A stretch of 64,000 nucleotides of DNA from Chiloscyllium plagiosum (taxonomy: Eukaryota). A program made the position numbers and the translations under genes. Shown here piece by piece: positions 1-64,000 of the stretch; position 1 is the stretch's first letter; each line of letters opens with the position of its first letter. Below the pieces are notes generated by a model. It saw only the letters and a list, made by a program, of their open reading frames with translations. It was not told the origin of the DNA and did no database searches. The DNA lies in NCBI RefSeq assembly GCF_004010195.1, contig NC_057746.1:4366428-4430427 (forward strand), read 5' to 3'.

Positions 1-719
1 CAAAATAATTTAATTAAGCTAGGTACTTTCTTTCTTTTCCAACACTTCTATTACAAGTCCCCACCTTTATTGAAGCTGATATATTTTTTTTAAAAACTGT
101 AAGAAAATTCTCTGAAGACAATCACTTACCACTGGGACTACGTCACTTTCTGGCTGACCCGGACTGAGACTAAGCATCACACTCAGTCTTTCAGCTTCAC
201 CTTCTCCATGTCTCATCTCCCTGTTTTCACCCAACTCTAAAGCACTTTCATCTAAGCAAGCAGCACTCATACTGCAGCCTTGTCACTTTAATTGTCTGCT
301 TACATCCATTCTGATCTCAGCCTTCTACACAATTCCAATGAAGCTCAATGGGAGCTCAGGCAATAGCATCACATCTTTCAATACACCCCATTGTAATGTT
401 CACCAGCATCTGGGTGCATAGAGAGTTATCAGGATCTGAAATGTTTCAGATTTGAAGGGGTGCTGGAACTCAAGTTTATAAGAATATTAAAGATGAGTTT
501 GCAAGCATTTGAAAATGAAGAATTTATGGGTTAAAATCATGAAGTATGTGAATGGATCTAAATATGACATGCTGTCAGACATGCTGAATTTCTACAGCAC
601 TTTCTGTTTTTTTTTTGTTTGTTGCAAATATCCTGCATCTGCAATTCTTTGTCTTATTTAACCGTAAGAGAACTGGGTCATTGCTGCTTTATGTTCAGCG
701 GTGTAACTATTACTCGATT

Positions 720-1512
720 ACCCACTATCAACATCCTGGCAACATCATTGACCAAATGATACTATGGCGACAAGAGTCAAAGTCTAGGAATCCTGTAGCA
801 AGTAACTCCTCCTATCTCACATTCCTTCTAATCTTTGTTTCGGTTGTGTGAGTCTCGAAGGTCCATGCATGGAAATGATGCCCTGAATTGAGAGTCAATG
901 CTGCAATTGTCACGGTGATACCAATTGCCATGCACAGAACTTTGGAGCAGATGTGCCAGCATGCACATAGTTTAGAGGGAATGTTGCTCCTGCAAGCCAT
1001 TGGCAAGACATGAGGAAGGTGTGTGATGGAATACTGTCCACTTACATGGATGTGTACAGATAAAATAATTCACAACTTTGACATTAACCAAGACAAAACA
1101 GCCTGTTTGATTGACACAACATTCACAAACATTCGCTCCTTCCACGACCAATGTTTAGTAGCAGCAGTGTATTCTGTCTACAAGATACTCTCTAAAAATT
1201 CACCAGTGCTTCTTAAATAGCAATATCCAAACACATGATCACTACGAACTAGGACAAGGCCACATCACCAACAGAAATTTCCCCTCCAAACCACTCAACA
1301 TCATAACTTGGAAATATGTTACCATTCTTTCAGTGTCGCTGGGTCAAAATACTGGAACTCTCAGCCCAATGGAATTATCACTGTTCCAAAGCAAAATGGG
1401 TTGTACCAGTTCATGAATGAAAATCACCTCCACCTCCTGAAGGGCACAGAGGGATGGGCAATAAATTCTGGCTCAGGCAATAACACCCACAATCCTTGAA
1501 TTAATAAAAAAA
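720..1512 (+). mobile_element. LINE 3' fragment (CR1/L2 superfamily), degraded
   Basis: MEYCPLTWM...QDKTACLI; tail gggcaataaattctgg...poly-A. Related pieces at 10960-11265 (minus) and 17180-17930. Confidence 0.65.
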
Positions 1513-2364
1513 CTTCCAGTGATCTGAGGACTGATGCTGGCACATGTTTGCAGCAATGTCTGATTTATGAAATCAAACATTTGCATCACCTTTAATGATA
1601 CAGTTGATTAACTATGGAAAGCTTTTCAAAGTCCTGAGATTGTAAAGTTGATGTAAATTATTCTTTCTTTATTGAAATTGATTCCTGTGAACTGGAAATT
1701 ATAAGCCCCCTGTGGGGGAAATATCTCAGTCCACATTGAACTGATGAATAGATCATGTCCAGATCTCTTTACTGTAGGATCCTGAATGTTTCAGTGAATA
1801 GGAACACACCGTGTTGACAAATCATCTAGTTTGGGTTAAGATGAAAGTGAGTTTATTCTAAGTTAAAAATCTGTGCAGAATACTGATTGAACAGACAAAC
1901 AATACCAAGTTACACCAAACTTTGAATCAACCAACATAATAACACATTTGAAAATGACTCAAGCTCATTCCTGGAACACGAATGAATTTTGGAAGAGTCT
2001 AAGGTGAAGATATCACACCATTAATACATCGAGGTTTGATGATCTAAGGGAACTTCGGGCTGTAGAGACTCACCACCCCCTTCCTCACCATACTCAGGAT
2101 AGTTGTCCTCCCAGACAGGACAGTACAAACATTAGTCACACACCCATTGGCTGGAGATCCTCTGTCTCTAATTAACATTTCCAACTAAAGCAGGGTGTGA
2201 GTCTACACCTTACTCACTCCTGAGAGCAGGACTCACTTTACAAGCTCAAGGGGCTCCAGTTTTAAAACTGGAGCTGGACTGTTCGGGAGTGGGTCAAAGT
2301 GTGTCAGGAAGGCAGGTAGTGCAGGATCCCAGAATCTCACTCTCCAAATAGTATTGAGCCTGAG

Positions 2365-2580
2365 GAGAAAGTGAGGACTGCAGATGCTGGAGATCAGAGC
2401 TGAAAATGTGTTGCTGGAAAAGCGCAGCAGGTCAGGCAGCATCCAAGGAACAGGAGAATCGACGTTTTGGGCATAAGCCCTTCTTCAGGAATCCTGAAGA
2501 AGGGTTTATGCCCGAAACTTCGATTCTCCTGTTCCTTGGATGCTGCCTGACCTGTTGCGCTTTTCCAGCAACACATTTTC
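2365..2580. mobile_element. Palindromic non-autonomous Penelope-end element with 15-bp TSD
   Basis: Near-perfect inverted repeat 2400-2582 centred at 2491. TSD AGTATTGAGCCTGAG at 2350-2364 and 2581-2595. Confidence 0.85.
2489..2526 (+). ncRNA. Minimal type I hammerhead ribozyme motif (one substitution near the cleavage site)
   Basis: gaatc-CTGAAGA-a-gggt ttat gccc-GAAA-cttc-gattc: stem I gaatc/gattc, core CUGAnGA...GAAA. A mirror copy lies on the minus strand. Confidence 0.6.
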
Positions 2581-2784
2581 AGTATTGAGCCTGAGTCCTG
2601 GTTAAAGAGATGGGTGATCTGGGGAGTCCATGGCACCACAGTTAGCTCAGCAGTACAAGGAGGTGCACAGAAAATACAGCAATTGTGATAGAAAGCTTCT
2701 TCTCAAAATTCACTGAACAGAACTGCCTGGTCAAACCCACAGTTTCTGCCCGTTCTTGACATATTGGAACTTGTCATTGACATG

Positions 2785-2900
2785 TGTCAAAAAGTGTGGT
2801 GCTGGAAAAACTCCTCAGATGCTGCCTGATCTGCTGTGCTTTTCCAGCACCACACGTTTTGACTTTGATCTCCAGCATCTGCAGACCTCACTTTGTCCTT
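2785..2900. mobile_element. Internally deleted palindromic Penelope-end element
   Basis: gtcaaaaagtgtggtgctggaaaa...ttttccagcaccacacgttttgac, with a degenerate TSD cttgtcattgacatg/cttgtctctgacatg. Confidence 0.7.
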
Positions 2901-3429
2901 GTCTCTGACATGGTCTATGTTTAGCACAGCCAACCCATCTTTCCCTCCTAATGGTCCCTATTGTCAGCTTTCCTTCCTTTCATGCATTATGTTTATCCAT
3001 CTGTTTGTTTGCCTAACTATTTCTCTCTCCCACTGTGGGGTCTGTCTGCATCTACTGCATATGCCTGCATCACCACCACCATCACACCGTCCCACCTATC
3101 CCTGACTCTGCCTTCAGTGTACACACCCGCCATTTCTTTGCTGGCATCAGTTCTGAAGAAGAGTCACTGGACCTGAAATGCTAACTAGGTGCTGCCAGAC
3201 CTGCTGAGATTCACCAGCAATTCCCATTTTTGTTTGTGATAAGAAGCTTGTTAGTTCTGGGAATAGATAGATATTTTAGCAGCTGGCGATGTGAATCCAG
3301 AGTGATGCCAGGGTCAAGGATGTTACTCAACAGCTGAAACTGTCAGTGGTGGAACCGTTAGGAGACAGTGACCTTGTATAATGAGGGTTAGGCTGGAAAA
3401 GGACAATGAGCAATTGAGAGTAAGAATTA

Positions 3430-4100
3430 TGAAGTGCAGCAATTTAGTGCACAGAAGTATGAAATGATTTATTTGGTTGGATGATCTCAGACACTCAATT
3501 AAAAATAAAGGTACAATTTTAAAGGAGGAGTAGGAGCAGAAGGACCTGGATTTATATGAGCGTAATCATTAAGTTGCAAAGACAAGCTGAGAAAGTGGCG
3601 AATAAAGCATAGGATATTCTGGGCTTTACCACCATGGACATTGAATACAAAAACAAGAAATTATATGGTCAAGCTCCATAAAACATTGGTTCAGCCTCTA
3701 CTGGATGACTGCACCTAGTTCTGGACATCACACTTTAAGAAAAATGTGAGGGACGTCACAGAAAAGATTGGAAAAATTGGGAATGATTTCCTTAAGGAAG
3801 AGAGGTTGTATAGGGGTTTGATAGAGATTTCAAACTCATGAGGGGGCTGGACAAAGAAAATGGGTAGAAAATGTTCCTACTCATTAAAGGATTTGGAGTG
3901 AGAGGGCATGGATTGAAAAGAATTGGAGAAAGAAGCATGAGAGAGGTGAAGAAAGGTAATTTTCATGCAGGGACTAATTCAGGTGTGGAGCCTATTGACT
4001 AACAGTGAAATAGAAGTAGCTTCAATTGAAAGGAATTAGACTATCCAAAAACAACATTTGTGCTCTGGGAGAAGACTGGGATGTGGTACTCTACAAAATA
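3430..4100 (+). mobile_element. Degraded CR1 3' fragment
   Basis: RT C-terminal codons (cattggttcagcctctactgg, gagagggcatgg). Confidence 0.6.
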
Positions 4101-4289
4101 CAATGAGTCTGTCACACACAACACACTCGGAAATGGTCCTCTCCTGTACGATTATTCTAATATCTCAAGAGGCTTTAATGTGTATCGCAGAGTAACATCC
4201 TGTGTTAACAGTCCTTGAAACAGACAAAACTTGAGTTTTAAGAAACATTTAGAATACCCTCTTTACACCTCTCTGCATAAATTTATCTC

Positions 4290-5850
4290 CAGGTAAAAAC
4301 AAGGACTGCAGATGCTGGAAACCAGAGACTAGATTAGAATGGTGCTGGAAAAGCACAGGTCAGGCAGCATCCAGGAGCAGGAAATCGACATTTTGGGCAA
4401 AAGCCCTTCATCAGAGTGGAGAGATATATGAGAGGGGGGTGGGGGTGGAGAGAAAGAAGCACAGAGTACAATAGGTGAATGGGGGTGGGGTGAAGGTGAT
4501 AGGTCGTGAATGGGAGTCGTGTGAAGGTGATAGGTCAGAGAGGAGGGTGGAGTGGATAGGTGGAAAGGAAGATAGGCAGGTAGGACAGGTCATGAGGGCG
4601 GTGCTGAGCTGGAAGGTTGGAGCTGGGGTGATGTGGGGGAAGGGGAAATGAGGAAACTGTTGAAATCCACATTGATGCCATGGGTTTGAAGTTTTCCGAG
4701 GCGGAAGATGAGGCGTTCTTCTTCCAGGCATCGGGTGGTGGGGGAGCGGCGGTGGAGGAGGCCCAGGACCTGCATGTCCTCGGCAGGGTTGGGGTGGGGA
4801 GTCTAAATTTGGCCACGGGGCGGTGTGGTTGATTGGTGCGGGTGTCGCGGACATGTTCCCTAAAGTGCTCTGCTAGGAGGTGTCCAGTCTCCCCAATGTA
4901 GAGGAGACCACACCGGGAGCAATGGATACAATAAATGATGTTGGTGGATGTGCAGGGAAAACTTTGATGGATGTGGAAGGCTCCTTTGTTGCCTTGGATG
5001 GAGGTGAGGGAGGAGGTGTGGGCGCAGGTTTTGCAATTCCTATGGTGGCTGGGGAGGGAGCCAGGATGGGAGGGTGGGTTGTTGGGGTGGGATTGGACTT
5101 GACCAGGTAGTTACAGAGGGAACAGTCTTTGCGGAAAGCCGAAATGAGTGGGGAGGGAAATATATCCCTGGTGGTGGGGTCCGTTTGGAGGTGGCGGAAA
5201 TGTCGTTGAATGATGTTTTTTATGCGAAGGTTGGTAGGATGGAAGGTGAGCACCAGGGGGCTTCTGTCCTTGTTACGGTTGGAGGGGTGGGGTTTGAGGA
5301 CGGAGAGGCTGGATGTGGACGAGATGCGTTGGAGGGCATCTTTAACCATGTGGGAAGGGAAATTGCAGTCTCTAAAGAAGGAAGCCAACTGGTGTGTTCT
5401 GGGGTGGAACTGGTCCTCCTGGGAGCAGATATGGCAGAGGCGGAGGAACTGGGAATACGGGATGGCATTTTTGCAGGAGGTAGAGTGGGAAGAGGTGTAA
5501 TCCAGGTAGCTGTGGGAGTCGATGGGTTTGTAAAAAATGTCAGTGTCAAGTCGGTCATCATTAATGCAGATGGAGAGGTCCAGGAAGGGGAGGGAGGTGT
5601 CAGAGATGGTCCAGTTGAATTTAAGGTCGGGGTGGAATATGTTGGTGAAGTTGATGAATTGCTCAAACTCCTCGTGGGAGCACGATGTGGCGCCGATGCA
5701 GTCATCAATGTCGGGGAGGAAGAGGTGAGGAGTGGTGCCAGTGTAACTACGGAAGATGGACTGTTCTACGTAGCCAACAAAGAGACAGGCATAGCTGGGG
5801 CTCATACGGGTGCCCATGGCTACCCCTTTGGTTTGGAGGAAGTGGGAGGA
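4290..5850 (-). mobile_element. Penelope-like retroelement, 5'-truncated (RT C-half, GIY-YIG endonuclease, 3' repeat)
   Basis: ORF MGTRMSPSYACLFVG...FLDL...DIFYKPIDSHSYLDYTSSH...AIPYSQFLRL; EEERLIFRLGKLQTHGINVDF; decayed hammerhead-like core at ~4380-4415. Confidence 0.9.
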
Positions 5851-6059
5851 TCGCTGTCTAAATTTAGGATTCTCTTTAAATTCAACCTCTTTGATTGTAT
5901 TTGAAGGTCATCCCCCCTTTTCTCTCTTGGTGTTAATTTTTATGTGATTCATCTCGATGAAACACTGTCAGATAATTAGATATATTAAGATGCTATGTGA
6001 ATGCTAGCTGTTGTCACATCACATACTCTCCAAACCACAAGGTTAAAGGGAGGCTCTCA

Positions 6060-6250
6060 TGAGAGTGAGAGAGAGAGAGAGGGGACTGGTGGTGGTTTAA
6101 CCTGAGGGTCACTATACTTTGGGAGAGGAGAAGATGTTTAGAAGGATTGTCCCTTAACGATAACCTCAGCCAGCGTTGGAATTGAATCCATGCTGTTGGC
6201 ATCACTCTGCATCGCAAATTGCCATCCAGCGAACTGTGCTAACTGATTCC
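6060..6250 (-). mobile_element. tRNA-derived SINE, third family
   Basis: Minus strand gttagcacagttcgctgg...atggattcaattccaacgctggctgagg with a (TC)n tail. Confidence 0.55.
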
Positions 6251-7623
6251 CTCCTCCAGGTACTGGCCTGGAGGACAGACTGTGGACATTGATTGGCCTC
6301 TAGTGCTCTGGTCGAGTCACCATTCAGTATGTGGAGAGGCAAACAGTGAATGCTGTGAAAAAATGGAGACTGTCACAGCCGAGATACATCCCGCTCTCCC
6401 CTGACTTCCCAGTTGGGCTCACTGATGAGGAATGGGATTCCTGTCTAATTCTCCTCCTCCATAGACCAGAGACACTGAGGCTAATTGAACTACCTCCATT
6501 ACTACCCCAGGAAATGGCTCCTCCCACGGGCGCTTGTGCTGATAGATCTGAGGCTGAAGCCTTTCTAACCACAGAGTATCTGATTGCCTTCTTGGTCAGA
6601 GTGAGAATCAGTGAGTGACTTGTACCTGACACTGCACTGAATGAATGCTGAGTTTATATTGAAGCTTCTATACACACTGATGTCTGCTTTAGATGATGTT
6701 TTGCCATTAGGTGAAAAGTAAAATTGGTCCTCTTGAAATAATTGGCCTGATGGTGGGAGAGGTAAGAGACAAAGAATGGGTGAAACAATACTGACACAGA
6801 CACACTGGAAGGGATTCTCTCCGGTCTCTACTCATTGATACTGCAGGAGGTCCGATAGCTGTGTAAAGTTTTGATTACAATAGCTGCACCAATCGTCTCC
6901 CAAATGGTTTCCCACCACTATGGTCCAATTGTTGCTTTCGGAAAGCAGAGATTTGGGTGAAATCTGGACTCAAACTTCATACTTGAAAAAACACTTGAGT
7001 TTATGCAGGCGTTTCTATACACATTGATGTCTTCTTCTAGTAATGTTTGGAGACCTGGTCAAAAGTTAAATTAGTCCTGTTGAAATGATTGGTCTGATGG
7101 TGGGAGCAGTTTGAGACAGACCTGGCTGCAGGTCCAAGCAGAGACATCATTGTATGACAACACAACAAGGTTTGGTGAAACAATCCAAAGACATATCATG
7201 CTGGAAGGGCTTGTCTCAGATGTAGGTTTGCTGATGTTCCAGGAGGTTCAACAATATTATGAAGGTTTTAATATAGAACTCACACTGATAAGGTTTGTGC
7301 ATAAGCCTAGAAACAGCTGACGCGTGAATGGCTTTTCCTCTGCTTGAACCCACTGGTTGCAAGGAGGTTTTGAAGACTTTGGGAGGATTTTATTTTAAAT
7401 CTCACACCAGCAGGGTTTTCCTTGTGAAGAACACTGGATAGACCATCAGCTTTGATGACTTAGTGAAGGCTTTGTCACACAGTTCACATGTGAATAGTTC
7501 CTTTGCAGAACTTTGGGAGATTCACCAGGCCTGATGTTTGACCAAAGCCTGCATTGTACACCTCAGATCTGTATGTCTTCTCCCTTGGATGTGTGGATGT
7601 GTTACTGTTTCACGAGTGAAGAA

Positions 7624-8502
7624 TCAATCACATACTTTACGTTTGAAAGGTTTTTTCCCAGTGTGAATACGCCGATGATTTAACAAGCCTGACTGCTGTG
7701 CAAAGTCCTTATTACACACCTCACATGTGAATGGTTTCTCCCCAGTGTGAAGGCGTTGGTGTTCACGAAGGGTTGATGACCGCAAGAATGACTTCTCACA
7801 CACCGCACAGGTGAATAACTTCTCCCGGGTGTGAATTCGTTGGTGAACACGAAAGTCATATGAGCATGAGAATGATTTGTTGCACACCTCACACTTGAAC
7901 GGTTTCTCCCCCGTGTGAATACGCTGATGTGTGCGGAGGTTTGATGACTGTGTGAAGGCTCGGTTGCACACCTCACATTTGAAGGGTTTCTCTCCTCTGT
8001 GAATCCTCTGATGTCTCAGGAGATCGGAGGATTGGGTGAATGACATTTGACAAACATCGCACTTGAATGGTTTCTCCCCCGTGTGATTACTCTGATGTGA
8101 CAGGAGCTTTGTGGACGTTGCAAAAGCTTTATTACACACCTCACACTTGAAGGGTTTATCCCCTGTGTGGATTGTCTGATGGACCAGGAGGTTCGATAAC
8201 TGTTTGAAGGATCGATCACACACGTCACATGTGAATGGTTTCTCCTCTGTATGAATGCGCTGATGGTCACGGAGGTTTGAAAAATGTGAGAACGACTTGT
8301 CACACACCTTGCACGTGAATGGTTTCTCCCCTGTGTGGATGCGTTGGTGTGCACGGAGGTTCGATGACTGTGAGAATGATTTGTTGCACGTTTTGCACGT
8401 GAATGGTTTCTCCCCTGTGTGACTGCGTTGGTGCAGGCAAAATTGGGATGAGCGTGAGAATGACTTGTTGCACATTTTACACTTGAAGGGTTTCTCTGCC
8501 AT
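7624..8502 (-). CDS. C2H2 zinc-finger protein ZNF-A, 10 tandem fingers, no effector domain visible
   Basis: 292-aa ORF with 10 CxxC-x12-HxxxH units and TGEKPF linkers. An 11th finger is broken by a stop, and decayed finger DNA continues to ~7320. Confidence 0.9.
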   Translation of the reverse strand: MAEKPFKCKMCNKSFSRSSQFCLHQRSHTGEKPFTCKTCNKSFSQSSNLRAHQRIHTGEKPFTCKVCDKSFSHFSNLRDHQRIHTEEKPFTCDVCDRSFKQLSNLLVHQTIHTGDKPFKCEVCNKAFATSTKLLSHQSNHTGEKPFKCDVCQMSFTQSSDLLRHQRIHRGEKPFKCEVCNRAFTQSSNLRTHQRIHTGEKPFKCEVCNKSFSCSYDFRVHQRIHTREKLFTCAVCEKSFLRSSTLREHQRLHTGEKPFTCEVCNKDFAQQSGLLNHRRIHTGKKPFKRKVCD

Positions 8503-9769
8503 GAAGCTACCTTTCCGCTAATGGTTATACAACAAATGTACCTTGAGATCTGTGAGCCAATGGAGTCACACTTGAGCAGACATTTCCCTGGAGGAGTGAG
8601 TCACTGGTTCATGAGGCTCGATGAATGATTGAAGCTCTCACCACACTTGGAGCCACTCACACTTCTTCCCAGCCTCACCCTGACTGATCACCTATAGCCG
8701 AACCTTCACCCCTGACCAGTTTCAGATCTGATGAGATGTTAGAATACCCCTGACTCAACTGATTTCCAGATGAAGGTTTAACTGCCCAACCTTCTCTGTG
8801 TTGAGCAATGATTGAAAGGACTGGATGTCTTCCCACAGTTGTGCAGTTGTTCCTTGGGTGATGATCAGGATCTATCTTCAGTGGCTATCCTCTCTGTATT
8901 CTCTGGTGCAGTACAGTGTAATGCTTCTGTAAAACAGGAAAAGGAAACATGATTTCCATGAACTCCCTCCCCTGAGATGGGGAACGGAAGGGGGTTTGGT
9001 GTGTGTGTGTCCGTCTCTGTGTGGTGTCCAGGAACAGACAGCATGACTCCTTTCTTTTCCCTCCCCACCCCTTCAACTTCCCAGGCACTGTGAGGGCAAT
9101 GGAAAAGACAGTTGACGGGTGGAGGATAAAATAAGTTCACAATCCACTATGAGGTTGTGTCATGCTGGTGAAGACTGCTTATACCCTTACAGTATCTGTT
9201 GAGTTTAAAAAAAATTGGAGAAATCATCATTCAATGGAGATGCACCCTCGGGTTCAAAATTACGTGATGAAAACACACTGGGTACAAAGAGCTCGAAGTG
9301 AAGGAAAATGTTGCTTCAGTGTGCCTGAATGAATAGTTCTGATTTATCTTGGGAAATTAGATATATTGCATTTGCTCAGACTGCACATCCCAAATTCAGC
9401 TATCATCCACAGCACCATGCAAAATTATCAAATCAAAGCCCAGGCTTTTGGGAAAGTTCACGGCCTTCAAGTAAAGTTGCAAAATAAGGCAAACACATTA
9501 TAATAAATGGGTGTCCAGGTATGGCAGTTGAAATGAAAGTGTTAAGTGGATTAGTTTCAGAGTACTTTAGGACATATATTGGTCATGAAAGGCTCTATAT
9601 AAATGCACAACCTTGCATTTATATAGTATGAGACAGTGTGGTCAGTTGTTATGGAGAGATTTGAAAAGGCATTCAGATTACAACAGAGAACTGACTATTC
9701 ACAGTCCACAGAAAAATAACCAGCTCTCAACACAACACAGAACTCAAAAAAAAAGAAAATCAGTAACAA

Positions 9770-10630
9770 TCCTCACTCTGCACCTCCCAGGTTATGACAC
9801 CTCACCTGCTTATATTCATGAATGGACCACCAACAAAGGCCAGCCTGGAAATCAGAGGGAAATGCTTCCAATAAACACACTCAATATCCAACACACAGCT
9901 CCAGTCACACAGTTCAGCACAAAGCACCGAGTAAACAGCTCTCTCAGCTGGATCTTCTCACACAGCATAAGGGACATTTCCACCCCTGACTGCCCACAGG
10001 ATAGTCAGACTGCCTGAAGATTGGTGTGGATATTACGGGATACAATTTGTATAAAAGCTGCTCCTTCACTCACCATCTCCTCACTTGGTTTTCAGTCCCT
10101 ATAGGAAGTGAACCAGCTCTGGAAGAGGAAGAGGAGACAATGGGCAGAGTGGGTGGGCTCTCTGATTGACGTCTCTCACAGTCAATCCAAATATTTCTGG
10201 AGCAACATGAGTTTCCTGAAACTTGGGAAACTGACCGGGAAATGGAGGTGACTTTGAGCAGCAGATCAGGTTGAGATTTAAACTTGTCACTGTCCCATCT
10301 GAATAAAACCTCACTTATTGCAGCTACTGTCTCAGTTCGTCTGGAAAATGTTTGACAAGAGATTTCTAACGTGAGAATAGATTAAAAATCACACAACACC
10401 GGGTTATAGTACAACAGATTTATTTGGAAACACTAGTTTACGGAGCGCTGCTTCTTCATCAGGTCGTTGAAAAATAGCATTCTTCATCTTCTGAGGCTTT
10501 GAAACTGACAACGTCAGTGTGGGATAAGTATCTTTGGATGTGTTTGACAGCAAATCAGAAGAGGAAATCCAACAGCATCCATGGCTGCATTGACGTGCAG
10601 TGGTGGGAATCAGCATATGCGCAGGAAGGA
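9770..10630. repeat. ZNF-associated upstream module, copy 1
   Basis: Block recognisably repeated at ~18210-18930, 25860-26280+28505-28790, 33770-34030 (inverted), 38835-39790, 42000-42290 (inverted), 51780-52960 and 53160-53690 (inverted). Confidence 0.85.
10074..10118 (-). other. Predicted 45-nt 5' mini-exon of ZNF-A ending in ATG
   Basis: Minus strand: ctcttcctcttccag|agctgg...gaggagatg|gtgagt (pyrimidine tract plus AG, and a consensus donor). Confidence 0.6.
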
Positions 10631-11971
10631 GAGGCAGAGGTGGGACGGACACTGGAGGGAGAGGGTCATAGGGAATAGGAGCAATTTAGACTCCTCTGTA
10701 CCTCTCCTCCACCCTTTTATATCTTGCCTTCTTCTCTGACCTAACTTGGTTCCTTTCTTCCTCTGAGCTCATCCTGTTTCCGCCCTTTCCTTTGTCCTTC
10801 ATCCTCTCCCTGTCCCTTGCTCTCTACCTCCTTGAGGTGCATTTAACAGATGTGAGGGATAGAAAGTTTTAAACTCTTATCATAAATTTTAAAAATCAAA
10901 GTAGAAATTGTATAAAATATTGTTGAAAATAATAATGTCTTTATGACTATGCTATCTTGTTTTATTCACTCATGGTACATGGGCACTGCTGGCTGGGTCA
11001 GCATTTACTGCCTATCTTAGTTGCCCTTCAGAAGCTGTCGGTAAGCTGCTGCATGAACTGCTGCAGTCCATGTGCTGTCGGTAGCTGCACAATGTTGTTC
11101 AGAAGGGAATTCTATGATTCTGACCCAGTGACAGTGAAAGGATATTTCCAAGTCTGGATGGTGAGTGGCTTGAAGGAGAACCTGCAGGTTGTGTTGTTTC
11201 CATGAATCTGCTGCCCTTGTCCATCGAGATGGAAGTGGTCATGGACTTACAAGGTACTGTCTCAGAATATTTAAATGGTTAACTATTTCTCCTGTTCATG
11301 TAGCATAACTGAAATAAACTAATATCTGTCAGCCTGTAGTTTGCTGAAAAAAAATGTTGGTCATGAATATGACTGACTCTTGGTGCATGAATACCCAAAA
11401 TACTCAACTGTAATATGAAGAGTCACCTCAAACAGGTACAATCAGCAGGAACTCACCACTTCCACTATTTCATCTGGGGCTGCGGTCACTTCTGACATTG
11501 GTACCAGCTTCCTGGCTTATGTTTAATAAACCAGTATCAAAGATCACAAATGTTCAACTTACACTCGATGTAACTTACACTTAAAATACCAATTTCAATT
11601 ACAGTCAATTTTACACTTCATGTAACTGACAACTAAAATGCCAATTTCGATTCCAGTTAAATTTGCACAGATTAAAACAGACACAAGCTAATGCAAACTC
11701 TCAGCTAGAAGTTGTCTTCTTCCGGTTGTTATATATTTGACAAGGTTTTCTAAAGAAAATATTGAAAAAAATTATTTGCGACCAATGAAAGCAGCTTTAT
11801 AAAAGAATGGTACGTTATCTTCTGATTGTAAACACTGACTGGATCATTTTGTCAAACTTAACAGATATTTTAAACACCTTAATTTTTATAGTTTTTGTCT
11901 TAATAAGGTTAATCACAATAATTTGTGTTCATTTTTTATTCGTGCTTGTAGCGAATTTTGCACTGAGATAA

Positions 11972-11994
11972 ACACACACACACACACACACACA
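11972..11994. repeat. (CA)n microsatellite
   Basis: acacacacacacacacacacac. Confidence 0.9.
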
Positions 11995-12781
11995 GTGTGG
12001 AATAGCAGTCAGAAAGATGTGTTTCTTAATGCAGACATCAAGAAGATCCTTATTTTCCAACTGGGCCTGACAAGACAGGACTAAGATTATTTATCTTTAG
12101 GCCTTGGATAAAGAATGCTGAAGTTGTTTTCCCAAATCAAAGCTTGAACTCTGTTGAACGTGAAAGATCTGGATTGAGGTAACAGAAATCCACAGGATTG
12201 GCAGAAGCAAAGGTGAATGCAACTCCCAGGCAACAACACAGATGAGAGGGAATTGTATGTTATTGAGTATATGTGTCACTATTGTCAGACATTCCGAATT
12301 GGCTGGAGTGACATATTTCAAATCATAAACATCAGGAACTATAGAGTGATTGCCGGGGGATGTGGTCTGGTTAATCAATGAGATTACGAAAAGGTCTCGT
12401 TCAGCATCTTCTTCATCTGAGCACAGATCCTTCTCAGACAGGAGGGCCAAATGCCAGTTTCATGAGTTTATTTTTAGCAGCTCCACTGTATATAGTTGTA
12501 GAGTCATACAGCAGAGGAACAGGGCCCTTGGCCCACCATGTCTATTCCAATCAATAAACACAAAAGTACACTAATCCCATTTACATGGAATTACTCTATA
12601 GCCTACTGTGCCCTAGCATTTTAAGTGCTCATCCAGATGATTCTTAAATTTGCAAGAGTACTTGCCTCCACTACCCTCTCCGGCAAGCATTCTGTGTGCC
12701 TTTTCCACCATTCTGTTGACCTGTGTTGTCATCTTCAGGGACTTCTACACCAAGATCCCTTTATTCCTCAGTACTGCCAAA

Positions 12782-13676
12782 GGATGGGGCAATGGGCTGA
12801 GGAGTGGCAGGTGGAGTTTAATTTTGATAAATGTGAGGTGCTACATTTTGGAAAAGCAAATCAGATCAGGACTTACAAACTTAATGGTAAGGTCCTAGGG
12901 AGTGTTGCTGAACAAAGAGACCTTGGGGTGCAGGTTCATAGCTCCTTGAAAGTGGAGTCGCGGGGAGATAGGATAGTGAAGAGAGAATGTGCAAACTCCA
13001 CACAGTCAGTCGCCTGAGGCGGGAATTGAACCTGGGTCTCTGGCACTGTGAGGCAGCAGTGCTAACCACTGTGCCACCATGCCGCCCACAATTGGTCAGA
13101 GCATTTTGAGAATAGGAGTTGGGAAGTCATGTTGCGCCTCTACAGGACATTGTTTAGGCCATTTTTGGAATATTGTGTGCAATTTTGGTCTCCGTCCTAT
13201 TGGAAGGATGTTGTGAGATTTGAAAGCGTTCAGATAAGATTCACTCTACAAGGAATTTGCTAGGGCTGGAGGATTTGAGCTATTGCGAGAGGCTGAATAG
13301 GCTGGGGCTGTTTTCCCTAGAATGTTGGAAGCTGAGGGACATAGATAGGGTAACTAGACAAAGTCTTTTTCTTGGGGTGGGGGAGTCCAGAATTAGCTGG
13401 CATAGGTTTAGGGTGAGAGGGAAAGATATAAAAAGGACCCAAGGGACAACCTTTTCATGCAGAAGGTGGTCCATGTATGGAGTGAACTGCCAGACGACGT
13501 AGTGGGGGCTAGTACAATTACAACATTTAAAAGGCATCTGGATGGGTATATGAATAGGAAGGGTTAGATGGATATGGGCTAAGTGCTGGCAAATGGGACT
13601 AGATTAGGTTAGGGGATACCTGGTCGGCATGGACAAGTTGGGCCGAAGGGTCTGTTTCTGTACTATGACTCTATGA
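12782..13676 (+). mobile_element. CR1/HER1 LINE 3' part nested in an older minus-strand CR1
   Basis: MGQWAEEWQVEFNFDKCEVLHFGK; 3' tail gggccgaagggtctgtttctgtactatgactctatgac. Confidence 0.9.
12983..13087 (-). mobile_element. HE1-type tRNA SINE, 5' part
   Basis: Minus strand gggcggcatggtggcacagtggttagcactgctgcctcacagtgccagagacccaggttcaattccc (A and B boxes). Confidence 0.85.
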
Positions 13677-13679
13677 CCT

Positions 13680-15720
13680 ACCTTATATGGTGTATATCCT
13701 TCCCTTATTAGACCTTCCAAAATGTATCGCCCCACACTTGCCGGGATGAAATTCTATCTGCCATAGTTCTGCCCAATTTACCAGCTCATCAGTATCAGCA
13801 TGTAGCCTGAGACCATCCTCTTCACAGTCAACAACATCATCATGTCATCTGCAAACTCACTAATTATACCTTCTAAACACACATCAAAGACATTGATGTA
13901 CATAACAAACAGCAAGGGTCCATCACTGAATCCTGTGGTACACCACTAACAGGTGGTAACAGGCTTTGAACTACAAAAACAACCCACCAGCATCACCCTT
14001 TGCCTCCAATTTGTAAGCCAATTTTGGATCCAGTTTTTCAACTTCTCTTGGTTCCCATGGGCTTTTACCTTTTGGGATGTGGGATGTCTTCCATGTGGGA
14101 TCTTGTTAGAGAGCTGACTGAAATCCATGTAAACTACATTAACTACACCACCCTCATCAATATATTTAATCAGCTTTTCAAAAGACTCAATTAACTGAGT
14201 CAGGCAGGATCTCCCTTGAACAAATCCCTGCTGGCGATCACTGATCAATCTCTGCCTTTCCAAGCATTGGTTAATGTTGTCCTTTAGATTTTTTTCCGAT
14301 AATTTCCCTTCCACTGGTCTGTAGTTACCTGGCATTTCCCTGCTGCCCTTCTTGAACAAAAGTGCCACTTTAAATATCCTCCAGTCACCACCTCTGGCCA
14401 ACAAAGTATTAAATATCTCCACCAAAGACCCAGGATTCTCCTCCCTTGTCTTCCATTGCAGCCGAGGAGATATCTCATCAGGCCCTCGGGATTTATGCTC
14501 ACTAAAATATCCCAATCCTCTTCCTTATTAATCTTAACATGTTCCAGAACAACCTCACTATCCCAATTGAAATCTCAGCTACAATGTCTTTCTCCTTGGT
14601 GAGTACAGAGGAGAAGAATTCATTTAAACATCACCCAAATCCACTGGCTCCACATTGATCTCTAATAGTTTCCACTCTTTCCCTGGTCATCCTCTTACTC
14701 TTAATATACTTCCAAAGAGCCTTGGGGCAGTTCTTGATCTCATCTGCCAAAGGTATTTCGTGCTGAAAATGTGTTACTGGAACAGCGCAGCAGGTCAGGC
14801 AGCATCCAGGGAACACGAGAATCGACGATTCGGGCATAAGCCCTTCTTCAGGATTCTCTGTACTTTTGAAGGGCCTCTCCTGTTTTTAATGTGCTGTACC
14901 TGATGTATGCTTTCTTCATTTTCTTTATCAAACTCTTGAAATCCCTTGACATCCAGGGTTATTATTGCTCTTGCCCACAAGAGAAACACACTGATCCTAT
15001 TTTTCACAGGCTCCCACTTTCCAAATGTATACTAATCTGCAAGTGGCTACTCCCAGTCTATGTTTGCTAAATACTGTTTAATGCGATTGAAATCAACCTA
15101 TCCCCCAATTTAGACAGTTAACTTCTGCACTATCTTTATCCCTTTTCCTAATGGATGTGAAACTTACAGAAATGATCGCAAATTGAAACTTCAACTTGAC
15201 TTCAATTAGGTTGAGCACCGTCTCATCTCTAGTAGGACTACCTGCACAAAAATATCTCCTGGATGCACTTAAAAAATTCCACCCACCTAATCATTTCACA
15301 ATAAGGTGATCCCATTTAATGTTAGCGTCCCCTTCAACTATAACCCTGTTCCTCTCACACCTTTCTGTTATTTGCCTAAGTATCTGCTCCTCAATCTCCC
15401 TCTGACTGTTACGATTCCTCTTGTATAATCCCAATAAGGTAATCATCGCCTTTTATTTCAAAGCTCTATCCAGATGACAACATTTGAAAACCCATCTGGG
15501 ATGTCCTCCCTCATTACTGCAGTGATGGCTTCCTTTATCAATAATGCAATACCCCTATCTCTCTTACTTCCCACTGTTACATAGAAACATTTATACCTTG
15601 GAATGTTGAGCTGCAAATCCTATCCTTCTTTCAATCACATCTCAATGATTGCAACAGTGTCATATTCCCATTGCTGATCAATGCTCCAAGTTCATCTGCC
15701 TGACTAGTCAACTCATTGCA
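13680..15720 (-). mobile_element. Older CR1-type LINE ORF2 (its 3' end lies at ~12490-12780)
   Basis: ORF 13946..14515: PGNYRP...QQGFVQGRSCLTQLIESFE...VYMDFSQLSNKIPH. Confidence 0.85.
14762..14855 (-). mobile_element. Penelope-end half element inside a CR1
   Basis: gctgaaaatgtgttactggaacagcgcagcaggtcaggcagcatcc...gggcataagcccttcttcagg, same family as 2400-2490. Confidence 0.75.
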
Positions 15721-16079
15721 TTAAAATTGATACAATTTAGCTTTCTAGACTTCCCACTTGCCTTATCCAGCCCACGTCATGTCTGCCTACAGGACTGTCC
15801 TTCATTCCTTGAACCTAACTTTACATCTATTCTGTTCCCCCTCCCCCCGTCAGACCAGTTTAAAACCTCCCAAATAGCAAACCTCCCATCAAAGACATCA
15901 GACCCATTCTGCTTCAGGTGCGACTTGTCCAGCTTGTACAGGTACCACCTACCCTATAAGCTGCCTTAGTAATCTAAATATCTAAAGCCCTCCCTTCTAC
16001 GTCATCCCTTTAGTCACACGCTTGTTTAATCTATTTCTATACTCATGGGAGCTTGGCAATAGAAGTAATCTGGAGACCT

Positions 16080-16510
16080 ATTGTCTCAGCCTGCTCCTGC
16101 TCCACCAAATTCATCCCCACCTACCTTGAAACTGTCCTATTCCCCCCGGTCCAGGAACTCCCCACATATGCTCTGAAGTGCTTCAGAGAACATCTCCGGG
16201 ATACTCGCACCAATTAATCCCACGGCACCACGGCCAAATACTTTAACTCTCCTTCCCGCTCTGCCGAGGACATGCAGGTCCTGACCCTCCTCCATCACCA
16301 CTCCTTTACCAGCTGACACCTGGAGGAAGAACATCTCATCTTCCACGCATTCTCAGCTACCTTACCCCCAGCCCCATCCCCCTCCCATTTATCTCTCCAT
16401 TCTCGAGGCCCTCAGCCTTATCCCTGATGAAGGGCTTTTGCCTGAAACGTTGATTTTCCTGCTCCTCGGATGCTGCCTGACCTGGTATGCTTTTTCAGCA
16501 CCACACTCTT
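16080..16510 (+). mobile_element. Internally deleted Penelope fragment with a hammerhead-type 3' end
   Basis: ctggaggaagaacatctcatcttcc (endonuclease end) and ctgatgaagggcttttgcctgaaacgtt. Confidence 0.75.
16419..16456 (+). ncRNA. Minimal hammerhead ribozyme motif in a Penelope 3' end
   Basis: CTGATGA-a-gggc tttt gcct-GAAA-cgtt-gat. The core is intact and stem I is weak. Confidence 0.55.
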
Positions 16511-16519
16511 GTTTCAAAA

Positions 16520-17930
16520 CTTGCCACACCCCTAGCCAAGCTGTTCCACTACAGCTGCAACATTAACCTGCCAGTGTAAAAAATCGTTCAGGTATGACAG
16601 GAATTCAAAAGCAGGGTAAACCCAACCCAGCCAATACTGCAGTGTCAATCTACTCTTGATCATGAGTAAAATGATGGAAGGGATCATCAACATTGTGATC
16701 AAGCAGCACCTGTTCAGTAGTAGCATGCTCAGTATCACGCTGTTTGGGTCTTACCATGTCTACTAAGCTCTTGACCTAATTACAGACTTGGTTCAAACAT
16801 GGATTAAAGAGCTAAATTCCAGAAGTGAGGTGACAAAATACAGAAAGGCCTTGATAGAGTGGAATTGGAGATGTTGCTGCAAGTAAGAGAGACTAGGACC
16901 AGATAGCAAAACCTCAGAGTGAAGGGTCAACACTTTTTAGAACTGAGAAGGGGAGGAATTTCTTAAGCCAGAGGGTGGCAAATCTGTGGAACTCGTTGCC
17001 AAGTCATTTAGTGTCCTTAAGACAGAGTTAGCTAAGTTCTTGATTAGCAAGGGGATTAAGAATGATGAGGATAGGGAAGGAAAATGGGGCTGAGAAACAA
17101 TTCAATGATGGTCAGATGGTGGCGCAGACTCAATGGATCAAATGACTTAATTCTGCTTCTATATCTTATAGTCTTATGGAGAGTGATAGCCCTTGACATC
17201 AAGGCTGCATTTAGTTGAAAGTGACATCAAGGAATACTAGCAAAACTGAAATCAATGGGAATCGGGGAAAACGCTCCACTAGTTGGAGTTATACCTAGCA
17301 CAAAGGAAGATGGTTGTGGTTGTTTGACAGCAGTCATCTCAGCACCAGGTCATATCTGAAGGGGTTCCCTTGGGTAGTGTCCTTGGCCCAACCATCTTCA
17401 GCTGCTTCATCAATGACCTTCCCTCCATCATAAGGTCAGAAATCGTTCACCAATAATTGCATAACATTCAGCACCATTTGTGACTCCTCAGTTACTGAAG
17501 CAGTGCAAATCCAAATGAAAGCACACCTTGACAGTATCCAGGTTTGAGCTGAAAAATGGCAAGTAATAGTCATGCCATGTAACTGCCAGGTAATGACAAT
17601 TTCCAATAATGTACAATCTACCCAAAAAGCTTTGATATTCAATGATGTTACCATCAGTGAATTCCTCCATTATAAACAACCTGGGGTTATCCTTGATCAG
17701 AAATTCAACTTGACTTGCCATATAAACACAGTGACTGCAAGAGTGGGTCAGATGCAAGGAACACTGCAGCGAGTAATTCCCCAAAGCCTATTCATCATCT
17801 ACAGGGCTTAAGTCAGGAGTGAAATGCAATATTCCCCATTTGCCTGGGTGTGTTCAGTTCCAACAGCAATAAAAAAGCTTGATAGCATTCAGGACAAAGC
17901 AGCCAGCTTTACTGGCAACACATCCATAAT
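16520..17930 (+). mobile_element. LINE RT fragment with a nested CR1 3' end (16840-17178)
   Basis: ggggttcccttgggtagtgtccttggcccaaccatcttcagctgcttcatcaatgac (GVPxGSVLGPTIF). Confidence 0.7.
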
Positions 17931-18209
17931 TTAATGACTTCGTTGTTGGTTGGGTCCAGTGCCAGCATCAGCACTGTCAGTAGCATAATGGCAACACGGC
18001 CACATCCACTTGGTGGGCCAAAGCGAGAGACGAGACTCCAATGTTAGAGCTGGCTCTGAACCCGAGTATAGATAGACTTCTCTTTATGCTTGATCTTTTC
18101 ATTTTTGTCTTATTCTTAGACTACCAAAATGGTGTGATGAAAGCTTTTCACTGTATTCTGTTGTATTTCACACTGCATAATATATGTGACAATAAATCAT
18201 TCAAATCAA

Positions 18210-18930
18210 ATTTGATATAATGGGATACAATTTGTATAAAACTGCTTCTTGCCTATGGCCATGCTCATCTGAAAATGTCCAATCTTGACTGAGCTTGGAA
18301 GCTCAGAAAACTCAAGACCTGGTTAGTACTTGGACGGCAGATTGCTGGGAATACCAAGTACAGAAGGCTTAAGGGCTCTTGTGTCATAGTTTCTGCCTCC
18401 GAGCCAGGAGATTCTGGTTCAAGTCCCAGAGGTGTCCAATAATATCCCTGAACAGGTTGAATAGAAAAATAGGTTTAAAAAACAGCTGCTGCTTCCTTGG
18501 CTTTTCAATCCCTGTAGGAAATGAACCAGCTATGAAGAGGAGAGAATAGGTGGGCTGTCTAATTGATGTGTCTCACAGCCAATCCAAATATTTCTGGAGC
18601 AACATGAGTTTCCCGAAGCTTGGGAAACTGATTAGTGAAGTGGAAATGACTTTGAGCAGCAGATCAGGTGGGGATTTAAACTTGTCATTGTCCCATCTGT
18701 ATATCTTACTTATTGCAGCTGCAGTTCCCCTAGTAAATGTTTGACAGAGATTTTTAGTGTGGGAAAAGCATTCTTCATGATCAGAGGCTTTCGAACTAAC
18801 ATCACTGTGAGATGTGTGTCCTTGGATGTGTTTGACAGCAGAAGAGGAAAACCCACAGCTTCTAAGGGAGCAATGACAATCAGGAGTGGGATCATCACAT
18901 GCACAGGACAGCAGCACACAGGATTGAGGT
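18210..18930. repeat. ZNF-associated module copy 2, interrupted by a 5S-derived SINE
   Basis: gggatacaatttgtataaa...ccaaatatttctggagcaacatgagtttcc matches copy 1. Confidence 0.8.
18251..18482 (+). mobile_element. 5S rRNA-headed SINE with a second tRNA-like segment (SINE3/AmnSINE1-like architecture)
   Basis: 18251-18370 follows 5S rRNA over its whole length (gcctatggccat...cctggttagtacttggacgg...gggaatacc...aggctt). It is followed by a tRNA-like part with B-box ggttcaagtccc and an A-rich tail. Confidence 0.75.
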
Positions 18931-19639
18931 TTACAGGAATTGGAGGCATATGAGAGATGAAATTGACATTCCATCACTGATGTGGGGAGTGAGAGTGTCT
19001 CATTGTGTAGGTTCGTGACTAACTAGCCAATATTTTACAGGTTTGCCCTGCCCAGGGAGCATTGCCTGTGGGGGTGCATGAAATGGTGACATCTGCAACA
19101 GAAGTAATGGGCAGAGCCTTTCCCCAATCAACTGAGCATCAGCTCCATCACCTTCCAGAATACGGGTGTGGTGTCTGAGTTCCTCACAATGAAAACATTG
19201 TGGGATGATCTAGTGTGAGTGGGTTCACATGGAGTATTCTCAGATGGCCATTACACACTACTTGAAGAAGGGGAATTGCTTTCTGTTCAGGGATATCTGT
19301 TAGTCCCCTTGGGTGACCTTCAATATCATGAGTGTGAATAGTCAACTCCAGCACCTTGGGGAAGCAGCTATTCCATAAAACCCCACTGAGCTCTGCTAAT
19401 GCTTAGTGTTGTATTTCATTTAACGAAGTCATTTGTGGTGATAGTAATTTACTCTGCCCCCTCCTCCAGGTTTATAAAGGTGGAAAGAATAGTCACCATT
19501 TTAAAATCGATCTTAAATGTAACAGCAAACCCAAAACTCATTGCAATATTGACATTATCATGTTCTTCTGACTATATTCAACTATTTTAACTGTTTCTCT
19601 TGTTGTTATGACAGAATTGAAAGGCTGAACACTTGAACG

Positions 19640-20200
19640 GGTGCAGACTATTCAGCTTTCTGCCTGATCTGTCATTCAATGAGATAATGGATGATCTGTA
19701 GCTGAATTCTACATACCTTTGGCCCATTTCCCTTCATATCTTTGTTTAACAAAACAACCAATGTCAGATTTAAAATTAACAGCTCATCGATCATCTGCTG
19801 CTATTTATAGAAGGTAGCTCCCAACCCCTACTCCCCTTTTGTGTGGAGAAGTGCTCGATAGCATCTCTCCAACATTTAATCCAAATTCTCAGACTATGCC
19901 CCTCAGTTCTAGAATTTCTAATCAATGGAAATAATTTATCTTTGCCTACCCAGTATTTTGCTGTTAATGTCTTGAAGATTTTGATCAGTTCATCCCTCAA
20001 CCTTCTAAATTCTTCAGCAATAGGCCAAATTTGTATAATTTCTCTCCATGTCTAAATCCCTGGAGTCCAGGTATCATTCTTGTACACCAATGTCGTATTC
20101 CCTTCAAGGCCAATATATTCTTCCTAAAATGTGATGCTGAGATCTACATACAATACTCCTCATGGAGTCTACCATAGTTTTGTATAGCTGTAGCATAACA
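19640..20200 (-). mobile_element. Degraded CR1 3' fragment
   Basis: ORF RDELIKIFKTL...KLFPLIRNSRTEGHSLRI. Confidence 0.65.
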
Positions 20201-20899
20201 ACATAAATGAACTATAATGTGTTGGCCTATAAATTTCTGAGATAATTGGTTAGTCATCACAAAAGTTAAAGGTTTAATCCGTTCTGAGGAATGGTCACTG
20301 GACCCAAAACGTTAACTCTGATTTCATTCCAAAGATGCTGCCAGACCTGGTGAACTTTTCCAGAAATTTCTATTTTTGTTTCTGATTTCCAGCATCCGCA
20401 GTTCAAAGTCCCAACTTTCCTGTCTGGTGATCTCCCATTAACAGAAAACACTAACTAGGTTTTGTATTTAATATGAAATGATTGCAAATAATTAGTTCAA
20501 ACCTTAGACAAGCAAAATATGATCTTATAATTTTCTAAATTAACTGTACCTCATCTTAACTCCGTCACACATATTGACAGACATAGTCAATCAAAATAAC
20601 ATTGATCTTATGTATGGAGAATTTTATTAGAACACAGTTCAGCTGAACACCAGTCCAATGTATTAACTGAGGTGTCCTTTCTTCTTCCAAAACCTTCTAA
20701 TTGTCAAACCTTTTCTTTCCAAGATATTCATTGCAGACAGAGAGCAGTTGGCACGCTAACTGTTCACTGTCTCAGTCACTGGTTACAGGCAGAAACTGAT
20801 AAACAAATGATAAGTGAGAATAGTTAGTACTTTTCAGTTCTTTGTAACCAGGTCGGTGGCACTACGACTGACTCTGGGGCACAACAGAAAAGGATAAAG

Positions 20900-21980
20900 A
20901 CAAACAGGATCTTAATGAGAGGAGACTCAATAGTTAGGGGGACAGATAAGAGATTCTATGGCCGCTATTGGGAATCAAGGATGGTGTGTTGCCTCCTGGG
21001 TGCAGGATGTCTCAGAGCAGCTGCAGAACATTGTCAAGGGCAAGGAAGGGTTTAAACTAGAATGGCGGGGGGAGGGGGTGAGATCCTCAACAACAAAGAG
21101 GCAAGTGCAAAGCTGGAAGGAGATTGAGTAATCAGAAATAGTAAATTGAAGAGACAGGTCAAGCTGGAACGCAACAGGGAGCAAGCAATGCCTGTTGGAT
21201 TAAGTTACATCATCTATTTCAATGCAAGAGGGCTGACAGGTAAGGGAAATGAACTCAGGACATGGAAAGGTACGTGGGACTGGGATATTATACCGTGACA
21301 GAAACATAGCTAAGGAAGGGACAGGACTGGCAACTTAATGTGCCAGGGTACAGGTGCTTTAGGTGGGACAGACATGGTGGAAAGAGGGGAGGGGGAGTTG
21401 CATTTTTGATTAAGGTGAGTATCACAGAGTACTCAGAGATTAAATAACTGAAGAATCATCCAATGAGGCTCTTTGGGTGGAGCTACGAAAAAGGAATGGG
21501 TTACAGGAATCACCTAAACAAATTTGCAGGGATACTGGGGAGACTTGCAAGAGCAATAGGGTTGTCATTAGTAGGGGATTTTAATTTTCCTAACATAGAC
21601 TAGGACTGCCAGCGTATTAATTACTTAGATGGTGTGGAATTTCTTAAGTGCTTTCAGGAAAGTTTCGTCAAGCAGTAATAGAAGGTCCGACTCAGGAAGG
21701 GGCAAAACTCGACCTACTCTCGAGAAATAGGGCAGGATAAGCGATGGAGGTGACAGTGGGGCAGTACTTTGGCACCAGTGACCATAGTTCTATTAATTTT
21801 AAAATAGTATGAAGAGGGACACAACTGGTCCACAGGTTCAAGTGCTAAATTGGGCAAGGTGAATTTTGATGGAATTAGACAGCAGCTTTCAGGGGTTGAT
21901 TGGAGTAGTTTGTTTGCAGACAAAGGGACCTCCAAAAATTAGGAGGCCTTTAAAAGTGAGATAACTACAGTTCAAGGTGA
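20900..21980 (+). mobile_element. CR1 ORF1 end and ORF2 endonuclease fragment
   Basis: tatttcaatgcaagagggctg (YFNARGL); gtaggggattttaattttcctaacatagac (GDFNFPNID); ggcaccagtgaccat (SDH). Confidence 0.8.
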
Positions 21981-23050
21981 AAGATGCTTCTTGTTCTGTA
22001 CTGCAATATCACTGGACATCTTGTGCAGTGAGCTTACCCTTCAAATATTCCTCTGCTTCTTTTGGTGATATTTGGCGATCTGTTCAAAGGCTACATTAAC
22101 CTTCTTGAGATATTTGAACTGATGGGTGTGAGAGGTTTGAGACAGACAGTGCTTTGGAATGACATCTCCCCTGTATGAGCACGAGAGAGGAAACAACACA
22201 GACAGCTCTGCAGGTGACCCGGTTCCAAGTCTGTGTGGAGACATCGGTGACTGTGACAGAGGAGGAGGTGAAACAATCCTGAAACATATCACACTGGAAG
22301 AGTTTGTCTCCTGTGTGGGTTCACAGATATTCCAGGAGCTCCAATAACAGTGTGAATGTGCTAGTACAGAAATCACACAGAAAGGCTTTCTCCTGTGTGA
22401 GGGTGTTTATGGACCAGGAAATACACTGACAGAACAAAAACATTGCATCTGAAGAAATTGTCCTGATTCATAAATTGTTTAATACATCTTTGGAAGGTTG
22501 ATCACAAATTAACCTTTGAAGGGTTAATCCCGAGTGTGGATACTTTGATGGAGCAGGACGTTCCAAGATCTTGACAATGATTACTTACACACTTCACACA
22601 TGAATGGTTTCTGCCTGTGTGAAAACACCAGTGATTACAGTGAGTCGAACTTGACACTGATTTGATACGTGCATCACAACTAATGGGTTTCTTTCTTGTG
22701 AAAACATTGAGGGTTGTGTCAACTCGACGACTTCAAGAATGATTTGTTACACAACTTGCAAAAGACTCGTTTCTCTCCAGTGTGAATCTTGGTTTGCCTC
22801 AATGAAGTGGGGAATGATATGTAACACACCTCACACTCGAACAATTTCTGTCATGTGTGAATGCGGTGGTGTATGTAGAGCTGTCCTGACCACAAGACTG
22901 GTTTGTTACACACCTCAAACCTGAATGCGTTCTCCCCTGTAAGAACCCTCTGATGCAGCAGCTGTCTTGCTAAGGTGGGGAATGATTTTTCACACTTGCT
23001 TTCTCCCATTTGTAAGACAGAAGAACTGGCATGAGCTGCAGAATGATATG

Positions 23051-24898
23051 TCACAAACCGTTCACTTTCTTTCCATTGTGGATACGTTGGTGTACACGGA
23101 GGCTTCCTAATTGTGAATATGATTTGTGACACATCTCACATTGGAATGGTTTCTCTCCTTTGTGGACACGTTGGTGTGTATGGAGGGCTCGTGCCTCTGA
23201 GAACGAATTGTCACACATCCGGCACTTTAACAATTTCTCTCCTGTTTGAATATGTCTATGTAAGCAGAAGTTTCCTGACTGCGAAAATGATTTGTTACAT
23301 ACCTGACAGTGGAATGGTTTCTTTCGTGTGTGAATACGTTGGTGTGTGTGGAGATTTGATAATGATGAGAATGATTTATTGCATTGCTCGCATCTGAATG
23401 GTTTCTCCCCTGTGTGAATCCTCTGATGGAGCATGAGTTTCAGTGAATTGGGGAATAATCTGTCACATACCTCACACTTAACCAATTTGGCTCCTGTGTG
23501 AATGCGATGGTGTATGTGGGGCTCTCTTGCATGTGAGAATGATTTATCACACAACTCAGAATTAAACAGTTTATCTCTTGTGTGGATGCATTGGTGTGTG
23601 CGGAGGTCTCCTGCTTGAGAGAACGATTTGTCACATACCGTACACTTAAACAATTTATCTCCTGTGTGGATAAGTTGGTGTTTACGGAGGTATCCTGACT
23701 GTGTGAATGATTTGTCACACACCTGACAATGGAAAGGTTTCTCCCCTGTGTGGACACGTTGGTGTGTGTGCAGGTTTGATGATGATGAGAACGATTTGTC
23801 ACACACTTCACATCGGAATGGTTTTTCCCCTGTGTGAATCCTCTGATGGAGCAGGAGTCTTGATGAAGTGGGGAATGATTTATCACACACCTCACACTTA
23901 AATAAACTATCTCCCCTGTGAAGACGTCGGTGCGTGTGGAGCTGTCCTGACTGTGAGAACGACTTGTCACAGATGTCGCACTTAAACATTTTCTCTACTG
24001 TGTGGATGCGTTGGTGTGTACGAAGGGCTCCTGCTTGTGAGAATGATTGGTTGCACAGCCTGCACTGAAACAATTTCTCCCCTGTGTGAATACGTTGGTG
24101 TATGCGGAGGTTTCCTGACTGTGTGAATGATTTGTCACACACCTCACACCGGAAAGGTTTCTCTCCTGTGTGAATCCTTTGATGAAGCAGGAGTCTTAGT
24201 GAAGTGAGGAATGATTTGTCACATACCTCACACTTGAACAATTTCTCTCCCGTGTGAATACGTTGATGTGTGCGGAGGTATCCTGCCTGAGAGAATGATT
24301 TGTTACACACCTCACAATGGAAGGGTTTCTCTCCTGTGTGAACACGTTGGTGTGTGTGGAGGTTCGATGATGAGTAGAATGCTTTGTCACACAATTCACA
24401 TCTGAATGGTTTCTCCCCAGTGTGAATCATCTGATGGAGCAGGAGTCTTGAAGAAGTTGGGAATGATTTGTCACACACCCCACACTTGAACAACTTCTCT
24501 CCTGTGTGAATACTTCTGTGTACATGGAGATGTTCTGACCGTGAGAATGATTTGTCGCACACCTCACACCTGAATGGTTTCTCTCCAGTGTGAATCCTCT
24601 GATGGAGCAGGAGTCTTGATGAAGTGGAGAATGATTTATCACACACCTCGCACTTGAACAATTTCTCTCCTGTGTGAATACGACGGTGTACGCGGAGCTG
24701 TCCTGACTGTGAGAATGATTTGTCACACACCTCACAACGGAATGGTTTCTCCCCTGTGTGGATACGTTGGTGTATGTGGAGTTTTGACGATAGCGAGAAT
24801 GATTTATCACATTGCCTGCACATGAATGGCTTCTCCTCTGTGTGAATGTGGTGGGACATGAGGAGGGTTGATGATGATGAGAATGATTTATTGCACAT
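23051..24898 (-). CDS. C2H2 zinc-finger protein ZNF-B, 22 finger units (about 19 intact)
   Basis: 615-aa ORF of tandem fingers with TGEKPF/TGEKLF linkers. Units 1, 17 and 20 are degenerate. Decayed fingers extend to ~22300. Confidence 0.9.
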   Translation of the reverse strand: MCNKSFSSSSTLLMSHHIHTEEKPFMCRQCDKSFSLSSKLHIHQRIHTGEKPFRCEVCDKSFSQSGQLRVHRRIHTGEKLFKCEVCDKSFSTSSRLLLHQRIHTGEKPFRCEVCDKSFSRSEHLHVHRSIHTGEKLFKCGVCDKSFPTSSRLLLHQMIHTGEKPFRCELCDKAFYSSSNLHTHQRVHTGEKPFHCEVCNKSFSQAGYLRTHQRIHTGEKLFKCEVCDKSFLTSLRLLLHQRIHTGEKPFRCEVCDKSFTQSGNLRIHQRIHTGEKLFQCRLCNQSFSQAGALRTHQRIHTVEKMFKCDICDKSFSQSGQLHTHRRLHRGDSLFKCEVCDKSFPTSSRLLLHQRIHTGEKPFRCEVCDKSFSSSSNLHTHQRVHTGEKPFHCQVCDKSFTQSGYLRKHQLIHTGDKLFKCTVCDKSFSQAGDLRTHQCIHTRDKLFNSELCDKSFSHAREPHIHHRIHTGAKLVKCEVCDRLFPNSLKLMLHQRIHTGEKPFRCEQCNKSFSSLSNLHTHQRIHTRKKPFHCQVCNKSFSQSGNFCLHRHIQTGEKLLKCRMCDNSFSEARALHTHQRVHKGEKPFQCEMCHKSYSQLGSLRVHQRIHNGKKVNGL

Positions 24899-26169
24899 CG
24901 CAAGTGAATGTTTTTATTCCTATCTGAATGTGCTGGTCATTCATCAGACCAGATGGTCATCTATATTCCAGGTTACACGCCTCAGATTTGAACAATCTCT
25001 CCCTGGTATAACTGTGTCAGTGATACTGGAGCGTAATTGACTTCACTCACTATTGAAAATTTCCTCTACTAATGTAATTGCTATTATTTGAACAGACTTA
25101 CACAGATGCACCTTGTACATTAAGAAAGATTACCAATTTCAGACTTGAATAGCCTCCAACTTATGAGTCGGTGATTCATGAAACTTGATGAATGATTGAA
25201 GCTCTCATCATAACTTTGAATTGCTCACACTTCTTCCCAGCCTCAACTCGACTGATCACTCACAGTCGAATGTTCAGAAAGGTTGGTTCTGTTGGAATAA
25301 TCCACACCACTGACCAGTTTCAGATCTGATGATATGTCAAAGCCCCCCTCACCTGACTGATTTCCAGATGATGGTTCACTGCCCAAACCTCTTTCAGTCG
25401 AGCAATGATGTGATGGGACTAGATGTCTTCCAACAGATGTGCATTTGTCCCTTGAGTTATGGCCAAGATCTGTCTGCTGCATCTATGATCTCTGAATTCT
25501 CTAGTATAGGATGGTGCAATTCTTCTGTAAAACAAGAAAAGGCAGTACAATTTCATGCACATCCTCTCCTCCTTTGTGAAAAGCCTGATTTCTCAGACTT
25601 GTTTATTCACACCTGTCCATGATGTCACTGTTGCTGACCAGGTGAACATTTGTTGTCCTTTAGAATGGAGCTGTTTAACCATTACATTCTCCAGCGTGGT
25701 GTGGGGCTTTGGTAGTTGTGGTGGGGTGCTATTGTGAGAATGTTAAATCCAAAATGCTGCGAAGAAAGAACTTACAGCATTTGACCACAGCGATAAGTCA
25801 GATAACACTAAATAACCAGCTCCCAAACACACAGAAGACACAACAAAAGGAAATCACTCAGAATCCTCATACGCTCTGCGCCTCCCCGATAATTACACCT
25901 CACCCTCTCATATTCAGGAACGTGGCATCAACAAAACTCAGCCTGGAAATCAGAGGGAAATGCTTCCAATAAACACATTCAAAATCCAACGCACAGCTCC
26001 AGTCAACAGTTCAGCACAAAACACCGAGTAAACTTGCTCAGTAGGATCGTCTCACACAGCATTAGGGACATTTCTACTCGATTGTCCATTGCACAGTCAG
26101 ACTTCCTCAACATCGGCGCGGCTGTTATGGGATAAAATTTCGACAAAAAAATCATACTTCTTTACTCAC

Positions 26170-26215
26170 CATTTCCTCTCTTGGTTTCTCCGTTCTGAAA
26201 GGAAATGAAACAGCT
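26170..26215 (-). other. Predicted 46-nt 5' mini-exon of ZNF-B ending in ATG
   Basis: ctcttcctcttccag|agctg...gaggaaatg|gtgagt, paralogous to 10074-10118. Confidence 0.6.
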
Positions 26216-26289
26216 CTGGAAGAGGAAGAGGAGTGGATGTGCTCTGAGATTGACAACTCTCACAGTCAACCAACATATTTAGAACTCAG

Positions 26290-28505
26290 ATCATAGAACT
26301 GTACAGCACAGGAATGAGCCTTTCGACCCATGATATGTGATGAACATGACGCCAATTGAACCTAATCCCTTCAGCCTGCTCTTGGTCTATATTCCTTACA
26401 CATTCATGTGCTTCTCTAAAAGTCCCTTAAATGCCCATAACTTATCTGCCTCCACCACGACCCCTGGCAGTGTGTGTCAGACTCCGACCAATCTTTGTGA
26501 AAAAAAAAACCTGCCCCTCACATCTCTTTTGAACTTCCCCCTCTTGCCTTAAATGCATGCCCCAGAGGTTTGACATTTCAACTTTGGAGAAAAGATTCTG
26601 ACCATCAACCCTATCCATGTGTCTCATAATTTTATAGACTTCTATCAAGTCACCCATCAGCTTCTACCACTTGAGAGAAAACAAAACAAGATTTTTCTAG
26701 CCTCACCTTATCGCTCATACCCGACAATCCAGGCAGCATCTTGGTAAACCTTTTCTGTGCCCTCTTCAATGCCTCCACATCCTGTAACATAGTGATCAGA
26801 ATTGAATGTAATACTGTAAGTGTGGACTTACCAATGTCTTACAATGCTGCAACATGACATCCTGACTCTTGTACTCAGTTCCCTGACCAATAACAGCAAA
26901 CACGCCATATGCCTTCTTTGTCAGCCTCTGCCTTTATGTTGCCACTTTCAGGGAGCTATGGACTTGAACATCAAGATCCTTCTGTACATCAATGCTGTTC
27001 AGGGTCCTGCCATTAACTGTATACTTTTCCACCACATTTGATCTCCCAATATGCAGCACCTCACACTTGGATTAATTTCCATCTGCCATTTCTCCACCCA
27101 TATCTGTAACTGATCTATATCCCACTATATCCTTTGACAACCTTTTCCGCTATTCATAACTCACCTGATCTTTGTATCTTCTGTAAACTTACTAACCCAT
27201 ATACATTTATATATATCACAAACAGCAGAGGTCCCAGTACATATCCCTGCGGAAAACCACTAGTCACGGAACTTCAGCCTGAAAAACACCTTCTACCACT
27301 ACTCTCTGACTTCTATGGGCAAGTCAATTCTGAATCCATGTGGCCAAGTCACTGTGGAGCCCATGCATCTTAATCTTCTGGATGAGCCCACCATGAGGGA
27401 CCTTGTTGAAAGCTATACTAAAATCCAAGTAAACACCATCCACTACTCTCCTCTCATCAATGATCTTTGTCACTTCCTCGAAAAATTCAATCAAGTTAGT
27501 AAGACATGACTTGCCCTGCACAAAGCCATGCTGACTTCCCCTAAATATGCTATGCTTTTCAAAATATGCATCCTATCCCTAAGAATATTCTCCTATAGCT
27601 TTTCAACAACTGATGTGAGACTCATTGGTCTATAGTTTACTGGATTATCCTTATTTCCCTTCTTGAACAGAGGAATAACATTAGCTATTCACCAGTCCTC
27701 CCGGATCTCTCCAGTGGCTATTGAGGATACGAGGATCTTGGTCCATGTCTCAGCAATCTCCTCTGTTGCCTCTCATAATTCCCTGGGGTACAGACCATCG
27801 GCTCCTGGGGACTTATCAATCCTCATGCTCTTCAAGAGATCCAACACCACTTCCTTCTTGATCTTAAAATGTCCTAGCATATTAACATGCTCCATACAAA
27901 TCTCACTATCCTCCATATTCTTCTCCTGAGTGAATACTGATGCAAAGTACTCATTTAGGATCTCATCAATATCCTCTGCTTCCAAACACAAGTTCCTGCC
28001 TTGATCCTTGAGTGGCCCCATCTTCTCCCTAATTATCCTCTTGTTTTTAATAAATGAACAGAATACCTTGGGATTCTCTTTAACCTTGCTTGCCAAGGTC
28101 ATTTCATGGCACCTTCTTACTCTCCTAATTCCCTGCTTGAGTACTTTCCTGTTTTCCTTTTGTTCCTCATGGGTTATGTCCATTTTAGCTTCCTGAACCT
28201 TACATACACTAATTTTTCCCTTTTGACTAAATTTACAACCTCCCTCGTTATCCAAGGGTCATTTACCATGCCATACTTGTCCTTTCTCCATACTGAAACA
28301 TGCCGGTCTTGAACTCTCATCAGCAGCTCTTTGAACAATTCCCATATGTCAACTTTAGACTTGCCTGATAACAGCTCCTCTCAATTAACACTCCTTAGCT
28401 CCTGCCTAATGCTGACGTAATTTGTCCTCCCCCAGTTTAGTGCCTTCCTGCAAGGTCCTGACTTTTCCTTGTTCATAGCTATCTTAAAACTTAGGGAGTC
28501 ATGAT
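26290..28505 (-). mobile_element. CR1-type LINE ORF2, 5'-truncated
   Basis: KSCLTNLIEFFEEVTK...VYLDFSIAFNKVPH; KENPKVFCSFIKNKR; GDLIEVYKIM. Confidence 0.9.
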
Positions 28506-28934
28506 CACAGATTTCTGGAGCTTGGGAAACTGACTGGTGAAATGGAGGTGACTTTGAGCTTCAGGTCAGATGTAGTCTTTGTCCCATCTGAATAAAACCT
28601 CACCTGTCTTAGTCCCTCTGGTAAATGTTTGACAGAGATTTGTGGAATGACAACAGTATTCTTCAAATCTCAGAGGCTTTCAAATTGACAATATCAGTGT
28701 GGGATGTTAAGCCTTGATGCCTTTGACAGCAGATAAGAGAAGAGGGAGCGTATCAAAGATAGCGATGATGTGCAGTGGTGGGATCAGCAGGGATGAACTA
28801 TTTACACTATGTTGCTTCACAAAAAAATGATTGGGAATCTGACTGTTTTTCACCCTGAAGCATTCTCTGTGTCACTGATTGGTTTTGCAATAAATATTGA
28901 CCACATTTCATTCACAGACTCACATTGACAGTGG

Positions 28935-29041
28935 TGAAAATGTGTTGCTGGAAAAGCGCAGCAGGTCCGGCTGACCTGCTGCGCTTTTCCAGCAACACAT
29001 TTTCAGCTCTGATCTCCAGCATCTGCAGTCCTCACTTTCTC
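28935..29041. mobile_element. Collapsed palindromic Penelope-end element with 16-bp TSD
   Basis: TSD CTCACATTGACAGTGG at 28919-28934 and 29042-29057. Hairpin tgaaaatgtgttgctggaaaagcgcagcaggtc/gacctgctgcgcttttccagcaacacattttca. Confidence 0.85.
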
Positions 29042-29429
29042 CTCACATTGACAGTGGACCTATTTTCACTGCACTGACCCTTCAGTGTCCTGATTGGTTA
29101 CTTGCTTCGAAAGCTGTGGTTGGATATTCAGCGATTCCAGGGACAGGCTGGTATGACATTGGTTTGAATACATTTTCGTGCATGTGGCGGAGTCATGGAG
29201 GGTAAAAAGAAACCTCTGACTTGACCAAAGTGTATCAGTTCAGGAAATCAGCCCAGAGAAAACTCTGAATGGGAAGGGGAAATATTTGAGAGGGAATCAT
29301 GGGGGAAGAAGATGGTGGAAAATGTTGGAGATTACAAAGAGTCATAGAGATGTACAGCACGGAAACAGACCCTTTGGACCAACTTGTCCATGCCGACCAG
29401 ATATCCCAAAACAATCAAGTACTACATGT

Positions 29430-29895
29430 TAGCATTCGGCTCGTATCATGGTCAAATTTACGCCACATGTTGGTCTGTGGCTTACTGAGATACAATTGGT
29501 CACCACTGGAAGGTCTTTACACTCCAGGATAGATTTCCTGTTTGCGCGCTGCGTGTTCTCAGTCAAATCCACAGATGTCAATCTGGCCTTTTTTTCTGAC
29601 TACTGCCTCCTGCTGGCCTATCACTTTGAAGGATGGCTAATGAGTCAGCAAGGGAATGTGAAAGCTAAATGTGAAACTGTCGACACCAGGAACCATTCAG
29701 GAGTTCGAAAGGGATTACACAGTTTGGAGGACCATGAATCCCCTCTTTGAGTTTCCAGTCGACTGGTGGGAAACAGTCAAGGGGTTCTTTATCCTTTCAG
29801 GTGTTCAGAAGGTGAGACAGAGAGAGAGGGGCAAATTTTCCAAACTCCAGGAAAGCATGCAGAATCTACTGTTGCTGCAGATGATTATTGGGAAC
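29430..29895 (+). mobile_element. Tx1/L1-like endonuclease fragment
   Basis: SRIDFLF...FFSDYCLL and following DWWETVK motif. Confidence 0.55.
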
Positions 29896-30479
29896 GTTTA
29901 GGGTGTAGGTTTGCTCGCTGAGCTGTAGGTTTGATATCCAGTCAAAAGTCAAAAGACACACTGACCATAAAACCTCATCAACAAATTGATGGTTTTTCTA
30001 TTGAGCCACTAACATGGTTATGTAATTTATTTGGTGGGACAACAATAGACATTGAACACTGACTACGTCTCTAAAAACGCTGCGTCCACAACTTCCACAT
30101 CACAGTGACCATTACAGCGGGTTTCACACAAAATAATCCAACATTTCAATTCCTTCCTCACACAAATATTCCTATAATTAGTGTTAAAATGTCTTATATT
30201 GAAAAATCATTATCTCTAATGGAAGAATGGGTGGCAACATTTATCAGTTTTGTCCCAAAATCTTGTGAAAACCCAACCTCCCCAAATATATCTGACATTG
30301 CAGCAAAAAATCACATTTGATAAGAAAATATTGGAGAAATTTTAGCTGGAATACCTTCTTGTGTTTGACGGAGAGAGGGACTGACTATCTCCTTAAACGT
30401 GAGTAAATTGCAGCCCCAAGCCCAGAATGCTCCCCCTTCACTGAGGTTGTTTTAAAAACCTCCACAGGGAATTCAGCTC

Positions 30480-30836
30480 AATTCACCAAACCCCTCACAA
30501 TCCCGCTCCGAACTACATTACCCATGCTGCATGTGGGCCACACGCCTTCATCGTGAGGAGCGACAGTTTGGAATCAAGAAAGAACCTGTCCGTGGTCCCT
30601 GGCGGGAATTGTAGTTCCGTACCGCAAGCGTTTGGGAGTTCAAATCTGAGAGCGCGCGAGTTCGAGCGGTTGTTAACGTGGTCGGTGCTGGAAATGGAGG
30701 TGCGCCTCTGTTAATGGCGTCACCATGGCAACGGGAACCGGGATCATAACTTCTTATTCTGAAGAGTCCTTCAATTAAACTCCAGTTTTCAGTTTCGAAG
30801 AACGTTGTCACATTTGCAGTTTCTCAGATGGTAAGT
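30480..30836. promoter_or_regulatory. CpG-rich promoter with ZNF143/Staf-type motifs, RFX X-box and a plus-strand first-exon donor
   Basis: Dense CpG patch. ACTACATTACCCATGCTGCA at 30512-30531, ACTACAATTCCC on minus at 30604-30615, GTCACCATGGCAAC at 30719-30732, YY1-like AATGGCG at ~30713 and CAGATG|GTAAGT at 30830/30831. Confidence 0.7.
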
Positions 30837-32329
30837 CTATTATTTATCAGTCTAAATAAATAGTTTACTTGTAATACTGATGAGAGGGTAAAGTTTGCCA
30901 GTATCCGATCATGATGTCGTACCTCAGTTTATACGATTGTGTACTGAAGAAAATGGAGAGCCGTTTTCACTCCTACAGAGTGCAACTCCATGACTCTTTT
31001 AGGTCACTCTTCGGAATCTCTTTAAATTATCGTCTCTGACTTCTACTGATATACATTCTACCTTTGTTCTCAGTGGCTGGTGGCAAGGTAAAAATATAAA
31101 AGTTTGATATTCCCACTTTCAAATACATCTCCCCACTGGTTCTGAAGCTCCTGGCTTCCATTTAGGCCCTGTCTTGGTTAAAATTCAGATTTTAGATGCA
31201 GCTCTGATTTCAATATTGAAAAACACCATAAACCGACTGGGGAAGATGTAAAACACATTGAAGAGGACTGAAGTGGGAGTTCAATCACCCTGTTCTCTCA
31301 CAGTGATCAGACAAGATTGCACGTTTCTTTGCTAGATGGTTTATTTGACCATATATATGTTCCTGATACAACTGGCACCATAAGCAGCCTGAAGGTACAA
31401 GAGGGGCACAGTAGTAATATGGCATTCATTAGTTATGGGAGTGGACAAATATTTTTGTGGCCTCCCTGGTGCCAGGATCAAATATGCAACAGAGTACTCA
31501 CACAACATTCTTTGGTGGGAGGGTGAACAGTCAAAATTGTGGTCCTTTGGTACCAATGATTTCGGCTAGAAGGAAGATGTTATTCTGCAATGCATATTTA
31601 GGGTATGAGGTAGAAAGTTAGCAAGCCGGACCTCAAATGTAGTAATCTCTGGATTACTCTTGGAGCCTTGTGCTGGTGAGTTCAGGAATAGGATGATAAG
31701 ACAGATGAATACTTAGGAGGAAAAATGGTACAGGAGGGTGAGCTAGGAGGATCTGACCAAAGTCGTCACTCTGTACCTCCAGGTGTAAGATTCTAAACAT
31801 TTACCATTTTGGTATGAGGAGAAAGATACTGGAAATCACAGCTATTGTAACACCCAGTTCTTCTTTCAAAGTCCTAACCTCAGCTGGTGACAGGGATCCA
31901 TATGGGGTTGTGAACTCCTTTATAACCATAGCAGAGATTCCTCCTCTTCTCTCTGTTGCTCAGTTTTTGCCATGCCTCCTGGAACTGCACATAGAGACTT
32001 TGCTTCACTGTATAAAAAGGCATTGCAGAGGTGTGCTTGCTTTCCAGGCTTGTATGAAGGCCACTTGTCCTGTTAGCAAAGAAAGCAACTATCATTGCAT
32101 TATTTTTGGCACAATGTTGTCTGGCTTTTTAAAAAATTCTGTCTATACAAGAGATATGGTTTTCTCCAGGGGAGGCTATGTTCTTTTATTAAATTAATCC
32201 TCTCAGATCACCCCTTACATCTAGTTCCCCTCCTGTTGTTTGTTGGTATCCCATTGTCTCATTCTAATTTTTTCTCTACCTGTTTATTTTGAAAGTGTGC
32301 CTCATTCCAAGTTCTATTTCCCATCTTCA

Positions 32330-32660
32330 TGGGGAGGCGATGGCCTAATGGTATTATTGCTAGACTATTAACCTGGAGACCCAGGTAATATTCTGGGGTC
32401 ATGGGTTTAGATCCTGCCATGGCAGATATTGGAATTCAATAAAAATCGAGAATAAATAGTCTAATAATGACCATGGATCTATCGTTGATTGTCAGGAAAA
32501 ACACATTTGGTTCACTTATATCCATTAGAGATGTAAAATGCTAACCTTTCCTCCTCTGGCCTCCATGTGACTCCAGATTCTCAGTAATGTGATTGGGAAT
32601 GGGCAATGAATGCTGGTCTAGGCAGTGACACACACGCTGTGAACAAATTACAAAAAAATC
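32330..32660 (+). mobile_element. tRNA-derived SINE, second family
   Basis: A box tggcctaatgg and B-box-like gggtttagatcc. The tail gggcaatgaatgctgg is shared with the LINE end at ~1455-1510. Confidence 0.7.
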
Positions 32661-33769
32661 TTAATTGAGAGTATAAGCTGTCACTTCCTGGTTGTAACTT
32701 TTTTCCCAGACTCCTTACAATTTCTATTCAGTTATAAGGTACACACATGTATTCTGGACTTTAAAAAAATCTTAATATTACCCTTCTAAACCTCCCTCGT
32801 TAGTCTTATCAAAAATAGATCAAGATCTCCAGCACAGTCTTCCGTAATTCCTAATATACCTTTTGGTCCAGCTGCCCTGGTTTGCACAACCAAACTTTCT
32901 AGCAACTTGTAGCAAAAGCCATTGGTTGCCTTCGGAATTACTGAATATATATTTAATTACAATCTAATACTGCTACTTTCAAGCTTCTCAAACTTAAAGG
33001 CAATTAAACCCTGACTTCTGTGAACAATCCCACTTCTGATACTAATTGTCAATTTTTACCAATTTTGTAATCACAGTAAGCTCATACAGGCAGTCAATGA
33101 TTTATAGCAGATTTCTGATAGTTTCTTCAGAAACAACAGTTTGGAAATGGTGTATTAATAAGACAAAGAAAGAGAATAAATGATCTGTAACAGATTAGAA
33201 TGCTTTACTGATCCCAAAGCCTTTCTATAGAATAGAAGGGGAGAGGCAGTGCACTCCCACCTCCCAGTTATCCTATTGTCTTTTGTGGTGATCATAGTCA
33301 CAATAGTGTTTGATCTTCCCTCAGCCTGATGTAGGGGAACTCCTGGTCTTCCCCCAAGGAGATGGTGTGGCTTGTCTCCTTAGATCTTCCTTCTCCTTTC
33401 TTCCTTCTCCCCACACGGCTCTGCATTAGATCTTACTTTGGGAGCTGGCCTCCAATGCTATGTTGATTACCTTTCTAAACTCTGTTGGTCAGTGGGCATG
33501 GGACAGTTATTCATGACATCAGATGACTGTTGTCCCTGCCCACCTCCATTTGAAGGTTAGTTTTCGTTCCTTCTAAAACTGAACCTTCTTATTTTCACCA
33601 CACTTCATTGATAATGTTAAATATTTGTCGTGAGTCAAGTCTTTGATGTTTCTTCTTTCCTACAGGGATTTATTTACATCTGGAGAACACTAATTATGAA
33701 TGTGACACAGTTCGATAGACAGGAATTGCCAAATATGAAATGCTGAGTTAACACAAGTTGAAAGGGACC

Positions 33770-34030
33770 CCCAATTCTCAATACATTCTCAAGGCAGTAT
33801 GACTATCCTATGGGCAGTCAAGGATGGGAATGGCCCTTATGCTGTGTGTGAAGATCCAGCTGAGAGAGCTGTTTACTCTGTGCTTTGTACTGAACTGTTT
33901 GACCACAGTTGTGTGTTGGATATCGAGTGTGCTTATTGGAAGTATTTCCCTTCTGATATCCAGGCTGAGTTTGTTGATGGCTCATTCCTGAATATGAGAA
34001 GGTGAAGTGCAGAGTGTCTGAGGATTCTTA
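33770..34030. repeat. ZNF-associated module, partial inverted copy
   Basis: gaagatccagctgagagagctgtttactctgtgctttg is the reverse complement of the copy-1 core. Confidence 0.8.
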
Positions 34031-35453
34031 CTGATTTCCTGTTGTTGAGCTCAGTGTGTTTATTATCCTGTGGACTTGAATGGTCAGTTCTCTCTGGATG
34101 TTGCATGTCATTTAAAATCCCTCCCAAGACTTCCCACTACCAATCTCTCTAACCTTCTCAGAAAACAAAAGAGAGACTTGCATTTACATGGAACCTTCCA
34201 GAGCCACCAGAGCACCAAACATTTTACAGTCAATGATATTCTTTTGAAGTATAGTCACTGCTTTAATGTAGGAAATGTGATAGTCAATATGTGCACCAGA
34301 ATGACTGAAGCTCATAATGACTTAATAGTCTGATTTACACTCTGCCCAACTATTGCTTCTATTGTCCACATGACACCTGGAGAAAGAACATAGCCACATT
34401 GTCTGCTCTTGGTCAGTATCCAGTGTCGCTGATTGAAACAGAGGGTGTGTGATAGCCATGTCAAGTAAAAGAGAAGACTTGCATCTGACCCTATATACAG
34501 GGGAATAGCAGACTGGCATTCACGATGGTACAGTGTCTAGCTGAAGAGACAATCCCTTCAGCAAAGAAGGAGAGAGAGTTGGAGGAAATCATGGCCAGAG
34601 TTTTGCCTTCCCTGTTGTGGAGTGACAAATGACAGGAAAAGAGAGAAAAAAATGAAAAGATAAAAATCCAGACAACGAGAAACATCTTTGCTATTTTCTC
34701 TCAAGCCTTAAATTATGACTTTAGAGTCTCAACAATGAGATGAAGCAGCAGCCTTAATTCCCACATTTGCCTTTCATTAAAATTCAAAGCTCCTGGGTTT
34801 TTGGACGATTTTCAATTTGCCTCTCCATCCCTACGGTCTAAATCCTCAAGATGTATATCAAAGCAGCTACCTGGTGGCTGCAGTTCGCTAAATGTTTTTC
34901 TGGGAATTAGCCAAATTATTTTTACAGTAACATCCCTGCATGCTCCTCCTCTAGCATCTTCCTCAGACTTTCACCCACACAAATTATCATTCTCAAATCA
35001 CCAGCCTCACCATGTCATCAAACCTGCTCATGGACCAGCTCACCTTAGCTCTTTCACCTTCAGCTTTTAGTCGAGAAGTGAGGGACAACAGTAAGTTTCT
35101 GCCAGGTGGTTTTGGACAAGGACACACACACCCTGTTATGGTTGTTAGCCTACTTTCTCAGCATTCACTGAGTTTGCACTTTGAGTTTCCCATCTTCTCT
35201 CCACTGCATGTTTATTTCTTAATATACACGCATTGACTTCAGCCCTGTGCATTATATTACTTTCTTATTGCACAGCATCTTTAATACTCAATTACAGATG
35301 CCACCCTCTGCGACTTACATTGCTTTCTATGATAAAGGAGAGGCAGGCAGCTTGTCATGGTGTCGAGCACTGAATAGTTGAGGGTGTGGACATGATGCTG
35401 TGCAACTGAAACTGTGAGAATTCGGCTTTATGTTGCCTTTTCCAGTTTTACAG

Positions 35454-35925
35454 AAGGATTGTGCTGTACTATACCAGAGAATACAGAAAGAATAGACACC
35501 CCAGAAAGATTCTGACCATTGCCCAAGGAACAACTGCAAAACTGTGGAAAGGCATATAGTTCCTTTGCAACATTGCTGAACACAGAAAGTTGGGCAGTGA
35601 AACTATCATCGGGAAATAGGCCGGGTCAGGAGGCTTTAACATACCATCAGATCTGAAACTAGTCAGCAGTGTGCCGTCTTCCATCAGAACCAACCTGTTT
35701 GAAGATTGGGCCATGAATGATCTGTCAGGGTGAGGCTGGGAAGAAGTATGAGTGGGATCCAAATGTGGTAAGAGCTTCAATCATTCATTAAGTCTCTCAA
35801 TGATGCATTCCTATAAGTGAGAGACTGTTCAATTGTGAGGAGGGCTTGCCAGGCTCCAGATCTCCTAAATGGACAAGGTGCATTTAGGTAGCCACATGGA
35901 AGATAAACTATTCAAGTGTGTGTGT
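35454..35925 (+). pseudogene. Plus-strand ZNF paralogue ZNF-E truncated at its first finger
   Basis: Acceptor ttttacag|aagg at 35453/35454 and a linker homologous to the other units, then MEDKLFKCVCV and an abrupt break at an inverted repeat. Confidence 0.7.
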
Positions 35926-36869
35926 GTCCAACCACCTGGCCGAAACTTACTGTTGTCCCTCACTTCTCGACTAAAAGCTGAAGGTGAAAGGGCTAAGGTG
36001 AGCTGGTCCATGAGCAGGTATGATGACATGGTGAGGCTGGTGAGTGAAGGGTTTTCACAGTCAGTGTATCTCCTGGTTGATTAAAGCATTATTTTACATT
36101 TGTCTTCACTGAAGAAGATATTAGAAATCTCCCAAAAATTAGAGAACAATGTACGGGGGAAAATGAGGACTTGATGGGAGTTAGTATTTGTAAGAAGGTT
36201 TTGTTGGAGAAATAAATGGGACTGAAAGCTAATAAGTCACTGGAACCTGATATTCTACATTCCAGAATGTTAAAGAGCAAAGCTATTGTGATGAAAAATG
36301 TATGATTTTTATAAATATGGCTGCAAAAGATATTTTTGAGACCTTTTTGATTTGCACTTATTGGGACAATTCACATGATTGTCAGTTTAAGGATAAAACC
36401 AACATTAGTCATACATTAAAATGCTGATGGGTTGGCAAGTAGACTCAGATTGGTGGAGACATTTCTGTGGCAAATGCACTCATTAATACTGATTGACAGT
36501 TAACTGCTAGGCTTTTCCTAATTTTACATCAAGCTGGTTTGAGTCTGGGCATTGAGAAAGGGAGAGTGAATTGTTATCATCTGTTTTGTTCAATTGAAAC
36601 TGGTGCAGTATATGTACATTGTGATGATTCTATGGCTTTACAAGATGTATTTTGTTCTGGTCTCTTTTAGAAGAGAGGTTTTAAGACAGAGGTAAGAAAC
36701 TGTCTATTCAAAGCTATTAAACAGCTTATGAGGCCTTGGGGATTTTGTTTTAAAATTTTGTTTCAAATCTCAAACAAAGAAATTTTGAGATTTGAGTTTA
36801 AATTGTGCAAGACATTGAGTTTATCATTGGGAAATCAGGGAAAGTTAGTTTCGCTTCACATGTAGAAAA

Positions 36870-37910
36870 TGAGGTCAAGGAGTCACACACTTCTGTGTAA
36901 ATCCTTTGATGGAGCAGGACTCGAGTTGGAAAATTTCTTGTTACTTCTTATACTTGAACACTTTTTCCTGTGTAGATGTGTTGGTGTATGTGCAGGTTTC
37001 CTAACTGTGAGAACTGTCACACACCTCAAAATGGAAAGGTTTCTCCCCATATGAATGCTTTACTACCAAATGAGTTATGGCGACTGCAAGAATGATTTTT
37101 TACACACCTTGCATTAATGGTGCTTCCCCTGTGTAAACATGATGGTGTTCACACAAAATTGATGAACTCAAGAATAACTCGGTATTGTGTATTTTTTAAC
37201 TTTGTCCACCTCAGTCCAACACCGGCATCTCCAAATCTGAACTCAAGAATGATTTAATACATGCATTCCGTGTAACTGTTTTTTATCTGGTGTGATTGTG
37301 TTGGCCCAAAGCAAACTTTGATAGCACTGAGAATGATCCATTACATACTTTGCATGTGAATAGACTGGTGATTCAGCAGGCCTGAAAATTGTGCATAACC
37401 CTTGTTATACATCTCACATTTGAACAATTTTTTCCCAGTGTGAAGGCATTGATGAGGGGCAATGAGTTTGCAAAGCCTCACTCTCACACTTCACAAATGA
37501 ATGTTTTCTCTTCCATGAAGCTTGTGTTAACAGCAGCTAATCTGTGTGTTAAGTATTACTAGCTTGGGAACTGTCCTCACACACCTCACACCTGAACAGT
37601 TTCTCACTTCTAGAAGTGAATCACGCTTCTTCCCAAACGTACTCTTGCTGATCACCTACAGCTGGATGTTCGGAAAGCTTGGCTCTGATAGAAAGCTCCA
37701 TTCCACTGACCAGTTTTAGATTTGATGATATGTCAAAGCTCCCCTGACCTGACCGATTTCCAGAAGATGGTTTCACTAAATAATTTTCTGTGTTGAGCAT
37801 ACCGTGAAGGGACTGGATATCTTCGATTGTTTTGCAATTATTCCCTGGGTGATGGTCAGGATCTATCTTCCCTGTATTCTCTGATTTAGAGTAATACAAT
37901 CCTTCCATAG
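36870..37910 (-). pseudogene. Decayed C2H2 ZNF paralogue ZNF-D (linker plus degenerate fingers)
   Basis: Finger-like codons (SEKLFRCEVCE, HTGKKLFKCEM) with stops and frameshifts. The linker at 37620-37905 is homologous to 8640-8926 and 25200-25524. The acceptor AG is mutated. Confidence 0.8.
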
Positions 37911-38834
37911 AAGAAGGAAACATGATTTCGTCCAATTCATTTTTCCCTTTTCTGAAGGAGATAACCCTTCAGAGACAGTTCCACAGAGAGTGCAACTCTG
38001 CCCTTCTTTTGTGTGGGAGGTGACAAGTGGGGAAGTGTGAAATTAGATGCATGCCCATTCTTCTTCATCATTTGACTGTCACAAACCCCGTTTCCAGCAG
38101 GGACACGGGATAGTGATCAGGAGCAGGCAATGTGGCTACTTTGTTTCCTTAAACCAGGCCCCTAACTTGCCAGGCACTGTGTGGGCCATGGAAAAGACAC
38201 GTAGATGGTGTGTGAAACTGATTATCAGTTCACTGATGTCTTGTGATGTGCTGTAAAGATCAGTGTTTCTCTGACTGAGAAAAAAAATTATTCAGGAGAA
38301 ATGTTAATTCAATGGCGATTTTGAAATCAATGTCCTTGCTTAGCAAAACGATATGAAGAAAAAACACTGAATGGGAGGTGCTTGAAGCTGAGGAAAATAT
38401 TGCTTAGTATCGCTGATTAAAAGGTTCTGCTTTATCCTGGGAAATTAAATACATTGCGCTTGCTCAGACTACACTAACCACATTCAGCTATCAGACATAG
38501 CACTGGGAAAAACTGTCAAATCCAAGCCCAGGTTTTTGGGAAAGACTAAGGCCTTCAGGTAAAATCTTTAAAGAAGGTATTAAAAAAAAAATCAATAAAT
38601 GTGACTCCGGCTTTAGCAGATGAATTGTTATGTTTGCTGGATTAACAATCCAGAGATTGAGTTCTGATCCAACCACAGAAAGGAACATGAAATGAAAAAA
38701 TAAAAATAAGAACAGTGGATGCTGGAAATCAGAAACAACAACATTAAATTATAATTGGAAACCGACTCGTCGATCTCTGCTGCTCATTTAGTTCCACATG
38801 ATCCTCCTTTCTGTCGTGTTCATCTTACACTATC

Positions 38835-39790
38835 AGAATATCCAACACACAGCTCCAGTCAAACGTTCAGCACAAAGAAACGAGTAAATAGCTCTCAGCT
38901 AGATCTTCAAACACAGCATAAGGGACATTTCCACCCCTGTCGGAATTCCTGAAGATTGGTGTGGACTGTAGCGATTATAACGGGGTCATCCAGGGTGATC
39001 TCTGAGAATAGGAGTTAATCTGGTACAATCGGATAGCTCCAGCTGACAGATAAGAAAGAAAGGTTCTGCACACACACAACATGGGTGCTGGGGAAAAAAT
39101 AAACACTACCGCAGTTAGGCGGTAGTGTGGGGGAGGAAAAAAAGCAAAAAAAAACAGACATTTTAATACAAAAAAAAAGAAAAAAGAACAGAAAGGTCAG
39201 ACATCCTATTCACTCTGAGAGCTGGCTTTTGGGAAGCTGGACAAGTGTCAAGCGTTCTCCATGTGTAAATAAAGGGTGACTTTTTAATGGGATACTGTCA
39301 TCTGTGGAGTTATTTCATGGATACTGTGGGATACCATTTGTATAAAAGCTGCTCCTTCACTTACCATCTCTTCACTTGTTTTCAGCCCCAACAGGAAGTA
39401 AACCAGCTCCAGAAGAAGAGAGAATGGGCAGGGTGGGTGGGCTCTCTGATGTCTCTCTCAGCCAACTTTTTTATTATTTCAAAAATATATTTTATTCATA
39501 AATTTTATCTGCAGTACATGCAAAATGTCCTAAAACAGTTCTGCTCAGACTTTACAGAGAAAATAAAAAACAAGCAACACATTAAAATTTGACATTCTTC
39601 AGAGCTTCCTTGCATTTGCATAAAAAAGGCATTTTTCTACTCATGCAGGAAACTATTTACATTCATTTTGAGGCTACAGGGGGCTCTGATAACTGACCAG
39701 GCCCTCATTATACTTTGGCAGAAAGACCTCAGATGGTGGTCTTTACCTACTGTGCCTGTAGCTTTGGAAACTGACCAGCAGATCGAGTTT
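38835..39790. repeat. ZNF-associated module copy upstream of ZNF-D, with nested insertions
   Basis: aatatccaacacacagctccagtcaaacgttcagc and tataaaagctgctccttcacttaccatc match copy 1. Confidence 0.75.
38967..39317 (+). mobile_element. Solo LTR inserted in the ZNF module
   Basis: TG...CA ends, AATAAA near the 3' end, and a 5-bp TSD tggac/tggat splitting the module sequence gtggat. Confidence 0.6.
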
Positions 39791-40084
39791 TAATGGGGTG
39801 TTCAGACTTTTAATTGGTTGAGATATATGTCAAGTGCTCATCGTTGTTTATCTGGAGCTAGAATCTTTTTTTGAAATAAACGGTAGTTCTGGTATAATAC
39901 AGAAACCTGGTACATGCCTTTGGCTAACCTGGGTCTAAAATGATTTGTAAATTGGGGAATTCTATGTTCTTTGATAAAATCTTTCACTTTTGTGACAATT
40001 CTGGGAAAAGTGGGGCTTGATGTCCAGCACGTTACCCTGATTGGAATGCCTGAGAGTGGAACTCTTTCTTTAATGTCTCGATTG

Positions 40085-40740
40085 AACCTGCTTCCACCAC
40101 AGTCTCAGGCATTTCAGATCCTAGCCCCTCATCACATGAAGGATATTTTCTCATGTAGTTATTGCCTCTTTTGTCAATCATCTTAAATCTGTGCCCGTTT
40201 CTCTATCTGTCCATCAATGGAAGCACTTTCTCCCTGTTTCTTGTAGTCAGCTCTCTCGTTATCGTGAAAATCTCTATTACTAAAGAGATTTCCTCCCAAC
40301 TTTCTCTTCTCCAAAGAGAACAGTTCCAACTTCTCCAAACCCTCCAAATAAACTAAAATTCCTGTTCCGTAGAACCACTCTTGGAAATCATTTTGGCACC
40401 TTCTCAAATGGCTTCACATTCTTCCTAAACAGTGATGTCCAGAACTGGATGCAGTGCTCAAGCTGAGATTGTGCTTTATCTGGGTTCAGGATAACTATCT
40501 TGCTTTTGTACTCTGTCCTCCAACTGGTAAAGCACAGGATGCCTAAAGCTTGATGAATCCAAGCTCTTGACCTCTCTTCCACCGTCAGTGATTTAACACA
40601 GATACACCGAAGTCCTTCTACTTCTGTACCTTTTAGAATTGTACCTTTATTTTAGGTTGTCCCTGTCAGTTCTTCCAACAAGATAAATAATTTCAAACTC
40701 ACTGTATCGAATTCCATTTGCTGCCCACTTCATCCAATAA
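40085..40740 (-). mobile_element. Degraded CR1 3' fragment
   Basis: QLEHCIQFWTSLFRKNVK; LEKLELFSLEKRKLGG. Confidence 0.7.
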
Positions 40741-41999
40741 AAACAGCAAAATGTTGGAAAAACTCAGTAGTCAGGCAGTTTGTGTGTGGAGAGAGAAAAA
40801 CACAGCTATTGCTCCAAGTCCAGTATAACTTTTCTGAAGAGGTAGAGTCATCAGATCAGTCATAACCTTTCCTGAACTGGGCTCCATCTCATTATTTGTC
40901 GAAGTCTGTTTCCCATACAGTGTATTGTGACATAAAAGTCAGTGATACAGGAGTGTGAATGATAGAGGCAGACAAGTCTTGATCTAGATCTGGGTGAGAG
41001 ATACCTGGGTTAATCTGACACTCCAGGAACTTTAATTTTTATTAAATGTGCGATGTCTTCTCTCTGAGTGTTTGATAAAAGAATGTCAATGTGGAGAAGT
41101 TATTCTACCTGTATTCTCATTTTAAATTAGGCAAACTTACTTCTTTAAGATCACATCCAAATGTTTTTTTTTAATTTGATGAGGGTTTTTGCATCAATAT
41201 CCTTTCAGACACTGAGTTCCAAACTTTCATGACCCTCTGGCCAAAATAATTTCTCCTCAACTGCCCTTCAATCAATGACTTCAAATATTCTGCTTCCTGC
41301 TGATAGAACTCTCTGCTCAGGGAAATAAGATTGAACAATTCTCTGTCACTGCCACTTTCCTCCGCCAATGAACCCACATGGACAAAATTCTGTCAATGCT
41401 TCCCCCACCCTACCCCTGAACTTTGGTCTTTCTTTTGTTTCTGTCCTATGTCCTGTCATGCCCTCTCTGAGCTCATCTTGCCCATGAGACCCGCCTCCTG
41501 TTCCCTTGACTTGATTCTCAATAAACAGCTGATCACCCACTTTCATTGCTGACTCTCATGTTTACCAAGATTATTCATGGATTCTCTCACTTCAGATGTG
41601 TCCTCTCTCCTTGAAATTTAACACCCTTGTCCTCTCGACCTCTTTGTTATTGCAAACAACCGTCTCATCTTTAACTTCTTCAAATTCCTGGAATAAATTG
41701 TTGCCATGTAAATTATAGACAGGGTCTTGAGTCATGTGAGGTATGAGGGGGAGGGCAAGGGGTGCGGTATCTAACAAGGGGAGAGTGATCGACAGAGTGA
41801 TCTGGTGAGGAGTGGATTTATCTCCAAGTCACTTACTCAGTCAAAGTCAATCTTCAAGTTGAAGAGGGTCTTTAAGAACGGGTTATTCCCTGATCACAGA
41901 GTAATTCCTGTCTTCTTCGTGTGCAACTCCTCTCTGTGCATATACTGATATCATCACTGCAGATCAGTACTGCCTTGGATGCTGAGGATCTTCCTGTTT

Positions 42000-42290
42000 T
42001 GAACTACTGTCAAACACAACTGAATGATATTTCCCACAATGGTGTCATCAGTTTGAAAGCCACCAAGGATGAAGAATGCTATTCACACTAGAATTTTATG
42101 TAATTTACCACAGGAGCTGAAACAGCAACTGCAATATGTGAGGTTTTATTCAGATGGGATAATGACAAGCTTAAATCTCCACCTGATCTGCTGCTCAAAG
42201 TCACCTCCATTTCACTGGTCAGTTTTCCAAGATTCAGGAAACTCACATTACTCCAGAAACAAATGGACTGGCTGTGAGAGGTGTTAATCC
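42000..42290. repeat. ZNF-associated module, partial inverted copy
   Basis: gtgaggttttattcagatgg...ctgatctgctgctcaaagtcacctccatttc is the reverse complement of ~10200-10330. Confidence 0.75.
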
Positions 42291-42989
42291 CTGGCTCTCA
42301 CTGTCATTTCCTCATGTTGGTCAGCAAAAGGGACAGCATATGTAGGAAAAGGGCAAGATCCACTCAGTAGAGACTAGTGGGATCCAGCCTTAGCTCATCT
42401 ACTGATGAAACCCTCATCCATAACTTTGCAGGTTGTGACTCTGTTTGTGCACTGACATGAACCAACATGAGTTGAGATCCAGTTGCTGGTCTCAAATCCC
42501 TTGGTAAATGTTTGGAAGCGTTAATGGAAGTTTATCCAAGTTGGGCTACTGGAAGGGTGAGAAGTGGTTGAGGCAGCTGATAGGATTGTTTCAATATTAT
42601 TTCTCTAAGCAGAAAGGTCAACATCCAGGGAGTAGAGATTGATGGTAAATATTGGAAGGATTAGAGGGGAGTTGAGGAATTGGTTTTTCTCCCCCCAGAG
42701 GAAGGAGGAGTGTGGACCTCAGTGGCTAAAAGGGTGATAAAACAGAAACACCCAACGTATTTAACAAAAGCTTAGATGAGACCTTCAAGAATAATTTGTC
42801 CATGTTTAAAATAGGGATGGAATAAATTTTTGAGTTCACACTTCCATCAAACATTTTACCAGAGAAGGTAAAGCACGGGTTAGATACAGAGTCAAGCTGT
42901 ATCTAAACTGTCCCTGGAGTGTCGGATTAACCCAGGTCACTCACAACTGGATCAGGACTCTCCTGTCTCAGTTGCTCAGACTTTCCTGT

Positions 42990-43330
42990 ATTTTTGAAAT
43001 TCTTTCAAGGGATGTGGGCAGCACAGGCTAGACCAGCATTTATTGTAATTCTCCAATTGACCAGAGGGCAGTTAACAGTCAGCCACATTTGTGTGTGTCA
43101 TTTATAGGCCAGACTGACTAAGGAAGGACATTAGTGAACCCGATGATGTTTTATGACAATCAACTGTGGTTACTTGGCTGCCACAATACTACTTTAATTT
43201 TTGTTTATTTTATTGAAATTGAATTTCACCATCTATTATAATAGGATTGAAACCAATTTCCTTGAAACATTTGTCCAAGGTTCTGGATTTATAAATCTTG
43301 TGACATTACCACTCTGTCAGCACCTTGACC
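42990..43330 (-). mobile_element. tRNA-derived SINE, degraded
   Basis: Minus strand gtggtaatgtcacaag head and aataaatgctggtctagcc tail, related to 32330-32660. Confidence 0.55.
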
Positions 43331-43911
43331 ACACTCTCCCCATACTCAGGATCCTAGTCCTCCCTGTCAGGAAAGTACAAACAGTCCCCATGGTATTGGT
43401 CAAACACCTGTCACTTGAAGAGGATCTGTCTATAATTCACATAACTAACTAAAGCAAGGTCTGATTTTATGTCAAACCCATTCCTCTGAGAGTTGGCTCA
43501 TTTTACAAGCACAGAGGCCACAACTAAACTTGGAGCCAAGATGTTCAGCAGTGCATTTAGGAAGTGTCCGGAAGGCAGGTAGTGCAGGGCCCTGAATGTA
43601 TCTCACTCTTCAACCATCATTGAGCTCTGAATCCTGATGAAAGTGATGGGTAATCGAGGGAGTCCATGGTACCACAGCTGGCTCAGCTGTACAGGAAGGT
43701 CCACTGAAACTGGGAAAAGCAATCATTATCACGGATTCAATAGTTCTGGGAATACACAAATATAACTGAAGAAGCAATTCCAGGTTGATATATTACCTCG
43801 CTGGTGCCAGGGTCAGGGATGTGACTGAATGACTACAAATGTCAGTACGGGGATTTTTTAGGAGGAAGTGATAACTGCATCACAGGGGTTAGATTGGCTG
43901 TGCACACAGGC

Positions 43912-44830
43912 AACATAGAACTGTACAGCGCAGGAATGGGCCCTTTGGCCCAGAATGTTGTACCGAACATGACTCCAAATTAAACTAATCACTTCTGCCT
44001 GCCTTTGCTTCATTTCTTTCCATACCTTGCATATTCATGTGCTTATCTAAAAATCTCTTAAACATCCCCTATCGTGTCTGCCTTCATCACCACCCCGAGC
44101 AGCGCAATCCACAGTCCTACCAATCTCCGTTAAAAAACTTGCCCCTCACACCCCCTCTCACCCGAAATACATGCCCTCTAGTATTAGATATTTCAACTCT
44201 GGGAAGAATATTCTAACGATCAACCCATCTATACATCTCATAATTTTATAGACTTTGACCAAGTCTCACCTCAGCCTCCGCTGCTCCAGAGAAAACAACC
44301 TAAGTTTTTCTAGCATCTCCTTGTAGTTCCTACTCTCTAATGCAGGCAGATCCTGGTCAACCTCTTCTGCACCCTCTCCAAAGCCTCTACATCCTTCCTG
44401 TAATGTGGTGACCAGAAATTAACATAGTACTGTTAAGTGTGGTCTAACCAAGTGTTACAAAGCTGCAACATGACATCCTGATTATTTACTCAATTTCCTG
44501 ACCAATAAAGGTAAGCATGCCATATGCCTTCTTTACCACACTATCTATTTCTGTGACCACTGTCAAGGAGATATGGACTTGAACCCCAAGATCCCTCTGT
44601 ACATCAATGCTCTTTAGAGTCCTGCCATTAACTGTATACCTTTCCTTAACATTTGATCCCCCAACATGCAGCACCTCACACTTATTTGGATTAAACTCCA
44701 TCTACCGTTTCTCCACCCATATCTGCAACTGTTCTAGATTCTCCTGTATCCTTTGTCAAACTTTGACACTATCCACAACTCCACCAATCTTTGTATCATT
44801 TAGAAACTTACTAACCCACCCTTCTACAGG
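43912..44830 (-). mobile_element. CR1 3' fragment
   Basis: MEFNPNKCEVLHVG...QRDLGVQVH; tail ending ttctatgtt. Confidence 0.85.
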
Positions 44831-45299
44831 AGTGGTTCAGAGTGAGAGTATTTAACTGGTTGAAAGCTAACTGGAATTGGAAAAGAATAGTTCAGACTCA
44901 GACAAGTGGAATTAAAGGTTGCTGGCAAAATGTTCGCTGAATGAACTTATGCTTTTAAAGAGGAGATAATTAGGTACAGTCAATATTTAGAGACTGGAAG
45001 TTATACCTCCACAATTTTCAAGTCTCATTAGATTCATGGGTGATGCAAAAGGACTGATTTGGAAAGATAACTCTCCACAGATACTGCCTGATCTGATGAA
45101 TTTCTCCAGCTTTGTTTGTTCTTAATGCAAACATGACTCCTTCAAAAAGAATATGAAGATAAGCCTAATGACTACAGTTCAGTCAGTTTAATATCAGTGA
45201 GAAACAATAATTCAGAATAAAATTAACAGTCATTTTTTAACAAAAGACAACACAGATTTCACAAGTTTGATTGCATGTCCCAATCCATCATTGTGCAGC

Positions 45300-46412
45300 T
45301 TACTTAATGGGACTCCCCCCTGTGTGGATTATCTGGTGTCGCAGAAGGCTCGATGACTGTGTGAATGCTCGGTCACACATCTCGCACTTGAAAGGCTTCT
45401 CACCTGTGTGGATTGTTTGATGTTGTATTAGGTGTGATGACTGCGTGAAGGCTAGGTCACAAATTTCACATTTGAAGGGTTTCTCGCCTGTGTGAATTCG
45501 TTGGTGTCTATGGAGGTTCGTTAACTTTGAAAATGATTTGTCACATATCTCACAGATGAAGGGTTTCTCCCCTGTATGAATGCGCTGGTGAGCACGGAGG
45601 CTTGATGATTGCGAGAATGATTTATCGCACTCCTCACATGTGAACGGTTTCTCACCAGTGTGAGTGCGTTGGTGCCTTGCCAGGTCTGACGATCTTCCAA
45701 AGCCATCACAACACACCACACACTTAAAAGGTTTCTCCCCTGTGTGAATTCTTTCATGTGTCAGGAGATCGGATGATTGAACAAAAGCCATCATACAAAC
45801 CTTACACTTGAAGGGCTTTTCCCCTGTGTGAAACCTCTGGTGTGTCAGCAACCTTGTAGATGTTGCAAAAGCTTTATCACAAAGCTCACATTTGAATGGT
45901 TTCTCTCCTGTGTGGATTGTTCGATGAACTTGGAGGTGCGATAACTGTGTAAAGGCTTTGTTGCACACCTTGCACGTGAATGACTTCTCCCCTGTGTGAA
46001 TTTGTTGGTGTACACGGAGGTTTGTTAACTGTGAGAATGATTTGTCACACTCAGGGCACGTGAATGGTTTCTCTCCGGTGTGAATGCGTTGGTGAGTGCG
46101 GAGGTTCCACGACCGTAAGAATGACTTGGCGCAGATTTCACATGCAAAGGATTTCTGGACAGTGTGAATATGTTGACATTGCACCAGATCCGATAATCGT
46201 CCAAAACTCTCACTCCGCACTTCACTTTTGAAGTTTTTCTCCCTTGTGTGGATTGTCTGATGTACTAGAAGATTGGATAACTGTGTGAAGGCTTTGTCAC
46301 ATACGCCACACATGAATGACTTCTCCCCTGCATGAATGCACTTGTGAGCATGGAGGTTCTCTGACTGTGAGAATGATTTGGAACACACCTCACACTTGAA
46401 GGGCTCCTCCAT
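45300..46412 (-). CDS. C2H2 zinc-finger protein ZNF-C, 13 finger units (12 intact)
   Basis: ORF 45300..46502 with likely ATG at 46412 (MEEPFKC). Decayed, frameshifted fingers lie upstream at ~46420-46920. Confidence 0.88.
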   Translation of the reverse strand: MEEPFKCEVCSKSFSQSENLHAHKCIHAGEKSFMCGVCDKAFTQLSNLLVHQTIHTREKNFKSEVRSESFGRLSDLVQCQHIHTVQKSFACEICAKSFLRSWNLRTHQRIHTGEKPFTCPECDKSFSQLTNLRVHQQIHTGEKSFTCKVCNKAFTQLSHLQVHRTIHTGEKPFKCELCDKAFATSTRLLTHQRFHTGEKPFKCKVCMMAFVQSSDLLTHERIHTGEKPFKCVVCCDGFGRSSDLARHQRTHTGEKPFTCEECDKSFSQSSSLRAHQRIHTGEKPFICEICDKSFSKLTNLHRHQRIHTGEKPFKCEICDLAFTQSSHLIQHQTIHTGEKPFKCEMCDRAFTQSSSLLRHQIIHTGGSPIK

Positions 46413-47149
46413 TGTGTGAATTGTCTGGTGTGTCAGAAAATTGAAGAATTGGATACAGGCCAGCACACAAACCTCATCCAGAGAGTTGTTACCCCATATC
46501 AAATGTCTGGTGGTGCATCAGGAGGTTTGCAAGTGTTCAGAAAGCTTCATCACAAACCTCACATTTGAAGAGTGTCTCTCCTTTGTGGGTTATCTAATGG
46601 ACCAGGAGTCTTGATGACAGTGAAACAGATTGGCATGCAGCTTACATGTTGAGCAACTTCTCCCCTGTTTGAATTTGTTGGGGTATTCAGAGGTATTTTA
46701 ACTATGAGATTGCTTTGTCACACACCCACACATGAATGACTACTCACATCTGTGAATATGCTGGTATCTGCAGAGGGTCAATAACTTCCAAAATCGTTTT
46801 GTCACACATCTCAAACTGGATAGCTTTTTCACCAATGTGGATACACTTGTGTCTCAGGATTGTTAGTGACTGTGTGAAGTCCTGGTCACACATTCCACTG
46901 CAAACAGTTTCAATGCCACATTGCTCTTCAGAGTTGAAGCCTGCATGTTATGAGATCTTATGAAACTGTGGAGTCCTCTTCACAAAACTCATACTTGAGT
47001 AGCTCCTCATCTGTAGGAGTAAATCAGTGGTTCATGAGACTCAATGAATGACTGAAGCAGTCACCATACTTGAAGCCCATTCATGTATTTCCTCAGCTTC
47101 ATCTTCTCTGTGTTGAGCAATACTGTCAAAGGAACAGATCAGTGAATTT

Positions 47150-49975
47150 TTTAAGTGTGTGGGTTCTTTCTTGATTATATGTTTTTTGAGATAATGTCTC
47201 TTGATTAAACTTAAAATATAAGCCATAACTATTCATTTAACCTGGGGCAGTGTTTTGTAGAGGAATAAGGCAGTGTTATTTTCTGGGTCTGTAGAGTGTG
47301 AAGGAGCAAAAATGGCCTTTAGTACAGTGATTTGTATTTCTTGTCAGATGTGCGAGTTTAAAGAGAGTTTAAGGGTTACTGCGTATTATATCTGCAATAA
47401 ATGCTGTTGGTTGTGAATCCTATCAGATTGAATGGATCGGTTGGAGAGAAATTTAGAAGCAATGAGGAATTTGCAACAGCAACAATATGTGATGGATGGC
47501 AGTTATAGGAAGGGGGGAAAGTCTCAGATACAGTCACATAGATGGGTTAACTCCAGGAAAGGTAAGAAAGGTAGGCAGCAGGTGCAGGAGTCTTCTGTGG
47601 CAATCCCCACTTCAAACTTGGAAAAGATAGGGGGTGATCAATTCACAGGGGAACATAGCACGAAAAGCCAAGCTTCTGGTATTGAGACTGGCTCTAATGC
47701 AACGAGGGGTTCGTCAGATTCCAAGAGATCAGTTGTGTGAGGGGACTCTCTAGTCCAAGCTATAGACAGATGTTTCTGTGGCCAGCAGCGTAAAATCAGA
47801 AAGGTGTGTTGCTTCCCTGGTGCCATGATCAAGGATGTCTCAGAGAGGGTGCAGAATGGTCTCACGAAAAGCCAAGCTTCTGGTATTGAGACTGGCTCTA
47901 ATGCAACGAGGGGTTCGTCAGATTCCAAGAGATCAGTTGTGTGAGGGGACTCTCTAGTCCGAGCTATAGACAGATGTTTCTGTGGCCAGCAGCGTAAAAT
48001 CAGAAAGGTGTGTTGCTTCCTTGGTGCCATGATCAAGGATGTCTCAGTGAGGGTGCAGAATGGTCTCACGGGGGAGAGGAACCAGCAAGAGGTAATTGTC
48101 CACACTGGAACCAGCGACAAAGGAAGGGAAAAGGTTGAGATTCTGAAAGGAAGATGACAAAGAGTTAGGCAGTAATTTAAAAAAGAGGTCCTCGAGAGTA
48201 GTAATATCTGGATTACTCCTGGTGCTACGAGCTAGTGAGGGCAGGAATAGGAGAATACAGCAGATGAATGCATAGCTGGAGAGCTGATGTTTGGACGAAG
48301 GATTCACATTTTTGGATCTCTGGAATCTATTTTGGGGTAAAAGTGACCTGTACAAGAAGGACGGATTGCACCTAAATTGGAAGGGTACTAATATACTGGC
48401 AGGGAGAATTGTTAGAGCTGCTTGGGAGGATTTAAACTAGTAAGGTGGGGGGAGGGTGGGACCCAGGGAGATAGTTAGAAAGAGATCAATCTGAGACTGG
48501 TACAGTTGAGAACAGAAGTCAGTCAAACAGGGCAAGCAGGGACAAGGTAGGACAAATAAATTAAACTGCATTTATTTCAATGCAAGGAGCCTAACAGGGA
48601 AGGCAGATGAACTCCGGGCATGGTTAGGAGGGAGGATATTCCCTGAAATACATCCAGGGAAGTTATTTGGGTGGAACTGAGAAATAAGAAAGGGATGATC
48701 ACCTTATTGGGATTGTATTATAGACCCCTTAATAGTCAGAGGGAAATTGAGAAACAAACTTGTGAGGAGATCTCATCTATCTGTTTCAGGTGAACCCTCG
48801 AACTCTGTGGGAAGATAGAGAAATGATTGCTGGGCATCTTAATGAGATATTTGTATCATCAATAGTCACAGGTGAGGTGCCAGAAAACTGGAGGTTTGCT
48901 AACGTGGTGCCACTGTTTAAGAAGAGTGGTAAGGACAAGCCAGGGAACTACAGACCAGTGAGCCTGACGTCAGTGGTGGGCAAGTTGTTGGAGGGAATCC
49001 TGAGGGACAGGATGTACATGTATTTGAAAAGGTAAGGACTGATTAGAGATAGTCAACATGCTTTATGCGTGGGAAATTATTTCTCACAAACTTGATTGAG
49101 TTGTTTGAACAAGTAACAAAGAGGATTGATGAGGGCAGAGCGATAGATGTGATCTATATAGACTTCAGTAAGGTGTTCTAAAAGGTTCCCCGTGGGAGAC
49201 TGGTTAGCAAGGTTAGATCTCACAGAATACAGGGAGGACGAGCGATTTGGATACAGAATTGGCTCAAAGATATAAAACAGAGGGTGGTGGTGAAGGACTG
49301 TTTTTCAGACCGGAGGCCTGTGACCAGTGGAGTGCCACAAAGATCGGTGCTGGGTCCTCTACTTATTATCATTTATATAAATGATTTGGGTGTGAGCATA
49401 AGAGGTATGCTTAGTAAGTTTGCAGAGGACACCAAAATTGGAGGTGTGGTGGACAGCGAAGAAGGTAACCTCAGAGTACAATGGGATCTTGATCAGATGG
49501 GCCAATGGGCTGAGAAGTGGCAGATGGAGTTTAAATCAGATAAATGGGTGGTGCTGCATTTTGGGAAAGCAAATCTTAGCAGGACTTATACACTTAATGG
49601 TAAGTTCCTAAGGAGTGTTGCTGAACAAAGAGACCTTGGAGTGCAGGTTCACAGCCCCTTGAAAGTGGAGTCGCAAGTCGATAGGATAGTGAAGAAGGCG
49701 TTTGGTATGCTTTCCTTTTTTGGGTCAGAGTATTGAGTAAAGGAGTTGGGAGGTCATGTTGCAGCTGTACAGGACATTGGTCAGGCTACTGTTGGAATAT
49801 TACGTGCAATTCTGGTCTCCTTCCTATCGGAAAAATGTTATGAAACTTGAAAGGGTTCAGAAAAGATTTACAAGAATGTTGCCAGGGTTGGAGGATTTGA
49901 GCTATAAGGGGAGGCTGAACAGACTGGGTCTGTTTTCCCTAGAGCTGAGGGGTGACCTTATAAAATTCTTGCAAA
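47150..49975 (+). mobile_element. CR1/HER1-type LINE, near full length with internal deletions (ORF1 esterase, ORF2 EN/RT remnants)
   Basis: ORF1 GDSLVRAIDRCFCG...CFPGA; ORF2 WRFANVVPLFKK...PGNYRPVSLTSVVGK, SGVPQRSVLGP, SKFAEDTKIGG. Confidence 0.9.
47659..48070 (+). repeat. 204-bp tandem duplication inside CR1 ORF1
   Basis: cacg at 47659, 47863 and 48067 brackets two near-identical units. Confidence 0.95.
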
Positions 49976-50299
49976 AAGGCATTAAAAAAAACAATAAATC
50001 TATCTCTGGGTATGGCAGCTGAATTGCTATCGAGTTGGATTTAACTATTCAGAGATTGGGAGTTTCAAATCCAACAAAGGAAAGTTACATCAACAGATAT
50101 AGGGCATTTCACCTAATTGGTCCGTGCTGCTTTTTGTGCTTCACAGGAGCCTCCTGTCACCGTTGAGAAGACTCAAATGTGTGTTTGAATGCAAAGTTGA
50201 AAGTCTTTTTTGTTTTCACCATCTTTCTCAGATAATGGACTGAAAATACACTCACAAGGGTGACTGGTCAGAGGTGGTATAGCTTTGCCCACCAACATA

Positions 50300-50848
50300 A
50301 AGTCATAGAGATGTACAGCACAAAAACTGACCCTTTGGTCTAACACTTCCATGCCAACCACACATCCAAATTCAATCTACTCTCGTTTGCCAGCACTTGG
50401 CCTATATCTCTCTAAATTTGTCCTATTCATACACCCAGTCACATGTTTTTTAAATGTTGAAATTGTTCCAGCCTCATTCCATATATGCACCACCCTTTGC
50501 TTCAAAAATTTGCCCCTTCGGTCCCTTTTAAATCTTTCCCCTCTCACCCCAAAACTCGTGTAGTGCTGGACTCCCCCACCTCAGGGAAAAGACCTTGTCT
50601 ATTTACCCTATTCATGCCCCTCATGTTTTTATAAACCTCTATAATGTCACCCCTCAGCCTCTGAGACTCCAGTGAAAACAGCCCCAGGCTATTCAATCTC
50701 TCCTTATAGTTCAAATCTTCCAAACTTGACACCATCCTTGTGAATCTTTTCTGAAACCTTTCAAGTTTCACAACATCCTTTCCATAAGAGGGAGACCAAA
50801 GCTGCATATAATATTCCAAATGTGGCTGAACCAATGTCCTATGTCGGC
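50300..50848 (-). mobile_element. CR1/HER1 3' fragment
   Basis: LVQPHLEYYMQLWSP...RGDIIEVYK. Confidence 0.85.
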
Positions 50849-51980
50849 TTGTATTGCTTTCATGGGAACAGGCTGCGACTTGCTGAGTGAGGTGCAGAAT
50901 TATAGGATCTGAGCACAGGCTGACAGAAGATTTTCTGACTCTGAGATTATGCACAGAGAGAGAGAGAAAACTATGGACTGCAGCCTGTGTGGTCAGCAGA
51001 GAGGAGAAGATGTCATTTCTGTGCACTGCAAGATAGTATGTCAGAAGGAACATGGTTTCTAGTTGAATAGTTACAATATGACAATCTAAAGACTTTGGAA
51101 AATCCATATTGGTGGGTCAGAGATTGGAGGGGTCCTTAGTATTGGTAGATAGTTCAGACTTCTCTGGAAATTCAGAGAAATAGCTTCTGATGGCCACTTA
51201 TGTTTCTGCGAAAAAGAGAAATGTGACCCAGTTGAAAGCTAATGGTGACGTTGGATTTGTCCCTGTAAAAATTATGATTCAGCAAACAAATATGATTATG
51301 GTAAGGACTATTTGGTCATATTACAAGTTAAAGGGAGTAATCATTTCTGTCGTTTAATGTTCACTTGCCAACAAGGTTGTGGTTAGTCAATGTTATTTTA
51401 AATTCATTTACTTACTGAGTACCTGTCAATCGGAAATCCTTCGCGCACTACCTTTAAGTGGGTCACTGAGAATTCAAATAAATTATAAATGATCAATGTC
51501 AACAGAGACTGCAACAGTTTCTCAGTCAATAATCACAAAGAAAATCATCTTGTCATTACAGTATGTGGGCATTTGCTGTGACGACATTGGTCACTATTAA
51601 AACATTACGACAGTGACCACATTTCAAAAATACGCCATTGGTAGCTGGGATATCCAGTGGTTGTGAAAGGTTCCACATAAATTCAAGTCTGTCCTTTTCT
51701 CTTTTTCGAGAACGTTATGAGAGAAGGTTGTTGGAGATCTTGAACGGCTTTGAAAAGTACATCGGAAGGGACATAAAATGAACACACTCAATATCCAACA
51801 CACAGCTCCAGTCAAACAGTTCAGCACAAAGCACCGAGTAAACAGCTCTCTCAGCTGGATCTCCTCACACAGCATAAGGGACATTTCCACCCCTGACTGC
51901 CCACAGGATAGTCAGACTGCCTGAAGATTGGTGTGGATATTATGGGATACAATTTGTATAAAAGCTGCTCCTTCACTCAC

Positions 51981-52025
51981 CATCTCCTCACTTGGTTTTC
52001 AGTCCCTATAGGAAGTGAACCAGCT
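51981..52025 (-). other. Predicted 45-nt 5' mini-exon of ZNF-C ending in ATG
   Basis: Same exon sequence as 10074-10118, with both splice sites intact. Confidence 0.55.
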
Positions 52026-52099
52026 CTGGAAGAGGAAGAGGGAGAATGGGCAGAGTGGGTGGGCTCTCTGATTGACGTCTCTCACAGTCAATCCAAATA

Positions 52100-52905
52100 C
52101 GTCTGATTTGGAAGAGCCGGTGTTGGACTGGGGTGGCCAACGTTAAAAATCACACAACACCAGGTTATAGTGTAACAGGTTTATTTAGAAACACTAGGTT
52201 TCGGGGCGCCGTTCCGTCATTAGGTGATTGTGGAGTAAGGTCATGATCACAGAATTGAGAGCCAAAGGAGTCCAGTGTCATGGCGATGTGATACATTAAA
52301 CAATTTTGGATTAACTCTTCCATCTTTTTGAATCGGATATGCTGGTTCCAGTTCTTTGATATGTAAATCCCAGAACATCTTTTAAATTACATTCTCAAGA
52401 CAGCTCAGCTTTTCTCACAAAAGGTGTGAAGTCTGTCTGTGTCCCAATGTTGAGTCAGACTGTCAAGTCCTGTGCATTGTTTTACAGAGTTTTACATGGA
52501 TTTTTCATCCAGTTTTTGAGCAAAATAGGATGTAATTCTGCAAAACTGCACGAATCCATGGAAAACTGTAAAACTATGCAGAGGGCTTGTCAATCTGACT
52601 CAACATCCAGATACAGACTTCACACCTTTTGTTCGGAAAACCGAGCTATTTTAAGAATGTAATCTAAAAAAGTTCTGGGGTTTACATATCAAAGAATATG
52701 AACCACCATGTCCCATTCTAAAAGGTGAAAGAAATAATCTAAAATTGTTTAATGTATCATATCTCCATAACACTGGACTCCTTTGGCTATAAATTCCCTG
52801 ATCATAATCTTACTCCACAACCACCTGACGAAGGAGCGGCGCTCCGAAAGCCAATGCTTCCAAATAAAGCTGTTGGACTATAATCTGGTGTTGTGTGATT
52901 TTTGA
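52100..52905. mobile_element. Fold-back Penelope-derived element with ~300-bp inverted arms
   Basis: 52143-52440 is the reverse complement of ~52608-52905. Flanked by caaata direct repeats inside the ZNF module. The same family end occurs at 10381-10470. Confidence 0.75.
52820..52862 (+). ncRNA. Hammerhead-like core in a fold-back element arm
   Basis: CTGACGA-a-ggagc ggc gctcc-GAAA-gc caat gc tt. The stem I partner is unclear. Confidence 0.4.
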
Positions 52906-53159
52906 CAAATATTTTTAGCACAGCATGAGTTTCCTGAAACTTGGGAAACCGGTAGAAATGAGGTTCTTCCATAATACTTGACAATAAATTCCCACTTGAC
53001 TCCCCAAATCAGCCGGTTGCATTGTTAATGTCATCTTTCTGGTCACACTCTTTCATTTCTGTGCCCATCCCCACGATATCCCTCTCTTTAGTTCCCCTTC
53101 ACTTGTGCATTTATTGATCCTACAACTGCATGTTGCTTCTGCTTCTGCAATACGTGAAA

Positions 53160-53690
53160 TTTTATTCGGATGAGACAATGACAAGTTTAAATCCCCAATT
53201 GATCTGCTGGCCAAAGGTCCCTATTTCCCCAGTCAGTTTCCCAAGTTGCAGGAAACTCGTGTTGCTCCAGAAATATTTGGATTGACTGTGAGCGACATCA
53301 ATCAGGGAGCTATTGTCCATTCTGCCTATTGCCTCCTCTTCCTCTTCCAGAGCTGGTTCACTTTCTACATGGACTGAAAACCAAGTGAGGAGATGATGAG
53401 TGAAGAAGCAGCTTTTATACAAATTGTGTCCCATAATATCCACACCAATCTTCAAGCAGTTTGATTATCCTGTGGGTAGTTAGGGGTGGAAATGTCCCTT
53501 ATGCTGTGTGAGAAGATCCAGCTGAGAGAGCTGTTTACTTGATGCTTTGTGTTGGACTGATATGTTGGATAATGTGTGTTTATTGGAAGCATTTCCCTTC
53601 TGAAATACAGGCTGAGTTTTCTTAATGGCTCATTCCTGAATATGAGAGGGTGAGGTGTAATTATCTGGGACGTGCAGAGTTACAATGAAT
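53160..53690. repeat. ZNF-associated module, inverted copy with dead donor (GT>AT)
   Basis: cctcttccag|agctgg...gaggagatg ATGAGT at 53341-53401. Confidence 0.8.
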
Positions 53691-53915
53691 TCTTGAAGCC
53701 CCTGTTTTTCTGAGCTTAATGCTGGCTTTCATTGTGACCAAGTGAAGAGCTTAGTCAGTGCTCAGAGGTGAGGTTCTACATTGAAATCAATGTTTAGGGG
53801 GAAGGTGAATGGTATCTGATTTGTTGGAGAGAAATGAATAATATATAGTCATGTTTCCTGGTCAAGTATTTAGTTTGTTGAACTGAAAACATCTTGTTGG
53901 TCTGGAGACTAAAGA

Positions 53916-54273
53916 TGAGGAGAAAATGAGAACTGCAGATGCTGGAGATCTGAGTTGAGAGTGTGATGCTAGAAAAGTAAAGCAGGTCAGGCAGCATCCG
54001 AGGAACAGGACAATCGACATTTCAGCATAAGATTCCTGATGAAGGGCCTGTGCCTGTACCTGTGTTTTTGTTTTGCCGCTGTTTACTTATTATTTAATCA
54101 TCGATGTTATTTAACTGTGATTTGCCTGTATCGTACGCAAGACAAAGCTTTTCACTGTGCCTCGGGTACACGTGACAATAACTTCAATTCTGTTATACCC
54201 GAAACGTTGATTCTTCTGCTCCTCGGATGCTGCCTGACATGCTGTGCTTTCCCAGCACAACACTCTCTACTGT
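53916..54273. mobile_element. Palindromic Penelope-end element with a nested LINE 3' tail
   Basis: TSD agactaaaga on both sides. The ~145-bp insert at 54048-54192 ends acaaagcttttcactgtgcctcgggtacacgtgacaataa. Confidence 0.7.
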
Positions 54274-54287
54274 AGACTAAAGACTAT

Positions 54288-55288
54288 TGGTACAAAGTGG
54301 AGGTTGACCTCCATTTGAGAATTAAAACCGAAACACCCAAAGAGGAGCACCTTGCCCTAGAATCTGTAAAAAAGAATGTGAAATGTGGTGTAATCTGCTA
54401 TTCAGTAACTTCTCGTGGTTAAATAAAATAAATCCCTGACACTTTAAAACCAACAAGTGACAATTTATTTATCCAACTCTAACAGTGAACAGATTAGCTA
54501 AACCATTAACAGACTGAACAAATCCCTTCCAGCTACTGTGTATTCTTGAATAAAACATGATTCTAATGGTATGCTGTTCCAATAAACACAAATCTCACTC
54601 ATATGACAATAAATAGAATTTACTCTCTCGAAATTATAGCCCGGTTACATGTCTTCCAGAGTGTTTTGTGCCATCTTCGTTGTTTTATTTGTCAGGAATG
54701 CCTTCTCTATCGATTCTTCTGTCAAGAGTAATCACTAGTTGTGTCTTTGGTACCGTTGCTATTCAGATGGTTCTTTTCCTAATGCATAGATGATGCTGTG
54801 CAAGGCAGCAATTCACTCTCGAGCTGAGGGCTGTGAGCTGTTATGGATGGCAGTTAGCTGTGAGGGCTTTGTCCATCTGCCCCCATCTTTTATACCCACA
54901 ATGACATATCAATATTTCTTACAGTAGGATTGGTCCTGTATTGTCAAAGCCACTAGATTTGAATTTAATAGGTTTTTGGTATCTCAGGGCCCGGTTCAGT
55001 TGTTTGGCTCAACTCAAATGCCTGTTGTCTTGGTAAATATTGTGGTTGGCCTGCTAACTGTATGGCCTTTCGACCGAAGTATTTCAATTTAGATTCTCTG
55101 TGTACATGCAAACATTTAAGCTGCTGGTCACAGACATCCATAGAAAATATCAAAACACTTCAGTTTGACACCATCTTTTGAAAGGACCATGTAATGCTTT
55201 TTCCCCCCAGCATTTTACAATTTTACAAACACCAAATTCTAACCTCCTGCCTCCCAACTCACAATTACTATACCCCAAATTTGCAACA
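54288..55288 (-). mobile_element. Putative 3' LTR of the Gmr1-like element
   Basis: Polypurine tract aaggggggagg (minus, 55299-55289) directly followed by TGT at 55288. The distal boundary is approximate. Confidence 0.6.
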
Positions 55289-55310
55289 CCTCCCCCCTTA
55301 ACCAGAAATA

Positions 55311-55625
55311 TTAGATTAGATTCCCTACAGTGTGGAAACAGGCCCTTCGGCCCAACAAGTCCATGCAGACCCTCCGAAGAGTAACCCACCCAGTCCTATT
55401 TCCCTCTGACTAATGCACCCAACACTCTGGGCAATTTAGCATGGCCAATTCACCTGAACTGCACGTCTTTGGACTGTAGGAGGAAACTGGAGCACCCGGA
55501 CATAACCCATATAGACACAGGGAGAATGAGCAAACTCCACACAGACAGTCACCTGAGGCTGGAATCAGCCTGGGTCCCTGGCGCTGTGAGGCAGCAGTGC
55601 TAACCACTGCGCCACCGTGCCGCCC
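55311..55625 (-). mobile_element. Full-length HE1-type tRNA SINE
   Basis: tRNA head, central domain, HER1-like tail (gggccgaagggcctgtttccacactgtagggaatctaatctaat) and TSD aaatat. Confidence 0.9.
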
Positions 55626-55629
55626 TAAA

Positions 55630-58600
55630 TATGAACCATCATCATGAAAAGATGGCTTCATTTGTTTTAAAACTTTAACTTCATTATATTACATCACTCC
55701 TTTAATCTAGAGATACATATTTTATTCTAATTCTATATATTATTTGTATATACATAGAATTTGTATTAAGTGTGTAACTCTAAATATATGGAAAACATTG
55801 AAGACGACTGTACCTATCTTACCGAAACATTTTTCTTTTAAACGTGCGATAAAGCATCCACGATAATATTTTCATGATAAATACTTGTAACACGAGACTC
55901 CAATTAAGTCATCTGGTGCTCTTGTCCTGAAACCTTTCCAGAAATGCCACAGAATTGTGATCAGTATACAATAAGTCTCTGATTTATTGTTTGCAATCTA
56001 AACATTAAAATGTTGTAAGGCCATTACCAAACTCAATAACCCATTTTCAATGGTGGAATTTTTTTTTCTGGTGGATTTTTTTTTTGAAAAATAACAGATT
56101 GGCCTTTCAATTCCACAATTTCCCTCCTGCAACAACAGCTCTAACACCTACGTCACTTGCTTTGATGGTGATTTTGAAGGGTTTCAAAAAAGTTGGCATG
56201 GCTAAAACTGGTGTGGTGGTTAACACTGCTTTTAAATTCTCAAATACCTCCTGGCATTGTTCTGTCCACCGAAATTTCATTTAATTTCTTAACAAATCCA
56301 TCAACGGTGCCACTACGCTACTAAAGTGTCGTACAAATTTCCGCTAGAATCTACTCAACCCAAAAAAAACAAAGCACTTCCTTCTTCAAGGCTGTTCTTG
56401 GAAATGCCTTGATGGCCTTTGTCTTCACGTTTTACCGTGTCATCTGTTCGTATCTGATGTTGTGCCCTAGAAGGTTAGTTCTGCCTTTGCAAGTGCTGTT
56501 TTTACCAAGCTTATAACCAAATTTGAATTCCATAGTCTCTCAAAGAGCTCTGCCAATTGCTACATGTGATTTTTCTACGAATGGCTAAAGATCACTAAGT
56601 CATCTGTGTAGACGGCACGATTAGTCACTCCTGCAACAACTCTGTTCGTAAACCTTTGGAAAGTGGCTGGTGCATTTTCCATTCTAAAGGGCATTGTTTT
56701 AAATTGATATTGCAAAAGCAGAAACAAACTTTATGATGTAAGTTTAATTTAGATAAATGTGAGGTGCTGCATTTTGGGAAAGCAAATCTTAGCAGGACTT
56801 TTACACTTAATGGTAATGTCCTAGGGAGTGTTGCTGAACAAAGAGACTTTGGAGTGCAGGTTCACAGCCCCTTGAAAGTGGAGTCGCAAGTCGATAGGAT
56901 AGTGAAGAAGGCGTTTGGTATGCTTTCCTTTTTTGGGTCAGAGTATTGAGTACAGGAGTTGGGAGGTCATGTTGCAGCTGTGCAGGACATTGGTAAGGCT
57001 ACTGTTGGAGTATTGCATGCAATTCTGGTCTCCTTCCTGTTGGAAAGATGTTGTGAAGCTTGAAAAGGTTCAGAAAAGATTTACAAAGATGTTGCCAGGG
57101 TAGAAGGTTTAGAGCTATAGGGAGAGGTTGAATAGTCTAGGGCTGTTTTCCCTTGAGGCTGATGGGTGACCTTATAGAGGTTTATAAAATCATGAGGGGA
57201 ATAGATAGAATAAAGAGACAAAGTCTTTTCCCTGGGTGGCGGAGTCCAGAACTAGAGGGCATAGGTTTAGAGTGAGAGCGGAAAGATATGAAAGAGACCT
57301 AAGGGGCAACTTTATCACACAGAGGGTGGTACATGTAGGGAATGAGTTGCCAGAGGAAATGGTGGAGGCTAGTACAATTGCAACATTTAAAAGGCATCTG
57401 GATCGGTGTGTGATTGGAAGCATTTGGAGGGATATGGGCCAGGTGCTGGCAGGTGGGACTGGATTGGGTTGGGATATCTGGTTGGCATGGGAGAATTGGA
57501 CCGAAGGGTCTGTATCTGTGCTGTACATCTCTATGGCTCTAAGTAGCTTGTCTTACTTTTTCAACACAGTCCCCCAGCCTTGGAATTTGATATGTGTCAG
57601 ATTTGGTCACAGTGTTGACCTTTCGATAATCTACACAGAAGTGTTGAGTACCATCAGATTTGGGAATCAACATGATAAGTGAACTCCACTTTGTTTAATT
57701 TGTCTCTATGATGTCTTCTTGGAACATCGCTACCACTTCCTTCTGAACCTGTGCTGCTTTGAGAGGATTAAATCTCTAGGGTAGTTGTTTTATTGAAATA
57801 GCATTCCCTCATGTACAATTCATCCTTGAGGACTTCTTCATTTTCAAATTATTCTGAGGCACATCAAAATGCAAATCATCTGGATTTGATTCCTCACTCT
57901 GAGCAGCAGGAACAAATATGTTTCTCCGGTTCCCCTTCCCTGCCATAGTAATATTTCAGCATGTTCACATGACATACCAGATAATTTTTTTTCCAATCTG
58001 GATCTTTACCAGATAATTCACCTGACTTAACTTCTTCTCAATCTGATAGGGAACACTAAACCTTGCTTTGAAGGGATCTCCTACCACTGGTAACAGCACC
58101 AATACTTTGTCCCTCCGGGCAAACATATGAATTTTAGATTTTTTTTATCTGCTTCTTGCTTCATTAGGTGCTGTGCCACCTTCAAGTGTTGCCTAGCTAG
58201 TTCACGTATTCAGTTTAATCTTTGTCTTACCTGAGATACATAATCCAACTGTGAGATATTTGACTTCAGACCTATCAACTTCTCTTTAATTAATTTTAAA
58301 GGCCCTCTGACTTTGTGTTGGAATATTGGACTTTGTGTTGTTCAAATGGAGTAAACTGAGTTGATTCATTTAGAGCATCTCTAATAGCAAATAATATAAA
58401 TGGGATATCTTTATACCAATCATTTGGGTAATCCTGGCAATAAGCCCGCAACATGATCTTTAGGGTCTGATGCCACCTTTTCAGTGCTCCCTGGGATTCA
58501 TGATGATGTGCACTTGATGGAAAGTGTTTGATGCCTAAACTGTCCGTGACCTTCTTAAATAATTTGGCAGTAAAATTGGACCTTTGGTTTGTCTGAATCT

Positions 58601-60050
58601 GCCTGGGTAGTCCTTAATGTGTAAAGAAAACAAGCAGCTCTTGCACAACCTTTTTTACCTTGACATTCTGTAATGTAATTGCTTCCAGAAATGGTTAGCA
58701 AATACTGGTTCCCACTTTTGGTTTTAGAGACGGGATCTACATGATATTTATAACGTGTGTAAAAGGTTCTTCAAATGCGGGAATTGGCATCAAAGGAGCT
58801 CGTTTTATCACTGCTTTTGGCTTTCTTACCATCTGACACATACGACAGATATGGCAAAATTCAACCACATCTTTATGTAATACACGCCAATAACAGTCCA
58901 GGCTTCTGTATCTTAGCCCGAATCTTCCTCACTCCTGGATGACCTCCTACAGGTAATTCATGTGCTACCCGCAATACTTCCTGTCTGTGATCTTTCATCA
59001 ATAGAATCAGGTGAACTTCCACCCTTTCTCATCTGCGCTGATGTGCAAAAGTCTCCATTGCCACCTTATGATTTTATCCTTAAGGTAATAGCAATTTAGA
59101 ATACACTCTGATTCCTTTTCCAAGGAGGCTTTATGATATAAATCCTTTATTGTCTCATCTTTTTGTTGTAACTCCATTAATCTTTCAGAACTAAACTCCT
59201 CCCTCTAAGTATTCCACAGATTGCCATTCTTTTGGACAATATTGCAGAAGGAGTGCAAACATAATTCATCTCTTACAATTAGAGACATACTAGTTTTCTC
59301 ATCTCTCACCAATCCTCCTGTTCTACCTGAGCAATTTTTGCCCATGCAGATGAAGTCTTTGGAAAGAATAGGCGAAATCTTACTATCCAGCCCGTGACTT
59401 GGCTGTGCACTCTCCTTCTGCTCCTCAACTTCTGTCCGGATTTCCTTCACTCCCTTTACTAAACCCACTGTTTTTGCCTCTGCTACCACATCCTTTTTCC
59501 TAGTGCCTTTTTTAAACTTTGTGTGTCCCACCTCATTACAGTGAAAACACACATCCTTTTTCCCAATGCTTTTCTTAAGCCACTAGCACTGTGACTTTGT
59601 GTGTCCTGTTTATTGCAGCGAAAACACCTGAGGTCTTTCACTTCTTTTCCAACCTCTTGGGTTTCTTTTTCTACATGTGATAAACTGTTCCCAGTTTGAT
59701 CTACGTTTTGTTTTTCACTGAAGGATCTCCCTGTTTCCCAATTTCTATCCCTCATGTAATGATTTTGATTATGCAATAATGCATGTTCATCTACTGTCTC
59801 TGAAGCTCTTCTTGCTGTTGTAATGTTTTTTCCTCAACATGAGTTCTTATCACTTCTGGAAGTGAGTTTTTAAACGTTTCCAGTAGAATAGTATCTCTGA
59901 GCCTCATATGTCTGATCTACCTTTAATTCTATCATCCAGCTCTTGAAGTTGCTCTGTTTAAATCTTTCAAACTTGATATAACTTTGAACTGGTACCTTTC
60001 AAACATATTTGAATGCTCCTGGGACCAATTTGTAGGCAGTCAAAATACCC
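55630..60050 (-). mobile_element. Decayed Gmr1-like Gypsy LTR retrotransposon internal region (gag, INT, RT, RH order)
   Basis: Minus-strand fragments: gag ILLETFKNSLPEVIRTHVEEK (~59850); CCHC-like CFHCNEVGH (~59530); integrase AHELPVGGHPG...CHICRMCQ (~58900) and core (~58500); RT MPFRMENAPATFQR...VYTDDLVIFS (~56600); RNase H KPFKITIKASDVGV (~56170). Confidence 0.85.
56740..57542 (+). mobile_element. CR1/HER1 3' fragment inserted in the Gmr1 RT
   Basis: MLHFGKANLSRTFTLNG...; tail ggaccgaagggtctgtatctgtgctgtacatctctatg. Confidence 0.9.
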
Positions 60051-60079
60051 ACAAAAACAACAGATCTGAGGAGTGGGAG

Positions 60080-60808
60080 CAGTTTAGAATTCAGCAAAGG
60101 AGGACAAATGGATTGAGTAAGAAAGGGAAAATAGAGTATGAATGTAAGTTTGCAGGAACATAAAAACTGGCTGTAATTGCAGCTAAACTAAGAGAAAAAA
60201 AATTGATGATGACAAATATAGGCCCCTTATTGTCAGAAATAGAGGAATTTATAGTGGGGGACAAAAAGACAGCTAAACAACTAAACTTACTTTAATTCTG
60301 TGTTCACAAAGGAGGACACAAATAACAGATCAAATACGTTGGGAACAAAGGGTTTAGGGATGGGGGAAACTGGAGGAAATCAGTATTAGTAGGAAAATAG
60401 TGTTGAGGAAATTGAGGGGACTGAGTACTTAAGGAAGTGTACTTAAGGAAGTGATCGAAAAATAGTGGATGCATTGGTAATCATTATCAAGATTCTATAT
60501 AGTCTGGAATGCTTCCTATTGATTGAAAGGTGGCTAATGCAATCCCTCTATTTCAGAAGGAAAGTAGAGAGAAAGCTGGGAATAATAGACCAATCAGTCT
60601 GAGGTTGGTAGTGGGGTCACTACTGAGTCCACTGTAAAATAATTCATAACTGAGCATTTGAAAAACAGTGGCAGAATGGAATAGAGTCTGTATGGAATTA
60701 CAAATCTACTGGAATTCTTCTAAGATGTAACTAGTAGAGTTGATGACAGGGAGCCAGTGGTTGTGGTTTATTTGGATTTTTAAAAGGCTTTTATCGAAGT
60801 CCCACAAA
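60080..60808 (+). mobile_element. Degraded CR1 ORF2 fragment
   Basis: gctgggaataatagaccaatcagtctg (GNxRPISL). Ends at the DFxKAF motif. Confidence 0.75.
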
Positions 60809-62620
60809 CGCCTTGCTAAAGTCTATGTACACCACATCCACTGCTCTACCTTCATCACTGTGTTTTGGCACATCCTCAAAGAATTCAGTAAGGTTGTGGG
60901 GCATGACCTGCCCCTCATAAAGCCATGCTGATTATCTCTAATCAAACTATGCTTTTCCAAATAATCATAAATCCTGACTCTCAGAATCCTCTCCAATAAT
61001 TTGCCCACCACTCACATAAGACTAACTGGTCTGTATTTCCCAGGGTAATCCCTACTCGCTTTCTTGAATAGGTGAATAACAACTGCCACTCTCCAATTAT
61101 CTAGTACTACTCCATTGGACAGTGAGGACGCCAAATGTCAGCCATCTCTTCCCTCGCTTCCCATGCAAACCTTGGATACATCCTATATGGCCCAGGGGAG
61201 TTATTTACCCTCATCTTTTTCAAAATTTCCAGCACATCCTCTTCTTGACATCAACCTGTTTGAGGATATCAGCCTGTTTCACGCTGTCCTCATAAATGAT
61301 AAGATCCCTTTCACTCGTGAATACTGAAATAAAGTAACCATTAAGGACCACCTCTACCTCCTCCGACTCCAGGCACAAGTTCCCTCCACTATCCCTGATT
61401 GACCGTACCCTCACTCTGTCCATCCTCTTGTTCCTCACATAAGTGTAGAACACCTTGGGGTTTTCCTTAATCTGCCCCCTTCTGGCTCTCCTAAGTTCAT
61501 TATTCAATTCCTTTCTGGCTACCTTGTAACGCTGTAGAGTCCTGTTTGATCCTTGCTTCCTCAACCTTAAGTAAGCTTTCTTTTCCTCTTGACTAGGTGT
61601 TCCACATCTCTTGTCATCCAAGGTTCCTTCACCCTACCATCCCTTCCTTGCCTCAGTGGGACAAAACTGTCCAGCAGTATCAGCAAGTGCTCCCTAAACA
61701 ACCTCCACATTTCTGCTGTGCAGTTCCCTGAGAATATCTGTTCCCAATTTATTCTCCACAGTTCCTGCCTAATAGCATTGTAATTCCTCCTCCCCAATTA
61801 AATACTTTCCCATACCATCCGCTCCTCTCCCTCTCCATGACTAGAGTAAAGGTCAGGGAGTTGAGATCACTGTCACCAAAATGCTTTCCCACTGAGAGAT
61901 CTGACACCTGACCTGGTTCATTGCCAAGCACCACATCCAATATGGCATCGCCTCTAGTTGGCCTATCTGCATATTGAGTCAGGAATTCTTCCTGGATACA
62001 TCTGACAAAATCTCGTCCATCCAAACTATTTGCACTGAGGAGGTTCCAATCAATATTAGAGAAGTTGAAGTCACACATGACAACAACCCTGTTACTTCTG
62101 CACCTTCCCAAAATCTTCTTCCCAATCTGCTCCTCCATGTCTCTGTTGCTATTGGGGTGTCTGTAGAAAACTCCCAATAAAGTGACTGTTCCTTTCCTGT
62201 TTCTGACTTCCGCCCATACTGACGCAGTAGACAAACCCTCCTCGATGACCTCCCTTTCTGCAGCTGTGATCCTATCTCTGATTAGCAATGCCACTCCTCC
62301 ATCTCTTTTACCTCCCTCCCTATTCCTGTTGAAACACTTAAACCCCAAAACATTTCTGCCCTGTGATATCCAAGTCTGCATATTGGCTACAACATCATAG
62401 CTCCAAGTAATGATCCATGCTCTAAGTTCATCACCCTTATCCTGACACTTGTTATGTTAGAATGAACACACATGAACCCATCACATCGACTGCAACTTTC
62501 CTCTATCAACTATCTATCCTTCCTTACAGACTCTCTGCTCGCTTTATCAGCCTGTTCACCAGCTACCCCATCCTCTGATCTGTTGCTCTGTTTCCCTGCC
62601 ACCTGCCAAACTAGTTGAAA
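60809..62620 (-). mobile_element. CR1 ORF2 endonuclease and RT N-half
   Basis: ORF 61749..62381: GGVALLI...CDFNFSNIDW...PTRGDAILDVVL...SDLNSL; NQHGFMRGRSC. Confidence 0.9.
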
Positions 62621-62629
62621 TTCTCCTGA

Positions 62630-63300
62630 AGAGCTGTCTCACTGTGGAGGATGTTCAGTGGGACTGGGACACAGAACAAGAAGCAGCTTTCACTCCCATC
62701 AAACAACTAGTGATGACATCACCAGTGCTGAGAGATTATGATGTCAACCATGGAGTCACCCTGCAGTGTGATGTCAGTGAAACATGACATGGAGTAACCC
62801 CCAGGCAGTGAGGACAACCCGTTGTGTTTGTATCCAGAGCATTAACACAAACTGAATAACACTTTGTACAGATTGAGAAAGAGCGTCTGGATATTGTCTT
62901 GCTTGTGAGCATTTCATTGCGTATCTATTTGGGAAGGAGGGCATGATAGTGAAGTCTGACTGCAGGTTTTTTCAAAGCATGTTTCTAAACCATTTAAATC
63001 TTTTCTTAAGCATTTGTACTGGATGTTACTTTGCTTGCAGAGATAATACTGAGAAGTGAAGTTGAACCAAGTGAATCATATGTTCATCTCTGGCATCCTG
63101 TTGGGAGCTGCAGTTTCTTTGAAGGAGGTTGATACTGACAAACAGTGTGAAATCTTTCAGATTGACCACAGGAAACAACAGCATGATGTGTTCTTGAATG
63201 ATCAAACCTGCAGAGAATTTGAGACATATTCTGATCTCTGGATTGAGGTCCGGAGCCTTGTGGAATTGCGCATGCAGAAAACACCCAATCACTTATACAG
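62630..63300 (+). mobile_element. Gypsy pol fragment (RT connection/RNase H), different family
   Basis: WDWDTEQEAAFTPIKQLVMTSPVLRDYDVNHGVTLQCDVSE...QPVVFVSRALTQTE...QIEKE. Confidence 0.75.
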
Positions 63301-63817
63301 ACCTCCTGACCACACCAGTACTGAAATCCTCCATCTCACTAAAACTTCACCTGATGACGCCACCACCCAAACAGACTCAACCTGTCCAACCCTGATCACC
63401 CAACCACCCAAAGTTAATGTGAGAAACAGAGCTCACAATATAATAAATTTCAGTCCGAGTCAAATCTGAAGCAACGAATTTTATTGAACCGTTCTTAGAA
63501 GGCTTGTCTAGCAAGTAGGCCCCCCGATCCAGAAATTACTCCACAATTTATGCAGTTTAATTCTCGGTACTTCCCCGTTTACCTCATTGGTCTTCAATCC
63601 TATCAATATTCCTTAGTGTGTTCTGCCCCTGCCCAGCTACGCTCCGCCCTTGTTTACTTCTCCCCCTACTCCAAGCCGGACGACCCTCCCCTCTATAAGT
63701 GACTTGGCTCGCTTCAGTGCTGACATGAGGGAAATTTGCTGAGCTTGGAATATCTTGATGTTCTTTTTCAACTTATCTATTTGACTGTAACATCTTCCAT
63801 TGTTTGCAGGCATGTTC

Positions 63818-64000
63818 CATTCTTGTATGCACAGTTTAGCTAACTTAGAAGAAACTATGTATCCCTTTACATAGTCTTCATTCTTGTATGCACATTTTAG
63901 CTAACTCAGCTCTTTGCTGAAACAATTATATACTGATGTTAATAAGCAATTATGATTGCGGAAGTTATTTGCTGAAGCAGTTATATACTGATGTTAATAA
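63818..64000. repeat. Two short direct-repeat pairs
   Basis: cattcttgtatgcaca-tttagctaact occurs twice, and ttatatactgatgttaataa occurs twice. Confidence 0.7.

Follow-up and report, generated by a model that had tools for sequence, protein, structure and literature searches.

Gene organization of the window

The window, the whole stretch of 64,000 nucleotides that was analysed (C37:4366428-4430427), belongs to a gapped genome assembly of 3.56 Gb in 101,977 contigs and sits within a cluster of tandem C2H2 zinc-finger (ZNF) genes. The clustered genes code for C2H2 fingers in tandem arrays with TGEKP-type linkers in a single exon, and tetrapod KRAB-ZNF genes likewise carry the tandem C2H2 array in one last exon. 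The three finger ORFs scanned revealed fingers only and no KRAB domain. The units and associated features are listed in Table 1.

Table 1. Features of the window, with positions numbered from its first nucleotide.
Feature	Position	Strand	Remarks
Unit A main ORF	7624..8502	-	292 aa; 10 C2H2 fingers; begins MAEKPF; no other domain
Unit A, rest of 5' UTR in finger exon	8503..8884	-	two further upstream ATGs; decayed finger remnants near the 3' end
Unit A upstream ORF, codons 2-14 and TAG after splicing	8885..8926	-	MKHYTVLHQRIQRG, then stop
Unit A homogenised block	9870..10199	-	spans about -125 to +205 relative to the donor; probably comprises promoter, first exon, donor and the beginning of the intron
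Unit A ATG-ending exon, 3' end	10074..10118	-	ATG 10076-10074; donor GTGAGT 10073-10068; 5' boundary putative
Motif-like elements in the block	10103..10187	-	predicted binding; includes a pyrimidine tract
Inverted GATTGAC/GTCAATC pair	10187, 10170	-	
GACGTCA	10173	-	presumably CRE-like
CCCACCC	10157	-	presumably a GT box
ACTTCCT	10109	-	presumably ETS-like
Truncated relic copy of the block	18496..18908	-	
Unit B finger exon	23051..25524	-	upstream ORF ends after 8 aa; 19-finger ORF 23051-24913
Unit B ATG exon	26170..26215	-	22% from consensus; escaped homogenisation
CpG-rich second promoter type	30480..30870	+	ACTACA motifs resembling those of ZNF143/THAP11 at two sites, near 30512 and 30604
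Unit E exon	35454..35930	+	frame of upstream ORF intact; no finger after MEDKLFK start; pseudogene
Unit D	37917..39465	-	block decayed; acceptor at 37917 mutated; intact finger ORF lacking
Unit C finger ORF	45300..46517	-	405 aa; family-type exon start not found
Unit C second near-identical block	51777..52105	-	SINE-like sequence adjoins at about -125
Decayed head-to-head copy of the block	53145..53680	+	differs from consensus by 9%; AT in place of the donor GT; not followed by a gene within the window

A first-pass annotation had described stretches ending in ATG and followed by GTGAGT at 10074-10118 (45 nt), 26170-26215 (46 nt) and 51981-52025 (45 nt), and these match letter for letter. The GTAAGT at 39359-39364, the CAG/AAG exon starts at 8926, 25524 and 35454, the AGATG/GTAAGT at 30830 and the mutated unit D acceptor, which reads TGG at 37917, are likewise present, and the four peptides given for the short upstream ORF (uORF) of units A, E, D and B were correctly written. 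For two units the described pattern is not confirmed. Unit E has no C2H2 finger, and the ATG/GT of its promoter type is missing from the other 10 of 11 copies; convergence of that promoter type on ATG/GT was rejected, the one at 30830 being private to its copy (1 of 11). For unit C (51981) no CAG/AAG partner exon was found.

Protein matches to the family leader were confined to catshark and bamboo-shark gene models, which identifies the source as a cartilaginous fish. The UTR exon seen at 8503-8926 and in paralogues has been incorporated into protein predictions from Scyliorhinus torazame and Chiloscyllium punctatum, indicating that the decayed leader is old and has been mis-annotated as coding. 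A catshark model fusing a coiled-coil protein to this exon was considered as a source of an effector domain and rejected, its N-terminal part not being found in the sampled units; that part gave one strong match, at about 1.62 Mb of C37, and three of lower strength elsewhere than C37. Within the ZNF cluster, at C37:1619437-1621591, there are coding exons of acidic and coiled-coil-like character that match a hypothetical protein of catshark. Elsewhere in the window, broken reverse-transcriptase and GIY-YIG-like frames, which we take to be Penelope-like, occupy 4535-5907 on the minus strand, and a 204-bp tandem dimer with 98% likeness is located at 47659-48070.

A near-identical block at the 5' ends of ZNF paralogues

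Paralogues were sampled from 1.4 Mb of contiguous C37 sequence (115 kb of it N) together with the window. Exon starts were located through the UTR sequence downstream of the uORF, which yielded 77, and 7 that did not align at the exon start were dropped to leave 70. The sample was contiguous rather than ranked by likeness to unit A, a ranking that overstates conservation of the uORF.

The region of the ATG exon gave 67 hits, of which 59 cover the exon; 53 of these 59 differ by less than 6% from the consensus over -125..+100. A copy of the block lies within 15 kb upstream of 53 of the 70 genes, with introns of 647-11,425 nt, and 50 of the 53 gene-paired copies end in ATG/GT. For 46 gene-paired copies the median divergence from consensus was 1.6% over -120..+200, compared with 10.7% for the UTR. 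Pairwise divergence was 0.031 in the block and 0.201 in the UTR, and reached 0.321 in the first 252 nt of the finger ORFs (406 in-register pairs from 30 genes). Of the 86 places at which an exact 29-mer at the donor was found, 80 fall in the 1.5-6.0 Mb interval of C37, 2 on further large contigs and 4 on small ones; the control pattern gave 0 matches. At 5.3 Mb of C37, full-block copies were 98-99% identical to the same consensus and two partial copies 91-94%. The unit A block (9870..10199) is 0.3-0.4% from the paralogue consensus and 97.6% identical to that of unit C, with divergence stepping up to 10-23% beyond +200. The most uniform part is -50..+50, and the least variable zone, -50..-31, showed 2 changes in 1040 sites. 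There was no rise of G+C in the block (0.43-0.52 inside, 0.43-0.48 outside) and almost no CpG. The block is likely the promoter and first exon of dozens of divergent ZNF paralogues.

SINE-like or other unrelated sequence repeatedly adjoins the block at about -125 to -110 and rarely lies inside it (near 52105 and in several other C37 copies). Near the stray copies of the block on C22 and C32, neither a ZNF array nor the family UTR was present within the 20 kb examined. In the C32 copy, an exactly preserved patch at about +17..+46 holds the palindrome ATACAA-A-TTGTAT, and a second inverted fragment lies nearby.

Splicing of the ATG exon

Transcripts from four runs (X1, X5, X7 and X19, three of them only guessed to be RNA) were compared over 8500-12900, with a listing that covered all but 6 joints and 383 loose ends. 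Among the joints listed, 10074 was connected to 8913 by two X1 contigs, to 8870 by one X1 contig and to 8919 in X7; in X19 one raw read each joined 10074 to 8913 and to 8919, and for X5 there was no joint to 10074. The letters intervening at these joints are paralogue exon starts, two of the four intervening strings matching sampled paralogues, and the same end of the ATG exon is joined to four different exon starts in transcript contigs. One X1 contig departs from the sequence at 8927 and carries 16 letters belonging to the ATG exon, and is either the junction of unit A or that of a very close paralogue. Splicing from 10074 to exon starts of the family is therefore confirmed, while the specific 10074 to 8926 junction proposed in the first-pass annotation is fitted by a contig that a very close paralogue would fit as well. 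The broader claim, that a spliced upstream ATG places a short uORF before KRAB-less ZNF ORFs, holds, since the splice is seen in transcript contigs and the frame reaches the fingers in 0 of 70 paralogues.

The ATG stretch had been regarded as an internal mini-exon, which the transcripts do not bear out. Contigs run unspliced across 10118 (10074-10157 in X7 and 10085-10237 in X1), and neither an upstream exon joined at 10118/10119 nor a skipping isoform is present among the joints listed for 8500-12900. In a gap-free head-to-head pair of intact genes the donors are 1.24 kb apart and a spacer of 460 bp is unshared, leaving no room for a common upstream exon. Conservation extends 80 bp upstream of the proposed acceptor, with motif-like elements, and CpG promoters number 11 for 70 genes, too few to serve most of them. 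The ATG exon is thus quite probably a first exon. Counter to this assignment, one paralogue that is possibly expressed (the X1 junction may be its own) has lost everything upstream of about -57, a loss that fits an acceptor better than a promoter. The annotation had also placed the exon where tetrapod genes carry the KRAB exon. Compared with the tetrapod gene layout and its KRAB exon slot, the position of the ATG exon would match that of a ZNF first exon and not the KRAB slot. Exon inclusion as a toggle of the uORF is likewise disfavoured, the geometry and the RNA pointing to a first exon in nearly every transcript.

Constraint on the uORF

Substitutions per site over codons 2-14 were 0.113 in the 70 paralogues, compared with 0.119, 0.105 and 0.113 in the next UTR blocks. 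The TAG is kept in 75% of the 70, which is the median retention of any trinucleotide; the stop position and the QRIQ core, previously thought to be conserved, are not conserved beyond chance. The pN/pS ratio of 0.51 is lower than the median of 0.76 for overlapping control windows, 8.7% of 219 windows being as low. The uORF is exactly 14 aa in 36 of 70 paralogues (24 of 52 intact genes and 12 of 18 others), compared with 29 in neutral simulation (p 0.06), and frameshifts numbered 14 against 23 expected (p 0.03). An excess of in-frame indels rests on one recurrent 9-nt deletion. Further upstream ATGs average 3.9 per gene, and the frame of the main ATG is distributed evenly, 13/13/13, over 39 genes. 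The ATG of the exon showed 1 change in 159 sites compared with 0.7-1.0% in its flanks, a comparison that has no power inside a homogenised block; the ATG is near-invariant because the entire surrounding 330 bp are homogenised. A structured RNA was not indicated by folding (z -0.59), and an Rfam scan gave a single SL1 match, located off the exon, at chance level (E 0.36).

These results indicate at most faint constraint on the uORF, with marginal hints (p 0.03-0.09) set against a substitution rate, stop retention and length that match neutral UTR; exonic splicing signals could also be the cause of such constraint. The uORF drifts like the adjacent UTR, contrary to the idea of a selected uORF, and is likely a leftover start codon rather than an on/off switch. 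The caution given in the first-pass annotation, that conservation may reflect paralogy, was right for the peptide. If translated, the uORF would be present constitutively and, with about five upstream ATGs in all, its effect on translation would at most be a dampening one. A related class is that of conserved-peptide and reinitiation-type uORFs (GCN4/ATF4 type). As in that class, reinitiation would be possible after a first uORF that is short and lies far upstream of the main ATG, but in the shark genes there is no conserved peptide, conserved stop or second inhibitory uORF.

Origin of the exon ATG

A single reading frame of the paralogue consensus, with 7 stops in 160 codons, contains the exon ATG, a pair of decayed fingers (18 and 15 bits; codons 105-147) and the main ATG, located 480 nt downstream of the exon ATG. 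The in-phase arrangement of the exon ATG has a 1-in-3 chance and could be fortuitous. Finger remnants occur just upstream of the main ATG in 23 of 39 genes and in the first 240 nt in 2 of 70. The remnants upstream of the main ATG indicate that the ORF once extended further upstream, from which it follows that the exon ATG is likely an old start codon, now a relic. The family ancestor would have been translated from the exon ATG into the fingers; the ancestral N-terminal part would then have decayed into UTR and the downstream ATG of MEEKPF taken over.

Homogenisation of the block

Divergence rises smoothly on both sides of the block, from about 1% to 10-16% at 300-400 bp, with the steps and tract ends falling at different places copy by copy. 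The segment -250..-130 is dispensable, since 12 of 43 intact genes lack it or have other sequence in its place, yet it is diverged by a median of 2.9% in the 31 that keep it. Among the variants, -70 C>A is present in 13 copies and +166 G>T in 15; the probabilities of recurrence at neutral rates are 2e-11 and 4e-14, respectively, and the two variants occur in all four combinations (4/9/11/24). The four-gamete test was failed by 34 of 55 site pairs, and positive association between sites was limited to pairs within about 110 bp; r2 against distance overall was not significant (rho -0.15, p 0.27). The two copies most alike in their UTRs (1.0% apart) show a difference of 4.1% in the block. The tree built from the UTR has a star shape, with 6 of 43 branches well supported, so that a tree-based conversion test has little power. 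The mosaic of variants and the fading identity are the trace that exchange between paralogues in short tracts would leave. Overall, the block of about 330 bp probably represents the promoter and first exon, its uniformity being likely due to recurrent gene conversion between paralogues; the ATG is likely a relic and the uORF unconstrained. Breaks or exchanges would start close to the exon and donor, and with a sister gene as the repair template tracts of a few hundred bases would be copied, so that identity fades with distance. Homogenisation through a cDNA template was ruled out since the block includes 200 bp of intron.

Purifying selection alone, in which a dense shared element comprising promoter and intronic enhancer co-regulates the ZNF genes and needs no exchange, is unlikely although several observations favour it. 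The neighbourhood of the exon start and donor is least variable (0.2-1.0%), dead or orphan copies decay to 9-26%, and divergence of block and UTR is correlated per gene (rho 0.36, p 0.013), as shared constraint or history would give. The copy on C32, which lies off the cluster, is 72-75% identical overall but unchanged in two patches, one at the donor and one at about +17..+46, the donor patch being ascertained because the copy was found through the donor 29-mer. However, selection alone leaves unexplained the four-gamete mosaics of non-recurrent transversions, the low divergence of a segment that is missing from 12 of 43 intact genes and the copy-specific tract ends. Since -50..+50 is most uniform and dead copies decay, selection probably acts as well, in addition to conversion, on this smaller core. 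A young mobile element, or an artefact of assembly or polishing that set one consensus before each gene, is the least probable explanation. Near identity, a left edge that is abrupt in many copies (at about -125), the gapped assembly and the two stray copies on other chromosomes would agree with it, but there is one copy per gene, in gene orientation and aligned in register with homologous flanks that are older and show gradual divergence, 80 of the 86 exact matches lie inside the cluster, and the copies bear private as well as shared variants. The block is moreover collapsed into one contig in the RNA runs, ending in both X1 and X5 at 9831, the point where the paralogues start to differ. This collapse argues against an assembly artefact, independent RNA contigs collapsing alike and joining to different paralogues.

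The model of an internal 45-nt cassette exon, the inclusion of which makes a selected 14-codon uORF that throttles ZNF translation, is also improbable. It accounts for the splice in the transcript contigs, the ATG/GT of the gene-paired copies and the pyrimidine tract with near-invariant CAG before the exon, which is on its face a good acceptor. The fall of X1 depth upstream of the exon (about 460 compared with 22 by rough arithmetic) fits an acceptor or a start site alike, and the surplus of 14-aa uORFs and the deficit of frameshifts lean the same way as the model. Against it are the lack of an upstream joint or skipping isoform among the joints listed, the space missing from head-to-head pairs, the neutral rates of substitution and stop retention, and the further upstream ATGs. 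In addition, uORFs of 20 aa or fewer numbered 59 of 70 compared with 58 simulated, the in-frame indel excess changed from p 0.027 to p 0.52 when the recurrent deletion was counted once, and dead copies hold 14 aa more often than intact genes.

A second promoter type

The CpG-rich promoter type with paired ACTACA motifs is represented in the window and by 10 more copies in the C37 samples. In four cases the gene faced by such a promoter has lost or degraded the homogenised block, which suggests promoter replacement. The ACTACA/SBS-like motif was taken from ZNF143-bound promoters in the available passages of PMC3627581.

Comparison with known systems

The tandem C2H2 arrays in one last exon and the birth-and-death cluster resemble those of tetrapod KRAB-ZNF genes. 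Unlike those genes, the three scanned ORFs have no KRAB, the ATG exon joins the finger exon directly, and the main shark promoter type is CpG-poor and homogenised. CpG poverty and the lack of a GC rise also distinguish the block from CpG-island hotspots. The minority shark promoter type is more similar to the tetrapod genes in carrying ACTACA/SBS-like motifs, as far as these are described in the passages available (PMC3627581).

Among known cases the block is closest, judged from the accessible part of the source, to the BGW element of the mammalian BEX/WEX/GASP genes, a non-coding block across the first exon maintained by sustained interlocus gene conversion (PMC1274310). In both systems, clustered paralogues resemble one another much more closely in the block over the first exon than in their coding regions. 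The same passages describe about 20 genes with about 91% identity, raised G+C and cross-species proof, whereas the shark block, analysed in one genome, is present in both orientations across 4.5 Mb, numbers at least 80 copies with about 98.4% identity to consensus, and shows no G+C rise (not required for conversion). The FiNZ-ZNF genes of zebrafish chromosome 4 are also clustered and KRAB-less with highly conserved 5' ends, according to the portions consulted of 10.1101/2022.11.29.518450, PMC6370886 and PMC11620358; in these texts one morpholino fits 447 of 684 start sites and another a 5' UTR stretch in more than 200 genes. FiNZ genes have a coding effector exon of 28 aa (acidic, N-terminal), in contrast to the shark ATG exon that splices to decayed UTR with read-through in none of the 70 paralogues, and in those passages the 5' conservation is neither ascribed to conversion nor extended into promoter and intron. 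In the literature covered, which mostly excluded subscription papers, neither the block nor conversion of promoters among ZNF genes of sharks was found to be described. What is notable is the scale and the lack of GC bias; the kind, a converted 5' element, is already known.

Implications

The invariance of an ATG cannot be taken as evidence that its uORF is selected when the ATG lies within a block subject to conversion. A more tentative possibility, doubtful at present, is that the block is a self-renewing exchange hotspot, in which breaks at the CpG-poor ZNF promoter are repaired from sisters and the initiating sequence is thereby restored, locking at least 80 genes to one promoter, first exon and AUG. 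If so, transcription and translation would be under common control across the family with no effector domain involved, and the common homology could seed duplications and inversions that reshuffle the cluster. The block is a mapped and narrow candidate exchange hotspot in a lineage with unsettled recombination targeting, a partial PRDM9 having been reported in cartilaginous fish in the part of PMC5519329 available. As with the zebrafish FiNZ genes, one target sequence could knock down most of the family at once. In large ZNF families the fingers must diversify under common control, and here the front end is uniform while the rest drifts.
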